Below are positions 1-64,000 of a stretch of DNA of 64,000 nucleotides, piece after piece (the stretch's first letter is position 1; the number at the start of each line of letters is the position of its first letter). The position numbers and the translations under genes were made by a program. Source of the stretch: Alphaproteobacteria bacterium (GTDB lineage Bacteria; Pseudomonadota; Alphaproteobacteria; UBA8366); contig CBDDIB010000001.1 of assembly GCA_965228695.1 (NCBI GenBank), positions 373,893 through 437,892 of the forward strand, in the 5' to 3' direction. The notes beneath the pieces were generated by a model. That model was not told where the DNA came from. It made no database searches and saw only the letters and a list, made by a program, of their open reading frames with translations.

Positions 1-218
1 CCTGTGTCCAGGGCGATACTTTTCGAACGCCCTTTCGTCGGCAGAGCGCCGCTCCGGTCGAGCCAGCCGGACGGGCGGTTAGCCATCGTCTTGGAGTGAG
101 AAACTCGCATCGACGCCGCGTATTCTGAAATGCCGCCGCCCGAGGCATTCCACCGCGGACAACGTGTTAGGACGGCGGACGTGTCGAACAAGAACTAATC
201 CTTAAGACGCCAAATACC

Positions 219-249
219 TTGACATTCCAGTAAATGGAAACCTTATGTT
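219..249 (+). promoter_or_regulatory. MerR/CueR-type promoter (TTGACA-N19-TATGTT with TTCC-N7-GGAA dyad)
   Basis: TTGACA 219-224, TTCC-AGTAAAT-GGAA 225-239, TATGTT 244-249; 19-bp spacer and dyad match CueR operators. Confidence 0.8.
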
Positions 250-258
250 TGCTCGATT

Positions 259-612
259 GTGATAAGATTGTACGCGATACGCGCATTACTAGTTTTAATA
301 GTATTAATCTTCTCGACCGCGGTACCTTCGACGCCGGCGCTTGCTCACATCGTGCCAAACGGCTTTTCACCAATGATCATTGCGAAGAGCCATATCGTCG
401 AATATGACACGCTGGCCGAAGGAGACTCGGACTGCTGCCACACAAATGGATTTGGCGCCATTTGCCAAGCGGCACCCGTTCCCCGGTCGACTGCTCTTTC
501 ATTTATTTGCCGGCTGGTCGAACTTGAGAGAATCCGGCCACATTCTACAATTTCCCTCTCGAGCCTCCGTATTACCCCGCCCACTCCACCCCCAATCTTT
601 GGGACCACGTGA
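259..612 (+). CDS. CutF/CopL/DUF2946-like Cu-responsive leader protein
   Basis: Signal peptide (..PALA), DCCH..C motif, C-terminal PPTPPP; directly downstream of CueR-type promoter and upstream of cytochrome genes. Confidence 0.6.
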   Translation: MIRLYAIRALLVLIVLIFSTAVPSTPALAHIVPNGFSPMIIAKSHIVEYDTLAEGDSDCCHTNGFGAICQAAPVPRSTALSFICRLVELERIRPHSTISLSSLRITPPTPPPIFGTT

Positions 613-658
613 CTGTAGCGAGTTGAAACGTTCAGTACTTTGGATTGAGGACTAACTT

Positions 659-1273
659 ATGAAACGGAAAGTTACACTTGCCGTGATTGTAGTTGCGCTT
701 GTTTCCGCCGCAACTGCCGGCGCAATTGCCCACAGCGGCGCAACCGGTGTCGTAAAAAAGCGAATGGATGCGATGGATGCCGTCGGAGATGCGATGAAAT
801 CGCTCACGGCAATGATGCGAGGAAAGGAAACTTATGACCCGGAGCGGGTGCGATTGGAAGCACGCAAAATCAACGCCCACAGCGGCGATTCATTAACAAA
901 ACTTTTCCCGGAAGGCAGCCTGCAGCCTCCGACCGAAGCGTTGCCTGCGATTTGGACGGATTGGGAGAGGTTTTCCGAACTAGCTAAACAACTATCAACC
1001 TACGCAACGGCGCTTCAGGCGGCGGCCGATAATCAACGCCCAAGGCGCGGTCCGGCGGGTACAAAACCAAGTGGCTCCGGAATGATGCAGGGTGGCCCCG
1101 GAATGATGCAGGGCGGCCCCGGAATGATGCAGGGCGGCTCCGGAATGATGCAGGGCGGCACCAAAGTTGAACCGAGTGCGGAAATGCTCGCTCAGATGCC
1201 ACCCGACGCTTCATTTTTCCAACTCACGCAAACGTGCGCAGCCTGCCATCAAGACTTCCGCAAGAAAAAATGA
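659..1273 (+). CDS. cytochrome c' (class II) with Met/Gly-rich insertion
   Basis: Signal peptide, ALPAIW.DWE.F motif, C-terminal CAACH heme motif; GAGG RBS at 647-650. Confidence 0.85.
   Translation: MKRKVTLAVIVVALVSAATAGAIAHSGATGVVKKRMDAMDAVGDAMKSLTAMMRGKETYDPERVRLEARKINAHSGDSLTKLFPEGSLQPPTEALPAIWTDWERFSELAKQLSTYATALQAAADNQRPRRGPAGTKPSGSGMMQGGPGMMQGGPGMMQGGSGMMQGGTKVEPSAEMLAQMPPDASFFQLTQTCAACHQDFRKKK
1073..1156 (+). repeat. 4 x 21-bp in-frame tandem repeat encoding G(S/P)GMMQG
   Basis: ggc(t/c)ccggaatgatgcaggg(t/c) units at 1073, 1094, 1115, 1136. Confidence 0.95.
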
Positions 1274-2172
1274 GAGGCAAACTCGGCTGGATTGCCGCCA
1301 CCGTCTTCATGGTGGCGGCGACCGTCGCGCTCGCCGCTTGGCTGTTCGACGGACCCTCGGTACCCAACCGCGACCTGAGAGGACTCACGGGCGATATCGG
1401 TAGAGGTGCCTATGTCGCTCGCCTTGCCGGCTGCATCGGCTGTCATACTGACACGAAAGCCCGTGGCAGCGTCCTGGCAGGTGGCGCTGGAATCGAGACA
1501 GACTTCGGGACTTTCTACGCACCCAACATTACGCCCCACGACGAAGACGGAATCGGAAAATGGTCGGTAGCCGACTTTGCGAGGGCACTCACGGCAGGAG
1601 AAACACCGAACGGGGAACATTACTACCCATCTTTCCCGTACGCCTTCTACACACGACTGTCTAATCAGGACATCGTTGACCTTTGGGCGGCGGTCCGATC
1701 CGTTCCGCCTGTCGCGGGGAGAGTAAAGCCGCACGATCTCAAATTTCCCTTCAACAATACCGAGGGGATCGGCGTGTGGAAGCGATTGTTTTTTGAGAGT
1801 GGTGAGCTGGAACCATCTGCCACAGAGTCCGACGCGTTGAAACGCGGTCGCTATCTTGCTCTCGGGCCCGCCCATTGCGGTGCATGCCACACGCCACGCA
1901 ATCTGCTCGGCGGGCGCGACACCGACCGGAGATTTGAGGGCGGTGTTGGGCCGGGAGGCGAAAAAATCCCGCCCATAACGTCCGAAATTTTGTCGACCCG
2001 CGGCTGGACTTCTGACGACCTAATCTATGCATTGCGAACCGGCATAAAACCCGATGGCGACGTCATGGGCGGCACTATGGCAGAGGTCGTTCGTGACGGG
2101 ACGCGGTATTGGACCGACGCAGATCTAGCCGCAATTGCCAAATACCTCATGAAGATGGAAGTGGGCAGATGA
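1270..2172 (+). CDS. membrane-anchored diheme cytochrome c (gluconate/alcohol dehydrogenase cytochrome-like)
   Basis: CIGCH and CGACH motifs, FYAPNITP and YYPSFPY motifs; ATG 1270 overlaps upstream stop (ATGA). Confidence 0.85.
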   Translation: MRGKLGWIAATVFMVAATVALAAWLFDGPSVPNRDLRGLTGDIGRGAYVARLAGCIGCHTDTKARGSVLAGGAGIETDFGTFYAPNITPHDEDGIGKWSVADFARALTAGETPNGEHYYPSFPYAFYTRLSNQDIVDLWAAVRSVPPVAGRVKPHDLKFPFNNTEGIGVWKRLFFESGELEPSATESDALKRGRYLALGPAHCGACHTPRNLLGGRDTDRRFEGGVGPGGEKIPPITSEILSTRGWTSDDLIYALRTGIKPDGDVMGGTMAEVVRDGTRYWTDADLAAIAKYLMKMEVGR

Positions 2173-2424
2173 CTCGTAACCGCCCAAAATGACTTGAATA
2201 CCGGTTTCTTAACCCTCTGGCTGGATCCAACGCATCGAAGTGAATCGCATGCGTGTTGTTAGGCTCCTATTCCTCTTGCGAAGGTGCGGCACGTATTTTC
2301 GCGAAAGAGAAATTAGCGACAGCAGGCATTGCGGCGGCACCGTTTGCGACCCTACGGGATGTCGACGGCTTCTGCGAAGCCTTCCGCCCCCTAGCCTCGA
2401 AACATTGATTTTGGAGTGAACACA

Positions 2425-2691
2425 ATGGCAATCGCCAAACGGGAACAGACACAGGAACGCTCTCTCGCGGAGGATTGGCTGTATGCGGTCCGTTACTATC
2501 TAGGCGGGCGTCGCGCCATGTTCGTATTGGCATTGGCGGCCATTGGCGCCGGTCTCGCGTACAATTGGAGCGGTCTGGTCGCGGTCGGCATCGCGCCTTT
2601 GTTGTTAAGCGTGCTGCCTTGCCTTGTTTTGTGCGCACTTGGACTTTGCATGCACAAGAAAAGTGGCTCCCCAAAATCCAACGATGGCTAG
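2425..2691 (+). CDS. small Cys-containing membrane protein typical of Cu clusters
   Basis: Two hydrophobic segments, LPCLVLCALGLCMH motif; GGAG RBS upstream. Confidence 0.65.
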   Translation: MAIAKREQTQERSLAEDWLYAVRYYLGGRRAMFVLALAAIGAGLAYNWSGLVAVGIAPLLLSVLPCLVLCALGLCMHKKSGSPKSNDG

Positions 2692-3005
2692 GTCGGATTG
2701 CGGCACTTGTATAGTTCGAAATGTTTTGACGACGCCATGACGAAATTCGATGTGTAACTGCAAGCCAAGTGCGCAGCGTCGCGTGCGCCCAATCATGAAT
2801 TCGATTTACAAAAACCGCAGCCGGCGGAAGCAGATTGCAATCGAGACACGTCAAATTAATGACTTGGACCAACATGCCACCGTGCGATCAGGATTTTCAC
2901 GCGGACCCATCCGCCAAACCGCCAACATTGCCGCCGAACAGCAACCGACAGTCTGCCGGGCTGATGCCGCACAATCTGGACACGTATCGGCGTTGGACGG
3001 CCGTA

Positions 3006-3036
3006 TTGACATTCCAGAAGGTGGAAGTTGTATGAA
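3006..3036 (+). promoter_or_regulatory. MerR/CueR-type promoter (TTGACA-N19-TATGAA)
   Basis: TTGACA 3006-3011, TTCC-AGAAGGT-GGAA 3012-3026, TATGAA 3031-3036. Confidence 0.7.
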
Positions 3037-3319
3037 AAAAGCTCGGCGTGAAAACACGGTTAGCGGATGAAATAGCCCCGCCGAGTTGCCGACGGCTCGG
3101 CTCCTATTCTCCGTCCTCTTCTATGCTCCCTCCAAACAACTTTTAATCACCGACCAATTTCAACTGGCCACAAGAGGCAGAGATCGATTGTCCAATTCAA
3201 GAAACACGAGCCGACGATCAAACCCCGCCTCGGTCCTAATCAGACGCATATCCGTTCGACGACGTCCCCCTTCGCGATACGGATCAACTAGAAGTGCGAT
3301 GACTCTACTTCTCTGCGAC

Positions 3320-4366
3320 ATGACCAGAAAAGTGCTCGCCGGATTGTCGCTCATAATTCTTGTGGGAACGGCAAACGCTGAAGACGTTGTGTATGTCTCG
3401 CTTGGGACAACCGGAAAAGTTCAAATCATCGACCCCGCTCAAGACCGTGTCGTCGGTGTCCTTGAACCAGTTCCCGATGTCCACGGACTTGCCGTAACGC
3501 CGAACGGAAAATTCATTGTGGCCGGCAGCCTAAGCGAACAAAACTGGCTTCCATCCGAAAACTCGGACGTGCGCCCGGGTCAAAGATCCGTTCAATATGC
3601 CGCCACGATCCGCCAACCAATGGAACTGAGGCAAAAAGTCAGTTTTTTAACGATTGCTCGAACTGAGGACGGCGCAATCATACGGCGCATACGAGTACCG
3701 GGCGCCGTTCGCCATGTCGCGATAACGCCAAACGGTCGGTTTGCGATCGCAACACATCCCTATTCGAATTCCATATCCATTGTCGACCTTCAGAAGCTGA
3801 AACGACTAAACACGATACGGACCGGGACCCATCCGAATTATGTCGCCATAGGGCCCAAGGGCAAATGGGCATACGTCAGCAATACTGAAAGTAATAGTAT
3901 CAGCGAAATCGACCTGGAAGGCTGGCAGATACGACGCGAATTCTTAACCCAAGACGGCCCCGAGCATATCGTGTTGTCGGCCGACGGGAATACGCTTTAC
4001 GTCTCCCACAGCAGAGCGGGCACCGTATCGGAAGTTGCGGTGCGGTCGGGTCTGGTTGCCGCCACTCATGAAATCGGCCAAGCCTTGCATGGAATCGACC
4101 TGTCCTACGACGAGAAGACACTGTTTATCGCCGCAGAGCGGCAGAAAAAAATTCTTTCCATTGATCTCAAAACCGGCCGGGTTCGAAGTAACAGTTTGCC
4201 GTCGACGCCTTACCACGTCTCCACAATTAAGCGCGCCGGAAAGGTGTATATTTCTAGCGCAACCGATCCTGTGGTCTGGGTGTTGCGCCAAGATAGTCTC
4301 GAGTTGCTGCGTACAATACGTATCGGCGGTATCGGGCACCAAATGATCTTTGTTCCACCGACCTAA
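3320..4366 (+). CDS. YncE/YVTN-family periplasmic beta-propeller
   Basis: Signal peptide from M3320 (alternative start 3299), repeated V.VID / P..VA.SPDG blades. Confidence 0.8.
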   Translation: MTRKVLAGLSLIILVGTANAEDVVYVSLGTTGKVQIIDPAQDRVVGVLEPVPDVHGLAVTPNGKFIVAGSLSEQNWLPSENSDVRPGQRSVQYAATIRQPMELRQKVSFLTIARTEDGAIIRRIRVPGAVRHVAITPNGRFAIATHPYSNSISIVDLQKLKRLNTIRTGTHPNYVAIGPKGKWAYVSNTESNSISEIDLEGWQIRREFLTQDGPEHIVLSADGNTLYVSHSRAGTVSEVAVRSGLVAATHEIGQALHGIDLSYDEKTLFIAAERQKKILSIDLKTGRVRSNSLPSTPYHVSTIKRAGKVYISSATDPVVWVLRQDSLELLRTIRIGGIGHQMIFVPPT

Positions 4367-4435
4367 AAGGGTCCGGCGATACGCCGGCACAAACCCACGG
4401 GCGACAAACCCGGCCAAGCGAAAGGCGAAATTAAA

Positions 4436-5227
4436 TTGTTTACTCATATTCGTAACAAGGTGCTCAATCTGAGCGTTTCATTCCTTTTCGTGGCAGTCAG
4501 CCTAGCAATTTTCGATGTCGGCACAGCGTTAGCGGATTCGAACGGGACCGAATTCGACGATCGCGAAAAAAAGGCCATCGAATCAATTGTCACCGACTAC
4601 CTGTTGGAACACCCCGAGATCATCTTGCGCGCCCTACAGGTCCTTGAGGAGCGTGAGCAAGCGGCAAAAGCTGCACAAGAAAAGAGCGCCCTCGCCGCCA
4701 ATCGAGACGCCTTGGAGCGAGACCCTAATTCACCGGTAGCAGGAAATCCAAAGGGCGACGTCACAGTGGTCGAGTTTTTCGACTACCGCTGTCCATATTG
4801 CAAACGCGTAGGACCGGTGGTCGAACGGCTCCGGAAAGAAGATGCGAACATCAGGATTGTCTACAAGGAATGGCCGATACTCGGGCCAGCCTCGATGTTT
4901 GCCGCAAAAGCGGCGTTAGCGGCACGCGAACAGGAGAAATACGTCGAGTTTCACGAGAAGGTCATGGCGGCACGCACCGTCACCGAAACAAGCGTCCTTA
5001 GCGCGGCGAAGGAACTCGGTCTCGATCTCGACAAGCTGCGCGCCGACATGGAGACGCCGGAAGTCGAGAACCACATCAGACAGACTATGGAATTGGCGCG
5101 GGCCCTAGGGATCAATGGCACGCCAGCCTTTGTGATCGGCGACCGACTGATTCCGGGAGCCGCGGATTTCGCCGCGTTATCGAAAGCCGTCGCGGAAGCC
5201 CGAGCGGATCAACAATCATCGAAGTAG
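4436..5227 (+). CDS. DsbA family thiol-disulfide oxidoreductase (ScsC-like)
   Basis: EFFDYRCPYCK active site, GINGTPAF cis-Pro loop, N-terminal YLLEHPEII helix; start uncertain. Confidence 0.9.
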   Translation: MFTHIRNKVLNLSVSFLFVAVSLAIFDVGTALADSNGTEFDDREKKAIESIVTDYLLEHPEIILRALQVLEEREQAAKAAQEKSALAANRDALERDPNSPVAGNPKGDVTVVEFFDYRCPYCKRVGPVVERLRKEDANIRIVYKEWPILGPASMFAAKAALAAREQEKYVEFHEKVMAARTVTETSVLSAAKELGLDLDKLRADMETPEVENHIRQTMELARALGINGTPAFVIGDRLIPGAADFAALSKAVAEARADQQSSK

Positions 5228-5699
5228 GACTCGGCCCGATTGCGTCCGCCCGAGTCCCGCAAGCGTAGGCGGCCGAAGAAGGCTGGCGCTCGAAGCCGGA
5301 AAGTTCCAACGGCGGTATTCACTCGTCTGGGTATGCCCTGGGCGCGGGGCGCAAGCCTATTCGGAGGAAATGTGCATGGTGGCATGGCCAAAGCCGGCGC
5401 CGGCGGCGATAAAGGGCCGTTGCTACTCCATGGGATCCAGGAACCCGTTCGGCACGCCAGCCTGTCATTCCTGTCGGCGGGTCAACGCGGCGTCCCGGCA
5501 CACCATCGGCGATTTGGAAATATGCCGCCGGTCCGGGACACCGGAAAACGTGATACATGCCCGATCGCCGCTTACGTTCCAACATCGCGACGCGCGCCCG
5601 GGATAGACTGACAGACGTGGAAAACGTCGGGATCTGGATTTGAAAATGCGTCCTGGCAAAAAATCCAAACAAGGCGCTTCGACCGCGATTCCGACTGGG

Positions 5700-6191
5700 T
5701 TACCGTGCCCGCACGGCCATAAATTCGTCCGTCTTTCCATTCTTATCAAAGCTATAGACAGAATAGCGCTGGGGTTCAGGGCTTTCCATGCCAGGCGAAC
5801 CGGCTGGCATGCCGGGAACGGCAATACCGTGCGTGGTTGGGCGCTTCCGCAATAGACGCCGAACTGCCTCGACCGGAACATGCCCCTCGACAACATAGTC
5901 CCCTACCCTCGCCGTATGGCAAGCCTGGAGACCCTCCGGCACGCCGGCCATCTTCTTGACCACATCGAGGTTCTCCATATCACGAATGGAGACGACGAAA
6001 CCATGGCTCCGCATGTACTCGACCCATTTGCCGCAACATCCGCAGGAGGGCGATTTGAAGACCGTAACGGCCGTCCCGTTTTCGGCAACGGCGGCCGCGT
6101 TCGAAAGGCTCAAGACACCGGCAGTGAAAAACATCAGCGCAACCACCTTGCCAAGGGCGCTAATGAGTACGGTTGGACGGAATCGCTGCAT
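5700..6191 (-). CDS. DUF411 / CopG-like periplasmic metal-binding protein
   Basis: SPSCGCC.KW, CHTA, EGHVP, PGMPAGSPGM motifs; ATG 6191 with GGAG RBS. Confidence 0.9.
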   Translation of the reverse strand: MQRFRPTVLISALGKVVALMFFTAGVLSLSNAAAVAENGTAVTVFKSPSCGCCGKWVEYMRSHGFVVSIRDMENLDVVKKMAGVPEGLQACHTARVGDYVVEGHVPVEAVRRLLRKRPTTHGIAVPGMPAGSPGMESPEPQRYSVYSFDKNGKTDEFMAVRAR

Positions 6192-6399
6192 CGCTGTTCT
6201 CCATGTAATGATAGGTGCCTCCATTTTGCGCGTTTCTTTACCCTTCCATTCCACGTTCCGGCAACGGATCGGGTTGCGTCATATTCTTTGCTCAGTTGAT
6301 TTGGAAGTTGCGGCGCCACGTGTTGTTACTCACCTGACCTCGTCGCGTTGCACAGTTTCGTTGCAGATTCTTCGGCTCATATTTTCAACAGTCGAGGTG

Positions 6400-6876
6400 T
6401 CATCTCCGTGCACGCCGGTTGATATCATCATGCCGATTCTGGATAGATTTCGGCCACGTGCTTTTGATGAAGCCAAGGATCGCCAGAATTTCATTGTCCG
6501 TTAGATCATCTTTATAGCCGCGCATATCGGTTTCATAATTGCCGCCGACTACCGCCGCGGTCCCGTACTTCGTGATCATGAAAAGATGCCGATCATCATG
6601 ATGCCAAGTATGCCCCGTCGCGTCATGAGGCGGCGCTAGCAACCGGCCATTGGGCTGCCGTTTACGCCAATTAAATTGGCCTTCCAGATTAGCGCCGTGG
6701 CAAGACGCACAGTGTTGCGCATACAGAGTCTTGCCAAGCGCCACCACAGCCTCATCTTCGTAGTCGATCGCCACGGCAACCGGCCCGTTGTTCGACCAGT
6801 AGAACCAACCGGCCGCCAGGCCGAGCCCGACGAGACCGCTTATCGCAAACGCCAGCTGTTTCCCCGTTAACCGCAT
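6400..6876 (-). CDS. monoheme cytochrome c associated with Cu ATPase
   Basis: CASCHGANLEG, APPHD.TGHTWHH motifs; N-terminal TM anchor. Confidence 0.85.
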   Translation of the reverse strand: MRLTGKQLAFAISGLVGLGLAAGWFYWSNNGPVAVAIDYEDEAVVALGKTLYAQHCASCHGANLEGQFNWRKRQPNGRLLAPPHDATGHTWHHDDRHLFMITKYGTAAVVGGNYETDMRGYKDDLTDNEILAILGFIKSTWPKSIQNRHDDINRRARR

Positions 6877-6997
6877 GATCAGCGGGGCACCATAATCGAA
6901 TTGATAGGTTTGCCCGATATCGACGCGACACCAACGGATGCAAACATCACCGTGCGGGTGACCGTCAACCGGCGCCTGGACCGGAAACTTTCACCAT

Positions 6998-9472
6998 TCA
7001 AAGTCTCACTCTCCTCAGCCGCAATGAGTTGCCCACGACCGAGACCGAAGACAGGCTCATCGCTGCAGCGGCTATGATCGGCGACAAGAGAATTCCGAAG
7101 AAGGGATACAGCACGCCGGCCGCAACAGGCACACCGGCAGCGTTGTAGATAAATGCAAAAAACAAATTTTGCTTGATGTTGCGCATGGTCGCGTCCGCGA
7201 GCCGTCGTGCCCTCACAATAGCCGTCAGGTCGCCTTTCACTAAGGTGAAGCCGGCACTTTCAATCGCGACATCTGCGCCGGTTCCCATGGCGATCCCGAC
7301 ATCGGCTTGGGCCAGGGCAGGCGCGTCGTTCACCCCGTCACCGGCCATTGCTACCCGCGCACCCTCCTCCTGAAACTCTCGGACGATACGCGCCTTATCT
7401 TCGGGCAACACGTCGGCGCGAATTTCGTCGATGCCAAGTCGGGATGCAACCGCCCTGGCGGTTCGCTCATTGTCGCCGGTGACCATAACGATGCGCAATC
7501 CCTCTGCATGAAGCGATTTCAGTGCTTCCGGTGTCGTGTCCTTTATCGGGTCCGCAACGCTCACCAGTCCGGCAATTCGTCCTTCGACAACGACGAACAT
7601 AACGGTTTCGCCACGGTCGCGCCGTTGATCGGCAACGTCCGCCGCGGTTTTGCCGTCGAGCCCAAGGTCGGCAACCAATCTTGCATTGCCCAGCGCAACA
7701 CTCTTACCGGCGACTTTTCCCTTCACGCCCTTTCCTGTAATCGCTTCGAATTCTTGCGCCTTGGACAACGCGATGCCGCGCTCCTCCGCGCCGGCCACGA
7801 TCGCTTCGGCAAGTGGATGCTCGCTCCCGCGCTCCAGCGAGGCGGCGATACCTAAAAGTTCCGCCTCGTCTTCACCGTCCTCCGGTAGCAAGGCCATGAG
7901 CTTCGGTTTCCCGACTGTCAGAGTGCCGGTCTTATCAACTATCAGTGTATCGACTTTCGCGAAACGCTCGAGCGCCTCGGCATTCTTGATAAGCACGCCG
8001 GCCTGAGCACCGCGGCCAGTGGCGGTCATGATCGACATCGGCGTGGCCAGACCCAGCGCGCAGGGGCAAGCGATGATAAGGACGGTAACGGCCGCCACCA
8101 GCGCATAAGCCATCGCCGGCGCCGGGCCCCATACCGACCACGCGACAAACGCCAGCACGGCGACCAGAATGACCGCAGGCACGAAATAACTTGCGACTAG
8201 ATCCGCTAGCTTCTGTATCGGGGCACGGCTACGTTGCGCCTGTGCGACCATGTCAACGATCTGAGACAAGACGGTGTCCGCACCGACCCGCCGCGCCTCT
8301 ATCACCAGCGAGCCGCCGCCGTTGATCGTGGCACCGGTTACACTATCGCCTTGCGCCTTTTCGATGGGAACCGGCTCGCCGGTGAGCATGGACTCGTCAA
8401 TCGACGATCGACCCTCGATAACCTCGCCGTCTACCGGTACCTTGTCGCCGGGACGGATCCGGAGATGCTGCCCGACCCGTACATCCTCTAGAGGGACCTC
8501 TTCGTCCCTGCCGTCCGGACGAACGATATGTGCCGTCTTTGGCGCTAGATCCAACAGCGCTCGAATCGCGCCTCCCGTCCGCTCGCGAGCCCGCAATTCG
8601 AGCATCTGGCCTAGCAACACCAGCACGACGATGACCGCCGCGGCTTCGTAATAAACGCCGACATGCCCCTCCGCATCCTTAAAGCCATCGGGGAACACTT
8701 CCGGCGCCGCCGTCGCCACGACACTGAAGGCAAACGCGGCACCGACACCCATTGCGATGAGCGTGAACATATTCAGATTGCCGCTCACAACCGATTTCCA
8801 ACCGCGCACGAAAAACGGCCACCCGGACCACAAGATAACCGGCGTCGCGAGAATGAATTCCGCCCAAACAGCCACGCCTTCGCCGACCCATTGACGTATT
8901 GGAAACCCAACCAATGGCCCCATGGTCAGCAAGAGGATTGGAATCGTGAGTACGGCGCCAACCCAAAAGCGCCGGCTAAAATCTACGAGCTCCGGATTCG
9001 GGCCAACTTCGCCCGTCGGCACCCCCATCGGCTCCAGCGCCATTCCGCAAATCGGACAATCGCCGGGACCGTCCTGAATAATTTCGGGATGCATTGGGCA
9101 TGTGAATTGAGTGCCCGCGGGCATTGGCTCAGGGGGCGTTCGCCCTTCCAAATACGCTGCCGGTTCCGCCTCGAACTTTTCATGGCAGCGCTCCGAACAG
9201 AAATAGAAGCGCGAGCCTTGGTGCGTGGTGACATATCGCGCGGTGGCGCGCGCGACGTCCATACCGCACACAGGGTCGTTTGCCTCCAAAAATTCATCCG
9301 GCGCAGCGGCAAACTTCTCACGGCAACCCGCACTGCAGAAGTGATAGCTGTGGCCTTCATGATCATAGGTCGAACTGTCGGACTCCGGATCGACGATCAT
9401 CGCGCATACCGGATCTCGAATGACGTTGGTCTCGGAATGACCCAAATCTTGCTGCTGTGATTGGAAAGCCAT
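6998..9472 (-). CDS. copA: Cu(I)-translocating P1B-type ATPase with two N-terminal YHS domains
   Basis: DPVC..FCS..C twice, [31 protein letters not shown] and MSLSS Cu(I) signatures. Confidence 0.95.
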
Positions 9473-9523
9473 GTCCGTGTCCCACCAAGAGTAATGCCGT
9501 TGGAATTATGCCTCTCAGCCACA

Positions 9524-9554
9524 GACGTAGCCGTTCCAGTGACGGGAAGGTCAA
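9524..9554 (-). promoter_or_regulatory. CueR-type promoter of the P-type ATPase (TTGACC-N19-TACGTC)
   Basis: Minus strand TTGACCTTCC-CGTCACT-GGAACGGCTACGTC; close match to the ACCTTCC-N7-GGAAGGT consensus. Confidence 0.85.
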
Positions 9555-9769
9555 GACCCGGGAAGCCTCAACCCAACGACATTTCACCACGCGGACAATC
9601 CGAGACGGGATGTCGCAGGTCCCGGCGCGAAGATTCGATCTTTGCCACCTGATCTATACGAATTAATTACCCAACAAGAAGTACATTCAGATCCGTCGGA
9701 TATGATAGATTCATCAAATATTTCCGCTCTAGCCACCCAGGTTTTCCGGTCCTTTCAAGGAGCACAAAA

Positions 9770-10138
9770 GTGTCCCGCGGCGGCAAAAATACCAACAGTC
9801 TCAGCTGCGTTTGCCGCGCACTCTTCTTGACGTTGCTCCTCGTTATGCTGCTGTCAATTCCGATCTACTATTTCGGCGATTCCAGCACGTTCGAGCATCC
9901 GTCGATCGCTTCGTTGGACCAGCATGACGATTCTGAACATCACGATCATAGCGGTCACGGACACCGGTCTTCAAATTGCGGCCCGGTATCATGCTCCCCA
10001 GCCTCGCCGAATTCAGTGGCTCCAATTGTAGCCCGCTTCGCCACATCCACCTGGGTTCCTATCGACGATACCAAGCATTCGTCGATTTATCTGGATCGCG
10101 ACCCGCCGATACCGCGCCTAAGCAACTCCAAAGTCTGA
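9770..10138 (+). CDS. CutF-like leader protein (His-rich, CxxxxC, Pro-rich tail)
   Basis: AGGAG RBS 9758-9762, hydrophobic segment, HDDSEHHDHSGHGH, CGPVSC, YLDRDPPIPR tail; paralogous to 21852-22229. Confidence 0.65.
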   Translation: MSRGGKNTNSLSCVCRALFLTLLLVMLLSIPIYYFGDSSTFEHPSIASLDQHDDSEHHDHSGHGHRSSNCGPVSCSPASPNSVAPIVARFATSTWVPIDDTKHSSIYLDRDPPIPRLSNSKV

Positions 10139-10488
10139 TTGAATTTTGGGTGGTGAAATTGCCCTTTTACCGGGGTGACGTCACCTGCGTCGGGAACCGC
10201 TGAGCCGGTAACCAGCGAAATTTCGCGGTGCATTTTCCAAAATTTCTGACGGCTGTTTGGCCCACGCAATATGTTGTGTCCGGTGGCGTGTTTCAGCCTT
10301 AGGGAACACCGCACATACGAACCTTCTTCGTGGTCCTTCGCGCGCTCGTCAACCCGACGAGTCTTTCGTGAGCATATCCGATAGTGCGCCTGATGTTCGG
10401 CCACGACGTTGGCCCTTCAACCGGTTTCACCGAGTTCGGTTGAACGTTCGGCGTCAGACGATCGGATTCCAACGTGAAATTCGACCCT

Positions 10489-12048
10489 ATGATTTTCAAC
10501 TCGAACGCTTTTCTTCTCGCCTTCCTCCCGGTGACCCTATTGGGCTTCTATGCGATAGGGCGGCGTAGTCACAACGCGGCCATTGGCTTTTTGGCACTTG
10601 CGTCGTTGTTCTTCTACGCTTGGTGGAACGTTTACTTCCTGCCGCTTCTATTAGGCTCGATCCTCGTAAATTTCGCATTCGGGAGATACCTGGCCAAACA
10701 TCCGACACGCCCGAAAATTTCTCTGGGGGTTGCCGCGAATCTAGCCTTACTCGGCTATTTCAAATACGCGAACTTCTTCATCGATACGACGAATGTTGCG
10801 CTATCGACCGACATAAGCTTGGCACAGATCGCCCTGCCGCTGGCCATCTCTTTCTTCACATTCCAGCAGATTGCTTTCTTGGTGGACGTGTACAAGGGCG
10901 AAGCCGAAGAAACCAATCTGCGCGATTATGTCTTATTCGTGAGTTTCTTTCCGCAACTTGTTGCGGGCCCGATCGTTCACCATAGAGAAATGATGCCGCA
11001 GTTTGCCCAGGCGGCCCTTTCTCGAATAAGCCTTAGATCCCTAGCCGTCGGCCTGACGCTTTTCAGCATCGGACTAATTAAAAAAGTCGGCATTGCCGAT
11101 GAGATTGCAGCTTACTCGGACCCCATTTTCCATCGCGCTGAATCGGGTGAAGCCTTGACGTTATTTACCGCATGGGGTGGCGCTTTAAGTTATCACTTCC
11201 AAATTTATTTCGATTTTTCGGGCTATTCGGACATGGCGCTTGGATTGGCTTGCCTGTTCGGCATTCGTCTCCCAGTAAACTTTTATTCTCCATACAAAGC
11301 CTTCAACATCATCGAATTCTGGCATCGCTGGAATATCACCCTTTCGCGATTTTTGCGCGACTATCTCTATATTCCGCTGGGCGGCAGCCGACATGGCGTT
11401 TCGCGGCGCTACATTAATCTAATGGCGACCATGCTGCTTGGCGGCCTGTGGCACGGAGCGGGCTGGAATTTTGTGGTTTGGGGCGGGCTACACGGGCTCT
11501 ACCTGATTATCAATCACGGCTGGCACGCATTGACGGCGAAGCGTGGTCGTAATCCGAAGGTCCCCTCCGTCGCCGGCCGCATTGCCGGGACACTGATAAC
11601 GACTGTGGCGGTGGTTTTTGCTTGGGTGTTCTTTCGGGCCGATACATTCAATGGCGCCCAAACAATGATCGTGGGAATGGCGGGCTTAAATGGCATCGCC
11701 ATACCCGAGGCGGTACTCAACCAGCTTGGTCCCATCGGCAGCACATTGCTCGATTTCGGAATCAGATCGTCTCCGACCGGCGGGTTACAGTTCGGCTCCA
11801 CCTACCTGTGGGTACTGTTTCTATTCGTGATTGTCTGGGCCTTTCCAAACAGCATCGAATTACTTGCACATCATCGCCCGGCCCTAAACCTGCCAGACTC
11901 CGAGCCGCACCAATCGCAATTAACAGGACGGCGCGGCACATGGTCATGGACGCCAGTCCGCGCCGTTGCTATCGGGCTGTTCGCATTCTTGTCGCTCAAA
12001 ATTATCAATGCCGGGACACCATCGGCCTTCATCTACTTCGTATTCTGA
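10489..12048 (+). CDS. MBOAT family O-acyltransferase (AlgI/DltB-like)
   Basis: MIFNS..F start, LPLAISFFTFQQI, FPQLVAGPI, YFDFSGYSDMA, FW.RWNITLS, GLWHG catalytic His. Confidence 0.92.
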   Translation: MIFNSNAFLLAFLPVTLLGFYAIGRRSHNAAIGFLALASLFFYAWWNVYFLPLLLGSILVNFAFGRYLAKHPTRPKISLGVAANLALLGYFKYANFFIDTTNVALSTDISLAQIALPLAISFFTFQQIAFLVDVYKGEAEETNLRDYVLFVSFFPQLVAGPIVHHREMMPQFAQAALSRISLRSLAVGLTLFSIGLIKKVGIADEIAAYSDPIFHRAESGEALTLFTAWGGALSYHFQIYFDFSGYSDMALGLACLFGIRLPVNFYSPYKAFNIIEFWHRWNITLSRFLRDYLYIPLGGSRHGVSRRYINLMATMLLGGLWHGAGWNFVVWGGLHGLYLIINHGWHALTAKRGRNPKVPSVAGRIAGTLITTVAVVFAWVFFRADTFNGAQTMIVGMAGLNGIAIPEAVLNQLGPIGSTLLDFGIRSSPTGGLQFGSTYLWVLFLFVIVWAFPNSIELLAHHRPALNLPDSEPHQSQLTGRRGTWSWTPVRAVAIGLFAFLSLKIINAGTPSAFIYFVF

Positions 12049-12051
12049 TCA

Positions 12052-13182
12052 ATGACTCCAAAAAAATACATACTCGCAAGCACCATCACATTTTTGATTT
12101 TGATTATGGGCTGGTTCGGCATTGTCCTGACAATATTGGGCGTACCCACCGTTTCCAGTCAGCCACTTTGCGCCTTGCTCTCCGAAAAACAGCGCATCGC
12201 CCAGTCGCTGGTGGCCAATGGCGCGGAGAAACGGCTAATTCTCGTGTCCGGCTCGAGCACGCATTTCGGCCTGTCCGCCTGGACTATCGAAAAGTCGCTC
12301 GATATTCCAACCGTGAATTATGGCAGTCACGCGGCGATGCCGCTTTCGGTGATTTTGAGCGGCGTGAAACAGTTTTTGCGCCCTGGCGATATAGTCCTCC
12401 TGTCACCGGAATACGAGCGCTACAACGCTTCCGGCCTCAATGATGTAGTGATCGACTATTTATTCTCGTGCGGTGTCGAGGCGTTGCGAAGGCTGCCCGC
12501 GAAACAGCAAATCGAGGCGGTATTCGCACTAAGCGCCACACGGGCGGGAGCGGCCGTGGCGACATTGGCCGGCTTGGACAAGATTGCCGAGCGACTTGCG
12601 TATATAAACCTTCCCATCCCGTTGGGCGAACGGTATAGCGACGTCATCCAAGTTGGAACGCGCGGCGATGCACTTATCAATAGGCGCGAGGCGATCACGC
12701 CCTTGCATCGTGGCCGGGTCGCTCAAGCTGCCGCTTCGCCGCTGAACTTCGATGACACCAGCAATGATGTCCGGGCCATATCGTCCTTTGTATCCTGGGC
12801 GGCGGAAAATGACGTAGAGGTGATGGCCACGTGGCCCAATACGGTGAATTTCGCGGAGTACCGGACACCAAAGGCGAAATTGTTCTTTCAGCGAATTCGC
12901 GATTTCTATGAATCTCTCGGGGTTAGGGTGGTGGGAACGCCGGAAGCCGTTCTACTCGAACCCGATGCGTTCTTCGATCACCAGTACCATCTGCATCGCG
13001 ACGCCGTCTTTCGTCGCACGGCCCGTCTCATCCCACTTCTGTGCGATGCCTTAAAGGCGCCGGAGAATATTGAGAACCGCCCGAAGCGACGAACCGATAA
13101 CGCCAAAATCGCCAACCGCATTAGGAAGAAGCTGTCCAGAAACCGCGAAGTTTGTATGGCGTCGCCTAAGAAATCGCCTTGA
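12052..13182 (+). CDS. putative SGNH-like periplasmic partner of the MBOAT
   Basis: N-terminal TM, GSST motif, D..YHL near the C-terminus; 3-bp gap after MBOAT. Confidence 0.6.
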   Translation: MTPKKYILASTITFLILIMGWFGIVLTILGVPTVSSQPLCALLSEKQRIAQSLVANGAEKRLILVSGSSTHFGLSAWTIEKSLDIPTVNYGSHAAMPLSVILSGVKQFLRPGDIVLLSPEYERYNASGLNDVVIDYLFSCGVEALRRLPAKQQIEAVFALSATRAGAAVATLAGLDKIAERLAYINLPIPLGERYSDVIQVGTRGDALINRREAITPLHRGRVAQAAASPLNFDDTSNDVRAISSFVSWAAENDVEVMATWPNTVNFAEYRTPKAKLFFQRIRDFYESLGVRVVGTPEAVLLEPDAFFDHQYHLHRDAVFRRTARLIPLLCDALKAPENIENRPKRRTDNAKIANRIRKKLSRNREVCMASPKKSP

Positions 13183-13229
13183 TTGGCACGCTCGCTGGAC
13201 CGTCAAATCCACTACGCGATCATGAATGT

Positions 13230-14567
13230 CTAATCATCGGATTCATGCGAATTTTCATCGCCGTCGTCCCCGTCCTGACCTATCCAGCGCGAGAGGTAGT
13301 ATCGCTCATAGGCGAAGACCGCGATTATCGCAACGATGGCGGCGGCGACGATAAACGGGTCGGACTGTAGCTTCATCGTCGCGAACACACCGAGGACGAC
13401 CGTGTCGAGCGCAATGGCGACGATCAGCACCGCGCCGTTCGCACCGATTTGCTCACGCAGACCGCGATAGACGCCGACGTGAACAAGGATATCCATGACC
13501 AAATAGAAGAATACGCCCAGCGAAGCGATGCGGCTAAGGTCGAAAAACACGGCAAGAACCGCCGCCGCTACGACCGTATAAACCAATGTGTGCTCTTGGA
13601 TCTTGCCGGACATGCCAAAATGGCTATGCGGAATCATCTCCATATCCGTAAGCATCGCCAGCATGCGCGACACCGCAAAGACGCTCGCCAACAGACCGGA
13701 CGCCGTTGCCAAAGCGGCAAGCCCAACGGTGAAGTAAAAGCCGTATTTCCCGAGTGTCGGCTCGGCTGCCTCAGCCAAGGAATAATCCTTGGCCGCGACA
13801 ATTTCATCGATCGAGAGGCTGGACCCTACCGCGAACGCAACGATCAAATAGACGACCACGCAAATTGCAATCGACGCCGAAATAGCGCGTCCGACGTTTC
13901 GATGCGGCGACACGATCTCGGCGCCGCTGTTCGTGATGGTCGTGAAGCCCTTGAATGCAAGGATCGAGAGCGCGACCGACGCCATGAACCCAGCAATCGG
14001 AAAAGTCTCCAACTCCTTGGGCGCAGCTTCGAAGGTCAAACCCGACGCCCAGAGCGCCGCGATCCCGAACAAGACGATGCCGCCGATCTTGAGCAGCGCC
14101 ATGACGAACGAAAACACGCCGACCGACCGGTTGCCGGAGATATTGACGACATAGGCAAATACAATCAGCCCGACAGCGAGCAGCGGCACCAGATATTCAT
14201 CGGCGTCCAGGTCGAACGGCCTGAGTACATAGGTGCCGAATGTTCGCGCCACGAGACTCTCGTTGATTACCATCGAAAGCGCCATCAGGAGCGAGGCTGC
14301 GGCAGCGATCGCTCCCGGCCCATACGACTTCTGCAGAATCATCGCGATCCCGCCCGCGGACGGAAACGCGTTCGACATCTTAACGTAGGTATATGCACTG
14401 AAGCCGGTAACCACCGCGCCCGCGACAAAAGAAAGGGGGAACCAACGGCCCGCGAGTTCTGCGATCTGCCCGGTCAGCGCGAAAATGCCCGCGCCGATCA
14501 TTACGCCGGTCCCCATCGAAATGGCACCGGTCAAGGTGATGCTGTTTTCTTGGTAATCTGATTTCAT
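13230..14567 (-). CDS. APC family amino acid permease
   Basis: GTGVMIGAGIF motif, about 12 hydrophobic segments. Confidence 0.88.
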   Translation of the reverse strand: MKSDYQENSITLTGAISMGTGVMIGAGIFALTGQIAELAGRWFPLSFVAGAVVTGFSAYTYVKMSNAFPSAGGIAMILQKSYGPGAIAAAASLLMALSMVINESLVARTFGTYVLRPFDLDADEYLVPLLAVGLIVFAYVVNISGNRSVGVFSFVMALLKIGGIVLFGIAALWASGLTFEAAPKELETFPIAGFMASVALSILAFKGFTTITNSGAEIVSPHRNVGRAISASIAICVVVYLIVAFAVGSSLSIDEIVAAKDYSLAEAAEPTLGKYGFYFTVGLAALATASGLLASVFAVSRMLAMLTDMEMIPHSHFGMSGKIQEHTLVYTVVAAAVLAVFFDLSRIASLGVFFYLVMDILVHVGVYRGLREQIGANGAVLIVAIALDTVVLGVFATMKLQSDPFIVAAAIVAIIAVFAYERYYLSRWIGQDGDDGDENSHESDD

Positions 14568-14686
14568 AAGACGCTCTGGATTTTTTTGATTTGGCTGGTG
14601 ATGTCTCACCCGCATCGTCGGCCACGGCATTGCGCCCGGCCGACATGTCGGCATTGGTCGGGCACAAACTAAATTTTTCGGAAACT

Positions 14687-15220
14687 TCAGCCGATCCTTA
14701 TACGGCTTTCGTCGAGAAACTCGTATGGCGGCACGACGAGATTTTTCGGCGCCGGACCGCGTCGAATTCGACCGGAGACGTCATAGAACGATCCATGACA
14801 GGGACAGAACCAGCCGCCCCACTCGCCCCTGCGATCGCCCGGTTTCTGACCCAGCGGGACGCAGCCGAGATGCGTGCAAACGCCCACAACGACCAACCAC
14901 TCCGCGCGGTGCGTCCGCGCACGATCCGTTTCGGGATCTCTTAAATCCGCATCGTCATCCGCCCGCGCTCTGGCAATTTGTTTCGGCGTCCGGCGGTCGA
15001 TGAATATCGGGCTTCCCCGCCATTTCACGGTCACGCGTTGGCCCAGGGCGATACCGTCGAGATCGACCTCGACGGTCGAAAGGGCGCGCACATCCGCCGC
15101 CGGGTTCATGCTGTCGATCAACGGCCATACGAATGCTGCGGCGCCCACGCCGCCGACCGCCGTCGTGGCCAAGTACAAGAATTCGCGGCGCGTCTCCTTG
15201 CCGTTTGAATCGGGTCCCAT
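14687..15220 (-). CDS. petA: Rieske iron-sulfur protein (PetA-like), no petBC adjacent
   Basis: TRREFL Tat motif, CTHLGCVP and CPCHGS boxes, GPAP.NL. Confidence 0.9.
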   Translation of the reverse strand: MGPDSNGKETRREFLYLATTAVGGVGAAAFVWPLIDSMNPAADVRALSTVEVDLDGIALGQRVTVKWRGSPIFIDRRTPKQIARARADDDADLRDPETDRARTHRAEWLVVVGVCTHLGCVPLGQKPGDRRGEWGGWFCPCHGSFYDVSGRIRRGPAPKNLVVPPYEFLDESRIRIG

Positions 15221-15867
15221 CAGGCAGATCCTTCCGAAAGCCCCCAGTGACGGGGAAAGAATCGCGGCACTCGCGACGCATAGCGTCGATACGCATCACC
15301 GAGGTCAGCTTCGACATCGCGCTCCTCGCGCAATGCCAAGCGCCAGTACATGGCGACCAGTATTGGGAACATGGCAAGCGTTAGAATCGTCGGCCATTGC
15401 AGCAAAAAGCCCACCATGATCAACACAAAGGCGACATATTGCGGATGGCGAATCCGGGCATAAGGCCCCGTCATCGCCAATTGGCCGGCTTGCTGGGCCC
15501 GGAAGAGCACGCGCCACGCTGCGGATAGCAGAATGAAACCTCCGCCGATGAAAACGAAACTCAGAAGGTGAAATGGTCCGAAATGCGGATTAGCCTTCCA
15601 CCCGAACAACATTTCGGGCAAATGGCCAGCATCATGCGTAAGCCAATCGATGCTCGGATAATTGCTCTGGAGCCATCCCGAAAGAAAATAGATCGTAAGC
15701 GGAAATCCATACATCTCGGTAAATAACGCAACCAGGAAAGCGCTGAACGCTCCGAAGGAACGCCAATCGCGGCTGGTCCTCGGCTTGAAGAAACTGAAGG
15801 CGAACAGAATAAAGACGGCGGAGTTGACAATGACAAGCGACCATAAGCCGTAAGATCCAGTCTCCAT
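15220..15867 (-). CDS. isoprenylcysteine carboxyl methyltransferase (Ste14/ICMT) family membrane protein
   Basis: GPYARIRHPQY, EE and Y..Y...VPRF motifs. Confidence 0.88.
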   Translation of the reverse strand: METGSYGLWSLVIVNSAVFILFAFSFFKPRTSRDWRSFGAFSAFLVALFTEMYGFPLTIYFLSGWLQSNYPSIDWLTHDAGHLPEMLFGWKANPHFGPFHLLSFVFIGGGFILLSAAWRVLFRAQQAGQLAMTGPYARIRHPQYVAFVLIMVGFLLQWPTILTLAMFPILVAMYWRLALREERDVEADLGDAYRRYASRVPRFFPRHWGLSEGSA

Positions 15868-15869
15868 CG

Positions 15870-16112
15870 CTAGTCCCTACCGTCTCTCGGCGAGTCTTCG
15901 GTGCTATCCCCTCGGCCATGGCCGCCGTGCATGAACAGGTGCATGCCTGCGCACGCGCCCACGAGAAGGATCAACGGCAAATAACCGAGGATGTGAGCCT
16001 CGTGTTCTTCCCACAGGAAATATCCACCTATCAGCAGAAAGACCAAAAGGCCCAAGCCGTATCTGAACCGCAAGGATGCAAAAAATCCGGAATTAGCAGT
16101 TTTGTTCATCAT
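15870..16112 (-). CDS. DUF2933 family small membrane protein
   Basis: EH.AH...LP...C..MHLFMHGGHG signature. Confidence 0.85.
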   Translation of the reverse strand: MMNKTANSGFFASLRFRYGLGLLVFLLIGGYFLWEEHEAHILGYLPLILLVGACAGMHLFMHGGHGRGDSTEDSPRDGRD

Positions 16113-16134
16113 CGACCTCCCGCTGCGTTGGAAT

Positions 16135-17232
16135 TCACGTGCCCGCCCCTTGGACCATTTGATGACCCTTGCCCTGAATATCGATTACCGTGAGCACGGT
16201 CAGACTGTCTTGATCGACAACCCAAATTTTGCCGCGAGCCGCACTGGAAACGTAAAGTTTGCCCATGCCGCTTACCGATAGAAGATGATAGGGTTCGGGG
16301 GAAAGCCGCACGTTGCGGGATTGGCCCGTTGCAAGATTTACGGCAACAAGTTTGCCGTCCTCCAGCGCGGCGACAAAAAGTGTTTTTCCATCATCCGAGA
16401 GATCGATCCCATGCGGTGTAGACCCGACGGGAATTGTGTTCACGACACTCGCTGACCCTGTCGATATGACGGAAACGGTGCCGTCATCGACGTTGTTTAC
16501 GTAGAGCGATGAGCCGTCCTTCGACATGACGACATGCTCCGGACTGTTGCCCACAACGATATTCTGCATCGTCGACCAACGCTTCACGTCGACGACGCTC
16601 ACTGTCTCGTTGCCGGCGTTGCTCACGTAAACTCGATTATTGTCTGGGCTGAAAACCGCATAGTTGGGCGTCGGTCCGGTCGCAACTTCCGCCACTACTC
16701 GATACGAGGACAAGTCGATCGCGCTGATTCCGCCCTCGTCCGGGTGGGTTACCACCGCAAATCGCCCATCGGGACTTACGGCCACATGGTGGACGACACC
16801 GAACACGTCGATCCGCCGAACGGGCGCCCCGTCAGACGTACGGAGAACGGTAACCGTACTCATCGCAGCCGACGGTTGCTTGCGCTCGGGCGGCGGCAGC
16901 GCGTGATGGCTGGCATGCTCATCTTCGGCAACCCCTGCAGGCTTGGCGGGCGAACCGGACTCAGTTTCGCGCTCTGCATAGCTGCCGGCGATCAGGAATC
17001 GGCCATCGGGCGTGCCGGCCAATCCGTGAACGGCGGGAATGTCCTTGATCTTTCCACTTACCGCATCTCGCGTGCTGTCGATGACGACGACCTCACCGGC
17101 ACTACCCAACGGGACATAAATCTCCCCGGCGATGGATGCCGATGAAATAGAAGCGACCGTGACCATCCCCGCAGCAGCGGCCAGGCCGACAATTCTACCC
17201 AGCGAAAACACGTATCTGATGATCAAGTTCAC
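16135..17232 (-). CDS. YncE/YVTN-family beta-propeller with His-rich loop
   Basis: GTG 17232 with AGGAG RBS; blades homologous to 3320-4366; EDEHASHH insert. Confidence 0.82.
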   Translation of the reverse strand: MNLIIRYVFSLGRIVGLAAAAGMVTVASISSASIAGEIYVPLGSAGEVVVIDSTRDAVSGKIKDIPAVHGLAGTPDGRFLIAGSYAERETESGSPAKPAGVAEDEHASHHALPPPERKQPSAAMSTVTVLRTSDGAPVRRIDVFGVVHHVAVSPDGRFAVVTHPDEGGISAIDLSSYRVVAEVATGPTPNYAVFSPDNNRVYVSNAGNETVSVVDVKRWSTMQNIVVGNSPEHVVMSKDGSSLYVNNVDDGTVSVISTGSASVVNTIPVGSTPHGIDLSDDGKTLFVAALEDGKLVAVNLATGQSRNVRLSPEPYHLLSVSGMGKLYVSSAARGKIWVVDQDSLTVLTVIDIQGKGHQMVQGAGT

Positions 17233-17347
17233 GATAATCTCCTTGCTCGGCTCGAACCTTGAAGTCACATCGACGCCATGCCAATGCCAATCGTGGCCGT
17301 TTCGGCTTGCAAATCCTCGGCTCGCAGCTGCCTCGGAATTTCCGATG

Positions 17348-17686
17348 TCATTCTGAAATCAACCGCTTGCGTTCCTCGAATTCCTCTTTCTCAATTTCGC
17401 CTCGCGCGAATCGCTCCTCCAGTATCTCCATTCCCTTATTCTTGGCGGCAGGGTCGCCGTTCGAAGATTTGCCGCCGATCGCCCACCTCACGATGAAAAC
17501 GATCACGGCAATCAGCCCACCCCAAATTAGAACCATCATGAGCCCGCCAAACACCATGTGTCCCCACCCCCAACCATCATGCCAATAAGCTGACTGGGCG
17601 GCGGCGCTTCCGAACGAGGCGGGTAGGCCGACCAACGCAAAGCCGAACGCCAACGCGAGCCGTCTTGATCTTCTGACCATATTCAT
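17348..17686 (-). CDS. SHOCT domain membrane protein
   Basis: C-terminal EILEERFARGEIEKEEFEERK; WGHM motif, TM segment. Confidence 0.85.
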   Translation of the reverse strand: MNMVRRSRRLALAFGFALVGLPASFGSAAAQSAYWHDGWGWGHMVFGGLMMVLIWGGLIAVIVFIVRWAIGGKSSNGDPAAKNKGMEILEERFARGEIEKEEFEERKRLISE

Positions 17687-17695
17687 CTCCCGGGT

Positions 17696-17887
17696 TTAGT
17701 CCGCTGTCTGAAACCGTTTAGCCGCCAAACGGTCCGGCGCTTCCTTTGCAAACCGGCCAGGCGAGACGGCGAACTCGGTTCGGCAGGTTTCGGAGCAGAA
17801 GAAATAGGTCCAGCCATCGTGATCAACCGCCGCCCCAACTTCGTCGATATCCAAATTCCGCCCGCAAACCGGATCCTTGATATTCAT
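17696..17887 (-). CDS. YHS domain protein
   Basis: KDPVCG..YFFCSETC..F...P. Confidence 0.85.
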   Translation of the reverse strand: MNIKDPVCGRNLDIDEVGAAVDHDGWTYFFCSETCRTEFAVSPGRFAKEAPDRLAAKRFQTAD

Positions 17888-18279
17888 CGGTCCCAACCTC
17901 TCATATCCGGCTCAGGAACTGTCGATCCGTTGGTGTCGCCGCGATTGGCGCGGCGATTGTTGTGCTTCCGGTCAAACGGCAGTGTTCAAACGCTCCGAAT
18001 TTGCGCCCTTCTCGCCCGTCCATTTCCCGATCCACCAAAGTAAAATTCGCCGTCGTTGTTTTCGAACAATCTGCTCTCGCGGAGCCCTTTTTCAAAACGA
18101 CTGGAGCGTCGATCGCCTCGATACGGCCAAGGTTTCCAAGGCCGTTCGAGAACATCTTTGCAACTGTGGTCCCGTGAAGGCTTTGATTTTTTGTCATCTA
18201 TGAGTCCTGCCCATCGAACTCGGCCCGGACCATTGAGTGATTTGCGACAAGGCCCGTGGAAAATCAGTCTCGACCGCCC

Positions 18280-18603
18280 TCACGCGAACCTGGGCGCGAA
18301 GTAGTTGTATATCGGCGCGAAAACGAGTGAAACGTACCAGCCGTAGGCGAAACTCTCGGCCAGACCCAAAAGGAAGCTACTCCAACTAATCCAAGAGAAG
18401 CCTGGTAAAAGGGGCGCCCAAACCCGATTCATCGCCATATCGGGAAACCAAAGATCGAACAGAACGCAAAAGATGAATGTCAGCGCGAGGAATAACCCCA
18501 AGCTCATTCCTAGAGCAGCTACCGGAATTCGGAGATTCCGGCTGGATGGCTGCGCACCGCCAGATTGCTCATAGGAGTTTGCTCGAGACATTACGTCAGG
18601 CAT
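18280..18603 (-). CDS. DUF5676-like membrane protein
   Basis: LLPGFSWISW..FLLGL.ESF.YGWY..YN motif seen in Cu clusters. Confidence 0.65.
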   Translation of the reverse strand: MPDVMSRANSYEQSGGAQPSSRNLRIPVAALGMSLGLFLALTFIFCVLFDLWFPDMAMNRVWAPLLPGFSWISWSSFLLGLAESFAYGWYVSLVFAPIYNYFAPRFA

Positions 18604-18673
18604 AAAACGCTTCCAATCATTATTGCCACCGCTTCGACGCCAAGCCAGGTGACGTTGTACGGCATTGGGAATT

Positions 18674-18764
18674 TGACAGCGTTTTGTAACCACACGATCA
18701 CAGCCGGCGGGGCGCTCTGTAACACTTCGTCACAAATGTCCTTGTCGTGACAAACTGTTACAAA
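18674..18764. promoter_or_regulatory. putative OmpR/CopR-family binding repeats in divergent promoter region
   Basis: GTAACA-N4-GTCACA and GTGACAAA-N2-GTTACAAA 10-bp-period repeats plus TGACAG..TGTAAC between divergent operons. Confidence 0.5.
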
Positions 18765-18805
18765 ATTTTCACCCCTTTCGTCGCGCCAAGAGATATCGTG
18801 TCGGA

Positions 18806-19555
18806 ATGAATGCGGCCAACATTCAACCTGCTGGACACCTGTTGATCGTCGACGACGATCACGAAATTCGCGACCTGCTGGCTCGGTTCCTTACCAAACA
18901 TGGCTATCGGGTTACCGCCGTCGCAGACGGCAATGAAATGCAACGCTCCCTTGCCGATTGGAATTTCGATTTGGTGATTCTCGATCTCATGCTGCCGGGA
19001 AAGGACGGTCTGACCCTGTGTCGGGAACTCCGAGCGGAATCGCACACGCCTGTCATCATGCTGACGATGGTGGGGGAGGAAACCGACCGAATTGTCGGAT
19101 TGGAGATGGGCGCCGACGACTATCTCGCAAAGCCATTCAATCCGCGCGAACTCCTCGCCCGCATTAAAGCCGTTTTACGGCGCGCCAAGCATTCGCCAAC
19201 CGACCGGACAACCGGGCATCAAATGTATCTCAATTTCGCCGGTTGGAAGATCGATCTCACGCTTCGTCGGGTCGTTTCGCCTCATGGTCACGTCGTCGAC
19301 CTCAGCGCGGGCGAATTCGATCTCCTCGTTGTTTTCGCACAACACCCAAAACGGGTTTTGACTCGCGATCAACTCCTGGACTTCACCCACGGACGCTCGG
19401 AAGCGCCTTTCGATCGCAGCGTGGACATGCAGGTCAGCCGCCTGCGGCACAAAATAGAGGCTAATCCGAAAGAGCCCGAACTGATCAAAACCGTTCGGGG
19501 CGGCGGCTATATGTTTGCGGCGATCGTGGACGAAGATGGCTCGACTGATACCTGA
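18806..19555 (+). CDS. OmpR-family response regulator
   Basis: VDDD, LDLMLPG, GADDY.AKPF, winged-helix DRSVD..RLR.K..TVRGGGY. Confidence 0.95.
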   Translation: MNAANIQPAGHLLIVDDDHEIRDLLARFLTKHGYRVTAVADGNEMQRSLADWNFDLVILDLMLPGKDGLTLCRELRAESHTPVIMLTMVGEETDRIVGLEMGADDYLAKPFNPRELLARIKAVLRRAKHSPTDRTTGHQMYLNFAGWKIDLTLRRVVSPHGHVVDLSAGEFDLLVVFAQHPKRVLTRDQLLDFTHGRSEAPFDRSVDMQVSRLRHKIEANPKEPELIKTVRGGGYMFAAIVDEDGSTDT

Positions 19556-20933
19556 TACCGTCGCAAGCCGAACGCTTGCAGTTCTTATCATCGGGCTAAC
19601 CGTCTCACATATTTTAAGCATCGCCCTCTATTTCCACGACAGGACGAGTGAGATCTTCTTTAGCGGCGGCGAACACATCGGCGAACGAATCGCCACGATC
19701 AGCCGCCTCATAGAGAATTCAACCCCTACGGAGCGCCAAAGACTTGCCGCTTTGGCGGACGGCAAAAAATTGCATGTGCTTTGGACTCAAAGAAGCGCCA
19801 TAGAAAAAAAATTGGCGCAGCCTTGGAAAGCAACAATCCTCCGCGATGGGCTGTTGAAGCATCTGGAAAACGGAAAAGTGCGCGAGTTCAGATTTCAATA
19901 TGTCGACAGTGTGGCGGTTCCCATCTGGACCAACCATGCGGAGGAGTTCCATGCCGGTTCGGAAATGGGCGAATCTTTTCTGGCATCGCTGCAGTTATCG
20001 GATGCGAGTTGGCTCAACTTTGCGGCTCCAATAGAAAATCCACCTCCGTTTTGGTCTTTCCGACTCGTGCTCTCATTGCTGGTTATGTTGGCGGCGGTTA
20101 TCGCGTTGTCGGCATTGGTCGTGCATCACCTGGTCAGGCCACTCGCCATATTTTCCGCCGCGGCCCAGCGGCTCGGCACGGATGTCAATGCGCCACCACT
20201 AGATGAAAATGGTCCGGAAGAGGTACGCCAAGCCACCCTGGCGTTCAATCAGATGCAGCGAAGGCTCCGCCGGTTCGTCGAAGACCGCACGCAAATGGTC
20301 GCTGCGATCGCGCATGACCTAGGAACCCCTATCACACGGCTCCGGCTTCGGGCTGAGTTCATCGAGGACGAGCAAGAGAAACAGAAGGTTCTCGCCGACC
20401 TTGAAGACATGGAGAGAATGGTATTCGCCACGCTGTCATTCGCGCGTGACGAAGCCTCTTCAGAACCGCGCGCTGTAGTGGATTTGAATACGCTCATCCG
20501 ACGCGTCCACGACGCATTTACCGATATGGGTAAATGCGTAACGCTGACACTTAGGCCGGGTCCCGTGCCATTCAACTGTCAACCGGTCGCTTTTCGCCGC
20601 GCGCTCTCAAATCTGATCGATAATGCAGTGAAGTACGGCCGTTCGGCTCATGTACACCTGGATGAGGTCGATCAACACATCCAAATAAGGATCGACGACA
20701 ACGGTCCCGGGATCCCCGAAGAACGACAGTCGGATGTGCTCAAGCCATTTTTTCGGCTTGAGGAATCACGCGGCCGCGAAACCGGCGGAACGGGTTTGGG
20801 CCTTACCGTTGCGCGAACCATCGTACACGCCCATGGGGGAGACATCGTCCTGCGAAATAGGCCTGAAGGCGGTTTGCGGGTCGAAATAACGCTGCCGCGG
20901 CAGGGAATAGAAGACGGACAAGCCGCGTCATAG
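19536..20933 (+). CDS. HAMP-domain sensor histidine kinase
   Basis: Two TMs, HAMP, AHDLGTP H-box, NLIDNAVKY, DNGPGI, GTGLGL. Confidence 0.95.
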   Translation: MARLIPDTVASRTLAVLIIGLTVSHILSIALYFHDRTSEIFFSGGEHIGERIATISRLIENSTPTERQRLAALADGKKLHVLWTQRSAIEKKLAQPWKATILRDGLLKHLENGKVREFRFQYVDSVAVPIWTNHAEEFHAGSEMGESFLASLQLSDASWLNFAAPIENPPPFWSFRLVLSLLVMLAAVIALSALVVHHLVRPLAIFSAAAQRLGTDVNAPPLDENGPEEVRQATLAFNQMQRRLRRFVEDRTQMVAAIAHDLGTPITRLRLRAEFIEDEQEKQKVLADLEDMERMVFATLSFARDEASSEPRAVVDLNTLIRRVHDAFTDMGKCVTLTLRPGPVPFNCQPVAFRRALSNLIDNAVKYGRSAHVHLDEVDQHIQIRIDDNGPGIPEERQSDVLKPFFRLEESRGRETGGTGLGLTVARTIVHAHGGDIVLRNRPEGGLRVEITLPRQGIEDGQAAS

Positions 20934-20945
20934 AGTCGGTGGAGA

Positions 20946-21635
20946 ATGCACTCGTCACTCAAGCTTAGATTGGTCGTCGGAATAGTAGCTGTCTCTCTGC
21001 TCACCCTGGCGTATTGGGTTATGGCGCGAACTGGAGTACTCGCGCTGATCCTTGATGGACAGGCGTTGCGTCAGTGGATTGGAACGATCGGATTTTGGGG
21101 GCCGTTAGCGATCATTGGGACAATGACAGTCGCAATTCTCGTAAGCCCCATCCCAAGCGCTCCGATTGCCTTGGCGGCGGGCGCGGCCTATGGCCACACA
21201 TTAGGAACGGTTTACGTGGTCATCGGTGCGGAGGCGGGCGCCATCGCGGCCTTCGCAATAGCTCGGATTGTCGGCCGCGACGTATTGCATCGCTGGTTTG
21301 GAGACAAGGTGTCAGTAGGTCTTCTCGGATCCCAGAATCTCCTTATGGGTATTGTTTTTGCCAGTCGTCTCCTCCCCTTCATTTCCTTCGATCTGATCAG
21401 CTACGCTGCCGGGCTGACGCCTCTGTCGTTATGGCGGTTCGCGCTTGCGACCTTCGCCGGGATTATCCCGGCAAGTTTTCTGCTCGCCCATTTTGGTGGC
21501 GAAATGACTACGGGCGAGACGGAACGGATTTTGATTTCGGTGTTCGTGCTCGGGGGTATGACGCTCCTCCCCCTCGCCGTCAAATTTGCCCGTGACCGGT
21601 TCGCAACCCGGCGACCGGATGGGCACCGAAAGTGA
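20946..21635 (+). CDS. TVP38/TMEM64 (DedA/VTT) family membrane protein
   Basis: SPIPS, AGAAYG, RLLPFISFDLISYAAG motifs. Confidence 0.9.
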   Translation: MHSSLKLRLVVGIVAVSLLTLAYWVMARTGVLALILDGQALRQWIGTIGFWGPLAIIGTMTVAILVSPIPSAPIALAAGAAYGHTLGTVYVVIGAEAGAIAAFAIARIVGRDVLHRWFGDKVSVGLLGSQNLLMGIVFASRLLPFISFDLISYAAGLTPLSLWRFALATFAGIIPASFLLAHFGGEMTTGETERILISVFVLGGMTLLPLAVKFARDRFATRRPDGHRK

Positions 21636-21851
21636 TCGGCCGAACTCACCTCCCGATGTTGACGCGAACGCTCTCAGTGATCACCGCCGGACCCGGTGGT
21701 GTATTACGCCGACATCTCAGAACCGCGATCGAAAAACCGGTGGGGAGCCTGTCGACGGAACCAAACGGAATAATACCTTCGCATTTCTTGATTTCGAATT
21801 GCGGTCCACCCATATCCTGGCAATTGTGAGTCCGGTTGAAGGAAAGTCGCA

Positions 21852-22229
21852 TTGACTGACGTCGGCGAATTCGGAAAGGGCATCTTGCCAATTTTTCGCT
21901 CGGTAATTTACGGATTGCTTGTGCTGGCGATGGTTTCGGCGCCGATCTCCTATTCCGGCAACGTCCAAGCATCCGACCTTCAATCTCACTTTTCATCGGC
22001 CCAAACGGGTGAATTCGGAACCGCCGGCCACAATAATCGTGACCACAAATTACACCATTGTGGTTCTCTCATCTGCTCGCCTTTCTATAGGTCCGGCTCG
22101 TTGGTCGATTACCCGCCGTTTTCGAATTTGTCGAAGATGCAAAAGCCAAATATTGACGACACGCTTGTGAAGTCGCTCTATTTGGATTGCGATCCCCCAG
22201 TGCCGCGACGCGGTTTCTCCAAAGCTTAA
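21852..22229 (+). CDS. CutF-like leader protein upstream of cupredoxin/multicopper oxidase operon
   Basis: Signal-like segment, HKLHHCGSLIC, YLDCDPPVPRR tail; start codon uncertain. Confidence 0.7.
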   Translation: MTDVGEFGKGILPIFRSVIYGLLVLAMVSAPISYSGNVQASDLQSHFSSAQTGEFGTAGHNNRDHKLHHCGSLICSPFYRSGSLVDYPPFSNLSKMQKPNIDDTLVKSLYLDCDPPVPRRGFSKA

Positions 22230-22377
22230 TCCACCCTTCGGGTAGCACTGTCTTTCCACATTGAGGTTGCCGGAACTGACGTCTAGCGACGTTCAGCGTG
22301 GGACCGGCTGTGGTTGCTGCGCCCTACCGAAAACACCGGATGCTTTATCCGCACACAAAACTAGGAGAAATCAAATC

Positions 22378-22932
22378 ATGACATCCACTCTTGCAAGGTT
22401 ATCCATTTATTCAGTTCTCGCGGCGACGCTCGCGCTAACTATTTCCGTCGGTGCCCCCGCGACGGCGAAACCTGGCCGTGGCCATGGGCAAGAATCTGCC
22501 ATAGGCGAACCGGGAAATGCCTCTCAGGCCTCCCGCACGATCACGATGAAGATGACCGACAATCGTTTCACACCGGGAAAGGTTTCCGTTCGCAAAGGAG
22601 AGACGATCCGATTCAAGGTGAAGAATTCCGGAAATTTTGTACATGAGTTCAATATCGGAACCGCCGCAATGCATATCGACCATCAAAAGGAAATGATGAT
22701 GATGTTCGATCACGGGGCACTCGAGGTCGACAAAATACATCGGGGAAAAATGGCGATGGCTATGCCAAACGGCGCCACGATGCAACATGACGATCCCAAC
22801 AGCGTCCTGCTCGAACCGGGAGAAACCGCCGAGGTCATCTGGGAATTCTCCACCGATGCCGAGCTTGAATTCGCCTGCAACCTTCCGGGCCACTACGAGT
22901 CGGGAATGATGGGTCACATTCGCGTCAATTGA
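22378..22932 (+). CDS. cupredoxin (CopI-like, plastocyanin/azurin fold)
   Basis: AGGAG RBS, HEF, FACNLPGHYESGM type-1 Cu ligands, Met/His-rich loop. Confidence 0.9.
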   Translation: MTSTLARLSIYSVLAATLALTISVGAPATAKPGRGHGQESAIGEPGNASQASRTITMKMTDNRFTPGKVSVRKGETIRFKVKNSGNFVHEFNIGTAAMHIDHQKEMMMMFDHGALEVDKIHRGKMAMAMPNGATMQHDDPNSVLLEPGETAEVIWEFSTDAELEFACNLPGHYESGMMGHIRVN

Positions 22933-22940
22933 CAAAACCG

Positions 22941-22968
22941 GGCAGCCCGTCCACCGCGGCGGGCTGCC
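22941..22968 (+). other. intergenic stem-loop between cupredoxin and multicopper oxidase
   Basis: GGCAGCCCG...CGGGCTGCC inverted repeat, no T-run. Confidence 0.55.
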
Positions 22969-22994
22969 AATTCCTAATATTCAGGAGACAAGAA

Positions 22995-24674
22995 ATGCAG
23001 CGCATTCCGCTTAGCGTTTGGGGTTTGGCCGTCGTGACGATCGTGGTGTGGCTATCGTCGACGGCCGGCACTCAAGCTGGGACATATGATCTCACAATCG
23101 GCGAGAAAACTATCAACCTAACCGGCCGGGACAGGCCGGCCCTTGCGATCAACAACACCATTCCTGGACCGGTTCTTCGGTTCAAGGAAGGCGAAAACCT
23201 CACGATCAACGTTACCAACACACTAAATGTCGACACATCCATTCATTGGCATGGATTGATTCTGCCGTTCGAAGAAGATGGCGTGCCGGGCATAAGCTTC
23301 GACGGCATCAAACCGGGCGAGACCCATACCTATCGGTTCCCCGCACAACAGAGCGGCACGTATTGGTATCACAGCCATTCCGGGTTGCAGGAGCAATCCG
23401 GCGTCTATGGTTCCATCGTGATCGAACCGGAAAACCCCGAACCATTCCAATTCGACCGGGAACACGTGGTCGTCCTTTCGGATTGGCATGACACCAAGCC
23501 GGAACGGGTACTCGGTAACCTCAAGAAGATGTCGGACTACTACAATTTCAGCCAGCGAACGGTCGGCGACTTCTTCGACGACGTATCGGAAAAAGGCCTC
23601 GCGGCGACGGTCAAGGACCGAAAGATGTGGGGTAAAATGCGCATGGCGCCCACGGATATCGCGGATGTCAGCGGCTACACGTTTCTCGTCAACGGCAAGA
23701 ATCCCGACCAAAACTGGACCGGCCTTTTCAAACCCGGCGAGCGGGTGCGGCTCCGATTCGTCAATGCCTCCGCGATGACCTATTTCGATGTCCGAATTCC
23801 CGGATTGAAAATGACGGTCGTTCAGGCCGATGGCAACAACGTACAGCCCGTCACCGTTGACGAGTTCCGCATTGCCGTTGCGGAAACTTACGATGTGATC
23901 ATCCGGCCCGAACACGACAAGGCCTACACACTGTTCGCCGAATCGATGGCCAGGACCGGATTCGGCCGCGGCACGCTCGCGCCACGAGTCGGAATGTCGG
24001 CAAAGGTACCCGCTCAGCGAAAGCGCCCACTCCTCAGCATGTCGGACATGATGATGGATCATGGCGGCGTGAACCAAGATTCGATGACAGGAACGGACCA
24101 CGACTCGATGAAGGGCACGAACCACGGCTCGATGAAGGGCATGGACCATTCGAACATGGGCGCGCCGAAATCGGACCCATTCTATGCACCCAACAGCGGG
24201 CTTATGCCGAAGGCCGCAAATGGCGGAAAGTTTCTATCCTACGCTGATCTGAAGGCGCACAAACCGCTCTACGAGGTGCGCAAACCCACGCGCGAAATCA
24301 CCATCCGATTAACCGGAAACATGGAACGGTACTTCTGGACGATCAATGACCGGAAGTACTCAGATGCAGAGCCGCTGCGTCTGAAATACGGCGAACGTGT
24401 CCGCTTCAAGTTCATCAATGAAACCATGATGACCCACCCAATGCATCTGCACGGCATGTGGAAGATGATCGACAACGGATCGAAAAAGTGGAACCCGGTC
24501 AAACACGTCGTGAGCATCGCACCGGGCACGACCGTCTACACCGAAACCGAAGTCGACGCACCGGGCAGGTGGGCGTTCCATTGCCACCTCATCTATCACA
24601 TGGCAACGGGCATGTTCCGCGAGGTGATCGTTGAAGGCGGCCCGGACGCCAAACAAGCCAACGCCGGAGGCTAA
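22995..24674 (+). CDS. copper resistance multicopper oxidase (CopA/PcoA family)
   Basis: HWHG, WYHSH, HPMHLHG, HCHLIYHM motifs; Met/His-rich region; AGGAG RBS. Confidence 0.95.
   Translation: MQRIPLSVWGLAVVTIVVWLSSTAGTQAGTYDLTIGEKTINLTGRDRPALAINNTIPGPVLRFKEGENLTINVTNTLNVDTSIHWHGLILPFEEDGVPGISFDGIKPGETHTYRFPAQQSGTYWYHSHSGLQEQSGVYGSIVIEPENPEPFQFDREHVVVLSDWHDTKPERVLGNLKKMSDYYNFSQRTVGDFFDDVSEKGLAATVKDRKMWGKMRMAPTDIADVSGYTFLVNGKNPDQNWTGLFKPGERVRLRFVNASAMTYFDVRIPGLKMTVVQADGNNVQPVTVDEFRIAVAETYDVIIRPEHDKAYTLFAESMARTGFGRGTLAPRVGMSAKVPAQRKRPLLSMSDMMMDHGGVNQDSMTGTDHDSMKGTNHGSMKGMDHSNMGAPKSDPFYAPNSGLMPKAANGGKFLSYADLKAHKPLYEVRKPTREITIRLTGNMERYFWTINDRKYSDAEPLRLKYGERVRFKFINETMMTHPMHLHGMWKMIDNGSKKWNPVKHVVSIAPGTTVYTETEVDAPGRWAFHCHLIYHMATGMFREVIVEGGPDAKQANAGG
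24071..24150 (+). repeat. about 3 x 24-bp imperfect repeat encoding (N/D)H(D/G)SMKG(T/M)
   Basis: gaaccaagattcgatgacaggaac / ggaccacgactcgatgaagggcac / gaaccacggctcgatgaagggcat. Confidence 0.8.
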
Positions 24675-24679
24675 CGCTT

Positions 24680-25405
24680 ATGTTTCGCAGTAAATCATGC
24701 GCATTCGCCATCGCGCTCATCCTGGCGGCGGTCAACTATGTAACACCGGCCAAGGCTGAAAAGCTCGATGATGAGTTCTTCACCTTGGTCAAAATCAGCC
24801 AACTGGAGTACCGGTTCCAGGACGACAACGATATCCTGTCCTGGGAAGGGCAGGGACGGATTGGAGACGACAAGAATAAGCTTACTTTCAAGACCGAAGG
24901 CGAATACGTCCCTAAGGAAGATGTATTCGAGGGAGCCGAGGTACAATTACTGTACCAAAGGTTGATCTCCGATTTTTTCGATGCGCAAATCGGTGTCCGG
25001 CACGACATAAAGCCAAACCCGTCACGGACGTTCGGCGTAATCGGGGTCAACGGGCTGGCGCCCCAATGGTTTGAAACGGATGCCAGTTTCTTTGTGAGCA
25101 ACAAGGGCGACGCCTCGGTTCGGCTGGAGGCTGAATACGAGATGCTGCTTACGCAGCGTCTCGTGCTTGAGCCGTCCGCCGAATTGAACGTCGCCTTTTC
25201 CGACGACGAGGCGGTCGGCGTAGGCGCGGGCTTAAGCAATGCCGAACTTGGTTTGAGGCTGCGCTACGAAGTAACGCGCAAATTCGCCCCCTATATCGGC
25301 ATCAACTGGGAGCGAAAAATCGGCAAAACCGCCGATTTTGCCCGTGACGAGGACGAGGATCCTGATGTCCTTTCCGTCGTTGCCGGCATCCGCGCCTTCT
25401 TTTAA
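24680..25405 (+). CDS. copB: copper resistance outer membrane protein CopB
   Basis: QLEY, GLAPQWFE, LLTQRLVLEP, GLRLRYE..RKFAPYIG, terminal Phe. Confidence 0.92.
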   Translation: MFRSKSCAFAIALILAAVNYVTPAKAEKLDDEFFTLVKISQLEYRFQDDNDILSWEGQGRIGDDKNKLTFKTEGEYVPKEDVFEGAEVQLLYQRLISDFFDAQIGVRHDIKPNPSRTFGVIGVNGLAPQWFETDASFFVSNKGDASVRLEAEYEMLLTQRLVLEPSAELNVAFSDDEAVGVGAGLSNAELGLRLRYEVTRKFAPYIGINWERKIGKTADFARDEDEDPDVLSVVAGIRAFF

Positions 25406-25512
25406 CGGAATCGCGTACCGGACGGGTAGATCGTTCCAACCCGTCCGGTGCTCGACCGCCGGCCATTGCTCCATCGCAAGACATGTCTTAGGATTTAACC
25501 GGGAGACTTGCG

Positions 25513-26388
25513 ATGAAACGTTTTCAAACGGTTTTGATCGTAGTTGTGGCGCTCATAACGTCCAATAGCTTAAGTCATGCTAGTCGCCACAATCAGGAAT
25601 TACGACACCTCGACAGCCTCGTACTCCTTGTACAGGCATATGACGCGACATCGACGAGGCAATATGACAGGGCGCTCGCGCTCTATACGCGCGTGATCAA
25701 ATCAGCCGCTTTGTCGCCGGAACATTTGTCCAACGCCCACCGCGGTCGAGGCGACGTCTATTTTGAAAAGGGGGATTTTGACAGCGCGATCGGGGATTAT
25801 GAACGCGCGCTTACGATCGACCCGCACAACGCGGCGGCGTATACCAACCGAGGAAATATTCGGTTCCACCGGGGTTCGTTCAGCTTGGCGTTGGAGGACC
25901 TGAACAGCGCCATTATACTTAATCCCCGGGATGCCGTCGCCTTTCAGAATCGTGGCAACGTCTATTTTTATTCGGGCCAATATGGTAAAGCGGCAACCGA
26001 TTATCGTCACAGTCTGGCGTTGGATCCCGCAGATCTCTTTTCCGCCATTTGGCTCTACCTCGCGACTGCACGCAGTGGAGATGACGGACGAAGCCAGTTG
26101 CGCCAGCATAGTATCGACAAGAATCTACTCCATTGGCCCGGCCCCGTCGTATCCCTCTTTCTAGACAATATCTCGTCCGATGAACTCGTAAGTATTGCCA
26201 CCGGCTTCACGGATCGGGAACAAAGCCAATTAATCGCCGAGGCGTATTTCTATGGCGCCGAGTACCACTTGCTGCATCGCCACGTCACCGAGGCGATAGA
26301 GATGTTCGAGCGCGTCGTCCGGGAAGGTGCACCGCCACTGGTGGAACTTACCGTTACGAACGCCGAGTTGGAGAGAGTGAAGCGTTGA
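25513..26388 (+). CDS. TPR repeat protein (NlpI-like)
   Basis: Several A..NRG..Y...G.Y..A..D repeats, WPGPV, EAYFY. Confidence 0.8.
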   Translation: MKRFQTVLIVVVALITSNSLSHASRHNQELRHLDSLVLLVQAYDATSTRQYDRALALYTRVIKSAALSPEHLSNAHRGRGDVYFEKGDFDSAIGDYERALTIDPHNAAAYTNRGNIRFHRGSFSLALEDLNSAIILNPRDAVAFQNRGNVYFYSGQYGKAATDYRHSLALDPADLFSAIWLYLATARSGDDGRSQLRQHSIDKNLLHWPGPVVSLFLDNISSDELVSIATGFTDREQSQLIAEAYFYGAEYHLLHRHVTEAIEMFERVVREGAPPLVELTVTNAELERVKR

Positions 26389-26642
26389 GGGCCTGTCCGA
26401 TTTTACCGCTTGGCGACGCTATCGCTAGCCGGCTTAGAACACCGATACCCCGGCTACCGCATTAACACGTTGTTTCCGGTGCGACCGCGACGATGCCGAT
26501 CCGGTTTGAGCAAATTTTGAAACCGCGATGCCGGTAATCTGAAAATCAAAAAATTTTCGTTTTTTTTGGAACCTTCCCTCGCTGGAAGGTCGTTTTTTAC
26601 GAGAAGTGATTTTTATCAAGAGCAGTACACCGGAGGCGAACC

Positions 26643-27524
26643 ATGTCTTATTGGCGTTTCAGCGCGATGATCGCCACATCGACGCTCGTGATGTTCGGGC
26701 TGATGTATTTGAACACCTATCTGTGGACGCACCTCTTCTTCAGCGAAACGCGGGCCTACATGGCTGTTTTGATGGGGGCGACAATGGCGATCATCATGCT
26801 GGCCTTCATGCTTTCCATGTACGCCAATAAGACGATTAATTCGGCGATCTTTATCGGCGCTGCTGTCGTTTTCGCCGTCGCGCTCTGGCTCGTTCGCAGC
26901 CAGATTACCGTCGGTGACACGAGTTTCATGCGCGCCATGATCCCACACCACTCCATCGCCATCATGACCTCCAGCCGGGCAAACATTTCGGATCCCCGCG
27001 TGAGCAAACTCGCCAACGAGATCGTCTATGCCCAGGATAAGGAAATTGCCGAGATGCGTTACCTGATCGCCAGTATCGATAATTCTGGAGACGCAAAGCG
27101 GCAGGATAGCAGCAAGCCGGTACGGGTCGTGAGCCTGCAGGAAGCGCTTTCCACCGCGGAAGTGGCCGTTCTCGACCCGGAATTCATGAGTAAGGCCGAT
27201 ATCGGCACGCTGTTCCCCGACGGCGCCCGCTGTACATTCACCTATACCGAAGACAGCCCGCCGGTGCTTGCCGCCGGCCATCAGGAGGACAGCGCATCGG
27301 GGTTGCTCAAGATCAGCGGCGATTTGGTTCGGCTGGAGACCGATGCCGCATCCCTGACGCGCGGGCCGACGCTGTCGGCGCAAGGCATTTCCGTCCGCGT
27401 GGTTTCGGCCGGCGGCGCCGAATTCGACGCATGGGGAGCAGAAAAGCAGGAAGCCGATCTCCTGATCGAGCTTGAAGCCGGTTTGAAGGCCGGGTTCCGC
27501 GGGTTTTACGCCTGCCGCACCTAA
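26643..27524 (+). CDS. DUF305 domain membrane protein
   Basis: FM.AMIPHHSIAI, AQ..EI.EM; N-terminal TMs; GGAGG RBS. Confidence 0.85.
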   Translation: MSYWRFSAMIATSTLVMFGLMYLNTYLWTHLFFSETRAYMAVLMGATMAIIMLAFMLSMYANKTINSAIFIGAAVVFAVALWLVRSQITVGDTSFMRAMIPHHSIAIMTSSRANISDPRVSKLANEIVYAQDKEIAEMRYLIASIDNSGDAKRQDSSKPVRVVSLQEALSTAEVAVLDPEFMSKADIGTLFPDGARCTFTYTEDSPPVLAAGHQEDSASGLLKISGDLVRLETDAASLTRGPTLSAQGISVRVVSAGGAEFDAWGAEKQEADLLIELEAGLKAGFRGFYACRT

Positions 27525-27552
27525 CGAAGCAAATTGACGGAAGCATATTGCC

Positions 27553-28308
27553 ATGTCTGAAACTACCGAAGCGAAATCCGCCGAACTCTATCGCATGGTC
27601 ATGGATGAACATGTCTGTCCCTATGGCCTGAAATCGAAGGACCTGCTGGAGCGGCGTGGCCTCGACGTGAAGGATCACCCGCTGACCACGCGTGAGGAAA
27701 CCGATGCTTTCATGGAAAAACACGGCGTCGAAACCACGCCGCAGACCTTCATCGACGGGGAACGGATCGGCGGCTACGAATCATTGCGCGAGTATTTCGG
27801 GGAAGAAGTAGAGGACGAAGACGAGACCACCTACCAACCGGTGATCGCGATTTTCGCGGTGGCGGCCCTGATGGCGCTCGCCCTTGGCTTCGGCCTTTAC
27901 GGCACGGCGCTTCACATACGCGTCTTCGAGTGGTTCATCTCTATTTCCATGTGTTTCCTCGCCGTCCAGAAACTACAGGACGTCGAGAGTTTTTCGACAA
28001 TGTTCTTGAACTACGACCTTTTGGCGCAGCGTTGGGTCCGATACGGCTACGTCTATCCGTTCGGCGAAGCCTTGGCGGGCATTCTCATGGTTGGCGGGAT
28101 ATTGAGCGTCATATCCGTGCCCGTGGCGCTCTTCATCGGTACGGTCGGCGCCGTATCCGTATTTAAAGCGGTCTATATCGATAAACGGGAGTTGAAATGC
28201 GCGTGCGTCGGCGGCGGCTCCAACGTGCCGCTCGGCTTCGTTTCGCTGACCGAAAACCTCATGATGATCCTGATGGGCCTATGGATGGGTGCGAAGGCGC
28301 TCGGTTGA
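27553..28308 (+). CDS. glutaredoxin-MauE/DoxX fusion membrane protein
   Basis: CPYG, TTPQ.FIDG.RIGG, LKCACVGG, TEN motifs. Confidence 0.85.
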   Translation: MSETTEAKSAELYRMVMDEHVCPYGLKSKDLLERRGLDVKDHPLTTREETDAFMEKHGVETTPQTFIDGERIGGYESLREYFGEEVEDEDETTYQPVIAIFAVAALMALALGFGLYGTALHIRVFEWFISISMCFLAVQKLQDVESFSTMFLNYDLLAQRWVRYGYVYPFGEALAGILMVGGILSVISVPVALFIGTVGAVSVFKAVYIDKRELKCACVGGGSNVPLGFVSLTENLMMILMGLWMGAKALG

Positions 28309-28695
28309 TCACGCATCGGGCGGATTACGGGGAAGATCGATCTTCCCTGACGTCAACAGCAGGATCGGCTTTCTGTAGTGAAACGGTAATCACATGACAG
28401 CGCGATCCGGCGTTCCCTAATCTGATTTCTTTCGAACCGTCGTCTCGAACGGCGCACTTTATCTATGGTGCTGTAGGGGTAGAGATGGAAACTCAGGTCG
28501 CGGTCTCTAACGGCGAGCCGCCGAGCGCAACGAGCAATGCGTGAAATTTTCATCTAGCGTCGATCCAGACGGCAATTTCACAACATCGTTTAGATAGAAA
28601 AGGCCGGCACGTTAAACAATTAATCACACGGCAATCCGTCACACGAACCAAGCCCCAACACGAATTCTTTGGCATTTACGTCCTATCCGAACACG

Positions 28696-28720
28696 AAAAA
28701 GCCTCCCTTATGGGAGGCTT
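28696..28720 (-). terminator. intrinsic terminator downstream of tRNA 3' fragment
   Basis: Minus strand AAGCCTCCC-ATAA-GGGAGGCTTTTT. Confidence 0.8.
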
Positions 28721-28741
28721 CGTTAGTCGTCGATATGTATT

Positions 28742-28786
28742 TGGTTGCGGGGGTAGGATTTGAACCTACGACCTTCAGGTTATGAG
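28742..28786 (-). repeat. att site: 3' half of tRNA-fMet (45 bp)
   Basis: Minus strand CTCATAACCTGAAGGTCGTAGGTTCAAATCCTACCCCCGCAACCA = anticodon loop (CAT), T-arm and CCA; 5' half absent; next to integrase. Confidence 0.9.
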
Positions 28787-28918
28787 ATCGTTTAAGCCCT
28801 CTTTCCCGACATTGGACCGAGCTAGCTGTACTTAGATAAACTGCTGAACAAAAGGGGTTATTTTGACGCTTTCGGTTTGATAGACTATGCGGCAGATAGC
28901 GTGAATTTGCGTCCAAGT

Positions 28919-28937
28919 GGTACCCATACGGTACCCA
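28919..28937 (+). repeat. GGTACCCA direct repeat, candidate integrase arm-type site
   Basis: GGTACCCA at 28919-28926 and 28930-28937 between att and int. Confidence 0.5.
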
Positions 28938-28974
28938 GAACGGGCCGACGCGAGACACGATCGGGAGCCGCAAA

Positions 28975-30135
28975 ATGCCGAAACTCACCAAACGTCTTGT
29001 CGATTCCCTGAAGCCGGAAGCGTCCGATGTTGTGCATTGGGACGATTCACTATCGGGCTTTGGGGTTCGAGTGCGCCCGACCGGCCGAAAGTCCTACATC
29101 GTCAAATGCCGCTGTCGTGGCCGTCAGATCAAAATGACGATCGGCACCCACGGCCCCATAACTGTTGAGCAAGCCCGGACCAAAGCGCGGGGCATCATTG
29201 CCGAGGCAAAGGCAGGCCAAGATCCGTCCGCTGAGCTTTCCCGGATGCGAAAATCGCCAACGATGAAAGATCTGGGTCAGCGGTTCCTAGACGAATATGT
29301 CCCTACCCATTGCCGGCCTTCCACTGAGCGCGAGTATCGTCGGTCGGTTGAGCTATTCATCAATCCGGAAATCGGGACACGGAAAGTCATCGACATCGAG
29401 CGTACCGACATCGCCAAACTGCATCATGGCTTGCGCGACAAGCCATACCAGGCCAATCGGACGCTCGGTGTGCTTTCGAAGATGTTCAACCTTTCAGAGG
29501 TTTGGGGCCTCCGCCCGGACGGGTCGAACCCTTGCCGGCACGTAAAGAAGTACAAGGAGGAAAAGCGCGAACGTTTTCTCTCCGACGAAGAGTACAAACG
29601 GCTTGGCGAGGCGCTGCGTAAAGCGGAGGTCGAGAGGACCGAGACTCAATCGGCAATCGATGCAATCTGGCTGCTCATGCTGACGGGCTGCCGGCTGAAC
29701 GAAATCATGACGTTGAAGTGGGCATATGTAGACGTCGAAACGAAAGAGTTGCGCCTTCCCGACTCCAAAACCGGAGCCAAAACCGTTCATCTCGGCACTG
29801 CGGCGATCAATCGGCTCAAAAAGGTCAAGAAGCTCGAGGACAACAAGTTCGTCATTACAGGGAAAAAATCTGGAGGACGCCTCACAGATCTTCAGCATCC
29901 CTGGAGACGCATTCGAAAAACGGCCGGCTTGAACGATGTGCGGCTCCACGACCTTCGGCATTCTTTCGCGAGCCATGGTCTTATCGTCGGCGAAGGACTG
30001 CCCATGATCGGAAAGTTGCTGGGGCATTCGCAAATCCAGACAACGGCCCGCTATGCCCATTTGGCGAATGATCCGATCAAGTCGGCCGCCGACCGTATCG
30101 CCGATGGGATCTCGATGTCAGCGGCAGCCTCGTGA
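28975..30135 (+). CDS. int: tyrosine recombinase/integrase with arm-binding domain
   Basis: WD..LSGFGVRV.PTG.KSY N-domain; TGCR, SKTG, HDLRH, LGHS, TARY catalytic residues. Confidence 0.95.
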   Translation: MPKLTKRLVDSLKPEASDVVHWDDSLSGFGVRVRPTGRKSYIVKCRCRGRQIKMTIGTHGPITVEQARTKARGIIAEAKAGQDPSAELSRMRKSPTMKDLGQRFLDEYVPTHCRPSTEREYRRSVELFINPEIGTRKVIDIERTDIAKLHHGLRDKPYQANRTLGVLSKMFNLSEVWGLRPDGSNPCRHVKKYKEEKRERFLSDEEYKRLGEALRKAEVERTETQSAIDAIWLLMLTGCRLNEIMTLKWAYVDVETKELRLPDSKTGAKTVHLGTAAINRLKKVKKLEDNKFVITGKKSGGRLTDLQHPWRRIRKTAGLNDVRLHDLRHSFASHGLIVGEGLPMIGKLLGHSQIQTTARYAHLANDPIKSAADRIADGISMSAAAS

Positions 30136-30307
30136 CTGTCCTCCAGTCCAGTGCCAAGGCAATCTGATGGCCAAACTGTAGAAATTTCGTCGAGGGCCAA
30201 TCCGGCAGAGTCCACCTGCTGATACCGCTGGGTGCGTGGGCTGGATTTGACTGGTCCAGACTCGCGGCGGTCGATGGATTGCTGCCAGTAAACAGCCCGC
30301 ATACCGC

Positions 30308-31357
30308 CTAAATGTCCTCCTGGACCACCCCGAACAGCCGATAGACGAGCACCCTGATCTCGTCGTCGCATGCCGAATACTCATCGACGACGCTGATGAC
30401 AAAATCCGCCTGCTCGCGGGAGTGCCGGGGCAACCGCATCGCTCTCTCAAGTTCTTCCGGCGTCAGATACCGCTCCAGATAGCCATAAGGATCGACACTG
30501 CGTTTCAGGAATTCAGTTAAAAATAAGCGCCAGTGCATGCGTGCGCTGCGTTGGCGATGGGCATCCCAGCACCGCCGATAGTCTGCGACTTCCGGCGGTG
30601 GAGCGGTTTCGGCCTCACGAAGCAACCAGTCGTAAAAGGTATGCACCCGCGGATAATAAGCCTGCACGACAAGCCGGACGTCGATCTTATCTGCACAGCT
30701 ATCGAGATAGCCGCGCGCCCGCACGTTCCAGCCCGGGTTTGCGGCTCTCAGTTCGTCGCGGCTAAATACGTAGTGCGAAGTTGCCGCCGGGCCGGAGTCG
30801 CGGATCAGCCAGTTGGCCTCCACCATCAGCAGATGGTGAAGCGCCGTGCGCAGTCCACAAACAAAATCATGAAGCCCATCGTCTCCGAAGGTGCTGGCGA
30901 TCTGCCCTTCTAGCTCGGGATGTACCCATCGTGCGCGCAGACGGCGGCAATGGTCCTGCAAGCTGTGCCCCAACTCTGAATAGGTGAAAATCTCCTTGCG
31001 AATACGGGCTTCGAGAATAGTCAGTTCGTCGCGGTGGGAGCGGTAGCCGAACTCGGGACGGCGGCTGAACGTGTCGAACGCATCAAGCGCAGCCGTCAGG
31101 TCAGCAAAGGCCTGATCGAAGAGCTGTAACGCCGTCCGGATGGAACGGATTTTATCCTCAAGGTCAAAGCCGGGGTGCGCACGCAGCACATCAAGGGCGT
31201 CAGTCACGAAAAGCGTGGCAACGGCATCCCGGACCTCGTCGGGAACGGGTATGGTCCCGGCAGCAAGCGCATCGCGCACGGCTTCCTTGTGCCGCCGCTT
31301 GCGCTCCTCCTCGCCTCCGAGAATTTCTCGCAGTTTATTCTGATCGTGCATGTTCAT
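30308..31357 (-). CDS. hypothetical protein with HEPN-like RxxxxH motif
   Basis: Long ORF, helical composition, LRTALHH motif; start uncertain. Confidence 0.6.
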   Translation of the reverse strand: MNMHDQNKLREILGGEEERKRRHKEAVRDALAAGTIPVPDEVRDAVATLFVTDALDVLRAHPGFDLEDKIRSIRTALQLFDQAFADLTAALDAFDTFSRRPEFGYRSHRDELTILEARIRKEIFTYSELGHSLQDHCRRLRARWVHPELEGQIASTFGDDGLHDFVCGLRTALHHLLMVEANWLIRDSGPAATSHYVFSRDELRAANPGWNVRARGYLDSCADKIDVRLVVQAYYPRVHTFYDWLLREAETAPPPEVADYRRCWDAHRQRSARMHWRLFLTEFLKRSVDPYGYLERYLTPEELERAMRLPRHSREQADFVISVVDEYSACDDEIRVLVYRLFGVVQEDI

Positions 31358-31439
31358 GATTCTTCGAACAATTGTACCAAGCGAATGGATTTGCCGCACG
31401 AAATCTGTCAGTGAAACAGTGCCATCCGCTAGCGGTGAC

Positions 31440-31478
31440 AAAAAGGGGCGGCGCGGGTTGGAAGGCCCGCGCGGCCGC
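31440..31478 (-). terminator. intrinsic terminator downstream of ParB-like gene
   Basis: Minus strand GCGCGGG-loop-CCCGCGC followed by CCCCTTTTT. Confidence 0.55.
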
Positions 31479-31491
31479 GCAGATGGCTATG

Positions 31492-31527
31492 GAAGCCGGG
31501 CCGTGCAGGACAGCACGGCCCGGCTTC
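31492..31527. repeat. perfect 15-bp inverted repeat
   Basis: GAAGCCGGGCCGTGC-AGGACA-GCACGGCCCGGCTTC just after the ParB stop. Confidence 0.85.
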
Positions 31528-31534
31528 GAGAGAG

Positions 31535-33131
31535 TTACGAGGCTTTCTCAAACAGCTTACCGGACGCCTTCCACTGCTCGATAGCGGGCAGCCCCTTGCG
31601 CTTGGTGTAGCCCTGCATCGGGAAACGCATGTAGCGCGGCAGCCAGCCCTCCACCTTCGTCCGGCCTTCGGTTCCGCCAAGGCAAGCCTTGATGATGTCC
31701 TTCTGCACCTTGGCCGTACCGACCACGTTAGCGGTTGCCGATCTTTTCCCGGCGACCTCGGCCAGCATGGCGTTGATCGCGGGCTTGTCGCGCAGCAGGT
31801 CGAAAAACACATCCTCCGGCTGCCACCACTGGCCCATATCCACCTTGAGGATATGGCCAAGGGCCTCGATCACGGCGGTGCCCGCGCTCAGGCTTTCGCC
31901 CATGACAAAGGCAAGGATGCGCATGATCTCCGTATCGCCAAGCTGCATTAGCCGGGCGAACACGGCGGTCAGTTCCGGGCCGCTGCCGAACGGGCTGTCA
32001 TTCAGCAAAAACGCGCTGTCGTCCTCTAGCTGTAAAAGCGTGGTGACCGCATCACGCTCCTTGGCGAACGCTCCCTGTGCCTTGCTGTCCCTGATGCTGG
32101 CGGCAATTGCCGCACTGCCGTTCGCCTTCTGCATTTCGGGGTCGACCTGCCACAGGCCGGACCCGGCGATCACATGGGCGACCATGAGGCGCAAGGCCAC
32201 CTGCGGGACTTTGAGCAATTCGGTACGGACGGCGTTGTGGCGGTGCAGGTCGCAATAACGAATCGCGGCCTTGGTCAGTTCCGGCTTGGGATCGGCTTTG
32301 AGTTCGCCGCTGGCCTTCGCCGCCGCCCGGTCGAGGCGCTTGGCCTCCTTTTCTTCAATCCAGCCTTCGTGGAACTCGACCTCGCCGCTGCTGCGGCATT
32401 GGATATAGACCTTGCCGCCGTCCTTCTTGCCGCGCTTGACCTTGTCGTAGCGGCCAAAGTAGTCGGCATTCTCCAGAATGAGCACATCGGCCCAGCCGCT
32501 TTCGAGATAGCGCTGCTGGCGCTCGATCACCGCTTCCATTTGCAGCTTCCAGAACGCCCCGGCATCGTCAAAGAACTGCTCTTCGCCGAACAGGTCGCCG
32601 AAGATGGACGCCCGCGCCACCGAACAGCCACGCCTTGAGCGCCCTACCTGTCGGGGCGCGATCCTTGGGATCGCGGAAGCGCTTGAACCAAGCCCTCTGC
32701 TGGCTCTTGCCCGCCATCGTCAGGGTGCGCATGGTTTCGGCGCTGATGTCGCCGCTGCGGTAGGCATTCAGGATCGGCGGGTGAAGATTGGCAATAGCCA
32801 GCCGCTGCCCGACCAGCCGTTCCGTCACCCCGAAATGCGCGGCAATGTCGGCGATGCTACGCCCCTGATTTTTCAGGGCGGCAAAGGCTCTGTACTGGTC
32901 AACCTCGTCCATCGGCAAGCGGGCGATGTTCTCGGCAAGCGATGCCTCGATGGCTTTGGCATCGTCACCGTCCTCAAGCACAATGCAGGGCAGCGGATCG
33001 AAGCCGCCGTCTTCATCGGCAATGACCTGACAGGCTTTGCGGCGGCGCTGCCCGGCGACAACTTCAAAGCCTTCGCAGTTCGGGCGCACCAGCAATGACT
33101 GGATCACGCCGAGGCTACCTCTTCGCGCCAT
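31535..33131 (-). pseudogene. ICE ParB/RepB/Spo0J-like gene, frameshifted and 5'-truncated
   Basis: ParB motifs (VVAGQRR, ASLAEN..R) in 32568-33131 continue in another frame (GDLFGEE..) in 31535-32620; junction near 32605-32615. Confidence 0.8.
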
Positions 33132-33298
33132 AGCCTGCCTCCTTGCCGTGAATGCGGTGAAACCGCGTCAGACAGGAGATAAGGACGGCGACTCCGGGCG
33201 ATCCTCGCGCTTTCCTCGCGCTATCCCGTGCGCTGGTTCGAGCCCGACCGCCGGAACCCGGTCTGATGGCACGCAGCGGGACTAACCCGCTGGCCTTC

Positions 33299-33751
33299 CT
33301 AGCTGTGATATGCCTCGTTCACCGGCTCGGAAGCCGCCAGGCAGGCGTTCAGGATCGTAAGGGAATGCCTCAACAGCTCAGCGCTTCTTTCGGGTGCGAA
33401 CCAGCGACCGTTGAACTTGCCGCCATGAAAAAGGTTGTTTCTAACCCGGCGCACATAGAGCAGGACACGGTCAGATTGAAGATCGGTTTGGGGAGGAGCC
33501 GCATCCCAACTTAACACGCCGTCTTCGACCATCTGCTTGTTCGGTGGGTGTTCAAGCATATAGGCAACGGCTTCCTTGAGCGCTTCGTCTTGCGGCTCAT
33601 CAAAGATCGCGGCAACGGATACGGCGAAGCCGCGCCAGTTTGGGTCGGCGGGACCGTCACCGTTGTGAAATCCGGCGGCCTTCAGCGCATATTCAAAACG
33701 GGCGAATGTCCTGAATAAATTCGTAGCCAGCATGTTAAGTTCATGTTCCAT
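33299..33751 (-). CDS. small HEPN-like protein
   Basis: RRVRNNLFHGGK (RxxxxH) and F.RFEYALK; starts 3 bp after the Argonaute stop. Confidence 0.7.
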   Translation of the reverse strand: MEHELNMLATNLFRTFARFEYALKAAGFHNGDGPADPNWRGFAVSVAAIFDEPQDEALKEAVAYMLEHPPNKQMVEDGVLSWDAAPPQTDLQSDRVLLYVRRVRNNLFHGGKFNGRWFAPERSAELLRHSLTILNACLAASEPVNEAYHS

Positions 33752-33754
33752 CCG

Positions 33755-35212
33755 CTAAATGTATCTCGTGTAGTCGGTGCTTATAGCCTGGCCTTCTTCT
33801 AAATATTTCAGGACTTCGCCGACCTTACGCGCCGCCCGGATCGGGATCGGCAGCCGCTGATTCATCTGTGTCGAGTTCCAGTTGATCTTGGTCAGCGAAA
33901 AAACCTCATCGGCAATCTGCGATATCGTGCTGTCGCAGCTTTCATGGGGGCAGAGCAGCAGAGGTCGCGGATCGTATTGGCCCGGATAGGTGCCGTAATA
34001 AGGAATGCTGCCGTTTGTGTAGAGCAGGCCCTTGCCGGCAAGATTTACGAACGTGCCGCGAAGCACCGGATAGTTGCCGTCACGCAAAATTTTCACCGCG
34101 TACGATTCCTGGACCCAGACCAGGTCCCGGAGTTCGGTACCGGCCTCATTAAGCGCCTTCAAAGTGCCTTCCGCCTCATCGCTCCGGAAGCGCGAGGTCT
34201 TCAGGACAATCACGCGCGCAGGGAAATGTTTATGGTGGTTCTTGTAAGCCGAGAGCACCTGAGAGGTCAGCTCATAAGCATCGTTGAAGGTCATATAAGG
34301 GTGCCGGCCGCGGCTTTCGGTCTGGGCGCGCTTGCCTTTCAGAATAAAACCGCGGCCGCGCTCATCGAACATTTGCGCCGCGCTCGTAAAGAGCTGCTGG
34401 CCGCCGGCTTCCCGGTAAAAGCTGATTCCAACGTAGCAAGCCGCGTATTCGCCCTCGCGCGGCATCCGGCGCCACGGAATGCGGCCGCTACCCTTGTAGT
34501 AGAGCGTCGTCATCAGGTTCCAGGTTCTGTCAGCCTGATCCTGTATGTCGCGGTCGCGACTTTCCTTGATCTTTCGAGGGATCGATGCCTTCTCATCGAG
34601 AACATCTTCCCAGACGATCTGGATTGGAAAACTCAGGCCCATGGTTCTGGCCTTGAGCATGCCCCGGAAATTCGGGGCATCCGAACCGCTGCTGTCTTCT
34701 TTCTCGGTCGTGCTCTTTGAATCGACCTTGGCGTTCCAGACACGCTCGATCAAAGCGACGGGAAGCGCGACGATCGCCACGTCCGGCCTGTGGCTGCTGT
34801 CATCGAGAGTCTGCAATTCGGAGACGATCTCCGCGACGGCCATCTCCACCGCCTTGTAGTGGTCGGGTTCCTTCCTGATCTTCTCGATCTTGCTTTGAGG
34901 CAGGGCCGCCGTCGCGCCGTCCTCTATCTCAAACCGGCAACGGAAGGGGTTGTTATTGCCAAGCCCCGGAAAGTCCGGGTGCAGGTTCGGGTGCTTCTCG
35001 GTTTTGCCCTTGAATCCCGTCGCGGCATCGGCCAGGAATTTTTGTGTATCTTCGACTGTCTTGGCGCTACCGACGACAGCAAGCCGGATCATTTCTCCCA
35101 GTGGCGGCTGCAGCGGTCCGGCTTCGACAAGCCCCAGACGCGGGTCCGGGTGGTGATGCTGGTCACCAAACTCCAGTTCCGGCTCTTCGAATATCTTGCT
35201 TTCGAAATCCAT
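33755..35212 (-). CDS. short prokaryotic Argonaute (MID-PIWI, catalytically inactive)
   Basis: EPELEFG, LYYK..PW, YVGISFY (Asp replaced), [17 protein letters not shown]; 485 aa, no PAZ. Confidence 0.92.
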
Positions 35213-36534
35213 TAGACAGCGAGCCTTTGCTGGTCATCGGGCTCTTCGGCCTTTTTCTTCGGCGTGCCCCAGACATCTTCGGGCACCCGCGTTTCGAGGG
35301 AGACCTGTGGTGGTTCACCGAACCGTAGACAGGGCTCGGTCCCGGCGTCTTGCTCAAAGAGATCGCCTTTGGCGCGATCCGACTGCGTGAGAAAGCGGTG
35401 CCACATGATGACCTGCCCGCGCAGCGAGGCGCTGTTGTCCATCCGTTTTTTCCCGGACAGCAGCGCATGCGGATAGGAATGCGGCGTAAATCCGTTGGTG
35501 GTGAAGAAATAGGTCGGCGTGATCACCAGGAACCACTGATCGTCCAGCAGCTCGAACCGGGGAACGAACGCGTGGTGACGCACAAAGTCCACGCGCCCCT
35601 CTTCCTTCTTGCTGGTGATGACGTTGACCACGTCGGCGCTGGTCTTTTTCTTCGACGCTTCATAGGGGAATGTGCGCGTTTCATTGGCCCGAAGCGCCCT
35701 GAAATAAAACAGCTTGTTGTCCTTGTGCCAGCCCAGGTCTTCCCAGACCTGGTGCTTGAGTGCGTTTTTCAGCAGGAACGCGAAGTGGTTTTGTTCATCG
35801 AGGTCTTCGTGAAACGCGAGATAGCTCGTCTCGATGGCTTCGACCTGATCAAGATCGACAATATCGCGGCACGGTGATGTCCGCGGATCATGGAATGACC
35901 AGAACGATCCGCCGCGTATAACCCAGTCGAAGCGCGCGGGCTCATCGCCGTCAAGCAGGATCGCGGCGGCCTTCTTGCCGGTATGGGGTGTTGAGGCAAC
36001 GTAGATTTCCGGGGGCAACGTGATAGGCAGAATATTGACGAGCGCTTCCTCGCCGCCGCCAAGCGGCGGAACGTAGTAGCCAAAACCAGCCTTAGGAACT
36101 GTAAGGGCTGCGAGGCGGTCCACAGCATTACTGTCGAGAATGTCGCGTTCCTTGCTGAATCGAAGCCGGCGCTCGCCCTCTGTGAAACCGTTCGGCACCT
36201 CCTGCCAGTAAAAGGTTTCATCCGAGCGCCGGTAAAGGACGATAATCACGGGCAGGTTCGAACCGCGCCAGTAATCCAGGTCTTTATTTCTTAGAAGATA
36301 ACTGAAGCCCTGGTCATCTTCCGATGTATATATGCCCGACTCTGTTGCCTTCACCTGGACAGCAATCATCCGCGCTAGCGGCCGGCCATCATCCATCACC
36401 TCGGCAATACCGTCGATGCCGGCCTCGAGTCGTGAGCGGCCGTCAAACTGAAAGCCGATATTGAGAAACCGCAAGCGCGCTGCCGCCTCGCCGATTTCCC
36501 CGAGCATCTGGCTGGATGTAAGAATCTTCGACAT
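35212..36534 (-). CDS. DUF4365 (DREN) PD-(D/E)xK nuclease fused to APAZ domain
   Basis: GE.GE, GIDG, QVKAT nuclease motifs; C-terminal [20 protein letters not shown] motifs; TAATG overlap with Ago. Confidence 0.85.
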
Positions 36535-36771
36535 ATCTCCATCATAGAACAATCTAAGAACATTTGGTATCAGATTGTGCCTGCTACATGCCATGGTTGT
36601 GGGCAACTTACGACCTCGGCATGAGGTATGATCGCTGCACCGGGGTCGGGAGCCGCGTCTTCGCTATAAGGAAGCGAGAGAGAGTCCGGCCTGCTGGGGT
36701 TCCACCGGACATACCCGAAAAAACAAGAAGAACAGACAGCCTTCAACCAGCATCCTGCCTTTGACCCGCGT

Positions 36772-37893
36772 TCAGCGCGAACCCGTATCGGTGCGCCATC
36801 GGGAGTCGAGCGGTCCCCAAAGAATTTGATGAGGGTCGCGCCGCGCGGCCTCGATCTCTTTTGCGGTGACGGCATAGCGCAGGAAATTGCCCTCGTGGTC
36901 CTCAAGGCAGGTAAAAATTCCTCCGCTCTCATGCAGGATTTTCCTGGGATCGGCGTAGGTGCCGCGTCCGATCATCGTGGCAAGCCGTTCGGGATCGTGG
37001 TGCTCGTACAGGAATGGGTCGAAAGCGCGCGGCGTCTGCGTCTGCGCGATAACGGCGCCCAAGGGCTTGTTCCAGTAATACTGGACGCGCAGCGCATCTT
37101 CGTGAAGGACGGTGTGGTCGTAAAATATCCGCGCCACCAGCTCACCGAACTGGATGGGATGCAGCTTTTCGCAAATGATGTGCTGGAATCTATGAAGCCG
37201 GAACTGCCGATGGACGCCGCCGTCAAAGGCGCAAATAAGGCCGAGGTTGCCTGTCCGCAGCGCAGCTCCCAGCGTAATCAGATTGTCGAAGAAATCGAAC
37301 GCTTCGAACCTCGTGTCGCGCGTGTCGATCTCGACAATATAAAGCGAATAAGGCGGCCCGTAGAAGAATTCCGGGAACGGCGGATCGCCTAGATAGCATG
37401 AATGCATGTCTTTGCGCATCGCATAGGCGCGTTCGATCATGCCGAGATAGGCGATGCCCGGCATAAAGTCTTTCGGAACAACACTGTCCGGGACAGGATC
37501 ATCGCGCGTCCGGTGATCGTGGGAAGCGTGACCCTTTCGGCACAACAGCCAGAAGATTTTGCCGAGCCAGAGCGCAAGAAGTTCAGGATCAAGCTCCTGC
37601 ACAGCGGCAAAGGCATCGCCGGAACGCACGCGGCGCGAAATCTCCGATTCCAGGCGGCCAAAACGATGATGATTGCATTTCTCGCAAATATCGACCCTGA
37701 CGCTCTTGTAAGTCCTGCCGGCAAAGTTGGGGAGCGTCAGCCGCGCCGTTTCCAGCTTGTGATGTTTTTGCAGCCAGCGCGGAAAGATATGCTCCTGCGT
37801 CTTGGAAACCCTGCCGAACTTGCGCCCGCACAGCGGGCAGTGGGTTGCAATATCCCGCAGGGCCAAAACATCGCTTATCATCCGCAGGGACAT
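36772..37893 (-). CDS. HNH-like (treble-clef) nuclease domain protein
   Basis: CPLC..EHIFP.W..CEKCN N-terminal signature; 2-bp gap to upstream gene. Confidence 0.65.
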   Translation of the reverse strand: MSLRMISDVLALRDIATHCPLCGRKFGRVSKTQEHIFPRWLQKHHKLETARLTLPNFAGRTYKSVRVDICEKCNHHRFGRLESEISRRVRSGDAFAAVQELDPELLALWLGKIFWLLCRKGHASHDHRTRDDPVPDSVVPKDFMPGIAYLGMIERAYAMRKDMHSCYLGDPPFPEFFYGPPYSLYIVEIDTRDTRFEAFDFFDNLITLGAALRTGNLGLICAFDGGVHRQFRLHRFQHIICEKLHPIQFGELVARIFYDHTVLHEDALRVQYYWNKPLGAVIAQTQTPRAFDPFLYEHHDPERLATMIGRGTYADPRKILHESGGIFTCLEDHEGNFLRYAVTAKEIEAARRDPHQILWGPLDSRWRTDTGSR

Positions 37894-37895
37894 GA

Positions 37896-39278
37896 TCAGT
37901 CAGGCATCCCGTCAGTGGGGTCGAAATCGGATTCCCCGCCGCTGATGCCGGCAAACACGTCATCGTCTTCCCTGTATGACTGAATCGCGGCGACAACCGC
38001 CCTGTTGCTCTTAACGATCGCTTCAACCAGCTCTTTGAGATAAGCCGTCGTTTCAGCGGTGGCACCTATATAGCCGGCACGGATCAGGTCGAGAAAAGGC
38101 CCTTGCCGCAAGTAGCGGCCGGCCAGACTCTCAAAACTCACGCGGACCGCACCGCGCGGCCCTTTACATGACGGATCAGCCCGCTGCCGCTCAAAATGAT
38201 CTATCGGCATAACGATCCCGGCATTGCCGAGTGCGCCGCCACGCTTGACGAACTTGATATAGAAAACCTGCGAATTGAGACGGTACTCGTACGGACCAGG
38301 CGGATGTTGTTTTGCGAACTTGCGCATCCGTTTGATCTCGGAGTCGAGGTTGGCATCCGGGCGATAAACCCAGTCAGTATCCCGGTCCTTGCGCTTGTGA
38401 GGTTCAAGCATTTTGTACTGGACCATCACAATGTTCTGGCGCGTCGCATTGACATAGATGAGATCGACGCCGAAGACCTTTTCAAGCGGGCGGCGGTTGG
38501 CGGTGAAGACTTCAAGCCGTTCACGCCCCTTCTCGAACACGGCCCGGCCTGTGATGTCGCTGCCGGTCAATTCGTAGTCAGGGAATGTGCGGGCGTCGTG
38601 CTCGACGACGGAATCTTCCATGATGTTGACGCGGGCGAGCGCTGTGTCCTGGTTCCTGGCGAGTTCAAGCGAGACAGCCTGATCGCCGGGCGACAGGCCG
38701 AATGCGCGCAAGGCCGTGTGCACCGCATCTTCTTGGAAGGCATCCATGCTACGGAAATATTTGGGGGCTGAAAGCGACGCGACGGCCGCGCGCATAGCAC
38801 CGCGATTTGACTCGATGGCGGCGAGCTTCTCGACCAGATGAGCGCTGAGCTTTGGCGATAAAGCGATAACGGATTCGCGAGAATCCAGCCTATCACGAAG
38901 ATTGCGCGTATGGGCGTTGTCGGTGACAAGCTTGATAATTTCAGATTTTGACGACGGCTGGATATGCTGGGCGCGCTTGACCTTGATCCGCGATTCCAGC
39001 GTTGTGATGGCGCTGCGCGAACTGGCCAGCCCGAAATAAACTTCACTGCCGTCGTCGCCCTTGCCGATGACGAGGCAGGCAGTCGGTACGCGAACCTTCT
39101 CGAACAGCTCGTGCGACCGTGCGATTGTGAACTCGTTGGCGCCGCGTCGTGACTCACGCAGGCGCGACCATTCCTCACTGTCAAACTGAAACACCACGAG
39201 GGGCTTCTTCTGCACGAGTCGTTTCAGGTTTTCGAGCCACTCATCTGACTTCTTTTTTCTCTTCTTCGTTTGTTTCAT
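37896..39278 (-). CDS. putative PD-(D/E)xK nuclease
   Basis: ED..EHD, LE..GVDLIY, VMVQYK restriction-like motifs; abuts helicase stop. Confidence 0.65.
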   Translation of the reverse strand: MKQTKKRKKKSDEWLENLKRLVQKKPLVVFQFDSEEWSRLRESRRGANEFTIARSHELFEKVRVPTACLVIGKGDDGSEVYFGLASSRSAITTLESRIKVKRAQHIQPSSKSEIIKLVTDNAHTRNLRDRLDSRESVIALSPKLSAHLVEKLAAIESNRGAMRAAVASLSAPKYFRSMDAFQEDAVHTALRAFGLSPGDQAVSLELARNQDTALARVNIMEDSVVEHDARTFPDYELTGSDITGRAVFEKGRERLEVFTANRRPLEKVFGVDLIYVNATRQNIVMVQYKMLEPHKRKDRDTDWVYRPDANLDSEIKRMRKFAKQHPPGPYEYRLNSQVFYIKFVKRGGALGNAGIVMPIDHFERQRADPSCKGPRGAVRVSFESLAGRYLRQGPFLDLIRAGYIGATAETTAYLKELVEAIVKSNRAVVAAIQSYREDDDVFAGISGGESDFDPTDGMPD

Positions 39279-40724
39279 TCACACTCCTGGGTTCAGTACC
39301 GGATTTGTCGAGATAATCGTCAACGACCGCGCCCCGCGCGTAAGCGCGACATACAGTTCTTTTTTCGAAAGCGATGTCGCGTCCAGAACAATGCCGTGAT
39401 CGAATTCCAGCCCTTTGACCAGCAGCGTCGTGCCGATCAGCCTGCGCCGCCCAACGGGACGGCCCTTGTGGCGGAATTCACCGTGATACTTCTCGGCGGC
39501 TTCCGCTAGAGAAAGCTCCGGGTGCAGCACATGTTTTCCGAGCACCCCCAACGCCCGGTAGAACAGGTCGGCGCGGACGACTTCGACGCCTGCGGTCTGT
39601 CTAAGCGCCTGCAGAAACCCCGTCATGGCGGCGCTGCCGGGCGCGACCAGATAGGCATTGGCATTGCGGGCCGCTTCGGGGTTCCGGGTATTGGCCCGGA
39701 TATTGACCTGCTCGCCGCGAACCGTTCCAGCGGGAAGATTCTGCTCAACGGCGGTCATGCATCGTTTGGCGAAGACAACGACCTCCTTCAGGCGTGCCGT
39801 GTCGGTTCGCGCCCGCTCGACCTTCCGAATGAACGAGAACAGGTCTTTCCCCTCGACTTCTTCGATCGAGGAAAAGCGGCCACCAAGATTCCGCGATAGC
39901 TTATGGCACTTGGCCTTGTACTCTTGGCTGCCCCTGTGAATGGCGATCACGGTATGGGCGCGGTCGCACTGGAAATAACGGCAGGCGTTGCCCTGCGACT
40001 GAATAAGCGCCTGCGGATCGGCATTGGCATGCGTGAAGGTAACAGCGGCCGGACGATCCGCGTTCAGATCGACAGGCTGGTCCTGCTCAAGGCGTGTACG
40101 AACATTGCGCAGCCATGTGCCGAAATCGCCCGCGCCGGCCTGTATCCAGCGGTGGGGCACGTCAAGGGCGCCAAGCTGTTCAAAGCGTCCTTCAACGTCG
40201 CGCTCCCAATCTATGGGGCTCTGACCGTCAAAATCGAAGATACCTTGCAGCGGATCGCCAAGTATCCGGCACGGCAGGTCGCGCGCCAGTTTGAGAACGA
40301 TGCCGTGCTGGGCGGCCGAACAATCCTGGTATTCATCGACATAGAGCCCGTCATAGGACGCGCGGACAATCCTGCGGATAAACGCATGATCGAGCAGACC
40401 CGCACAGACTTCGTATAGCGCGTTCCACTGCTCGTTATCCGCGGGGCGCTCATCAGCCCAGCCACATGTACCTGAATAAGAAAGCGAAAGCCGCAATGAC
40501 CAGCTTGCGATCGTATCAATGCGATAGAGCCTGTCACTGACGCCAAGGGCGCGCATTTTGCGCCGCAAGGCGTTCACACCCGCATAGGTGTGGGTCAGGA
40601 TCAGTTGCCGTCCGGCGCTCCGGGCTGTCGACTCCGCGATCAGGTGGGTTTTGCCGTACCCGGCCGGAGCCACGACATAGCCGGCCCCTTGGTGCGCGGC
40701 AAGGATGGCGGACAGCTCACACAT
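39279..40724 (-). CDS. UvrD-like SF1 helicase (GajB-like)
   Basis: APAGYGKT, VDEYQD, GDPLQ.IF, KGLEFD, LYVALTRG; overlaps OLD nuclease stop. Confidence 0.88.
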   Translation of the reverse strand: MCELSAILAAHQGAGYVVAPAGYGKTHLIAESTARSAGRQLILTHTYAGVNALRRKMRALGVSDRLYRIDTIASWSLRLSLSYSGTCGWADERPADNEQWNALYEVCAGLLDHAFIRRIVRASYDGLYVDEYQDCSAAQHGIVLKLARDLPCRILGDPLQGIFDFDGQSPIDWERDVEGRFEQLGALDVPHRWIQAGAGDFGTWLRNVRTRLEQDQPVDLNADRPAAVTFTHANADPQALIQSQGNACRYFQCDRAHTVIAIHRGSQEYKAKCHKLSRNLGGRFSSIEEVEGKDLFSFIRKVERARTDTARLKEVVVFAKRCMTAVEQNLPAGTVRGEQVNIRANTRNPEAARNANAYLVAPGSAAMTGFLQALRQTAGVEVVRADLFYRALGVLGKHVLHPELSLAEAAEKYHGEFRHKGRPVGRRRLIGTTLLVKGLEFDHGIVLDATSLSKKELYVALTRGARSLTIISTNPVLNPGV

Positions 40725-42429
40725 TGTCGATCCAGCCCCGCAAGCTGGTAAGCTGCCGGACCAGATCGCTTTGACGGATGGCGTTGTCAGCCAAGTGGTC
40801 GGAAACCGCTGCCGCCCAGTCGCGGCCCCAGCTTTGCCGCTTGAACCAGTCGCTGGCCTTGGCCGCCCTGCCGAGCGCGATGCGAATTTCCGGCGTGTCG
40901 GCCCACGCCGCAAAATCACGATCAAAACCTTCGCCAAACTGGGTCCGCATCTGATTCAGAAGGCGGGCATCGTCATTCCAGATGGCACGGGCTGCGTGGA
41001 AGGATGCCGTGACGCCCGCCCACGGAAGATCCGCGAACACGCGTTCTTCTATCGACAGCGCGCCGTCCCACTTCGCGACCGTGATACCTGCATTACGCAA
41101 GGCTTGCGCATCGGCATCGGAGAAATCCCCCGGCGCATCGGAATCGGCCAGAACGGCGACATCGTAGCCAAGCGCTTTCAGGTTCTCGGCGATCTCCCTG
41201 ATCTTGCTCACACCAACCGCGTCGAACAACGCAACACCGCGATAGGCGAAGGAATCCTTGTTTTCGGACAAGGTCCAATGATCGTCCAGGCCGCGTAGAA
41301 AACCGACCTCGGTAGCGCCTTCGCAAACGATGATCTTGGGCGCGAGAAACGCTTCGGCACCTGAACGTATTTTGCCCTGTATGGAATCCGCGATGGCAGG
41401 CTTGTTTGCCGCCACCACGTCAATGCGTCCGCCATCGCAATGGACGATATGCAGGTCATCGACAGTCAGTTCGCGCAACACGACGGGCGAGTGGGTGGTC
41501 AGGAAATATTGCCCCGTATCGTCTTCTTTCAAATGTTGCAGGAGCCGGGCAATGCGGTGAGGCTCAAGCCCCACCTCGACCTCATCGAACAGCGTGATAT
41601 GCGGCGCACGCAGCGCTTGTTTCTGCAAACCGGTCGTCAGCATACGCTTGGAACCGAGTCCAAGTTGCCTGAGTGGCATGTCACCGTCATGCAGGGCAAG
41701 GCCAGCCATCCGTACGTTGATGGCGTCGGAATCTAGATGCGCCTTGTAGGATGCGGCAACGTTGACGCCAAGCGCGCGAGCGGTCGTCTCGGCCGCTGCC
41801 GCTACATCGTCAAAGCCTGCCAAATCCTCCACCCGCCGGGCTTCCAGGGCGGATTTGGCGGCACGCGCTGCATCGGCCAGTGACGACGAAATATTTTCGG
41901 TTTCGGTGAGCTGGCTCAGAATCGAGCCGCGCGACCATGTCAAGTGGCGGTCGGAAATCGCGCCAATCAGGCTGACCGACACCCTGGCCCGATCGTTCGC
42001 TCTGAACGGGACGCCTTCATCCTCATCGTTCTTGATGACGGACCATGACGGCTCAAGGTCATCCGCCACTGCAAGGCGGACCCGCAGCGCATCTTCGAGG
42101 CCGTCACCGGGATCGTCAGCGCGAGCAAGCGTTATAGCATTCCAGCCGCACAGCGCGTGACCGTATTTTTCAAGGTCGCGGAACGCATCCGGCAGATCGC
42201 CGAGAACGGCTTCTATCGTGATTGGATTCTCCGGATTGCATAAATGAAAGTCGGCATCATCAAACGACAGGTTCCACTGTGGATGGAAGACCCGGCGCAG
42301 CGCCTCAAGGATTGTCGATTTGGTCGAATCACCGCGCCCAATCAGACACAGAACATTGCGGTCCGGTACCGGCCAGTCGAGTTCGCGGATACCCCGGAAG
42401 TTTTCTACCGATAGATGGCGTATGCGCAT
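40717..42429 (-). CDS. OLD-family ATP-dependent nuclease, ABC ATPase + TOPRIM (GajA-like)
   Basis: ENFRGI, GRGDSTKSTIL, LGLGS, DEVEVGLEP, TTHSP, VCEGATE, ADSD. Confidence 0.9.
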   Translation of the reverse strand: MRIRHLSVENFRGIRELDWPVPDRNVLCLIGRGDSTKSTILEALRRVFHPQWNLSFDDADFHLCNPENPITIEAVLGDLPDAFRDLEKYGHALCGWNAITLARADDPGDGLEDALRVRLAVADDLEPSWSVIKNDEDEGVPFRANDRARVSVSLIGAISDRHLTWSRGSILSQLTETENISSSLADAARAAKSALEARRVEDLAGFDDVAAAAETTARALGVNVAASYKAHLDSDAINVRMAGLALHDGDMPLRQLGLGSKRMLTTGLQKQALRAPHITLFDEVEVGLEPHRIARLLQHLKEDDTGQYFLTTHSPVVLRELTVDDLHIVHCDGGRIDVVAANKPAIADSIQGKIRSGAEAFLAPKIIVCEGATEVGFLRGLDDHWTLSENKDSFAYRGVALFDAVGVSKIREIAENLKALGYDVAVLADSDAPGDFSDADAQALRNAGITVAKWDGALSIEERVFADLPWAGVTASFHAARAIWNDDARLLNQMRTQFGEGFDRDFAAWADTPEIRIALGRAAKASDWFKRQSWGRDWAAAVSDHLADNAIRQSDLVRQLTSLRGWIDNV

Positions 42430-42437
42430 GGACGCCC

Positions 42438-44747
42438 CTACGGAATTGTGTCGAAGCGTACGTAGAACTCCTTGTCCCCGTCAGTGATCTGAAATGCCGG
42501 CTCGAGAGCTTTTGGCACGGGGATGAATATTCGGTTCTTCGTTACGATCGTGGTTGTAGGGAACATCGAGCCGCCTGTCTGGTCGGTCTCAAGAGGCGAT
42601 TTTAGTTCAATGTCATAGTAAAGGCTGAGTTCTCCTGTTGCGTCCGTGAATATATAGATGACGCGGTGCGCCCCCCAGATCAGTTTGGTTGTGTGCGGCC
42701 AGCGCAGAAACTCCCCTTCTCTTTTGATGATACGGTCCGAGAGCGCAAGGAACATTTGGAAATTGTTGAGCTTCGGGTGCTCGGCTGCAACGGTGAGGAC
42801 TTTCTTGTCACTTTGCAGGTCATCCCGCATGAGCGGCGGCGAGGCCTCAAATTCGTTGGCTGGCGGCGCACCATCGGCCGGTCCGATGATGTCGGGGAAT
42901 TCTTCTTCGACGCTGCCGACCTGTTCTTTGCTGACTTGTTGCCGCTGTACGGAAGTGCGGCTTCTGGAAGTCCTGAGAACTTCGGAAAAATCCGCGTTGC
43001 CGGCAAGATAGTCAGCCAGCAACGATTCGATAGCCCCGTAATCGCCCTCCTGAAGGCGGAACAGCTCCTTGTTCTCCTTCAGCCTTTTGAACAGGGCGTC
43101 GCGGCCCTGCTTGGTCGAGGACGGCACGTGATCCCGGATATGGGGATAGACATGCTCGCGCACGAAATCCTTCATGAAACCGTCGAACACATCGCGGGCG
43201 GCGGTATAGCATTCGAGAACGATCTTCACGGACTGGATATCGCGGGCGATCGACAGGAGCAGCGCGATGTCCCTTTTCTCGGCGTGAAAGGTGACGCCAT
43301 GGCTGATCGTGGCGAAAGCCGCATCCACGTCCGGCATGAGATAGTCATCAAGAAGAATGCCGCGCAGCCGGACAAGAAACATGGCCTCTTCGAACGTAAG
43401 CTGCGTGGCGGCAATCCTGTCAACGATGACGTGCTCTGGCACCTGCTCCAGATGAACGATCTCATTCAGGTAGCGAAGCTGAAGCTTGCGGCGCGGATTG
43501 GCCTGGCTGACATGAAACAGATTGGCCTGATCGGTTCCAAATCGTTTCAGGATCGTGCTGTCCTGACCCACATAGAAATGTTTGGGCTTGTTCGGCTCGT
43601 AGGTCTGCACCTCGCCGAGCGGTATCATCGTGTCGGCGGGCAACACGGAGATTTTGACCTTATGCGCAAGCGCAAACTGGCCGTGCGAGAGGATATATTG
43701 CTGGAACTGCTGGTTCGCGTCGGCCGCGTCGGTCTGCGCAATGTCGGCGGACGCCTCGGCCTCGATCAGCTCAACAAGGTTCGCAACATGCTGGATGCTG
43801 TCCCGGCTAAGGGCCTCCCGTCCTGCGGTTGGGTGAAGGATGTCGAGATTGACAAATCCGCCCAGCCCGTAGTGGCCGGATACCGGGATCGGTGCGAGGC
43901 CGAACAGATTGCGGAATCCGTGCGTGGGTCCGCTCTGCTGAACCAGGAATACTTCGCCTTTGATGGGTACGCCGTTCAGCGAGATGTCAGTGAGCCGCGC
44001 CAGCATCCGGCTTTGGGCGTTGATTGAGACTTGCAGCGTCCCGGCAAACTCGCCGCGCGATACTGCGCGAGATGATACCTGCTCAAAGCCCGCGGCCTTT
44101 CCGGCAAGCGTGTCCGCAAAGCCCTGCTGGCTGATAAGCTGTCCGTTCACCAAAACGGGAACCGGCAGGAACTGCACATACTGTTTCAGGTATTCGCAGG
44201 TTGCGGCTTCATCGATCGGATAGGCGGGGTCGAGTTCAGCATCAATCAACGTCCCCGGCTCGCGGTCATCGGCGATGCGTTCGAGATCGATGCAGTCCTG
44301 CGCGATCTTGAGATCCTCGCGCCGCGCCGTGCTGATGAGCGTCGTATCGGAGTCGATGTTACGGGTTTCCACGCGCAGCGCCGTGCAGACGCCGAAATTC
44401 GCCATCGCGCCGATCCCGAACGTTCCAATGACGCCGGACTGCTGGGCAAGTTCGGATTTCTTGCCGCTCGAACCGGCCTTCCAGAAATTGTTCTTAAGGA
44501 CATCCTCGGCCATGCCGATGCCGTCATCGCGCACGGTCAGCCGGTTCGCCTCGACGGTAATTTCGATTTTGCGTTCGGCAGCCACAAGTCCTTGCGCCGT
44601 GCAGCGCATGAGAATTGCGTCATAGGCGTTCTGCACGTTTTCGCGAAGGAAGGCTTTGGGAGAGTCGTAAATCTCCGATGACAGGATTTCGAGAATCCTG
44701 CTTGTCTCAACATCGAATGCGATCTGTTCCTTGGCTGGCGCCGTCAT
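42438..44747 (-). CDS. Hsp90-like GHKL ATPase with long uncharacterised C-terminal region
   Basis: IYDSPKAFLRENVQNAYDA, DDGIGM, IGTFGIG, GT motifs. Confidence 0.85.
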   Translation of the reverse strand: MTAPAKEQIAFDVETSRILEILSSEIYDSPKAFLRENVQNAYDAILMRCTAQGLVAAERKIEITVEANRLTVRDDGIGMAEDVLKNNFWKAGSSGKKSELAQQSGVIGTFGIGAMANFGVCTALRVETRNIDSDTTLISTARREDLKIAQDCIDLERIADDREPGTLIDAELDPAYPIDEAATCEYLKQYVQFLPVPVLVNGQLISQQGFADTLAGKAAGFEQVSSRAVSRGEFAGTLQVSINAQSRMLARLTDISLNGVPIKGEVFLVQQSGPTHGFRNLFGLAPIPVSGHYGLGGFVNLDILHPTAGREALSRDSIQHVANLVELIEAEASADIAQTDAADANQQFQQYILSHGQFALAHKVKISVLPADTMIPLGEVQTYEPNKPKHFYVGQDSTILKRFGTDQANLFHVSQANPRRKLQLRYLNEIVHLEQVPEHVIVDRIAATQLTFEEAMFLVRLRGILLDDYLMPDVDAAFATISHGVTFHAEKRDIALLLSIARDIQSVKIVLECYTAARDVFDGFMKDFVREHVYPHIRDHVPSSTKQGRDALFKRLKENKELFRLQEGDYGAIESLLADYLAGNADFSEVLRTSRSRTSVQRQQVSKEQVGSVEEEFPDIIGPADGAPPANEFEASPPLMRDDLQSDKKVLTVAAEHPKLNNFQMFLALSDRIIKREGEFLRWPHTTKLIWGAHRVIYIFTDATGELSLYYDIELKSPLETDQTGGSMFPTTTIVTKNRIFIPVPKALEPAFQITDGDKEFYVRFDTIP

Positions 44748-46195
44748 TACTTCAACCTCGCCGCATATTTGTCACGTATCTCAATGACCGCGCCGTCGGC
44801 TGCACCGGCGATCAGCGGCAGCTTCAACAGCTCTGCAAGGCGCTGCCGATTGTCGGCAGCCCACAAGGCATCCATAAGTGCAATCGCTTCGGCCGTGCTT
44901 TCGGGCGGGTCGAACGTACCTGCGATCCCGACTTGGTCATCAAGACGGATCAGGCAGTCAAGGAGCACGCGGCGAGCCAGCGGCTCCGCCGGCGCCAGTG
45001 GCGAGAGGATTTGCACGGCGGAACCATAATCGCCGTTATCATACGCGGCCTGGGCCTGCGTCAGCAGGACCGTGTTGCGGTCCGGTCTGACGAATGGTTC
45101 CGGTGGCGGATCGAATGAAAAATCCAGATAGCCGGTCTTGTTAGGCGGCAATGAACGAGCACCCCAAATAGGCATACGCAAATTGTCATTGTGCATTTCG
45201 CGAACATGCAAACGGCCCTTCCTGTTCGGGACATCAAGTTCCACGACATTATAGGCGCGGCCATGGCGGAAGGCGGCGCCGCCGCACAGCGTACCGGCGC
45301 TGATAACGGTGATGCGGCGATCGGGACCGTGACGGAAACGCGTATCAAGAAACTGCGGCTTGTGTTGATGACCGTGGAACCCAAGACTGAACCCGCCATC
45401 GACGAGATTCTGGACAATATCGGGGTCCATATAATCAACCTCCGCCGGCGGTCCTTCCGTGTTGTGATGCCAGACGGCAATGCGCAGATGCTCCTGTGCA
45501 CTTGATAACTGGCGTAGCCGCTTTCCTGCATAGGCGATGCAATCGGGGTGAATAGCGCCTTGGCGGTTCAAGAGGTCGTTATTGTGGCAACTGCAAAATC
45601 CGACCACGACGATCTCAAGGTCCGGAAGCTCGAAGACATCAAGCTGGCTGTCCGGTTCTAGAGAATAGGCGCGCTGCCCGTCATAAAAGCGGCCGTAAAA
45701 ATCGACGAACGCCGCAAAGCGCTGGCGGTACATGTCCCAGTCGGTAATCTCAAAGAGAGAAAAGTCATCCCATGACCAGCGCATCGGCGAATCCGGCTTG
45801 AAGAGTTCGGCGACAAGCGCCTTGTCGGTGCCGGCGGTCATCTCGATTGACGTGAGGGACTCGCGGAAATGGTGGTCGCTTACATCGTGATTGCCGGGGA
45901 TAAGAATGACACGCCGCTTGTCACCTCCCACAAAGCGGTCGGTAAGTTCGTTAAGGAAGGCTAACGCTTCATCGTATTGCTTTCGCAGTGCCGCTTCTGC
46001 GTCTGCCGCACCATGCCTGACGCCCTGAATGATATCGCCACTAACAATTATGAGTTTGGGCGGTTCAATGCGCGGGTCGTCATGTAACGTGTATCTGTCG
46101 CGGTCCCTTTCGAGAGAGTCGAGCAACACCTGGTTGCCGATCGGGTTTGCCGGATCGCGGTGCAGATCGGATATGTGGAGCACACTGAGCGTCAT
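44747..46195 (-). CDS. calcineurin-like metallophosphoesterase with C-terminal helical (TPR-like) region
   Basis: HISDLH, SGD, PGNHD, WHH, HGHQH motifs; 1-bp overlap with the ATPase start. Confidence 0.88.
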   Translation of the reverse strand: MTLSVLHISDLHRDPANPIGNQVLLDSLERDRDRYTLHDDPRIEPPKLIIVSGDIIQGVRHGAADAEAALRKQYDEALAFLNELTDRFVGGDKRRVILIPGNHDVSDHHFRESLTSIEMTAGTDKALVAELFKPDSPMRWSWDDFSLFEITDWDMYRQRFAAFVDFYGRFYDGQRAYSLEPDSQLDVFELPDLEIVVVGFCSCHNNDLLNRQGAIHPDCIAYAGKRLRQLSSAQEHLRIAVWHHNTEGPPAEVDYMDPDIVQNLVDGGFSLGFHGHQHKPQFLDTRFRHGPDRRITVISAGTLCGGAAFRHGRAYNVVELDVPNRKGRLHVREMHNDNLRMPIWGARSLPPNKTGYLDFSFDPPPEPFVRPDRNTVLLTQAQAAYDNGDYGSAVQILSPLAPAEPLARRVLLDCLIRLDDQVGIAGTFDPPESTAEAIALMDALWAADNRQRLAELLKLPLIAGAADGAVIEIRDKYAARLK

Positions 46196-46201
46196 CGCGA
46201 T

Positions 46202-46939
46202 CTAACTCCGCGCTGCTTCCGCCGCGACGTGTCCGGCGAGTTCGGTGACGAATGTGCGCAGGCCAGTCAAGTCGCTCAGCTCCGCATAAGCGCCGTCCGC
46301 CGAAGCCGAGCGCGGCGATGTCAGAATTGAGGCTGTTGTATAAAGCTGCTCCTGCACCAGCTTGCGGCAGAGGATGTTATAGCGCTCCGCGTAGGACGCG
46401 CCCTGAAACTCCTTGAATACGGGGAAATGCGGCGAGGTATCCCGCACCGGCGAGCGCGATGCCGGCGCGTCTTCTAGCAGCATCAGCCAGCCGACGAAAG
46501 GGCGCGGCTGCTCACCAAACGCGCTTTCCCGATAGGCCGTCCAGAGATCATGCGCCGTGCCGATGGCTTCTTCCGAGCGGTTGTTGAAATTGTTGCCGAA
46601 AGACGGGCCGACCTGGCTTTTGAACTCGAGCGCCGCGATCAGACGGCCTTCATTGATAACCAGAAGGTCCCACAGCTTCGTGGGCCGAAAGTAGCCCGGC
46701 AATGTCAGCACGCGGCGATTCTGGTGGATATCGGCATGGTCAAGGCCGTTGGCCCGCACGATGTCGATCACTAGGGCGATAAAGCCATCCATGTTCTTGC
46801 CGCCGGTGACGCCGGCGCGTTCGCCCTGATCGGCCTTGCCGGCTTCAATCTGCTTCTGGCGCGCCTTTTCGCGATTCCCCCAAAACGCCTGGACGGCTTC
46901 GCGGGCCTTTCGTTCGTAGTCGGCAAGATCAATGGCCAT
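46202..46939 (-). CDS. PaeR7I/XhoI-family type II restriction endonuclease
   Basis: [48 protein letters not shown]. Confidence 0.92.
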
Positions 46940-46947
46940 GAACCCCC

Positions 46948-48666
46948 CTATTCGCCGTTACCGCCGATGGCGGCACGTTCTTCTTTTGACAGGCCATAGA
47001 GCTTGGCGACGGCCTTGTTGCAGGCGTCAACATCATTGCGCGCCGCCGCTTCGATCAGCTCGGCTTGCTGGGCTGCGGAAACATCCTGCCAGCGCGGCAG
47101 GCGGATGCGCCGCAGATATTGCGCCTGAAACCGCAGATACCCCCCGCGCATGCGGGTCGCGTAGATCGACACGAAGAGCTTGGCGATGCCCGAGCGCAGC
47201 ACGGCGCGCAGCGCCCTCAGATCCCACTCGTCTGAAACGATGAAGTAAAGATTGTGGTGCGGGTACAGGCGCCCGTCTTCATAGACGATGTGCGCTTCGC
47301 CCTTAATGTCGGGGATCAGCAGCTTGGGTCTTCCGGCAAGCGCCGGATAAATCCGGTCGATCGTCCGGTACCAGTTGGCGGGCGCTTTCTGTGCAACATG
47401 CCGTTTGGCGATCTGATCCTTACGCGCTTCCAGAAAGGCTTTCAGGCGGGGATAGTCGTTCAGATCGACAAGACCACCGCTATCAGCAAACGGATTGATA
47501 ACGCCGAGGCCGCGCCATTTGACCTCGCCGCTGTCGATATCGCGGGTCATGGCCAGCGGCAGCTTGCGGTCCTCCTCCACGTCGAGTTCGTCGAACGGGC
47601 CGATAAAAGCCTTGTCCGCGCCTGTCGCCACGCCGATCCCGACCTTGCACCCGGCATCTTCAATGGCCGGGTAGTCGCGTTCCAACCGGCGGATCAGCAT
47701 GAGCTGGTCGGGCGATTCCAGAATCCAGGGCTGCGCCCCGGCGGCCACATCAGCCATTTCCTTGACCGGCCCGTCGGCGGGCGGTGCGTCGCCCGTCAGC
47801 AACTGTACAGCAAGCTCGTCGAGAACGGCTTTGTCGATGGCCGGGCGGTGCGCGATCCGCGTCTTGCCCGGCTTTTCTTTTGTGATGATGGTGATCGCCG
47901 GATAGGCGATGACCTCGGCATGAAAAGCCGGCGTGTCCGTCATATCGACATAGGCTTTCAGATGGTAGCTGTCAGCCACCATCTGCCGTAGCGGGCCGCC
48001 ATAGCGGTTCTTCATCCAGCGGTCGGCGCAGATAAAGCCCAGCGTGCCGCCATCGGCCAGCAATGTGAGCGACCGTTCGATGAAAGGGATATAGATGTCG
48101 GCGCGGTCGAACACGGTGCGGTAACGCGCTCGGTACTCGGCAATCAGCGCGTCGGGGATCAGCTCCTGCCGCACATAAGGGGGATTGCCGACAACAAAAC
48201 CGAACGCGCCGGGCAGATCGGTCAGCAGGAAATCCCCCTGTAAGAGCCATGTGCCGGCAAGCTGTTCTGCGGCCTCCGCGTCGATACCGGCCTCTCTCAG
48301 CGCGGCAATCACCTTGCTGCGCGTGGCCCCGAACGATGATTCGTGTAGCTCGACGCCGCGTATGCAAGGCGCCAGCACCGTGGCTGCATCGCCGGACGGA
48401 TCGCCTTCTCGCCAGCTTGCCAGCAGGCGCCCGATCACAGTCTGCAAAAAATCGCCGTCACCGAAGGACGGCTCCAGAAGGCGGTAGCTGTAAAGCGGAC
48501 GGTCGGCCGTATAGCCGGCAAGATCGAGAATGAACTCGACCACTTCGCGCCTTGTATAGATCGCGCCGCGTTGCTCGATCCCGGCGGCAGCAAGAAGGGC
48601 GACAGCATCGGTCACCGGGCACAGGCCCGGCAGCGACGCTTGCTGTGCGGAAGACAAAACGGCCAT
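46948..48666 (-). CDS. N6-adenine DNA methyltransferase (M.PaeR7I/TaqI-like, gamma class)
   Basis: [11 protein letters not shown] motif I followed by VGNPPY motif IV; TRD with RFQAQYLR. Confidence 0.93.
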
Positions 48667-48866
48667 CAGGCGACCTCCCGCCCCGGCCGCACATCGATCG
48701 GCCGATCGTCGCGGTGCCGCTGCAAAAACTCGCGCATAGACCGGCGAATCAGCCACGATGCGCTCACATCGCTGCGCCGCGCAAGCTGATCCAGGGCCTC
48801 GTAATCGTCAGGGTCCACCGTAACGGTAACGCGCTTCAGGGGTTTGGTTTTCTTGCGGTTGGGCAT
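48666..48866 (-). CDS. ribbon-helix-helix (CopG) regulator heading the defence operon
   Basis: [23 protein letters not shown]; stop overlaps MTase ATG. Confidence 0.8.
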
Positions 48867-49134
48867 TTCCAGCTCATATAGGTGATGCATAGTTTCATAC
48901 GACCATACACTAGATATGCCGACCTGAAACAGGATTTTCGCTATATATGGCGCAATGCCGTGGAAGATGCGCCTGCATCACATCCCGCGACCAAAATCCC
49001 AATCCCGCGTGCGGTGGCTGGAGTGGCTTGGCCCTTTAAGTCCGTCGAAGGCCTTTGGTGCGGGTTGCCGGCCTGGGGTCACCGGTGTCGCAACCGCCCC
49101 GGCCGCCATCATCACCATCGTCATCGCCGGCGGC

Positions 49135-49318
49135 GCGGACGAACTCTTCCATCAGATCAATGCGGCCGCGTCTTGCAGCGGATGTCCCGTACGAGCTGTT
49201 CGGCCGTCTCACACGGCCCGGCGTTCCGTCTCATCTTCGCTCCTTGGAGAGCTGCGATAAGCAAAAATCCTCCTTGTCAGTCAGGTCGATTTTGTCTCAT
49301 TGGTGCTGACACCGAACA
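49135..49318 (-). mobile_element. IS3-family left-end remnant
   Basis: Minus strand TGTTCGGTGTCAGCACCAATGAGACA end, AAGGAGCGAAGATG start and degenerate MRR..AEQLVRDIR.KTR orfA start ending at a stop. Confidence 0.6.
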
Positions 49319-49360
49319 AAATCGCCCGACAACCCATTACATTAGTGTTGCAGCAGGAAC

Positions 49361-49669
49361 CTAACTGTCGCGCCGGTTCCAGACCAGGAACGCCGCCCCT
49401 TCCTCCTCGAACAGCGCCGCCCGGATTGGCTCGGGAAAGCTCGGGTCGTCGAGCTGGACGCTGAGATAGTCCCGTGGTTCGTCGCCGTTGGTCTTGGCCT
49501 TCCAGGCGGCGCCGAGCTCGGCACGACCGGCATAGACCCGGAAGTCCGGGGCACCTTCGCTCTTCTTCGCATCATTGGCGACGATCCTGGCCTTGACGTT
49601 GACCGTCAGGGTGCGGATCGTCCCTGTGTAGCCGTCCTTGCCGGTTGTAAAACTTCCGATCGTAGCCAT
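49361..49669 (-). CDS. DUF736 family protein
   Basis: MATIGSF..G.IRTL, APDFRV, GAAW, YLSVQLDDPSF. Confidence 0.9.
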   Translation of the reverse strand: MATIGSFTTGKDGYTGTIRTLTVNVKARIVANDAKKSEGAPDFRVYAGRAELGAAWKAKTNGDEPRDYLSVQLDDPSFPEPIRAALFEEEGAAFLVWNRRDS

Positions 49670-49672
49670 CGT

Positions 49673-49930
49673 TCACGTCTCCTTTGGTTGGGTTGTAGTT
49701 GAGGATGGGCGCGTGTCGGAAAGCTCTTTGCGCGCCCGCTTGAAGCCGGGATCGGCGTTGATGAACGCCTCCAGCATGAAAGGAATGAGGTCGGCGACAC
49801 TCTCCTTCTGGCCGTAGGCCCGGCGGTAGATTTCGGCATAATCGTTCAGCGCCGACTTCAGATCGGCGTCGGCGGTGAAGGTGATCTTCACCGCCTCGCG
49901 GTCGGGGAGCTTGTCGAGTTTCAGGGTCAT
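49673..49930 (-). CDS. DUF2274 family protein
   Basis: LKL.KLPDR..VKIT, L.DYA.IY..YG, LIP.ML..F..D..F. Confidence 0.88.
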   Translation of the reverse strand: MTLKLDKLPDREAVKITFTADADLKSALNDYAEIYRRAYGQKESVADLIPFMLEAFINADPGFKRARKELSDTRPSSTTTQPKET

Positions 49931-51246
49931 CGGATCACTCCCAGGTCGCGATAGGGCCGGAGCACCAGATCCTTGTTGACGATGATGCGGAGCGGCCAGC
50001 CGGGACGAATGGTGATGGTTGGCTGGATGTTGAGGTTGCGCTCGGTGATGCGCTGGCCGACCTGACTGGCGCTGTCTTGAGACGACTCGCGGATCGCCTC
50101 GACGAGGTCATCCTCTTCATCGCCAAACGTCAGCTCGGTGCCAACGCCAAGCAGGGTCGAGAGCACGATGCCTTTCAGGAGCCGCCAGGTGTGGAAATCG
50201 ACCTCGTCCTCGAGCCCGGCATAGCCGGCGGTGTCGGTCGCGGGCAGGTTTTCGATCACCATGGAGGAGCCGTCCGGCATGATGATCCGCTGCCAGACGA
50301 CAAGCGCGCGGTCCTGGCCAAAGGCGATGACGCTGTCGTAGGTGCCAATCAAACGCGACCCCTGCGGGATCAGCAGATAGCGGCCGGAGACCGTGTCGTA
50401 GATATTCTCCGTGATCTGAGCAGTGACGCGACCCGGCAGATCGGAGTTGATGCCGGTGAGAAGGCTGGCGGAAATGACCGTACCCGCCATCACCTGGTAA
50501 GGCGACGCCGGGTCCTGCAGCGCGTGCGGATTATAAATGTTCGCATCGACGCCCTGGTCGAGGAAGTCGAGCTTGCGGCCTTGCAGGTTCTGGTCGTTCT
50601 GGCGGTCAAGCACCAGCAGACCGCGTGGGTCACCGCCGCCGGCGACTTCAAAGGGATTGCGGTCGGCCGGCGCGGCGCCGGGCGCAGTGTGTATTCCCGC
50701 CCCCGAGACATCTGCCTGTGTGGCCTCGGCCGTGCCGGAGGTGAGCTGAAAGAATACGCCCGCTTCGCGGCCTTGTTGAGCGAGTCGAGCTTGGCGAATG
50801 CGTTCGGCGCGGGCCGCATCATCCTCCGGGCTCGGACGGAACGGCAGCGCCGGTGCCGGTTCGAGTCCCAAGTCCCGTTCGGCGCCGACAACGGCGGGCC
50901 CGATATCACCGGGCAGCGGCGGACCAAGCTGAACGGGTGGCCGCGGGATATCGCTGTAACGTCGCGGCAGGGCTTCGAGCCCATCGGGAGTCGGATTGTT
51001 GTCGGTCCGGTAGAGCTCACGCCCGTTATCGTTGCGGTCGAACAGACGCGGCGGATCGAGCGCGAAGATGGTCGCGCCGAGGATCAACAGCAGTCCGGTA
51101 CCGGAGAGAGCGATCAACACCCGCCGGTTGATCCGCGTGACCGGTCGTGGCGTGGCGCGCAACGCCAACTCTTCCGGATCGATCTTCGGGGCGGCCGAAG
51201 CCGGCGGTTCGGGACCCGACGGGTCGTCTCGGCGCTCATTCATCAT
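49927..51246 (-). CDS. trbI: conjugal transfer protein TrbI (VirB10)
   Basis: SPYQVMAGTVI.ASL.TGINSDLPG, IPQGSRLIG, NIQPTITIRPG. Confidence 0.95.
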   Translation of the reverse strand: MMNERRDDPSGPEPPASAAPKIDPEELALRATPRPVTRINRRVLIALSGTGLLLILGATIFALDPPRLFDRNDNGRELYRTDNNPTPDGLEALPRRYSDIPRPPVQLGPPLPGDIGPAVVGAERDLGLEPAPALPFRPSPEDDAARAERIRQARLAQQGREAGVFFQLTSGTAEATQADVSGAGIHTAPGAAPADRNPFEVAGGGDPRGLLVLDRQNDQNLQGRKLDFLDQGVDANIYNPHALQDPASPYQVMAGTVISASLLTGINSDLPGRVTAQITENIYDTVSGRYLLIPQGSRLIGTYDSVIAFGQDRALVVWQRIIMPDGSSMVIENLPATDTAGYAGLEDEVDFHTWRLLKGIVLSTLLGVGTELTFGDEEDDLVEAIRESSQDSASQVGQRITERNLNIQPTITIRPGWPLRIIVNKDLVLRPYRDLGVIR

Positions 51247-52295
51247 CGGCGATCACCCACGTCGAATACGTCTTTGTCACTCGCGCTCAAGGCGTGCGTT
51301 TGTTCACGGCTTGATACGGCCGGCCGGCCATCGGTGCGGGTGATGCGCACCACCAGCTGGGGATCCTCGCCAAGGCGGAGCTCGGCGGCGGCGAAGAGCC
51401 GGTCGACGATGTAAAAGCGGCCGCGGACCCGGTAGTTGACGAGCTGGTTCTCACCGTCCGGTCCGACAACGAAGAGCGGCGGCGCCTCGCCCTGGTCGAG
51501 ACGGGCTGGAAACTGGATGTAGACCTTGTGGGTGTCGTCGAAGACGCGCACCGGCCGCCAGGACGGCGTGTCGCCCCTGACGGCATAGCGGAAGCGCAGC
51601 TTGTCGATATCGAGCCCGCTGTCAATGACGCGCTCTGCGGCTTCCTCGGCCGCCGCGTTGCGGCGCGTGAGAGCGAGGAGTTCGTCGCGAGGATAGTGCC
51701 AGGAGACCGACGCCATATAGGTCTCGGGTGTGCTGGTGAGCTCCAGGTGATAGGCGCGCCGGTCGGTGATAATGACGAGGTTAGTCCGCAGATCCTCGGC
51801 GATGGGCTTTACCAGCACATGGGCGCGCGCGTTGTCCCCAGACCCGCTTACCGTGTCGCCGATCACCCAGCGGACGGTGTCGCCGGCCGAGACGGCGACG
51901 ATTTTTTCGCCGGGCTGGAGCGCGATGTCGCTGACATTCTCCGGCGCAGTGTAGAGCTGATAGAGCGCGCCTTCCGTATAGGGATAGACCTGGATGGCGT
52001 TGACGTAGCCGTCCGCTGTCGGCTCGACCTTGGCGGCTTCGTTCGCGTCGATAACTCGATCTTCCGGTGGTCGCTCATCTTCCCCGCGTGGCGCTAGCTC
52101 ACCGGGCAGCCGCTTCAACTGACCCGGCAAGGGGAGCGGCTCGGGTACGGTCACGACCTGGACGGGACGCGGCGGCTCGGCCGTCAGGGCGGCCGCGTTG
52201 AAGTCCTCTGCGTCATAACTGATCTCGAGCGGTAATTGCTTGGTAGCGCAGGCAGCCAGAAAGACGGGCACTGCGAGGATGAGTAGTTTCTTCAT
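51243..52295 (-). CDS. trbG: conjugal transfer protein TrbG (VirB9)
   Basis: Lipobox LAAC, NAIQVYPY.EGALYQ, AGDTVRW, TNL.I.TDRR.Y, VNYRV. Confidence 0.95.
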   Translation of the reverse strand: MKKLLILAVPVFLAACATKQLPLEISYDAEDFNAAALTAEPPRPVQVVTVPEPLPLPGQLKRLPGELAPRGEDERPPEDRVIDANEAAKVEPTADGYVNAIQVYPYTEGALYQLYTAPENVSDIALQPGEKIVAVSAGDTVRWVIGDTVSGSGDNARAHVLVKPIAEDLRTNLVIITDRRAYHLELTSTPETYMASVSWHYPRDELLALTRRNAAAEEAAERVIDSGLDIDKLRFRYAVRGDTPSWRPVRVFDDTHKVYIQFPARLDQGEAPPLFVVGPDGENQLVNYRVRGRFYIVDRLFAAAELRLGEDPQLVVRITRTDGRPAVSSREQTHALSASDKDVFDVGDRR

Positions 52296-52987
52296 GGGGT
52301 ATCTCCCGAGATGAGGTCGCGGCTCCAATTGAGCGCGTGGACGTAAATGCCGAGCGGGTTCTTCCTGAGAACCTCTTCGTTGCGCGGGCGCTGGAGCACG
52401 ATGGAGAGGACGGCGGTGTAACGGGTGGTGTCGGCGAGGACCCCGTTTTCGAAAGACTGCTCGCGCCAGCGCACATCGAAGCTGTCGCCGGATGATCGCA
52501 CGACACTGGTCACCTCGACGGTGATAGTGCGCTGACCGACCCGGGAGAACGGATCGTTCTCACGCGCATAGTCGTTGAGGCTGTTGGCAGCGCGGTCGGT
52601 GGCGTAGTCGTAGGCGCGCAGCCAGTTCTGCCGCACGACGATCGGGTCGATCGAGAGCGAGCGGACATTCTCGATGAAACGCGCCAGATGATAGGCGACC
52701 TGCGCGTCGGTCGGCTCATAGGCGGCAATCGCCGGGCCGACAGCACGGGTCTGCCCAAGCGTGTCAATCTCGACGACATAGGGCGTGATGGTGCTGCGCC
52801 CGGCTTGCCAGACGACGCCCCCCGACAAACCGATGGCGAGCGCCAGGCAGCCAAAGGCCATGAAGCGCCAATTGCGCGCCTGGACGCGCGCCGAGCCGAT
52901 GCGCTCGTCCCAGACCTGGGCCGCCTTCTGATAGGGCGTCACCGGCTCGGGGGTTTCGCCATAGGTCGTGGTCGGTCGTTTGAACAT
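52292..52987 (-). CDS. trbF: conjugal transfer protein TrbF (VirB8)
   Basis: TPYQKAAQVWDERIGSARVQA.NW, NPLGIYV. Confidence 0.95.
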   Translation of the reverse strand: MFKRPTTTYGETPEPVTPYQKAAQVWDERIGSARVQARNWRFMAFGCLALAIGLSGGVVWQAGRSTITPYVVEIDTLGQTRAVGPAIAAYEPTDAQVAYHLARFIENVRSLSIDPIVVRQNWLRAYDYATDRAANSLNDYARENDPFSRVGQRTITVEVTSVVRSSGDSFDVRWREQSFENGVLADTTRYTAVLSIVLQRPRNEEVLRKNPLGIYVHALNWSRDLISGDTP

Positions 52988-52997
52988 CAATCGTCCC

Positions 52998-54332
52998 TCA
53001 GTCATCGTCTCTTAGTCGGGGATTTTCGCCGGAGGCCGGGCGGTCGCCATCGCGGATCGTGTGGGCCGTCACGGTCGCGCCTTCACGCAGCCGCTGTTCT
53101 CGCCGCAGCTTGTGCGCCCAGTCGGGCGCGCTGCTTGCCGCGGCCGCGGCGCCGGTCGACGCCTCACCGCCGCTGGGACGCGTACCGCCCGTCGCGGTGA
53201 AAGCGCCGCGCTGACCGTCTGCAAAAGATTGCCGCGCGCCCGATGTCGCGCGTCCCGCAACGCTGCGAACGCCCTGACCGACAGCACCGGCGCCGGCGCG
53301 GGCGACGCCGGCCGCCCCCGCCGCAACGCCTGCCGCGCCAGAGGCGCCGGAGGTCGCGCGCGCCAAGCTGTAGGCACCGCTCGCCCCGCCAGCCATGGAC
53401 GATGCCGCGCGGGTCGCAGCGCCTGCGCCTACACCGAGAGCCCGCGCACCGCCCATCGCTACGCCGGCCGCTGCCGCCCCTCCTATGGCGAGCCCGGCGG
53501 CGGAACCGACCGCGGCGCCCGCGCCGAGTTGCGGCGCACCGGAGACCAGGCCGGCGGCGATGCCAGGTCCGAAGATGCCAAGCATGAAAATCGCCAGCGC
53601 GCCGAGGACGGTCGAGAGCGCCTGTTCGATGGTGATCTCGTCGCCCGCAAAGGACGCGGCGAACGATCCGAACAGCGTGGAGCCAATGCCGACGATGACG
53701 GCGAGCACCATCAGCTTGATGCCGGCCGCGACCACGTTGCCGAGCACCCGCTCCGCAAGAAACGCCGTCTTGCCCCAGAGCGCGAAGGGAACGAGGACGA
53801 AGCCCGCGAGTGTCGTCAGCTTGAACTCGAGAATGGTGATGAAGAGCTGGATGGCGAGAATGAAGAAAGCGAGCAGCACGATGATCCACGCCACCATCAG
53901 CACCGCGATCTGAACGAAGTTCTCGAAGAAGGCGATCGGCCCGATTAGCTCTTTCATCTCTCTCAGAAGCGGATCGGCGGCGACAAAGCCCGTGTTGGCG
54001 ACGAAGCCCGGCCGCATCAGGTCGTCGGCCGTGATCGGAGAATTGCTCGCCCGCAACCCTAGTCCCGCAAACGAGTCAAAGATGACATCGGCGAGGAAGG
54101 AGAAGTTGTTCAGGATGAACGCGAAGGCGCCGACATAGAGCACCTTCTTGATGAGAGCGGGAATAACCGACTTGTCGTCGGAGAGTGCCCAGAACAAGCC
54201 GGCGAGCGTGATGTCGATGCCGATCAGGATCGTCGTCAGGAACGCAACGTCCGGCCCGAGGAATCCGAAGCCGGAGTCGATGTATCTGACGAAAGTCTCC
54301 GTGAACTGATCGATGACGCCGACATCATCCAT
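52998..54332 (-). CDS. trbL: conjugal transfer protein TrbL (VirB6)
   Basis: YIDSGFG, EFKLTTLAGF, GLVSGAPQLG, Ala/Gly-rich tail. Confidence 0.95.
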   Translation of the reverse strand: MDDVGVIDQFTETFVRYIDSGFGFLGPDVAFLTTILIGIDITLAGLFWALSDDKSVIPALIKKVLYVGAFAFILNNFSFLADVIFDSFAGLGLRASNSPITADDLMRPGFVANTGFVAADPLLREMKELIGPIAFFENFVQIAVLMVAWIIVLLAFFILAIQLFITILEFKLTTLAGFVLVPFALWGKTAFLAERVLGNVVAAGIKLMVLAVIVGIGSTLFGSFAASFAGDEITIEQALSTVLGALAIFMLGIFGPGIAAGLVSGAPQLGAGAAVGSAAGLAIGGAAAAGVAMGGARALGVGAGAATRAASSMAGGASGAYSLARATSGASGAAGVAAGAAGVARAGAGAVGQGVRSVAGRATSGARQSFADGQRGAFTATGGTRPSGGEASTGAAAAASSAPDWAHKLRREQRLREGATVTAHTIRDGDRPASGENPRLRDDD

Positions 54333-54350
54333 TGCGCGTATCCCTAAGCC

Positions 54351-55076
54351 CTAGCGGCTGTAGCTGCTGCCATCGCCCATGAAGCGCGCGAAGCGAGCGC
54401 GGGCCTGTTCGCGGGCGGCAATGGCGCTAGCGCTCTCCAGCGCGTCGGCACGGGCGGAGGCGGCAAGCAAGCTCTGGAGCTGCATCGATTGCTTCGCGGC
54501 CAGCGCGGTCAGTTGATTGCCGGCCTGAACCGCCTGCAGATTGCCGACCGCGCCCTGGCTCTCGGCGACCAGCCGGTCGAGGACGAAAGTGTCGGTGCGC
54601 ACCTGGCCCACCACCTCCGCCTGGACTTCGAGGCTGTGCTGGAACCCGCCGCGCGCGAGCCGCCATGCCTCCTGCGCGTCCTGGACGATCTGGGAGTTGG
54701 AGACGGCCGCGTCATACTCTTCGGGAAACAGCCGGCGATAAGTGCTGTCGATAGCCGAGACCTGATAGGCGATGCCTTGCGCGTTCCGGATCAACGTATC
54801 GACCTGGCGCAAGGAGGCTTGCAGGTCCCCGGCCACCGAGGTCGGCAGGCTGGCGAGGTTCTGCGCCTGGTTGACCAGCATCTGCGCCTCGTTGGCGAGC
54901 TGATTGATCTGGTTGTTGATCTGGATGAGCGCGCGGACCGCCTGCATGAGATTCTGCCCGAAATTAGCGCCGTCGAAGACGGCGATTGCCTGCGCGGGCG
55001 GTACCGTCACGTTCATACCCGCCAAACCGAGCGCCAATGCGGCGCAGGCGGAGAGAAGTTTCCTTTTGGGAGTCAT
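54351..55076 (-). CDS. trbJ: conjugal transfer protein TrbJ (VirB5)
   Basis: VFD..N..QN, QINNQI..L.NEAQML.NQ, SQGAVGNLQA.QAGNQL. Confidence 0.93.
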   Translation of the reverse strand: MTPKRKLLSACAALALGLAGMNVTVPPAQAIAVFDGANFGQNLMQAVRALIQINNQINQLANEAQMLVNQAQNLASLPTSVAGDLQASLRQVDTLIRNAQGIAYQVSAIDSTYRRLFPEEYDAAVSNSQIVQDAQEAWRLARGGFQHSLEVQAEVVGQVRTDTFVLDRLVAESQGAVGNLQAVQAGNQLTALAAKQSMQLQSLLAASARADALESASAIAAREQARARFARFMGDGSSYSR

Positions 55077-55780
55077 CGTCCGTGGTCCTCCGTGTTGTCC
55101 CACGTCCAGCTCTCCCGGCCGTTGGCCAGGATCTCGACGCGGTAGTGGTAGGTGTTAAATTCACTGATGGCGGCGACGGAAGCACCGAAGGGTCTCACAC
55201 GGCCGGTTCCGAAGCCGTCATAAACGCCGTAGAAATGGCCATCGGCGTAGGTATCACCGAAGACGTAGCCGTCGGTGAAGTCGAGCGCGACGCCGCCATA
55301 GGCGACTTCGCTCACATCCGCGCTCAGTCCGATACGGGCGTGGCAACCTTCAAAGGTCGCGGATGCTATCCCGCCATAGCCGCGCTGCAGGATGGCGCCG
55401 TCGCCCGGCCGGTTGGCCGCGGCGATCTCCGGAAAGTCGGTTTCGCCGCAATGGCCGCCGATCGAGGCGACGCGGATTTCGTCCACATCCGGATGAAGCG
55501 GAATGCAGAGCGATCCGCGCGCGGTCGCAGCCTCGTCGTCGAGCCATTGGCGAATGGTCTCGCGGGCGTCGCGCTTATTCCAGATATGCTCCCACGCCCC
55601 GCTGCAGGAGCGCGACACGGAAAGCCGCGCGTCGCCCCTGACGGTCATGACAGTCAAGAAAAAGCCGGGGCAATCGTCATCCCGCCAACAGTGCGGCCAA
55701 CTCTCCTCAGCCATCGCCGGCGGCGCGGCCAGCACGACGGCGAGCGCGACCGCGCCCACCATCTCAAGCGGTGGTTTCAT
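55073..55780 (-). CDS. hypothetical secreted Cys-rich protein inside trb operon
   Basis: Signal peptide ..PPAMA, six Cys; overlaps trbE stop and trbJ start. Confidence 0.7.
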   Translation of the reverse strand: MKPPLEMVGAVALAVVLAAPPAMAEESWPHCWRDDDCPGFFLTVMTVRGDARLSVSRSCSGAWEHIWNKRDARETIRQWLDDEAATARGSLCIPLHPDVDEIRVASIGGHCGETDFPEIAAANRPGDGAILQRGYGGIASATFEGCHARIGLSADVSEVAYGGVALDFTDGYVFGDTYADGHFYGVYDGFGTGRVRPFGASVAAISEFNTYHYRVEILANGRESWTWDNTEDHGR

Positions 55781-58253
55781 GAAAGGTCTCCTTTGTCTGC
55801 TCGGTGATGTGCTGAAGTTCATCGGGCACGATTAGGTCGGCGGCCCAATCGAGGCCCTTGGCGCGCAGCCATGAGTCCGCGAACTCGTCTTCGCCGTGGG
55901 CGGCGATCAGCTCGGTCATCAAGGCTTGGTCGGGCTTGGTGCTGGCGCCGGTGAAGGCGAGCGCGACGGGTCCGAGACCGAGCTCGAACAGCCGATTGCC
56001 CTTTCGCGACTGGAAGTAGTAGTCACGCTTTTCCACGGCGCTGGCGATGATCTCGATCTGGCGGTTATTGAGCCCGAAGGCTTCGTAAACCGCCTTCGCC
56101 TGCGGTTCGATCGCCCGGTCGTTCGGCAGAAATATCCGGCTGGGGCAGCTCTCGATGATCGCCGGCGCGATGGAACTGCCGGCGATGTCCGACAGGCCTT
56201 GCGTCGCGAAGACCACGGAGACGTTCTGCTTACGGAGCGTCTTCAGCCATTCACGGATGCGCGCGGCAAACGCCGGGTTGTCGAGAAAGAGCCAGGCCTC
56301 ATCGAGGATCAGAAGCGACGGCCGCCCGTCGAAACGGTCTTCGAGACGGTGAAAGAGATAGGTCAGCACCGGCAGCACCGCGCCGGTCTCGTGCATCAGC
56401 TCTTCCATCTCGAAGCACTGGACGGCACTCAGCTTGAGCCGGTCGTCATCGGCGTCGAGCAGCCGGCCGTATGGGCCTTCGAGCGTGTAGGGCTGAAGCG
56501 CCTGGCGTAGCTCGCTTCGTTGCAGAAGAGTCGCGAGGCCGGTCAGCGTGCGTTCGGGCTGCGGCGCGGCGGCGAGATTCGACAGTGCCGACCAGACCGC
56601 ATCCTTGACTTCCGGCGTGACCGCGACGCCTTCGTGGGCGAGAAGCCCGAGCACCCAGTCTTGCGCGAAGGACTGCTCCGCCGTCAGATCGATCCTGGCG
56701 AGCGGCTGGAAGGCGAGCGCGTCCTTAACACCTTCCGTAGCGGCGCCTAGATCGAACCAGTCGCCGCCCATGCCGAGAACCGCGGCACGCGCCGAACAGC
56801 CCTTGTCGAACAGGGTGATCTGCGCGTCCGGGTAACGCCGAAACTGTAGCGCGATCATCGACAGCAGCACTGATTTGCCGGCGCCGGTCGGGCCGACCAC
56901 CAGCGTATGGCCGACATCGCCGATATGGGTGACCAGCCGAAACGGCGTGGTGCCGTTCGTCCGCACCGTGAGGAGCGGTGGACCGTCCAGATGGTCGTTG
57001 CGCGCCGGCCCAGCCCAAGTAGCGGAGAGCGGCATGAGATGGGCGAGATTGAGCGTGTTGATCGGCGCCTGTCGGACATTGGCGTAGACGTGGCCGGGCA
57101 GCGACGACAACCAGGCTTCGACCGCGTTGGCGCTCTCCTCGATGGTCGCGAAGCCGCGCCCGTCAATGACGCGCTGGACGGCGCGCACTTTCTCGCGGAC
57201 GGCGCCCGCATCTTTGTCCCAGACAATGAAGGTGGTCGTGACATAGCCGTAGGCGACCAGATCGGCGCCGAGCTCCTGGAGCGCCATGTCGGCGTCTTCG
57301 GTCTTGTTGTCGGCGTCCGTATCGACAAGCACCGACTGTTCGTTGGTCATTACCTCCTTGATGATGGCGGCGATCGATTTGCGCTTGGCGAACCATTGCC
57401 GTCGAAAGCGCTTGATCACCTTCTCTGCCGCTGCCTTGTCGAGCGGCAGGAAGCGCGTCATCCAGCGGTACTCGAAACCGAGATGATTGAGGGCGTCGAG
57501 CAGCCCCGGCGTGGTCGAACCCGGAAAGCCGAGCACGGTCAGGGCGCGCAGGTGGGCGTCGCCCAGCATCGGCGCCAACCCGCCGGTCAGCGAGGTGTCG
57601 ACCAGGACCGCATCGAGATAGACAGGAATCTCGGGCGCCACGATCGGATGCCGATTGTTCGAGATGCAGTTGTGCAGATAGGTCAGCGTTTCTTCATCGG
57701 AGAGCGGCGCGACCTCCGGCATGAGCTGACCCAGGAGATCGAGCGCTCGATCCGTCTGCTGAACGAAGGCGTCGAGATGGTCGCGGTAGTCGGAACCGGG
57801 CCGGCCCCGACCCGGACGTGTGTCCCCGCCTTCAACCAGCATGCCTTCCATGCGGCCGATGTTTTCGGCAGGCGGCAGATAGACGAAGGTCAGCACGTAG
57901 GCGCTCTCGAAAAGCACACTCGACTCCTCGAACGCCGCACGTCGTTCTTCGTCCACGAGCAGCGAGACCGGATCAGGAAAGTCGGACGCCGGATAATCGC
58001 GCGCGGCGTGGCGTTCGGCCTCGAAGAACAACGCCCAGTTCGAGCCGAAGCGGCGCAGCACGTTGTTGATCCGCGCGCAGGTGCCGATAAGCTCGGCTTC
58101 GGTGGCGCTCTCGAGGTCGGGACCGCGGAAGCGCGCCGAGCGCTGGAAGCTGCCGTCCTTGTTGAGAACGACGCCCGGCGCCACGAGGCAGGCCCAGGGC
58201 AGATAGTCGGCCAGCAGCGCCGGGCGCTTTCTATATTCGGCCAAGCTCAACAT
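55764..58253 (-). CDS. trbE: conjugal transfer ATPase TrbE (VirB4)
   Basis: LADYLPW..NKDGSFQ, GPTGAGKS, LDEAW, FATQ. Confidence 0.95.
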   Translation of the reverse strand: MLSLAEYRKRPALLADYLPWACLVAPGVVLNKDGSFQRSARFRGPDLESATEAELIGTCARINNVLRRFGSNWALFFEAERHAARDYPASDFPDPVSLLVDEERRAAFEESSVLFESAYVLTFVYLPPAENIGRMEGMLVEGGDTRPGRGRPGSDYRDHLDAFVQQTDRALDLLGQLMPEVAPLSDEETLTYLHNCISNNRHPIVAPEIPVYLDAVLVDTSLTGGLAPMLGDAHLRALTVLGFPGSTTPGLLDALNHLGFEYRWMTRFLPLDKAAAEKVIKRFRRQWFAKRKSIAAIIKEVMTNEQSVLVDTDADNKTEDADMALQELGADLVAYGYVTTTFIVWDKDAGAVREKVRAVQRVIDGRGFATIEESANAVEAWLSSLPGHVYANVRQAPINTLNLAHLMPLSATWAGPARNDHLDGPPLLTVRTNGTTPFRLVTHIGDVGHTLVVGPTGAGKSVLLSMIALQFRRYPDAQITLFDKGCSARAAVLGMGGDWFDLGAATEGVKDALAFQPLARIDLTAEQSFAQDWVLGLLAHEGVAVTPEVKDAVWSALSNLAAAPQPERTLTGLATLLQRSELRQALQPYTLEGPYGRLLDADDDRLKLSAVQCFEMEELMHETGAVLPVLTYLFHRLEDRFDGRPSLLILDEAWLFLDNPAFAARIREWLKTLRKQNVSVVFATQGLSDIAGSSIAPAIIESCPSRIFLPNDRAIEPQAKAVYEAFGLNNRQIEIIASAVEKRDYYFQSRKGNRLFELGLGPVALAFTGASTKPDQALMTELIAAHGEDEFADSWLRAKGLDWAADLIVPDELQHITEQTKETFHETTA

Positions 58254-58534
58254 CCGAGATGCCCCTTGTGGCGAATGTGCCGGACCAGCACTTCCATGAA
58301 GCTCGGGTCTTTCTTGGCGGCATAGACAGCAGCGCCATGGCCGACGATCCACACGATGAGTCCCGCCAGCCAGAGCTGAAGACCCAAGCCCAACGCGGCG
58401 GCGAGCGTGCCGTTGAAGATTGCCACTCCCCGCGGCGCACCGCCCATCAGGATCGGTTCGGTCAGCGCCCGGTGCAGCGGGATCTCGAAGCCCTCGATGT
58501 GACCGGCAACGCTCATGCGATGAGAGCCCGTCAT
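58247..58534 (-). CDS. trbD: conjugal transfer protein TrbD (VirB3)
   Basis: PLHRALTEPILMGGAPR, KKDP.F. Confidence 0.92.
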   Translation of the reverse strand: MTGSHRMSVAGHIEGFEIPLHRALTEPILMGGAPRGVAIFNGTLAAALGLGLQLWLAGLIVWIVGHGAAVYAAKKDPSFMEVLVRHIRHKGHLGC

Positions 58535-58881
58535 GCTATGACCGCTCCGCCGCCGAAGGAGAAGAAGGACAGGAAGAAGCTCGTTGCGGCAAAGGCGATG
58601 GAGAGCCCGAAGACGATCTGGATCAGTCGCCGGAACCCACCGCTCGACTCACCGAAGGCGAGCGACAGACCGGTGATGACGATGACGATCACGGCGATGA
58701 TGCGGGCGACGGGACCTTCGATCGATTCCAGGATCGCCGTAAGCGGCGCCTCCCAGGGCATGCCGGAGCCGGCCGCATGGGCGGGATCGGCGCCGGCAAC
58801 CACGGTGCCAATCAGAAGACCGAGACAGGCTGCCTGCCGGGCGGAAAAGCAGAAGCGAAGATCGGAGGCGATTGGATTCAT
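58531..58881 (-). CDS. trbC: pilin TrbC (VirB2)
   Basis: GSGMPWEAPL..IL.SIEGPVA, FGLSIAFAA.SF. Confidence 0.93.
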   Translation of the reverse strand: MNPIASDLRFCFSARQAACLGLLIGTVVAGADPAHAAGSGMPWEAPLTAILESIEGPVARIIAVIVIVITGLSLAFGESSGGFRRLIQIVFGLSIAFAATSFFLSFFSFGGGAVIA

Positions 58882-58897
58882 GGGCGTCTCCTTGAAA

Positions 58898-59878
58898 TCA
58901 GGCGGTTGGAACGAGTTGGATCGGGGTCAGCGGCTTGAGGCGGTAGTCGCCGTCCGAGGCGAGGCCTTCAAGCGCGGCGACGGTTTCGACGCGACGCGCC
59001 GACCCGCGCCCTTTGAGAAAGACAATGATGTCGATCGCCTCGGCGATCAGCCGGCGCGGGACCGTCACCACCGCTTCCTGGATGAGCTGTTCAAGCCGGT
59101 AGAGGCCGGCATGGGCGGAGTTGGCGTGCAGCGTGGTGATCCCGCCGGGATGGCCCGTGTTCCAGGCTTTGAGCATGTCGAGCGCCTCCGGCCCCCGCAC
59201 CTCGCCGACGATGATACGGTCGGGTCGGAGCCTCAGCGTCGAGCGCACCAGATCGGCGAGCGCAGCGACGCCGGGCTTGGTCCGCAGGCTGACGCAATCC
59301 ACCGCCGCGCAGTGGAGCTCGCGCGTGTCCTCGATCAGGATCACCCGGTCGCCGCTCGCGGCAACCTCTGCGAGGAGCGCATTGACCAGCGTGGTCTTGC
59401 CAGAGCTGGTGCCGCCCACGGCGACGATGTTTTTTTGCGCTTCGACAGCTTCCTGGAGCGCTTTCGCCTGGAGCGGCGTCATGATCTGGGCGTCGACATA
59501 GTCGGAGAGCCGGTAGAGCACTCTCGCCGGCTTACGGATCGCGAAGCACGGGCTTGGCGAGACCGGTGGCAACAGGCCTTCGAACCGTTCTCCGGTTTCC
59601 GGAAGCTCTGCCGATACGACCGGGCGGTCGCGGTGGCACTCCTGTCCGATATGACTGGCGACCAGCCGGATAATCCGCTCGGCCTCGGACGCCTCAAGCC
59701 GGTCGCCGGTGTCGATGCGCCCGTCGCCATGGCGGTCGATCCAAAGCCGTCCGTCGGGGTTGACCATCACCTCGATCACGGCCGGATCGGTAAGCGCGGT
59801 TGCGATCGCGGGTCCCATGGCGGTGCGCAGCATCGTCCGTTGCCGGTCGAGCGTCGTGGGATTGAAACGGTCACTCAT
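58898..59878 (-). CDS. trbB: conjugal transfer ATPase TrbB (VirB11)
   Basis: EVMVNPDG, GGTSSGKTT, LRLRPDRIIVGEVRG, WNTGHPGG. Confidence 0.95.
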   Translation of the reverse strand: MSDRFNPTTLDRQRTMLRTAMGPAIATALTDPAVIEVMVNPDGRLWIDRHGDGRIDTGDRLEASEAERIIRLVASHIGQECHRDRPVVSAELPETGERFEGLLPPVSPSPCFAIRKPARVLYRLSDYVDAQIMTPLQAKALQEAVEAQKNIVAVGGTSSGKTTLVNALLAEVAASGDRVILIEDTRELHCAAVDCVSLRTKPGVAALADLVRSTLRLRPDRIIVGEVRGPEALDMLKAWNTGHPGGITTLHANSAHAGLYRLEQLIQEAVVTVPRRLIAEAIDIIVFLKGRGSARRVETVAALEGLASDGDYRLKPLTPIQLVPTA

Positions 59879-60392
59879 CGTCTGCTTCCCCCAGGTCGCT
59901 GCCGTTCCCGGCACCGCCGTTGGGAGACGAGACCGCCTTTGCGGCACGGAGCGCGTCGATCTCGGCTTCGGTGAAGAAGTCGCTCTCGCTGGGCGCGACC
60001 TCTTCGAGGACGTCGCGGATCATCGATTTGCCGCCCGCCAGACGACGGCCGAGCTGCGCCACGAAGAACTCGAAGCGCTCCTTGCCGAGCGGGCGGGCAG
60101 CGTCCTGCTCCGCTTCGGGCAATGGCGGCGTGATCGTCAGGTAGTAGCGCACGAAGAGCGCCAGACTTTCGGAAACGATCGTCTGATCCCGTTCGAGGCG
60201 ATCCAACTGACGGGACAAGCGATCGAGCCGCCGGACGATGGCCGCGTCGCGCTGATCGTCGCGCTCCGGCGACAGGAAGGCGGCGAGCGCCGCATCGGTG
60301 ATGGCGGATTTCGAGGCGCCCGGCCGCCGGGCCGCCACGCCGAGCCGTTGATCCACCTGATCGGAGAGATAGACGCAGAGACGGGGTTTCAT
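59871..60392 (-). CDS. CopG/RHH-family protein between traG and trbB
   Basis: R...YL, SKSAI..AAL..FLSP, RRLDRL; conserved position in Tn4371-like ICEs. Confidence 0.85.
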   Translation of the reverse strand: MKPRLCVYLSDQVDQRLGVAARRPGASKSAITDAALAAFLSPERDDQRDAAIVRRLDRLSRQLDRLERDQTIVSESLALFVRYYLTITPPLPEAEQDAARPLGKERFEFFVAQLGRRLAGGKSMIRDVLEEVAPSESDFFTEAEIDALRAAKAVSSPNGGAGNGSDLGEADDE

Positions 60393-60406
60393 GGGCAGCG
60401 CCTCCT

Positions 60407-62461
60407 CTAGAAGCTCGGGATCAGGTCGTCGTCGGCCTGATCCCCCATTCCGTTATTGAGGGCATGGGCGCGCCGGACGGTCGCGGCGTTGCGGGCGAGC
60501 TGGTCCACCCGCCGTGCATCGGCGGGATCGAACTCGTCATCGACCAGCCCCGCATCCGGCGCGCGTTCGGGCCGGTGCTTCGCGGGCGCTTCCTCCGGCA
60601 GCGCGGGATGGCGCTTGAGACCCCCTTCGTCGTCCTGCCCGCTGGAGACGAGCTCGGCCCAGGGCTTGATCAAATCGGCGTGGGGCGTACGCACTTGTCC
60701 TGACCAGTCGTCGGTGCGGGATGGCGGACGGTCCGCATAGGGACCATCCCCAGAATCCGACTTTGGCAGGCCCGGTGGGGGGCACACCCGGCCCGTGAAG
60801 TTGGCGTCCTCGAAATAACGCAGCTTCCTGGCGCGGATCGGCGGCTGGCCGGAGACCATGACAATCTCCTCGTCCGCCGGAAGCTGCATCACCTCGCCGG
60901 GGGTCAGCAGTTGGCGCGCCGTCTCTTGACGCGAGACCATGACATGCGCCAGCCACGGCGCGAGCCGGTGGCCGGCATAGTTGCGCTGGGCGCGGAGTTC
61001 CGTCGCGGTGCCAAGCGAGTCCGAGATGCGCTTGGCCGTGCGCTCGTCGTTCGAGGCGAACGCGACCCGGACATGGCAATTGTCGAGAATGGCGTTGTTC
61101 TCGCCATAGGCCTTGGAGATCTGGTTGAGCGACTGCGCGACCAGAAAGCTGCGGATTCCGTAACCTGCCTTGTAGGCGAGCGCGCTCTCGAAGAAGTCGA
61201 GCCGCCCGAGCGCGGGGAACTCATCGAGCATCATTAGGAGCTGGTGGCGGTGTTTCTGGTCAGGATCGCCCTGAAGGCGCTCGGTCAGCCGGCGGCCGAT
61301 CTGGTTGAGCACGAGACGCACCAGCGGTTTGGTGCGTGACAGGTCCGAGGGCGGAATAACCAGGTAGAGCGAGACCGGACGTTCCGCGTCCATCAGATCG
61401 GTGATGCGCCAGTCGCAGGCGCTCGTGGTCTCCGCCACGGTCGGGTCGCGATAGAGCCCGAGGAAGGACATGGCGGTCGAGAGCACGCCCGACCGTTCGT
61501 TCTCGCTCTTGTTCAGAAGTTCGCGGGCGGCCTGCGCGACGACGGGATGGACCTGCGGATTGTCCTCCGTACCCAGATGATTGGTGCTCATCATGACCCG
61601 GAGTGTCCGCTCGAAGGATCGCGAAGGGTCGGAGAGGAACGCCGCGACGCGGGCGAGCGTCTTCTCTTCTTCTGCGTAGAGGATGTGGAGGATCACGCCG
61701 ACGAGGAGCGAGTGGCCCGTTTTCTCCCAGTGCGTCCGCCGCTCCAGACTGCCTTCGGGATCGACCAGAATGTCGGCGATGTTCTGGACGTCACGGACCT
61801 CGTTGCGGCCTTTGCGCACTTCCAGGAGCGGGTTGTATCTGGCGCTGGCTGGATCGGTCGGATTGAACAGCAGGCAGTGCGAGAACTTGGCCCGCCAGCC
61901 GGACGTGAGCTGCCAGTTCTCGCCTTTAATATCGTGGATGACGGCGGAATGCGGCCAACTCAGCAAGGTCGGGATGACGAGTCCGACGCCCTTGCCGGAT
62001 CGCGTCGGCGCGAAGCACATGATGTGCTCCGGCCCGTCATGGCGCAGATAGCGTCCTTTCAGACGCCCAAGAAAAACGCCCGCGGGATCGAATAGCCCCG
62101 CCTTCTCGATCTCCGTCTTTGACGCCCAGCGCGACGAGCCGTAAGTGGTGACCAGCCGGTTTTGTCTCGCCCGCCAGAGCGATCCGATAATGGCGACGAC
62201 GACGCCGAGGACGCCGCCCGCCGCCGCGATGGCGCCGGCTGTGTTGAAGATCGTCGGGGCATAAGCCTCATAGGCGTACCACCACTCGAACACCCGCCAC
62301 GGCAGATAGACCGGATAGTCGCCGATCGATACCCAAGCCGGGCCGAGACGCGGCTGATAACCGAGCTGCCCCGCCGTCCACTGCGTTGCGAACCAGACCG
62401 CACCGATCACAATCCCGAAAACGAGAAAAATTTGGCCAATAAGAAGCTTGGTTGGAGTCAT
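60407..62461 (-). CDS. traG: type IV coupling protein TraG (VirD4)
   Basis: TYGSSRWA, APTRSGKGVG, DIKGEN, LDEFPALG. Confidence 0.95.
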   Translation of the reverse strand: MTPTKLLIGQIFLVFGIVIGAVWFATQWTAGQLGYQPRLGPAWVSIGDYPVYLPWRVFEWWYAYEAYAPTIFNTAGAIAAAGGVLGVVVAIIGSLWRARQNRLVTTYGSSRWASKTEIEKAGLFDPAGVFLGRLKGRYLRHDGPEHIMCFAPTRSGKGVGLVIPTLLSWPHSAVIHDIKGENWQLTSGWRAKFSHCLLFNPTDPASARYNPLLEVRKGRNEVRDVQNIADILVDPEGSLERRTHWEKTGHSLLVGVILHILYAEEEKTLARVAAFLSDPSRSFERTLRVMMSTNHLGTEDNPQVHPVVAQAARELLNKSENERSGVLSTAMSFLGLYRDPTVAETTSACDWRITDLMDAERPVSLYLVIPPSDLSRTKPLVRLVLNQIGRRLTERLQGDPDQKHRHQLLMMLDEFPALGRLDFFESALAYKAGYGIRSFLVAQSLNQISKAYGENNAILDNCHVRVAFASNDERTAKRISDSLGTATELRAQRNYAGHRLAPWLAHVMVSRQETARQLLTPGEVMQLPADEEIVMVSGQPPIRARKLRYFEDANFTGRVCPPPGLPKSDSGDGPYADRPPSRTDDWSGQVRTPHADLIKPWAELVSSGQDDEGGLKRHPALPEEAPAKHRPERAPDAGLVDDEFDPADARRVDQLARNAATVRRAHALNNGMGDQADDDLIPSF

Positions 62462-62749
62462 CGATCTCTTGCCGCTTTGTTCGAGCAAAACGCCCGTTGC
62501 AGTCGGCAAAAGATCGCGGTGAAATCAGCTTTTAATCAATGAAGTAACTTCCAAGGTGATCCAAGTGTTCATAAATGAAGAAGCAAGCGCCAGTTAAGGC
62601 AAAGATCAGCAAAGATCATCCGGACTTATTTTTAGAGGACGGAACCGCTATGATCTTGGATGGAGTTGGATCGAAGCGATGGCGTGTCGCGAAAAGCGCG
62701 CAAACGCTGTCTGATGGGGCATTCGCGGGGGCTGAAAAGGAGATGATCC

Positions 62750-63811
62750 ATGCGTTTCGCTCGTCGTTCCGCCCTGCTGGGTTTCGCGGCGCTCTCGTTT
62801 GCCGCGTGCGGCATCGCCAACGCGGCAACAGCGGCCGAATATGAGGTTCGCGCCTTCGACGGCGGACCCGCCTGGTTCGTCTATGACGAGCCTGTCGATG
62901 TCGCCCTCCATGTCCTGAAACCCGACGACCCGAAATGCCATGAGGTCGGCGAGATCATCCTTCTCTTCGAAAATCGAGATCAACTGCGCAATGACGCCCT
63001 GATCGAAACCGCCGCGCTCACGGGCATGGCCCATTATGCCGAGCTCTGCCGCTCGCTCGGCGCCAATCCGTCGAACCAACGCAAGGTCACGGGGATCATT
63101 GCCGGCGACGGCACGCCCGATGCACGGGGCCGGATCATGGGCGACGCGCGCGTCCTCGACGCAATGGTCTCCTCGTTCACCGGCACGTATCAACTTCGGG
63201 TTCGCCGCAACACCGTCGCCGCCAGCGGCGCTGATGATGCAACCGCTGCCATCATCGCAGACCGGGATGAACGGCTGGCCGCGGCGCGGGCCGAACAGGA
63301 GGCGGCGGATCGAGCACGCGCAAACGAGCGAGCCGCGGAGATCGCCGAGATCCGCACCACCTATAACGCGGCGTTGGCGGAAAGCGTTGCCAAGGCGCAC
63401 CCGGCAGGGCTGGTTGGGCGGGTAACCGGCGGTGATCGCGCTGCGCTGACCGGTGTCTGGTCCGCCAGTCGGGCTGACTGCGCCAACGAGCGCGTGATCC
63501 TGTTCGAGCGCGACGGCGCCGGCACGATCGAATGGTGGCGCGCGTCAAACGAGGATGTTGGCTTCCTGCCATGGCGCACCGGCCGATGGGAGCTGCGCGA
63601 CGACACAGTGATCATGAGCTTCAACCACCGTGTCGAATATGACCGCTTCCGGCAAGACCTCCAGTCGGGCGCCATCAATGAGACCGTCCAGTTCGACCTC
63701 AAAGACGTAGACGGGTCAGAGCTTAGGCTTGCGACCACCAGCGGCGGGTTTTCGCCCGAAGCGTTGTTCCTGGGCGGAGCGGAAAAGCTGTTCTTTAGAT
63801 GCGGGAGTTGA
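62750..63811 (+). CDS. hypothetical exported protein
   Basis: MRFARRSALL..FAAC signal (possible Tat/lipobox), central coiled coil, RBS AGGAG. Confidence 0.65.
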   Translation: MRFARRSALLGFAALSFAACGIANAATAAEYEVRAFDGGPAWFVYDEPVDVALHVLKPDDPKCHEVGEIILLFENRDQLRNDALIETAALTGMAHYAELCRSLGANPSNQRKVTGIIAGDGTPDARGRIMGDARVLDAMVSSFTGTYQLRVRRNTVAASGADDATAAIIADRDERLAAARAEQEAADRARANERAAEIAEIRTTYNAALAESVAKAHPAGLVGRVTGGDRAALTGVWSASRADCANERVILFERDGAGTIEWWRASNEDVGFLPWRTGRWELRDDTVIMSFNHRVEYDRFRQDLQSGAINETVQFDLKDVDGSELRLATTSGGFSPEALFLGGAEKLFFRCGS

Positions 63812-64000
63812 TCATCGTACATTGTGGTTCAGTCCGAAGAAGGTGGTCACTGATCAATCTGTGATATAACGATTTGACGCGATACATCAGCGCGCCAATG
63901 GCCCTTTGTGTCCGTCTGCCAGGCAGTGTTCGTGTGAATGATCCGCCAGGGTCTCGCCGACAGGAATCCTGTTTGTCGAGACTAATGAGGCGTCGAGAAC

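Follow-up and report, generated by a model that had tools for sequence, protein, structure and literature searches.

A putative CutF-like leader whose last codons are predicted to pair with the ribosome-binding site of a cupredoxin, multicopper oxidase and copB operon

Our analysis of the window (the whole 64,000-nucleotide stretch of DNA examined here) indicates that the ORF at 21852-22229 is probably the CutF-like regulatory leader of an operon encoding a CopI-like cupredoxin, a multicopper oxidase and CopB, and that it would act as a translational switch of the CutF type. In the free mRNA, codons 121-123 of the leader (GGUUUCUCC) would pair across ~150 nt with the RBS of the cupredoxin (GGAGAAAUC) and keep this RBS closed. 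A ribosome standing on the last 8-10 codons of the leader would strip the 5′ arm from the helix, and a 30S subunit could then load at the cupredoxin start. The dwell time of the ribosome on the tail would presumably be set by the invariant DPPVPR motif, and may respond to copper bound by the nascent chain in its exported CX4C/His-rich region, as in CutF. Our computations show the helix, its conservation and covariation, selection at the RNA level on the codons that form it, and a predicted effect on the accessibility of the SD.

The leader is built of an N-terminal hydrophobic segment, a His-rich stretch, C70-x4-C75 and the tail SLYLDCDPPVPRRGFSKA, followed by the stop codon (Table 1). Residues 16-35 were judged by eye to be hydrophobic, with VQA-SD after them, and this segment can be aligned in every member of the family. 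In the alignment of 39 family sequences (A2) both C70 and C75 are invariant or nearly so, P115, P116 and P118 are invariant and D114 is nearly so, in a family that is otherwise ~26% identical (mean per column) and whose residues past the Pro motif are mostly variable. In the window leader C75 and P115 are 40 residues apart, and P115-P116 lie 10-11 residues before the C terminus. A HMMER search of representatives delimited the family to 44 representative clusters at E<=1e-3, while a word-based protein search found a single homologue and the ORF reached no Pfam or NCBIfam model. When the family was sought in 28 genomes of the same taxonomic family and 91 of the same order, it was present in only three, all of the window's genus and the window's own among them. 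We infer that the leader is translated, exported, copper-binding and arrested at its Pro motif, and likewise the sign of its response.

Table 1. Features of the leader and of the operon that follows it, in window coordinates.
Feature	Position	Strand	Basis
Leader ORF, CutF-like, 125 aa, TTG start	21852..22229	+	ORF list
Hydrophobic segment, codons R16-S35; putative signal peptide or N-terminal anchor	21897..21956	+	translation, by eye
Cys motif C70-G-S-L-I-C75 (HHCGSLICSP), candidate copper-binding site	22059..22076	+	alignment A2
DPPVPR, codons D114-R119, candidate arrest motif	22191..22208	+	conservation; analogy with CutF PPPRL
Anti-SD GGTTTCTCC, codons G121 F122 S123, helix 5′ arm	22212..22220	+	complementarity, folds, codon bias
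TAA stop of the leader	22227..22229	+	sequence, ORF list
Intergenic region, 148 nt; local hairpins enclosed by the long-range helix	22230..22377	+	fold
Cupredoxin RBS GGAGAAATC, helix 3′ arm	22364..22372	+	sequence, fold
CopI-like cupredoxin, 184 aa, with signal peptide; ATG 22378-22380	22378..22932	+	Pfam Cupredoxin_1, Copper-bind
Multicopper oxidase, CopA/PcoA type; start overlaps cupredoxin stop	22929..24674	+	three Cu-oxidase domains
CopB outer-membrane copper resistance protein	24680..25405	+	Pfam CopB, E 1.2e-83

The initial annotation had assigned the RBS to a cupredoxin heading a multicopper oxidase-copB operon, and the domains of all three genes agree with this assignment. The first protein matches the NCBIfam CopI model NF051440 (E 3.4e-56, 189.9 bits) below its cut-off of 280 and is therefore named CopI-like; the oxidase scores 757.7 bits with TIGR01480 (copper_res_A), over the cut-off. 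The order leader-cupredoxin-multicopper oxidase is retained in 9/9 loci examined. Directly upstream of the leader lies an OmpR-type two-component pair (response regulator and histidine kinase, 18806-20933). A promoter and terminator scan of 21500-22500 found no site of the scanned types on the + strand of the spacer, an Rfam scan of 21500-22600 returned no family at E<=1, and no tRNA was found beside the integrase within 28000-29200.

Antiparallel alignment of GGTTTCTCC and GGAGAAATC gives nine pairs (G-C, G-U, three U-A, C-G, U-A and two C-G), just as the complementarity with one G-U that had first drawn attention to the locus. The anti-SD had been placed immediately 3′ of the Pro codons; it is indeed nearby, but two Arg codons (22206-22211) intervene after the Pro codon at 22203-22205. 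When 22190-22385 is folded, the helix forms in the MFE structure as well as in the centroid, and the pairing is thermodynamically favoured, the tail and the RBS being the best partners among local windows at -13.8 kcal/mol. None of 120 other leader and intergenic windows of the same length matches the tail in binding the RBS window, and none of 300 dinucleotide shuffles of the tail binds the RBS as well. The energy of the whole fold of 22190-22385 is ordinary when compared with shuffles (z 0.25). In five sequence contexts of 196-641 nt, the mean pair probability of the helix was 0.82, 0.78, 0.22, 0.96 and 0.68. The + strand of the 64-kb window has a single GRTTTCTCC motif; counting both strands there are four matches against 1.35 expected, one of which is the RBS read on the opposite strand.

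Searches that included one with a 12-sequence subset of the 39-sequence leader alignment gave 35 related loci, of which 22 were unique and scorable, with leaders only ~26-67% identical. In 12/22 loci the tail outranks every other leader or intergenic window as a partner of the RBS, and the mean probability of the helix exceeds 0.5 in 18/22, the other four being L014 (0.04), L035 (0.11), L016 (0.35) and L017 (0.44). Masking of the tail arm cuts the cost of opening the SD by at least 1 kcal/mol in 20/22 loci (median 7.2 to 3.6). In longer context the helix stays above 0.5 in 14/21 loci, whereas windows displaced by -45, -90, +45 and +80 reach this in 0, 1, 0 and 0 loci. In the alignment of the 22 sequences (A4), whose pairing counts are not independent because the sequences form roughly eight lineages by eye, 90.9% of the cells of the 10-pair helix can pair, compared with 32-57% for slid partners, and 0/500 shuffles attain this value. 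Three helix pairs show double-sided changes (eight cells), which stem from four sequences and perhaps 2-3 events. Covariation among homologous loci, which the initial annotation had named as a check, is therefore present to some degree in this alignment, where pairing is conserved; RNAalifold, run de novo, returns the helix as the sole consensus structure. Two distant family members, L056 (with the oxidase directly downstream) and L058, have no such helix (probability 0.0).

The pairing is kept at the level of the RNA. In the short-tail members (L015, L018 and L037, which end in DPPVPK[STV] and a stop) and in L017, the columns of the anti-SD hold other residues or the stop codon, pairing is retained and the flank of the RBS is altered to match. 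The position of the helix is fixed relative to the Pro motif and not to the stop, which shifts by five codons between long- and short-tail members. Where the tail reads G-F-S, the G codon is GGT in 13/17 loci against a local background of 20%, the F codon is TTC in 17/17 against 66%, and the S codon is TCC in 13/17 against 25% and AGY in 0/17 against 23%, every one of these shifts being toward pairing bases. GGC, found in four GFS loci, leaves an uncompensated C-A mismatch. On the other arm, the AAAYCG flank 3′ of GGAG is conserved in the GFS-tail loci and was found in 0/29 other alphaproteobacterial copI loci lacking a GFS tail.

Three Pro-tailed leader-like ORFs are present in the window (259-612, 9770-10138 and 21852-22229), and two window leaders share the tail S[LI]YLDxDPP[VI]PR, as had been noticed from the sequence. 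The count of three such leaders holds for the peptides but not for the switch, since the paralogue at 9770-10138 has neither a copper gene nor such an RBS downstream. Its next gene is an MBOAT acyltransferase, no SD-bearing start was found within 400 nt of it in two of its three copies, and it was set aside as an instance of the same switch. Beyond this family, Pro-tailed leaders head CopI-type cupredoxin operons in 27/29 alphaproteobacterial loci sampled, and pairing between tail and RBS is predicted in 18/26 other copI loci of the class with different Pro-tailed leaders, while shifted control windows in those 26 loci pair in 0, 0 and 2.

By analogy with the PPPRL of CutF, DPPVPR may be the arrest site, and the effect of an arrested ribosome on the RBS would depend on where exactly it stops. 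Counted from the first base of codons P115, P116 and P118, the anti-SD starts 18, 15 and 9 nt further on, and a ribosome arrested at DP|P would therefore leave it free. In a classical polyproline arrest (P site P115, A site P116), the edge of the ribosome would fall 2-3 nt before the helix. Indeed, when the P site holds P115 or P116 and the ribosome covers 12-15 nt downstream, the anti-SD is outside and the predicted cost of opening the SD is not reduced, whereas once P118 or any codon after it occupies the P site this cost is predicted to drop from 5.4 to about 2.8 kcal/mol, the latter being the cost that persists (~2.8 kcal/mol) even when the anti-SD is masked. The proposal that a stall at PPVP covers the anti-SD would consequently hold for P118 onwards but not for P115 and P116.

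These distances and the other copI loci can be combined in a wider reading, which we regard as tentative and somewhat improbable as a whole. Alphaproteobacterial copI/copA operons would generally follow an undescribed design rule, by which an exported, Pro-tailed leader carries the anti-SD within its final codons and with it closes the next RBS over 44-240 nt, and this rule would be found again in leader families without detectable similarity. In the DPPVPR subfamily the helix would have been relocated so as to begin 15-18 nt past the PP codons, exactly where the mRNA enters a ribosome arrested on polyproline. Here it would both mask the RBS and, as a roadblock, tune the arrest. The arrest and the opening would become two distinct events in sequence, and the response could even run opposite to that of CutF.

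Plain translational coupling would dispense with regulated arrest altogether: cupredoxin translation would be tied to leader translation because each ribosome that reaches the leader stop opens the helix, copper control would be purely transcriptional (for example through the OmpR-type pair, which sits directly upstream) and the exported peptide would use the Pro motif otherwise. We consider this unlikely, even though the anti-SD would be covered equally well by a ribosome that terminates and by one that is arrested (predicted SD opening of 2.6-3.0 kcal/mol) and the classical DP|P stall falls short of the helix. It leaves unexplained that P115, P116 and P118 do not vary in 39 otherwise divergent sequences and that the helix tracks the Pro motif rather than the leader stop; moreover, a comparable tail is required for regulation by CutF, according to the available part of PMC8456105.

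The logic may also be inverted, as in CruR, with an arrest at DP|P, before the helix, that keeps the RBS closed or affects the access of Rho to the 148-nt spacer, while the operon would open once this arrest is relieved; the pause may even be strengthened by the helix, which stands where the mRNA enters the ribosome. The anti-SD is free under such an arrest, and CruR, as described in the accessible portion of PMC9426467, combines a 162-nt spacer and Rho with relief, instead of arrest, by copper. C exceeds G in 21918-22100 (+10 to +17%) and 22178-22255 (+10%), a skew that is ambiguous as a Rho signal. Against this stand the mid-spacer, which has a predicted structure and no richness in C (0 and -4%), the complementarity to the RBS, whose conservation Rho dependence leaves unexplained, and the nature of the operon, which serves detoxification and would be expected to be copper-induced like CutO. 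We therefore hold the inverted scheme to be improbable. Finally, it is very hard to maintain that the RNA has no function, with G-F-S kept as peptide, GGAGAAAYCG as a strong RBS and the complementarity as a by-product: UUCUCC does resemble any anti-SD, CUCC in GC-rich coding sequence pairs with any GGAG and the whole-fold z-score is unremarkable, but the synonymous codons are skewed toward pairing bases, the short-tail members and L017 still pair without G-F-S through a changed RBS flank, positions past the Pro motif otherwise vary, and shifted controls pair in only 0-1 of 20-21 loci.

Returning to the CutF-type switch, CutF-like proteins are defined by rules (Ozturk et al. 2021/2023), and the published list, in the part of PMC9973294 available to us, counts 5,334 members. 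The window leader is shorter than the limit of 150 residues (125 aa), has PP near its C terminus (P115-P116) and is followed on the same strand by a copper gene, 148 nt from its stop to the cupredoxin ATG at 22378. Its central Cys motif stands at the conserved distance from PP in the variant form CX4C, not CxxxC, and the SD-shielding mRNA structure corresponds to the predicted, conserved helix, which is computed only. The definition also asks for an N-terminal Sec signal peptide, for which the hydrophobic segment at residues 17-35, followed by VQA-SD, is the candidate, and copper-dependent arrest on the Pro motif in the course of export is a further trait of the group, for which DPPVPR is the candidate site. 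The description of these leaders as an undescribed subfamily is partly supported, in that the ORF reaches no Pfam or NCBIfam model, the profile comparison with canonical DUF2946 has a probability of 16% and the literature search found no paper with the string 'DPPVPR', but the leader fits the published definition of CutF-like proteins.

CutF itself, from the cutFOG locus of Rhodobacter capsulatus, is according to the accessible text of its reports an exported leader of ~120 aa with a central Cys motif (C69xxxC73), a spacing of ~40 residues and, at the C terminus, a Pro motif with Arg after it (GPPPRL and stop, with PPP within P109-L118), the Pro tail being needed for regulation (PMC8456105). 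It too lies upstream of a multicopper oxidase operon, and an mRNA structure shields the SD of the next gene; CutO is induced by Cu only if cutF is translated and if the Cys motif, Pro tail and SD-shielding stem-loop are all present, as the available portions of PMC9973294 and bioRxiv 10.1101/2025.02.05.636593 have it. The window family differs in carrying CX4C and DPPVPR plus 0-7 residues instead of CxxxC and PPPRL, and shows no demonstrable sequence homology to CutF. The first regulated gene here is a CopI-like cupredoxin, a word absent from the main text of PMC9973294, and the anti-SD is within the last codons of the leader and forms its helix over a distance of 99-157 nt, whereas the structure of CutF, in the text available, is a compact intergenic stem-loop.

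CruR (Bp2923 of Bordetella pertussis, DUF2946; Roy et al. 2022) also senses copper as an upstream ORF; it carries a Cys motif and, at its C terminus, a Pro motif, and a long stretch of 162 nt separates it from the regulated gene, but its motifs are CXXC and RAPP and it represses an uptake transporter by Rho-dependent termination that Cu relieves; an anti-SD/SD helix is not described for it in the accessible portion of PMC9426467. CopL, of the copLAB operons of Xanthomonas and Stenotrophomonas, is a small Cys/His-rich ORF upstream of the multicopper oxidase copA, required in cis for Cu induction and classed among CutF-like proteins in the part of PMC9973294 available; its NCBIfam model CopL_fam (NF033807) is matched by 1/39 family members (E 3.4e-4) and not by the window ORFs. 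Arrest on an upstream ORF that opens a structure hiding an RBS is also known from SecM-secA, MifM, VemP and ErmCL (bioRxiv 10.1101/2025.02.05.636593, accessible part), which differ in sensing secretion or antibiotics with other arrest sequences.

Homology of the leader family to DUF2946 was sought by three approaches, none of which established it. Pfam DUF2946 (PF11162) has no match in the leader ORF and none over the cut-off anywhere in the genome, and its HMM gives weak matches in 10/39 family members (best E 0.0015). The comparison of A2 with an alignment of canonical DUF2946 members (A5) by hhalign has a probability of 16% over nine columns; the family has CX4C and DPPVPR in place of the CXXC and RAPP of DUF2946, and RAPPxxx is the C terminus of 14 canonical members from this class of bacteria. 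Protein language-model neighbours of the leader are named DUF2946 or CzcI-like, and serve as leads only.

To our knowledge, copper sensing by a nascent chain has been studied only in CutF and CruR, and their authors reportedly left open how leaders with long spacers act. The locus described here and its relatives offer a concrete and testable answer for such leaders: as the anti-SD is within the leader's own tail, the distance to the RBS becomes immaterial, and natural covariation marks the bases worth mutating. Pfam models cover almost none of the leaders of copI operons, which are therefore missed when genomes are annotated. For copper-resistance islands, the locus implies that promoters and two-component systems do not suffice to tell the output of an operon.

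The two arms of the proposed helix lie where the initial annotation had placed them, one being an anti-SD in the tail of the CutF-like leader and the other the RBS of the downstream cupredoxin (see table), and in antiparallel orientation they form 9 pairs, one of them G-U. The anti-SD had been described as immediately 3′ of the Pro codons. Between it and the last Pro codon (22203-22205) are 2 Arg codons, so that the distance is 6 nt. When the region 22190-22385 was folded, the helix appeared in both the MFE and the centroid structure; the fold as a whole was not better than shuffles (z 0.25), and the mean pair probability of the helix in five contexts was 0.82, 0.78, 0.22, 0.96 and 0.68. The tail is the best partner of the RBS window (-13.8 kcal/mol): 0/120 other leader or spacer windows and 0/300 dinucleotide-shuffled tails bound it as well, and GRTTTCTCC occurs a single time on the + strand of the 64-kb window.

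Features of the leader locus and of other Pro-tailed ORFs in the window
Feature	Coordinates	Strand	Details
Third Pro-tailed leader-like ORF	259-612	+	117 aa, hydrophobic N terminus, CCH + C motifs, tail ITPPTPPPIFGTT*
Cytochrome c′ gene	659-1273		46 nt downstream of ORF 259-612
Copper P-type ATPase	6998-9472		divergent from the leader paralogue
Leader paralogue	9770-10138	+	30% identical to leader; tail SIYLDRDPPIPRLSNSKV; tail to stop DPPIPRLSNSKV*
GACGTC-like element	10174-10185		GGTGACGTCACC, downstream of the paralogue
Leader ORF	21852-22229	+	125 aa, TTG start, stop TAA at 22227; tail SLYLDCDPPVPRRGFSKA
Anti-SD	22212-22220		GGTTTCTCC, codons G121-F122-S123 (GFS) of the leader
GACGTC-centred hairpin or palindrome	22276-22296		CTGACGTCTAGCGACGTTCAG, leader-cupredoxin spacer
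Cupredoxin RBS	22364-22372		GGAGAAATC; ATG (22378) follows after 5 nt
Phage-type integrase	28975-30135	+	Arm-DNA-bind_3 + Phage_integrase

By analogy with CutF of R. capsulatus, a ribosome may arrest on this tail. CutF is a protein of 118 aa that carries the Cys motif C69xxHC73 and ends in P109EPEGPPPRL118; both this Cys motif and the Pro tail of CutF are reported to be needed for CutO (PMC8456105). Translation of cutF is required in cis, the cutO SD is described as shielded by a stem-loop between cutF and cutO, and mutating the anti-SD of this stem-loop makes CutF dispensable; the proposal is that export and Cu binding prolong CutF arrest and that the ribosome melts the stem-loop (PMC9973294). 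EF-P dependence and arrest at PPP have also been reported for CutF (bioRxiv 10.1101/2025.02.05.636593).

The initial annotation had a ribosome stalled at PPVP covering the anti-SD. We simulated its footprint at the window's locus as forced single-strandedness from -12 to +12 or +15 of the P site. These limits are general values for a ribosome. Opening the SD costs 5.4 kcal/mol on unoccupied mRNA; with P115, P116 or V117 in the P site it is predicted closed (4.2-6.7 kcal/mol), and the cost falls to 2.6-3.0 kcal/mol when P118 (+15), a later codon or the stop codon is in the P site. The cover model is thus limited to a stall at the last Pro or later, and in a classical DP/P stall the leading edge of the ribosome would be 2-3 nt short of the helix. 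Plain translational coupling, in which passage through the leader would itself expose the SD, is the first rival to arrest. As to termination, the long and short tails of related loci differ by five codons in the place of the stop, while the helix columns of their alignment (A4) stay constant, and the position of the helix is hence tied to the Pro motif and not to termination.

A CruR-like or inverted logic with Rho is a second rival. CruR (DUF2946), with CXXC and RAPP and a 162-nt spacer, is described as acting via Rho and being relieved by Cu (PMC9426467). The N terminus of the window's leader is basic and hydrophobic and looks by eye like a signal peptide (residues 16-35); the leader also has a His-rich stretch and the Cys motif HHC70GSLIC75SP. 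A profile search of 1.84 billion representatives yielded a leader family of 44 proteins at E<=1e-3, 15 of them at 1e-10; among 39 aligned members C75, P115, P116 and P118 never vary, and C70 and D114 hardly do. The leader ORF reaches no Pfam or NCBIfam model, and the DUF2946 HMM has no match over its cut-off in the window's genome. DUF2946 is weakly matched by 10 of the 39 members (best E 0.0015) and CopL_fam by 1; when the family was compared, profile to profile, with canonical DUF2946 members from the same class (14 proteins, each with a RAPPxxx end), the probability was 16% over 9 columns. Language-model neighbours named DUF2946 and CzcI-like are leads only. The locus is a CutF-like switch by its architecture, and membership in DUF2946 is not demonstrable.

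For the helix itself we gathered 35 related loci: L004-L009 belong to genomes of the window's genus, and genome and metagenome contigs supplied 9 and 20 more. After leaving out paralogue copies (L007-L009), loci whose sequence ends too soon downstream (L021, L022, L027) and exact region duplicates, 22 unique regions remained, with leaders about 26-67% identical to that of the window. The tail reads ...DPPVPRxGFSxx in 17 of them (DNA GG[TC]TTCTC[CTAG]), and their cupredoxin RBS is (C)AGGAGAAA[CT]CG, 99-148 nt away. In the short-tail loci L015, L018 and L037 (DPPVPK[STV]*), AAATCCTGAATTTTCC-like tails face GGAGATTC[AC]GG; in L017 (tail DPPVPKSEISFI*) AUCUCCUUC faces GAAGGAGAU, and in L014, where GLA replaces GFS, the alternative pairing is weak only. 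In A4, a MAFFT alignment of the 22 regions (about eight lineages by eye), a 10-pair helix (columns 21-30 with 199-208) is paired in 90.9% of 220 cells, some cells being lost because the row of L016 is out of register at the RBS by one base; sliding the partners by 1-3 columns reduces the figure to 32-57%. Double-sided changes occur at 3 pairs (8 cells, from four sequences), a 13-pair extension is 79.2% paired with 4 such pairs, and RNAalifold without a hint returned 8 pairs of the helix and no other structure. The check among homologous loci proposed in the initial annotation thus shows a conserved helix with some covariation.

As background for codon choice within GFS we took the leader and cupredoxin genes at these loci. 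Gly is GGT in 13/17 loci (background 20%; GGC 54%), Phe is TTC in 17/17 (66%), and Ser is TCC in 13/17 (25%) and AGY in 0/17 (23%). Every departure favours bases that pair with GGAGAAA[UC]C, and the GGC of four loci leaves an uncompensated C-A mismatch. To our knowledge nothing at the 3′ end of 16S rRNA corresponds to the AAAYCG flank that follows GGAG, and this flank was not seen in 29 other alphaproteobacterial copI loci.

In single-sequence ensembles the helix probability exceeds 0.5 in 18/22 loci (exceptions: L014 0.04, L035 0.11, L016 0.35 and L017 0.44), and masking the tail arm lowers the SD opening cost by at least 1 kcal/mol in 20/22 (median 7.2 to 3.6 kcal/mol). With 130 nt of extra upstream context the helix remains above 0.5 in 14/21 loci. 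In this longer context, control windows shifted by -45, -90, +45 and +80 nt exceeded 0.5 in 0, 1, 0 and 0 loci, and 0/500 column shuffles of A4, a control that ignores relatedness, reached 90.9% pairing. Coincidence is a very improbable explanation of the helix. Conservation, some covariation, codon bias and these controls make the RNA half of the proposed switch well supported.

The leader is followed by genes for a cupredoxin of 184 aa, a multicopper oxidase and CopB. For the cupredoxin there are matches to Pfam Cupredoxin_1 and Copper-bind, and one to NCBIfam CopI below its equivalog cut-off (E 3.4e-56); the oxidase is above the cut-off of copper_res_A. In the metagenome-assembled L012 the oxidase frame that follows the cupredoxin runs from 4113 to 4835 in that locus, 241 codons, and has the first Cu-oxidase domain only; an assembly error or a frameshift may be the cause. 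On its 5′ side the leader has genes for an OmpR-type regulator, a histidine kinase and a DedA/VTT protein, and there are a copper P-type ATPase, ScsC, DUF411 and cytochromes elsewhere in the window. The integrase directly follows the copper genes and closes the island, which suggests that the copper cluster belongs to a mobile island or adjoins one; a search of 28000-29200 for a tRNA gene was negative. The GACGTC element of the spacer, with similar TGACGTCA or CTGACG elements in spacers of distant homologues, may form a hairpin in the RNA or be a site bound by a protein.

The leader paralogue is kept in 2 other genomes of the genus (L008, L009). The next gene, 336 nt further on (region 10139-10473), encodes an MBOAT acyltransferase and is no copper gene, and in 2/3 copies a search of 400 nt downstream gave no start with an SD; CCAAAG in the paralogue's tail may pair locally with UUUGG right after the stop, as judged by eye. 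At ORF 259-612, the MFE of 560-680 pairs the Pro-codon stretch CCACUCCACC with UGGAUUGAGG of the next RBS (fold z-score 0.31).

CopI-like cupredoxins are found in 59/401 sampled genomes of the class. Among the matches listed, 27/29 copI loci (L061-L089) are preceded on the same strand by a frame of 100 codons or more that has PP among its 15 final residues and ends no more than 350 nt upstream, a count made without a chance control; the two others are L067 (contig end) and L089 (85 codons). These leaders are small ORFs of unannotated type, whose translations begin with a hydrophobic, signal-like segment, contain His-rich stretches and Cys motifs, and end in tails such as TPPPRL, PPPPRV, RPPKLVS and YPPRS. 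Setting aside L067, L089 and L082 (same place as L058), and with the start of L072 moved by hand, 26 loci remained, with spacers of 44-239 nt; only 1/26 leaders matches DUF2946, below its cut-off. In 18/26 the probability of pairing between the Pro-tail and RBS windows is >0.5, and for windows shifted by -40, -80 and -120 nt this is so in 0, 0 and 2. In many of these loci the 5′ arm consists of the PP-R-x-stop codons themselves (for example CUCCUCGAGUCUGAG), whereas in the window's subfamily it lies two codons further down. Among copI leaders, a tail-embedded anti-SD seems to be common.

In the definition of the 2023 paper (PMC9973294), a CutF-like protein is shorter than 150 aa, has PP among its 15 final residues and a signal peptide, and has a neighbour on its strand no more than 1000 nt away; the words 'cupredoxin' and 'CopI' are absent from the main text of that paper, and 'DPPVPR' was not found in the literature searched. 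The window's leader family is rare, occurring in 3/28 genomes of the window's family (all 3 within its genus), 3/91 of its order and 4/401 sampled from the class. What is new here is this CX4C/DPPVPR leader family, a CopI-like protein as first target, and an anti-SD embedded in the leader tail that would act over about 150 nt.

Follow-up and report, generated by a model that had tools for sequence, protein, structure and literature searches.

NbaSPARDA, the closest described system, pairs a DREN-APAZ protein with a short prokaryotic Argonaute (pAgo) and is treated as a two-gene system in the SPARDA paper, which describes an RNA-guided collateral DNase/RNase activity triggered by target DNA. 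According to the same paper, the two genes placed in E. coli yield a complex loaded with 17–22 nt 5′-AU guide RNAs that track transcript abundance, and the pair acts against plasmids and phages. The triple substitution D41A/Q60A/K62A produces a catalytically dead NbaSPARDA, R183, K187 and K240 are the positions of the published MID pocket mutants, and short pAgos are stated to be devoid of PIWI catalytic residues.

HEPN proteins are laid out, in the survey by Anantharaman et al. (2013), with their motif at a helix end or in the following loop and an acidic residue in helix 1; PrrC and ApeA are described there as RM-embedded. A single-gene HEPN-like anti-phage cassette, Esos, is reported from the Vibrio cholerae superintegron in the preprint by Darracq et al.

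Here, we analyze a SPARDA locus within a 64,000-nt stretch of DNA (the window), which is an integrative conjugative element (ICE) carrying the SPARDA module as cargo in its defence island. The module shares protein lengths, domain order and overlapping genes with solved SPARDA (NbaSPARDA; PDB 9jsb, 9jsp, 9jsz, 9jt2, 9vx1 and 9vx6) and adds, 3′ of pAgo, a third gene for a 150-residue HEPN-like protein, hereafter mini-HEPN. We argue that this gene probably encodes an autonomous HEPN-type effector co-transcribed with SPARDA and not a guide-making component.

The SPARDA pair and its junction with a third gene

Three ORFs of the window lie in a row on the minus strand (Table 1). The product of the first matches Pfam DUF4365 over residues 13–143 (E 5.3e-27), the PADLOC family Aga_REase-PNTD1-PNTD2 over its full length (residues 1–437 of 440, E 1.6e-179) and PDB chain 9jsb_D, named 'DREN-APAZ' (E 9.6e-187, aligned over residues 1–428). 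Its numbering corresponds one to one to that of the solved chain across residues 1–102, and D41, Q60 and K62 are invariant in an alignment of 20 relatives. The second product matches PADLOC pAgo_I (E 3.1e-174) and PDB 9jsb_A (E 7.1e-261, residues 1–485 on 1–485), with R183, K187 and K240 invariant among 12 relatives.

Table 1. Positions in the window of the three genes and of the region upstream of them
Feature	Coordinates	Strand	Details
DREN(DUF4365)-APAZ, SPARDA effector subunit	35212..36534	−	440 aa from ATG at 36534
Short prokaryotic Argonaute (MID-PIWI)	33755..35212	−	485 aa
Mini-HEPN-like gene	33299..33751	−	150 aa, Rx4H motif RNNLFH at residues 104–109
Intergenic region upstream of DREN-APAZ	36535..36771	−	Presumed promoter region of three-gene operon

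The locus combines a DUF4365/DREN domain with its catalytic residues, a C-terminal APAZ region and an adjacent short pAgo with an intact pocket for the guide 5′ end, and the published DREN and MID residues of solved SPARDA are retained. These Pfam, PADLOC and 9jsb matches, together with the conserved residues, confirm the SPARDA assignment made in an earlier note on this DNA, and by sequence the first two genes are a genuine two-component SPARDA. The pAgo is likely to be inactive, as suggested by its near-identity to the solved SPARDA pAgo and by the statement on short pAgos in the SPARDA paper.

The DREN-APAZ stop overlaps the pAgo start (TAATG), and the pAgo stop is separated by 3 bp from the start of the HEPN-like gene (TAG-CGG-ATG). 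The earlier note had described both junctions, the DUF4365-APAZ and short pAgo genes and a 150-residue protein with RNNLFH, all of which we find at the same positions. A longer DREN-APAZ frame starting with TTG extends to 36606, and we adopted the ATG as the start. The intergenic region upstream of DREN-APAZ is the sole sizeable gap within the gene row; a sigma-70 consensus scan detected no minus-strand promoter in it, and a terminator scan detected no terminator-like site between pAgo and the HEPN-like gene or just 3′ of the latter. The gene overlap and the 3-bp gap suggest that the three genes are co-transcribed.

Conservation and predicted fold of the 150-residue protein

The third ORF is a real gene under purifying selection, and not a chance frame, because it has 1192 homologous clusters at 90% identity near the query length, a dN/dS of 0.07–0.11 relative to its cassette relatives and an AF2 model with a pLDDT of 93.8. 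The family comprises 1642 clusters at 50% identity. dS is alike across the DREN-APAZ, pAgo and HEPN-like genes, indicating comparable divergence of all three.

Among 64 diverse homologues, R104, N106 and L107 of the RNNLFH motif are invariant and N105, F108 and H109 nearly so (H109 is kept in at least 90% of the sequences), and 20 closer sequences show no variation at any of the six positions. The spacing of R104-N-N-L-F-H109 is that of the Rx4-6H motif of the HEPN superfamily. In the AF2 model, a helix spanning residues 92–108 ends in the motif and is followed by a loop (110–119) and a further helix (120–140), and E20, an acidic residue placed in helix 1 by the model, is invariant in the 64 homologues. 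The predicted model fits the described HEPN layout.

Database searches offered few named relatives. The protein matches no Pfam family even at an E-value of 10, no NCBIfam and no PADLOC family; it matches the PHROG family phrog_19013, of unknown function, over its full length (E 4.3e-50). Some UniRef homologues are named 'Apea-like HEPN domain-containing protein', and the ESM Atlas clusters are otherwise unnamed, the nearest with a name being pEK499_p136 (0.77), a HEPN family that we take as a lead only. A family profile searched against PDB sequences matched only CRISPR-associated proteins, weakly and in their HEPN region (E 0.19–0.32).

The top structural matches obtained with VIA-align were 8xdj_A (Z 6.0), 1jog_A (5.8), 1wwp_B (5.7) and AbiA (8oz7_A, 5.5), with the HEPN structures 5yep, 1wol, 2hsb and 1ufb also among the top rows, all at Z < 8, which is the chance range for helical bundles. 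A Foldseek search of the model against the PDB returned nothing at E ≤ 0.001, and VIA re-scoring of the Foldseek list gave 1wol as its best entry, at only Z 4.8. The best matches include the small stand-alone toxins of HEPN-MNT pairs (PDB 8xdj, 5yep, 1jog and 1wwp; Z 6.0–5.1, lower than is safe for helical bundles), with which mini-HEPN shares a similar size, a helical-bundle core and an Rx4-6H motif at a helix–loop junction. Unlike these toxins, the mini-HEPN family has no MNT or other conserved partner gene and no Pfam HEPN match, and in its model an extra β-hairpin (residues 72–83) and short helices separate helix 1 from the motif helix. The Rx4H motif, the predicted helical topology and the helix-1 E20 suggest that the third gene is HEPN-like and, with the 3-bp gap, lend support to the earlier description of a HEPN-like gene tightly coupled to pAgo.

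The third gene across SPARDA loci

The HEPN-like gene was found in none of 23 plasmids with full-length DREN-APAZ, two of which were inspected directly and are two-gene modules, and in 4 of 39 usable metagenomic SPARDA loci. A class-wide sample of 400 genomes of the same class contained only one other SPARDA (G112), which does not carry it. Over all usable loci (39 metagenomic, two plasmid and G112), 38 of 42 are devoid of the gene.

These counts bear on the proposal of the earlier note that the HEPN protein could produce guide RNAs; it would then cut transcripts into small RNAs for the short pAgo. The proposal draws only on the position of an RNase-like gene beside a guide-dependent pAgo and on the open question of where short-pAgo guides originate. 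HEPN RNases are metal-independent and leave 5′-OH ends, and Argonaute MID pockets usually hold a 5′-phosphate, which counts against such a role. So do the absence of the gene from the 38 loci and the 23 plasmids and the fact that most members of the family, among the best 80 of 397 relatives described below, have no Argonaute nearby. Since NbaSPARDA is guide-loaded and defends as two genes alone, we regard guide production as extremely improbable.

The loci that carry the gene are closely related. The three-gene cassette recurs in one pAgo sub-clade (7 of 10 tree rows), and there are partial loci of the three-gene type besides (L001, L009, L092 and L136). In the pAgo tree, all seven full-length HEPN-positive pAgos fall within one 10-row group (SH-aLRT 91), and in the HEPN tree the nine pAgo-linked HEPNs are all on the same side of a branch with a support of 97. 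The cassette persists over about 19% pAgo divergence, and the pAgo and HEPN-like genes overlap in L002–L004. Two loci inside the HEPN-positive sub-clade, L093 (pAgo 91% identical) and L091 (85%), do not have the gene. In L009, the HEPN ORF is intact and homology to the cassette DNA sets in no more than 93 bp ahead of the pAgo stop, which means that SPARDA has otherwise been lost. These patterns indicate that the gene was captured once, at the pAgo 3′ end in one SPARDA sub-clade, and then co-inherited, with at least two losses.

The three-component variant put forward in the earlier note thus stands as a cassette recurring in one sub-clade and falls as a general form of SPARDA, given the 38 loci without the gene. 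The gene is neither conserved across SPARDA loci nor specific to pAgo neighbourhoods, as an obligate third component would be. A HEPN third gene of SPARDA appears in no title or abstract among papers naming both SPARDA and HEPN, or among those with short Argonaute, HEPN and APAZ, although full texts or supplements may mention it.

Within the sub-clade, mini-HEPN could nevertheless be a lineage-specific accessory with a functional tie to SPARDA: a second RNase effector that the firing of SPARDA releases or activates, a fail-safe on SPARDA inhibition (as PrrC in its RM locus) or a regulator restraining DREN. The single capture, with the groupings in both trees, favours such a tie, as do the tight junctions, the similar dS of the three genes and the purifying selection on the HEPN gene. 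Conversely, the sister loci L091 and L093 lost the gene, L009 kept it after SPARDA was lost, and the closely related solved SPARDA works as two proteins. Together with the contexts of the family outside SPARDA, which cut both ways (see below), these data lead us to rate a functional tie as somewhat unlikely.

Contexts of the family and the role of mini-HEPN

A genome scan recovered 397 relatives of the 150-residue protein, and we examined the best 80 loci for neighbours. A pAgo lies upstream in only 5 of these 80 loci, and none of 11 plasmids encoding the HEPN-like family has a pAgo nearby; the neighbourhood survey that the earlier note had called for therefore shows that HEPN homologues rarely adjoin pAgo. 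Shared neighbour families are confined to small groups; among the best 80 of 397, the most widespread non-HEPN cluster comprises five loci. The family is not SPARDA-specific and usually stands alone.

Several contexts are partnerless. In two integron arrays, one from Vibrio (L029) and one of 16–17 repeats from Pseudomonas (L026), a family member forms a single-ORF cassette flanked by attC-type repeats, and in a 4.9-kb Citrobacter plasmid the HEPN-like gene is the lone cargo besides mob, ccdAB and rep. These members resemble the integron-cassette HEPN of PDB 3jrt, discussed by Anantharaman et al. (2013), and Esos in being single small HEPN-like ORFs in integron cassettes. The likeness to Esos is one of description, and 3jrt was recovered neither by the family profile against PDB sequences at E-values up to 10 nor among the top 50 structural rows. 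Longer fused forms number only 14 against the 1192 near query length; among them are rare Mrr_cat-HEPN and EVE-HEPN fusions and no fusion with pAgo or APAZ.

Other members sit beside defence genes. An immediate neighbour has a PADLOC match in 19 of the 75 non-SPARDA loci among the best 80; the matched families are AbiJ/PDC-S32, Shedu, AbiEii, parts of type I, II and III RM systems, HEC-05, DrmC and AriA, and further PDC-S02, -S06, -S16, -S25 and -S31. A same-strand gene ends within 60 bp upstream at about 22 of 76 loci, and in L020 a type III RM system has mini-HEPN wedged between its mod and res genes. The latter arrangement recalls the PrrC/RloC anticodon nucleases, likewise HEPN effectors wedged into another defence operon; PrrC and RloC, however, are large ABC-ATPase fusions, whereas mini-HEPN is a bare protein of about 150 residues, mostly with no fixed partner. 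Integrases, transposases, resolvases and a P4-type primase are also found among the neighbours. Across unrelated partners, the family sequence is highly conserved, at 40–87% identity.

For a functional tie to SPARDA, the wedging of the family in other defence operons (inside the RM system of L020 and immediately behind AbiJ-like, AbiEii and Shedu genes) and the Mrr_cat-HEPN and EVE-HEPN fusions are favourable, while the identity maintained across unrelated partners argues against partner-specific interfaces and the integron cassettes and the 4.9-kb plasmid show members with no partner at all. The same insertions allow a broader proposal, in which mini-HEPN is a portable plug-in effector placed behind or inside unrelated defence operons (SPARDA, type III RM, AbiJ/PDC-S32, AbiEii and Shedu), where, like a minimal and partner-agnostic PrrC, it would provide a generic fail-safe or an additional RNase arm, set off by the triggering or disabling of the host system. 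We consider this proposal quite unlikely; if it held, SPARDA and mini-HEPN in this sub-clade would together make up a true three-part system that combines a DNase arm with an RNase arm.

Alternatively, mini-HEPN may be a selfish or stress gene of mobile elements, namely an addiction or dormancy RNase or an anti-defence factor that landed behind pAgo on a conjugative element. The small plasmid, the integron arrays, the neighbouring integrase, transposase, resolvase and P4-type primase genes, the full-length PHROG match and the ICE nature of the window itself all fit this origin, and a stress-dormancy role has been proposed for integron HEPN domains by Anantharaman et al. (2013). Against it, defence genes adjoin at 19 of 75 loci, the gene shares strand and operon with defence genes and not with transfer or leading-region genes, and its fusion partners, Mrr_cat and EVE, are domains typical of defence sensors or effectors. 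We consequently hold a selfish or stress gene to be very unlikely.

We favour an autonomous HEPN-type effector, co-transcribed with SPARDA, as the probable role of the third gene. The family appears autonomous because of its stand-alone contexts (integron cassettes and the 4.9-kb plasmid), its few pAgo neighbours and its rare fusions, and SPARDA would not need mini-HEPN because most loci do without it and the two-gene NbaSPARDA works. Mini-HEPN would act alone, probably as a metal-independent RNase that halts growth on infection or stress, and would borrow the transcription of the SPARDA operon and probably also translational coupling. It would be dispensable for guide loading and SPARDA activity, and the cassette would carry two independent defence layers. 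The RNase chemistry, the role in defence or abortive infection and the independence from SPARDA are what we infer from these comparisons.

Several observations weigh against autonomy. Mini-HEPN is coupled to pAgo (by the 3-bp gap, or the overlap in L002–L004) no less tightly than true subunits are, and the similar dS and a HEPN dN/dS of about 0.1 are equally expected of a working third subunit. Retention of the cassette in 7 of 10 sub-clade rows, over about 19% pAgo divergence, points the same way. The mod–res insertion in L020 and the positions directly behind defence genes could mean co-operation with a partner, and, as the rare Mrr_cat-HEPN fusions demonstrate, the domain is able to function together with a PD-(D/E)xK nuclease. 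No cognate antitoxin is visible that would keep a free HEPN RNase harmless.

The SPARDA part of the locus is already well understood, and the copy described here is one more member. Because most SPARDA, including the characterised one, do without the HEPN gene, it is unlikely to explain the origin of short-pAgo guides. The SPARDA+HEPN cassette of one sub-clade is instead a test case for whether co-transcribed defence neighbours co-operate or ride along. The mini-HEPN family is very large and is absent from Pfam, NCBIfam and PADLOC. Occurring in integrons, plasmids and defence islands, it resembles a defence or toxin module made of a single gene and is reasonably regarded as a candidate new one-gene defence system.

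The SPARDA module and its host element

The window region is, judging from its gene content, an integrative conjugative element in which a single-strand row of defence cargo lies between the integrase/ParB end and the type IV secretion genes. This row comprises SPARDA with a mini-HEPN gene, a 373-aa and 460-aa pair, Gabija, a HATPase_c_3 and metallophosphoesterase pair and an XhoI-type restriction–modification (RM) system. Searches next to the integrase for tRNA, tmRNA and Rfam families were negative.

Features of the integrative conjugative element in the window
Feature	Position	Strand	Remarks
Tyrosine integrase	28975-30135	+	Arm-binding domain
ParB-like gene	32568-33131	-	
Mini-HEPN ORF, 150 aa	33299-33751	-	RNNLFH at residues 104-109
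Short pAgo, class I, 485 aa	33755-35212	-	PADLOC E 3.1e-174
DREN-APAZ, 440 aa	35212-36534	-	DUF4365 domain, Pfam E 5.3e-27
373-aa + 460-aa pair	36772-39278	-	tightly packed, between Gabija and SPARDA
373-aa gene	36772-37893	-	sub-threshold HNH_5 zinc-finger match, residues 19-39, nothing else
460-aa gene	37896-39278	-	no Pfam, PADLOC or NCBIfam match
Gabija, complete	39279-42429	-	PADLOC: GajA E 4.3e-196, GajB E 2.5e-154
HATPase_c_3 protein, 769 aa, overlapping calcineurin-like phosphoesterase, 482 aa	42438-46195	-	
XhoI-type REase	46202-46939		
XhoI-type methylase	46948-48756		
Trb/VirB type IV secretion genes	49927-58352	-	TrbI, CagX, VirB8, TrbL, TrbE/VirB4-type

The GajB start probably lies downstream of the TTG at 40937, since the longest ORF matches the model only from residue 82 onwards. 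The 373-aa and 460-aa pair is a candidate for an uncharacterised defence system; the 460-aa protein falls closest to unnamed Atlas clusters, one of which has 1156 members. The HATPase_c_3/phosphoesterase pair, located between Gabija and the RM system, may be another two-gene defence system, and neither of its proteins gave a PADLOC match.

The DREN-APAZ, pAgo and mini-HEPN ORFs are arranged head to tail, all on the minus strand, and the earlier note had located and described them correctly: DREN-APAZ and pAgo overlap at TAATG, the pAgo–HEPN junction reads TAG CGG ATG, leaving a gap of 3 bp, and the third ORF carries RNNLFH. DREN-APAZ has a full-length match to the PADLOC REase-APAZ model (E 1.6e-179) and also matches the solved SPARDA chains (PDB 9jsb and five further entries; E 9.6e-187), with residues 1–102 aligning 1:1, and pAgo aligns gap-free with the solved chains of the same entries (E 7.1e-261). 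The available text of a preprint on NbaSPARDA (Prostova et al., 10.1101/2023.06.08.544223) describes mutations that inactivate the system at DREN D41/Q60/K62 and at R183/K187/K240 of the MID pocket; these residues are unchanged throughout a 20-relative and a 12-relative alignment, respectively, both including the window. By these matches, the first two genes are SPARDA, and the window pAgo is predicted to lack the PIWI catalytic tetrad by homology to the solved SPARDA pAgo.

The mini-HEPN protein family and its neighbours

The third gene is a real gene of no described family. Its 150-aa product matched no family in Pfam (even at E 10), NCBIfam or PADLOC, and phrog_19013 of PHROGs, function unknown, matches it over its full length (E 4.3e-50). 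The family comprises 1192 homologous clusters at 90% identity, nearly all of 145–165 aa, and 1642 clusters at 50% identity (E ≤ 1e-3). Across 64 diverse members, E20, K24, W39, P70, Q73, R104, N106 and L107 are unchanged and H109 is nearly invariant.

The AF2 model (pLDDT 93.8, pTM 0.89) folds as a long helix 1, short helices, a β-hairpin (72–83), a helix (92–108) ending in the RNNLFH motif, a loop and a helix (120–140). The predicted model shares with HEPN domains, as outlined in the available text of Anantharaman et al. 2013 (PMC3710099), the Rx4-6H motif at such a helix end and a conserved acidic position within the N-terminal helix. A Foldseek search with the model returned no PDB match at E ≤ 0.001, and HEPN proteins headed an exhaustive VIA search (8xdj_A, Z 6.0; 1jog_A, 5.8; 1wwp_B, 5.7; AbiA 8oz7_A, 5.5), in a range where helical bundles can match by chance. 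Motif conservation, model layout and the top VIA matches together provide good but not conclusive support for calling the protein HEPN-like.

Longer forms of the family number only 14. None of these carries pAgo or APAZ, and a few are fusions with an Mrr_cat restriction-nuclease domain or an EVE (PUA-like) domain. The rare fused entries are P0127 and P0393 (349 aa); P0396 and P0397; and P0155, whose N-terminus, by eye, appears to have a D...E-x-K pattern.

A scan of one genome per species yielded 397 HEPN relatives, of which the best 80 loci were analysed by tblastn with the window pAgo and DREN-APAZ. A pAgo gene lies directly upstream of HEPN in only five of these 80 (L001–L004 and L009, all Rhodobacterales; HEPN 71–73% identical). 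The sensitivity was adequate, as the same search picks up distant short pAgos at 26–29% identity. Clustering of all neighbours of the best 80 loci revealed no partner family common to more than five loci. Immediate neighbours are varied and include AbiJ-like/PDC-S32, Abi_C/AbiJ, Shedu SduA, AbiEii-WYL, a type I S subunit, type II and type III methylases, HEC-05/GmrSD and several PADLOC candidate systems, as well as integrases, transposases, resolvases and a P4-type primase. An immediate neighbour matched PADLOC (E ≤ 1e-12) in 19 of the 75 non-SPARDA loci.

In L020 (Pyrinomonadaceae MAG, 3965–9030), mini-HEPN is inserted between type III mod and res, separated from them by 2 and 18 bp, a placement recalling PrrC inside its own RM locus; L076 is similar, the gene there being flanked by a type II methylase and a helicase-domain protein. 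Mini-HEPN also recurs beside AbiJ-like proteins, which have an HEPN domain of their own at the C-terminus, in about four independent lineages: L006–L008 have PDC-S32/AbiJ_NTD4 upstream with a 4-bp overlap, L010 has Abi_C/AbiJ on the upstream side, and in L018 and L024 PDC-S32 lies downstream. The recurrence may reflect a genuine partnership between two HEPN proteins.

In chromosomal integron arrays (L029, Vibrio; L026, Pseudomonas), the gene forms a one-ORF cassette flanked by attC-type repeats. A preprint by Darracq et al. (10.1101/2024.07.02.601686) describes Esos, an anti-phage, HEPN-like single-gene cassette of the Vibrio cholerae superintegron. Mini-HEPN also occurs in 11 records of a plasmid collection, none carrying DREN-APAZ; a Citrobacter plasmid of 4.9 kb has no genes other than mini-HEPN, mob, ccdAB and rep. 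We consider it improbable that the gene plays a selfish, stress or anti-defence part on such mobile elements. The HEPN tree is incongruent with taxonomy, with Deinococcota among Betaproteobacteria and a Methanosarcinaceae MAG beside Microbulbifer, which indicates that horizontal transfer is frequent. In that archaeal MAG (L039, 4977–6459), a mini-HEPN 48% identical to that of the window adjoins a PADLOC PDC-S02 candidate gene, suggesting movement between domains of life. Four E. coli phage records, among them Escherichia phage vB_EcoM-683R1 (L147, 3923–4435; 29% identity, E 4e-6), hold a distant homologue within a run of tail and baseplate genes, where a defence or toxin gene would not be expected.

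Distribution, history and role of the three-gene cassette

A metagenome scan with a pAgo alignment recovered 55 loci, 39 of which were usable after dropping 16 with a missing pAgo 3′ end or less than 460 bp downstream. HEPN directly follows pAgo in four (L092, L095, L097 and L136) and is absent from 35. None of the 23 plasmids with a full-length DREN-APAZ carries the HEPN gene anywhere on the record, and two inspected ones (DREN-APAZ identity 73% and 69%) harbour plain two-gene modules. In 400 genomes of the same class as the window, only one further SPARDA turned up, and it lacks HEPN, with 4.4 kb of downstream sequence. These surveys, from HEPN and from SPARDA, argue against the suggestion in the earlier note that HEPN makes this a three-component SPARDA variant.

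DREN-APAZ/SPARDA is often plasmid cargo in Alphaproteobacteria, 18 of 28 plasmids with a match being predicted conjugative. In the two inspected plasmids, ParB-, toprim- and DUF3991-type genes are found close to the module, and that of the window likewise has a ParB-like gene nearby.

The three-gene cassette suspected in the earlier note is nonetheless real and conserved within one SPARDA sub-clade. A quick 50-row pAgo tree, from which partial pAgos, fused short pAgos of distant kinds and duplicates of the window and the same-class genome were omitted, places all seven full-length rows that have HEPN in a single group of 10 (SH-aLRT 91), together with the HEPN-negative L091 and L093 and one row without scorable HEPN status. 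In a FastTree built from 84 HEPN sequences, a branch with support 97 has all nine pAgo-linked ones on the same side, and these nest within non-pAgo members. Both patterns fit a single capture and at least two later losses. Pairwise dS is alike for the three genes within each comparison, although values above about 1.5 are saturated and distant pairs rough, and dN/dS is 0.07–0.11 for HEPN, 0.04–0.09 for pAgo and 0.06–0.13 for DREN-APAZ. In L009 (Palleronia salina, 1567–2462), the cassette remnant, 85–88% identical in nucleotides to L002–L004, consists of the last 93 bp of pAgo up to its stop, the intact HEPN ORF and ~350 bp downstream; HEPN therefore outlived SPARDA there. A small same-strand ORF (77–147 aa) is located 3′ of HEPN in L002–L004, L009, L097 and L136, and is absent from the window.

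Retention of the cassette in one sub-clade would suit an accessory role specific to this lineage, whether as a second effector, a fail-safe or a regulator. We deem this rather unlikely, as the family stands alone elsewhere, SPARDA and HEPN are separable in both directions inside the sub-clade and, in the available text of the NbaSPARDA preprint, the system given to E. coli as two genes loads 17–22 nt 5′-AU guides and protects against plasmids and phages. The same guide loading makes it highly improbable that mini-HEPN produces guide RNAs, as the earlier note had proposed. Elsewhere the family is stand-alone and mobile, has no fixed partner and is highly conserved in sequence whatever its neighbour. 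Together with the two-way separability and the activity of two-gene NbaSPARDA, this behaviour leads us to favour, with some confidence, the explanation that mini-HEPN would be an autonomous add-on, co-transcribed with SPARDA.

Follow-up and report, generated by a model that had tools for sequence, protein, structure and literature searches.

Defence islands organised as one regulated operon exist, for example a plasmid-borne BREX system combined with a type IV enzyme under one regulator. PrrC guards EcoprrI, and PARIS senses anti-restriction Ocr. At the level of single components, DS-8, which carries a NACHT domain, and DS-9 are presented as validated metallophosphatase defence proteins (PMC13092281). 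Restriction endonucleases of the PUA superfamily that depend on DNA modification include the EVE–HNH enzyme VcaM4I and fusions of PUA domains with PD-(D/E)XK nucleases (PMC7897488, PMC6765204). The alphaproteobacterial DNA analysed here (64,000 nucleotides, hereafter the window) resembles single-operon islands in carrying mechanistically different systems on one strand of a mobile element, probably under one regulator. However, it stacks more systems (five or six), its junctions between unrelated systems are no longer than 8 bp, and its putative regulator is an RHH protein belonging to a type II restriction–modification (RM) system. The array consists of several separate anti-phage systems placed end to end and is not one integrated machine. 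The region is probably a defence island carried as cargo by an integrative conjugative element (ICE) and built from five or six concatenated autonomous modules that are likely served by one upstream promoter.

Nine ORFs fill positions 36772–48866 of the minus strand, the strand of all array features given below, and all nine were confirmed at the positions reported in a first-pass annotation of this DNA. Gene starts were taken as the start codons with the best support from HMM alignment and upstream purine-rich stretches. With these starts, the same-strand packing and the junctions (−1, 8, 6, −1, 8, −8, 0, and 2 bp from the RHH gene to g9) were exactly reproduced, and the earlier domain calls proved largely correct, as judged by Pfam and PADLOC matches. 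The same-strand array runs on past g9, across a 237-bp gap, into SPARDA and a further gene, g12, a continuation absent from that annotation. Gaps of at most 8 bp also separate 15 of the 33 same-strand neighbour pairs elsewhere in the window under a crude longest-ORF gene call. Eight successive tight junctions are operon-like and not random, yet ordinary for an operon. The modules are strung head to tail with hardly any DNA between genes and probably share a promoter upstream of the RHH gene, where an intergenic region of about 495 bp (48867–49360), bounded by a DUF736 gene, is the likely promoter/operator region of the array; no sigma-70-like consensus was detected in it. Terminator-like sites numbered 23, against 15.6 ± 4.4 in shuffled sequences, no clear excess over chance. 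The sites on the operon strand fall inside coding sequence. Co-transcription of the array under RHH control is plausible.

The ICE context comprises a tyrosine integrase (28975–30135), the DUF736 gene (49361–49669), TrbI/CagX/VirB8/TrbL/TrbE genes (49927–58352), and a TraG coupling protein (60407–62509). The GC content of the defence block (about 0.56–0.61) is lower than that of the T4SS side (about 0.63–0.70), and DNA matches in 40 relatives were confined to chance-size stretches of 33–39 bp.

The first module is a classical type II RM system composed of RHH, M.PaeR7I-like, and R.PaeR7I-like genes. The CopG-type RHH protein (48666–48866, with an alternative ATG at 48890) matches Pfam RHH_1 (E = 3.7e-11), and its stop codon overlaps by 1 nt the start of an N6-adenine DNA methyltransferase (MTase) of the PaeR7I/XhoI type (46948–48666; Pfam Eco57I 1.2e-22 and TaqI_C 8.3e-07; PADLOC MTase_II PDLC03313 1.5e-260). 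The endonuclease directly downstream (REase, 46202–46939) matches Pfam XhoI PF04555 end to end (3.8e-103) as well as PADLOC REase_II (9.3e-123). It shares 76% identity with plasmid genes, including one annotated paeR7IR. Both genes are as in described PaeR7I/XhoI systems, whereas the RHH gene joined at the front of the operon is not. The PaeR7I REase was present in 7 of 400 other alphaproteobacterial genomes. The MTase adjoins it in all seven and RHH in one, and no other array module lies beside the RM genes in any of them. Similarly, three plasmids examined out of 111 plasmid matches had neither other array modules beside the RM genes nor an RHH gene in front. An RHH homologue with 71% identity stands directly upstream of the same RM in genome G343. 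RHH is part of the RM module and not, as had been proposed, a dedicated regulator of nine genes; it may act as the RM system's own transcriptional controller, resembling a C protein, with the endonuclease timed after the methylase.

The second module is an obligate pair of a calcineurin-like metallophosphoesterase (MPE, 44747–46195) and an Hsp90-like GHKL ATPase of 769 aa (42438–44747). The MPE matches Pfam Metallophos (3e-10) and has the motifs DLH10-12, GD53, GNHD101, and GHQH275; it stays below the cut-offs of the NCBIfam model of the anti-phage phosphoesterase DS9_1 (54 bits against 420) and of the DS-8 model (26 bits against 790). The ATPase matches Pfam HATPase_c_3 (1.3e-10), falls short of the NCBIfam HSP90 family (87 bits, cut-off 455), and carries the Bergerat motifs ENVQNAYDA36, DDGIGM74, and GTFGIG108, all invariant in 17 homologues. 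Its length and sequence are strongly conserved (80% mean column identity), and homologues made up 2355 of 7998 scored candidates. The two genes are strictly paired: the MPE gene lies directly upstream of the ATPase gene in 77 of 80 metagenome loci, the remaining three having at most 385 bp of upstream sequence. None of the 80 loci contained REase, GajA, GajB, g8, g9, DREN, or pAgo genes. A weak MTase match on the opposite strand was seen in one locus. The pair also occurs by itself on P. aeruginosa megaplasmids. At least one PADLOC defence match (E ≤ 1e-12) lies within 6 kb in 15 of 26 longer loci, and the kinds vary: type I, II, III, and IIG RM, SIR2-HerA, Druantia genes, and PD-Lambda-2. Since the pair has its own upstream spacer of 200–540 bp elsewhere (L092, L116, and L118), the 6-bp junction between REase and MPE is a derived state that needs explanation.

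The GHKL ATPase would most likely be the sensor or switch of this pair, and the MPE its effector, which upon switching would hydrolyse nucleotides or nucleic acid. This assignment is suggested by the NACHT or TIR domains of longer MPE relatives and by the existence of DS-8 and DS-9. According to the DefensePredictor account (PMC13092281), the metallophosphatase is likewise the essential catalytic domain in those systems and has an NTPase partner (NACHT in DS-8); the partner in the array, in contrast, is a GHKL ATPase and not HAD or NACHT. No fused MPE–GHKL form was found among the longer MPE relatives (six matches, weak evidence). A combination of an Hsp90-like GHKL ATPase with a calcineurin-like phosphoesterase has also been described. 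It shares both domains and the defence-island setting, whereas the array has two separate, strictly paired genes and a conserved ATPase without rapidly varying C-termini.

The third module is Gabija, a nuclease–helicase complex. GajA (40717–42429), an OLD-family ATPase-TOPRIM nuclease, matches PADLOC GajA PDLC04168 (4.3e-196) and Pfam AAA_21, AAA_15, and OLD-like_TOPRIM. GajB (39279–40724, start at 40724), a UvrD-like helicase, matches PADLOC GajB PDLC04173 (2.5e-154) and Pfam UvrD-helicase (9.1e-09). The strong models, the domain content, and the 8-nt gene overlap agree with described Gabija systems; in contrast, the P-loop of GajA reads GRGDSTKS and not GxxxxGK[ST], and the two genes are followed at a distance of 0 bp by a third, g8. 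This g8 (37896–39278) had no Pfam, PADLOC, NCBIfam, or PHROG match, and the earlier call of a PD-(D/E)xK nuclease draws its support from the fold model and from the pattern D272...Q287-x-K289, whose three residues are invariant. The AlphaFold2 model has a mean pLDDT of 61.8, with about 80–90 in the N-domain and a moderately confident 55–70 or so in the nuclease domain; a poorly predicted linker of ~50 residues joins the two. Residues ~25–171 are predicted to form an EVE/PUA-like modified-base reader, resembling in VIA-align the N-terminal domain of VcaM4I (Z 10.3, rmsd 3.2 over 129 residues), THYN1 EVE (Z 9.1), and McrB-NTD (Z 8.5). Residues ~222–406 are predicted to form a RecU/Hjc-like PD-(D/E)xK nuclease (RecU/PrfA, Z 7.4–7.5 over 132–140 residues), and Foldseek agrees with VIA-align on these folds. 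As a candidate type IV (modification-dependent) restriction enzyme, g8 would constitute a fourth module, a single polypeptide in which the PUA/EVE-like pocket reads a modified base and the PD-(D/E)xK domain cuts. Its N-terminal EVE/PUA-like and C-terminal endonuclease folds parallel the PUA-superfamily enzymes (PMC7897488, PMC6765204); in contrast, g8 lacks sequence-level membership in any described family and is frequently embedded inside other defence operons.

Gabija and g8 could alternatively form a three-gene variant in which g8 works with GajB, for instance as a second nuclease that the helicase recruits or licenses; the remainder of the array would still be a stack. We regard this as possible but less probable. 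Among 61 g8 loci in genomes, only one of which (L013) carries the other array modules, 10 have g8 as the next gene after GajB in the same orientation (gaps of −59 to 53 bp), spanning three Gabija subtypes (PDLC04168/04173-type, PDLC00099/00105-type, and PDLC00149-type); because this adjacency exceeds the expectation for random island neighbourhoods, g8 may not be fully autonomous. The GajA–GajB–g8 trio recurs in three other genomes (L014, L017, L024) at 78–87% protein identity, with the other island modules absent. On a Dinoroseobacter plasmid the order differs, a g8-like gene lying upstream of GajA/GajB-like genes, and g8 abuts a different UvrD-type helicase in four further loci. However, about 45 of the 61 loci lack Gabija, and no neighbour cluster was common to more than seven of the 61. 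Of 400 other Pseudomonadota genomes, seven have a GajA of the window's type (35–41% identity), with neither g8 nor any other module within ~7.5 kb in all seven. Moreover, g8 looks inserted in the type III-like RM loci, as the helicase there belongs to the RM system: on a P. avellanae plasmid, a UvrD-type helicase directly follows the Mod gene without g8. The predicted architecture of g8 would also suffice for a stand-alone type IV enzyme (PMC6765204, PMC7897488).

In the favoured reading of autonomous modules, the fifth would be g9 (36772–37893), an HNH nuclease with a putative regulatory or sensor domain. Its HNH_5 match lies below the cut-off (22.4 against 27.5 bits); the earlier HNH assignment is nevertheless backed by the conserved CxxC...EH...CxxCN residues, with C19, C22, E34, H35, C70, C73, and N74 invariant in 36 sequences. 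The nearest ESM Atlas cluster is 'HNH endonuclease' (0.97). The AlphaFold2 model has a pLDDT of 89.9 and a pTM of 0.91. Searches of the PDB gave no match (best Foldseek E 0.18, best VIA-align Z 4.8, weak Cap5 rows), and no solved structure matched the C-terminal alpha/beta domain. A gene with 58% identity stands by itself on a Bradyrhizobium plasmid, and g9 follows g8 in 1 of the 61 g8 loci. The sixth module, behind its own 237-bp spacer, is SPARDA. DREN-APAZ (35212–36534; PADLOC Aga_REase-PNTD 2e-179) and the short pAgo (33755–35212; PADLOC pAgo_I 3.1e-174) match the described system and overlap by 1 nt; the difference is the 150-aa g12 (33299–33751) coupled 3 bp downstream, which belongs to the phage-protein family phrog_19013 (4.3e-50). 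Pfam DUF4365 was also matched in this stretch.

The first-pass annotation had suggested that the downstream modules are wired to the RM system, co-regulated by RHH, and triggered upon RM inhibition or bypass. PaeR7I-type RM operons do repeatedly have different abortive-type modules downstream on the same strand: SIR2-HerA behind the RHH–MTase–REase trio of G343 (junctions −4 and −4), an AAA_13/PDC-S06 ATPase with a DpnII-like nuclease 43 bp behind the RM genes of a Methylocystis plasmid, and an Abi_C protein on Aeromonas plasmids. RM genes also precede MPE–GHKL in metagenome loci L092, L095, L098, L117, and L118. However, the downstream partners all differ, and each is known or seen alone. The RM stands alone in two loci (L183 and L185) and is followed by unrelated opposite-strand genes on D. 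vulgaris pDV. No significant PrrC or PARIS model match was found among the downstream proteins, and the resemblance of GajA to AriA consists of generic AAA matches (1e-14 to 1e-16) far below its GajA score. No defence genes are commoner than those of RM systems, and any island can be expected to have them as neighbours. We consider such a guard arrangement unlikely.

A single obligate nine-gene machine like BREX, DISARM, or Dnd, with proteins assembling or signalling to each other, is highly improbable: it is favoured only by the tight junctions and by one other genome that conserves the block, whereas known multi-gene systems, to our knowledge, keep their components together across lineages, and the module distribution contradicts this for the array genes, two of which are replaced by distant homologues in that other genome. 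The genome is Chelativorans intermedius, the only one in which the whole block recurs (77–84% DNA identity, window positions 33614–48964 only). There, 39240–42434 (GajA–GajB) is replaced by a different Gabija subtype (PADLOC GajB PDLC00149), with junctions that are still tight (8, −4, and 40 bp); the swap again places a Gabija before g8, a point in favour of the three-gene variant. Conservation of the block and its gene order at ~80% DNA identity could reflect selection for the combination and not shared descent.

Across genomes the modules assort independently, the outcome named beforehand as speaking against integration. The view of a layered or physically integrated system thus holds in its first part, a layered arsenal being plausible, and lacks support in its second, since the sub-modules are each found alone elsewhere; for the same reason, the claim of an undescribed architecture is unsupported. 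From the gene layout, it is plausible that a layered defence arsenal is expressed as a single unit, in which g8 would cover phages that escape the RM system through hypermodified DNA. The MPE–GHKL pair, g8, and g9 are worthwhile candidate defence genes.

Nine genes on the minus strand occupy positions 36772-48866 of the window, where the first-pass annotation had placed them. With start codons chosen from HMM alignment ranges and upstream purine-rich stretches, its junctions were recovered exactly: -1 (RHH/methyltransferase, an ATGA overlap), 8, 6, -1, 8, -8, 0 and 2 bp. Family searches bore out seven of its gene calls, namely an RHH_1 (CopG-type) regulator, an Eco57I/TaqI_C adenine methylase, an XhoI/PaeR7I endonuclease, a calcineurin-like metallophosphoesterase (MPE), an Hsp90-like GHKL ATPase (HATPase_c_3), GajA and GajB. 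The eighth gene (g8, 37896-39278) was without a family match, and the ninth (g9, 36772-37893) reached HNH_5 only below threshold. The same-strand array runs past g9: after 237 bp it continues with a SPARDA system on the minus strand (33299-36534; PDLC02398 2e-179, PF14280/DUF4365 6e-27, pAgo_I 3.1e-174), in which the DREN-APAZ and short pAgo genes overlap by 1 nt (junction -1), followed 3 bp downstream of pAgo by a 150-aa gene (33299-33751) matching phrog_19013 at 4.3e-50. Elsewhere in the window, 15 of 33 same-strand neighbour pairs in a crude gene call also show gaps of at most 8 bp; the run of eight tight junctions is operon-like and not extraordinary for an operon. Scans for promoter-like sites (2 versus 5.7 expected) and terminator-like sites (23 versus 15.6 ± 4.4, all of them within coding sequence) were uninformative for this organism.

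The array is a defence island on an integrative conjugative element (ICE), which is a known kind of genetic object. The window is chromosomal, belonging to contig 1 of a 5.47-Mb genome. The block is flanked on one side by a tyrosine integrase (28975-30135), ParB-like genes and genes of unknown function, and on the other by DUF736, Trb-type type IV secretion and TraG coupling protein genes; it is therefore cargo of an ICE. Its GC content of about 0.56-0.61 lies below that of the transfer genes, at about 0.63-0.70. Between the integrase and the defence block (30308-33131) lie three minus-strand genes with a probable role in ICE maintenance; they encode proteins of 377 and 361 aa without a family match and a ParB_N/HTH protein. 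Next to the integrase is a cluster for resistance to copper and other metals (1-28308), which includes P-type ATPase, multicopper oxidase, CopB, cupredoxin, two-component system and DsbA/ScsC-like genes. The 64-kb window contains no tRNA gene.

Across the genomes compared, the full nine-gene set had a single counterpart outside the window, in Chelativorans intermedius, and there two of the nine genes are replaced. DNA identity between the two genomes is 77-84% from window position 33614 to 48964 and ends there on both sides; therefore the block, and not its surroundings, is what they have in common. Among 40 relatives searched for DNA-level matches to the block, two gave stretches of 33-39 bp, a size expected by chance, and the plasmid records searched at the DNA level contained no match. 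Within the shared region, window positions 39240-42434, exactly GajA-GajB, have no DNA match in Chelativorans. In their place, between the conserved GHKL and g8 genes, lie a 609-aa GajA-type and a 582-aa GajB-type gene of another Gabija subtype (L013, the Chelativorans locus, 6359-9933; PADLOC GajB PDLC00149, 3.4e-251), with junctions of 8, -4 and 40 bp. Thus, two of the nine genes are exchangeable cassettes. The Gabija-for-Gabija replacement is compatible with selection for the combination and equally with recombination in the conserved flanking genes.

The first-pass annotation had proposed a layered or physically integrated system, with an architecture that it did not recognise as described, and had named independent assortment of the sub-modules across genomes as its own test. 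Such assortment was found, with MPE-GHKL, restriction-modification (RM), Gabija, g8 and g9 each seen without the others. Neither a single integrated multi-gene defence system, whose components would be expected to co-occur across unrelated genomes and do not, nor an undescribed system is supported. What stands of the proposal, judging from sequence, is a layered arsenal that is probably co-expressed; on this conjugative element several unrelated systems are packed into what is probably one transcription unit, and the array is an unusually clean natural case of such compression.

The RM module illustrates this independence. The endonuclease matches PF04555 at 3.8e-103 over profile positions 1-191 of 191 and PADLOC REase_II at 9.3e-123, and its cognate adenine methyltransferase (Eco57I and TaqI_C domains) is adjacent across an 8-bp junction. 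Members of the PaeR7I/XhoI family recognize and cleave CTCGAG. A PaeR7I-type endonuclease was present in 7 of 400 other alphaproteobacterial genomes sampled, with the methylase adjacent in all seven, and the pairing also held in all three plasmids examined (of 111 with hits). The RHH gene accompanied one of the seven genomic loci (71% identity), and none of the seven contained other array modules within about 9 kb; the three plasmids carried the RM genes without RHH and without other modules. Two of the seven (L186 9624-10360 and L187 9700-10444) have the endonuclease broken into two ORFs beside an intact methylase, and these RM systems are probably decaying.

The Gabija genes behave similarly. 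GajA, an ABC/OLD-type ATPase with a TOPRIM nuclease domain (PDLC04168, 4.3e-196; AAA_21, AAA_15 and OLD-like_TOPRIM), is overlapped by 8 nt by GajB, a UvrD-like SF1 helicase (PDLC04173, 2.5e-154), which has a Walker A motif, GYGKT, at residue 22. The window's GajA subtype was detected in 7 of 400 other Pseudomonadota genomes, with GajB adjacent in six, and neither g8 nor any other module was found near it in these seven genomes. The P-loop of the window GajA (40717-42429; residues about 31-38) reads GRGDSTKS, unlike GxxxxGK[ST], in a protein that matches the GajA model end to end.

The MPE-GHKL pair is a widespread and strict module. From the 219 relatives that the GHKL alignment retrieved in metagenome contigs, the 80 best were analysed. 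An MPE gene lies directly upstream of GHKL in 77 of these 80, and the other three have at most 385 bp of upstream sequence. PaeR7I endonuclease, GajA, GajB, g8, g9, DREN-APAZ and pAgo were absent from all 80 of these best-scoring loci, and one contained a weak methyltransferase match on the opposite strand. The pair also occurs alone on Pseudomonas aeruginosa megaplasmids at 42-43% identity. Where it lies behind neighbouring systems, in L092, L116 and L118, spacers of 200-540 bp separate them. GHKL has more than 2000 homologues, among which the 120 best hits keep to a length of about 769 aa.

Both proteins retain intact catalytic motifs. GHKL matches HATPase_c_3 at 1.3e-10 and the NCBIfam HSP90 model at 9.6e-25, which is below the cut-off, with invariant N-box and G-boxes; MPE matches Metallophos at 3e-10, with DxH, GD, GNHD and GHxH motifs that the P. 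aeruginosa homologue also retains. For neither protein did a PADLOC or NCBIfam model reach its cut-off. The nearest named relative of MPE is the DS-9 anti-phage phosphoesterase; membership of DS-9 (a metallophosphatase with HAD) or DS-8 was rejected because the scores fall below the NCBIfam equivalog cut-offs (54.3 versus 420 bits for DS9_1; 26 versus 790 for DS-8). According to PMC13092281, metallophosphatase domains are essential in the validated DS-8 (with NACHT) and DS-9 systems. Longer relatives of the MPE domain, among P0391-P0396, are fused to TIR (P0393), NACHT (P0395) and WD40/NACHT (P0394); therefore, the phosphoesterase is used as an effector in other immune-type architectures. Furthermore, 15 of 26 longer MPE-GHKL loci have at least one PADLOC defence gene no more than 6 kb away. 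The kinds of gene are diverse, as is characteristic of a resident of defence islands.

The 2026 Tiamat preprint (bioRxiv 10.64898/2026.09.30.754977) summarises earlier computational work that predicted Hsp90-like defence proteins with calcineurin-like phosphoesterase effectors. The conflict system so described (Nicastro 2023, known here second-hand through that preprint) shares with the present pair intact GHKL and phosphoesterase motifs, but by this definition both domains lie in one polypeptide with variable C-terminal sensor domains, whereas here they are two genes. None of six longer MPE relatives was a fused MPE-GHKL polypeptide, which is weak evidence. By analogy, the pair looks like a two-gene, sequence-conserved relative of the Hsp90-phosphoesterase idea, in which an ATPase switch would be coupled to a phosphoesterase effector. 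In the limited literature collection searched, no experimental test of such a pair was found.

For g8, searches of Pfam, PADLOC, NCBIfam and PHROGs gave no match. Its family is large: of 8000 candidates scored, 1183 matched at E ≤ 0.001. In an AlphaFold model based on 19 homologues, pLDDT is 80-90 over residues about 11-170 and a moderate 55-70 over 230-425. The predicted N-terminal domain aligns with the EVE domain of VcaM4I, which reads modified cytosine (Z 10.3, rmsd 3.2 Å over 129 residues), with the THYN1 EVE domain bound to 5mC DNA (Z 9.1), with the McrB N-terminal domain (Z 8.5), and further with YTH (about Z 8.2) and ASCH domains. The C-terminal domain, modelled at pLDDT 55-70, aligns with RecU/PrfA resolvases (Z 7.4-7.5), to which Foldseek adds Hjc and the SPARDA DREN nuclease (E about 0.03). 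Residues D272 and Q287-x-K289 are invariant, QxK being a variant of (D/E)xK. Modification-dependent restriction enzymes consist of a PUA-superfamily sensor fused to an HNH or PD-(D/E)XK nuclease, as set out in PMC7897488 and PMC6765204. Since the predicted folds resemble that architecture, g8 is read as a candidate type IV-like (modification-dependent) enzyme of an undescribed sequence family.

The genomic contexts of g8 are varied. The rest of the island accompanies it in one of 61 genome loci, the only one in which g9 follows it, and no neighbour gene cluster is shared by more than seven of the 61. It lies immediately downstream of GajB in ten of them, involving three Gabija subtypes (PADLOC scan on cluster representatives; in L016 only a GajB-type gene was identified), and a Dinoroseobacter plasmid carries g8 and Gabija in reverse order. 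Three genomes that lack the remainder of the island contain the GajA-GajB-g8 trio at 78-87% identity. Gabija is absent from most g8 loci, and distant Gabija relatives occur without g8. A functional link between Gabija and g8 is doubtful. In L018, L021, L043 and L053, g8 separates the Mod gene of a BPTD_3080-type (type III-like) RM system from its UvrD-type helicase, with junctions of -4 to 22 bp, including -4 junctions; in the plasmid copy of that system without g8, from P. avellanae (L155), Mod directly abuts the helicase. Given its presence in both Gabija and type III-like RM operons, g8 behaves like a cassette inserting into other defence operons, and this family of predicted EVE/PUA-nucleases, with more than 1000 homologues, tends to ride inside them.

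Identification of g8 with GajC of type II Gabija was also considered. GajC has a split MazF-like fold, and its partner is a long GajB with an additional domain at the N terminus (PMC13069673). What pointed to GajC was a UvrD helicase of some 690 aa that adjoins g8 in six loci, with a Walker A motif near residue 257-265 (K252 in the paper). This reading was judged the less likely one: on a plasmid the same helicase directly follows the Mod gene of the BPTD_3080-type RM in the absence of g8, and the fold of g8 matches PUA/EVE and RecU, not MazF, no MazF chain appearing among the listed structural matches.

Two neighbours of g8 were excluded as relatives of the array genes. The gene next to it in Pseudomonas CIP-10 was rejected as a g9 homologue (E 0.31), and c1, a 431-aa gene upstream of g8 in six loci, shows no similarity to g8 as a paralogue (hhalign probability 0.3). 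The c1 protein, of 431-449 aa and without a Pfam or PADLOC match, is encoded 3 bp upstream of g8 in L026-L028, L031, L033 and L039 (about 8678-9973). It also lies upstream of Gabija-g8 in a seventh locus (L036 4549-5898), and RmrT/RmrA-like genes are found nearby on the other strand in several loci.

The g9 family forms 799 representative clusters, and on a Bradyrhizobium plasmid a copy with 58% identity occurs by itself. Invariant residues C19, C22, E34-H35, C70 and C73-N74 fit a zinc-bound HNH motif, and the ESM Atlas places g9 among 'HNH endonuclease' clusters. The model is very confident (pLDDT 89.9, pTM 0.91). Comparison with solved structures (Foldseek, VIA-wide) returned nothing above noise, with weak rows for the HNH nuclease Cap5; the VIA rows effectively covered residues 1-162 only, which leaves no ground for calling the C-terminal domain a new fold. 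On the model, g9 is a putative HNH protein whose C-terminal domain is confidently predicted and matches nothing solved.

Stacking comparable to that in the window was seen at two other loci. G343 (locus L181, 6034-12188) carries RHH [-4] methyltransferase [11] endonuclease [-4] SIR2 [-4] HerA, junctions in bp, with SIR2-HerA instead of MPE-GHKL in translational coupling to the trio. L024 (3790-11389) carries TIR-APAZ [-11] pAgo [11] GajA [-8] GajB [0] g8, that is, SPARTA, Gabija and g8. Thus, unrelated systems placed end to end are a recurring arrangement in this gene pool. With three examples (the window, RHH-RM-SIR2-HerA and SPARTA-Gabija-g8), it is conceivable but distinctly improbable that defence cassettes lacking promoters of their own are repeatedly inserted, precisely at gene boundaries, downstream of a regulated 'lead' operon. 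One regulator would then set the dose of the whole exchangeable stack, the exchangeability of which would be illustrated by the Gabija-for-Gabija swap, and operon-stacking would be a mode of defence-island assembly distinct from loose clustering. PUA-calcineurin systems have recently been reported to read the mark of an adenine methylase or methylated mononucleotides. Within such a stack, the PUA-like pocket of g8 may likewise recognise what the co-operonic adenine methylase produces, either its mark or methylated mononucleotides, which would link g8 functionally to RM.

The by-products of this analysis, namely the widespread strict MPE-GHKL module, the g8 family and g9, are the more useful leads, and provide three candidate defence genes or pairs worth testing. 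Because several systems are compressed on one element, and a sister copy exists with an exchanged cassette, the array and its Chelativorans counterpart offer a convenient test bed for co-regulation and for additive versus synergistic action of stacked systems.
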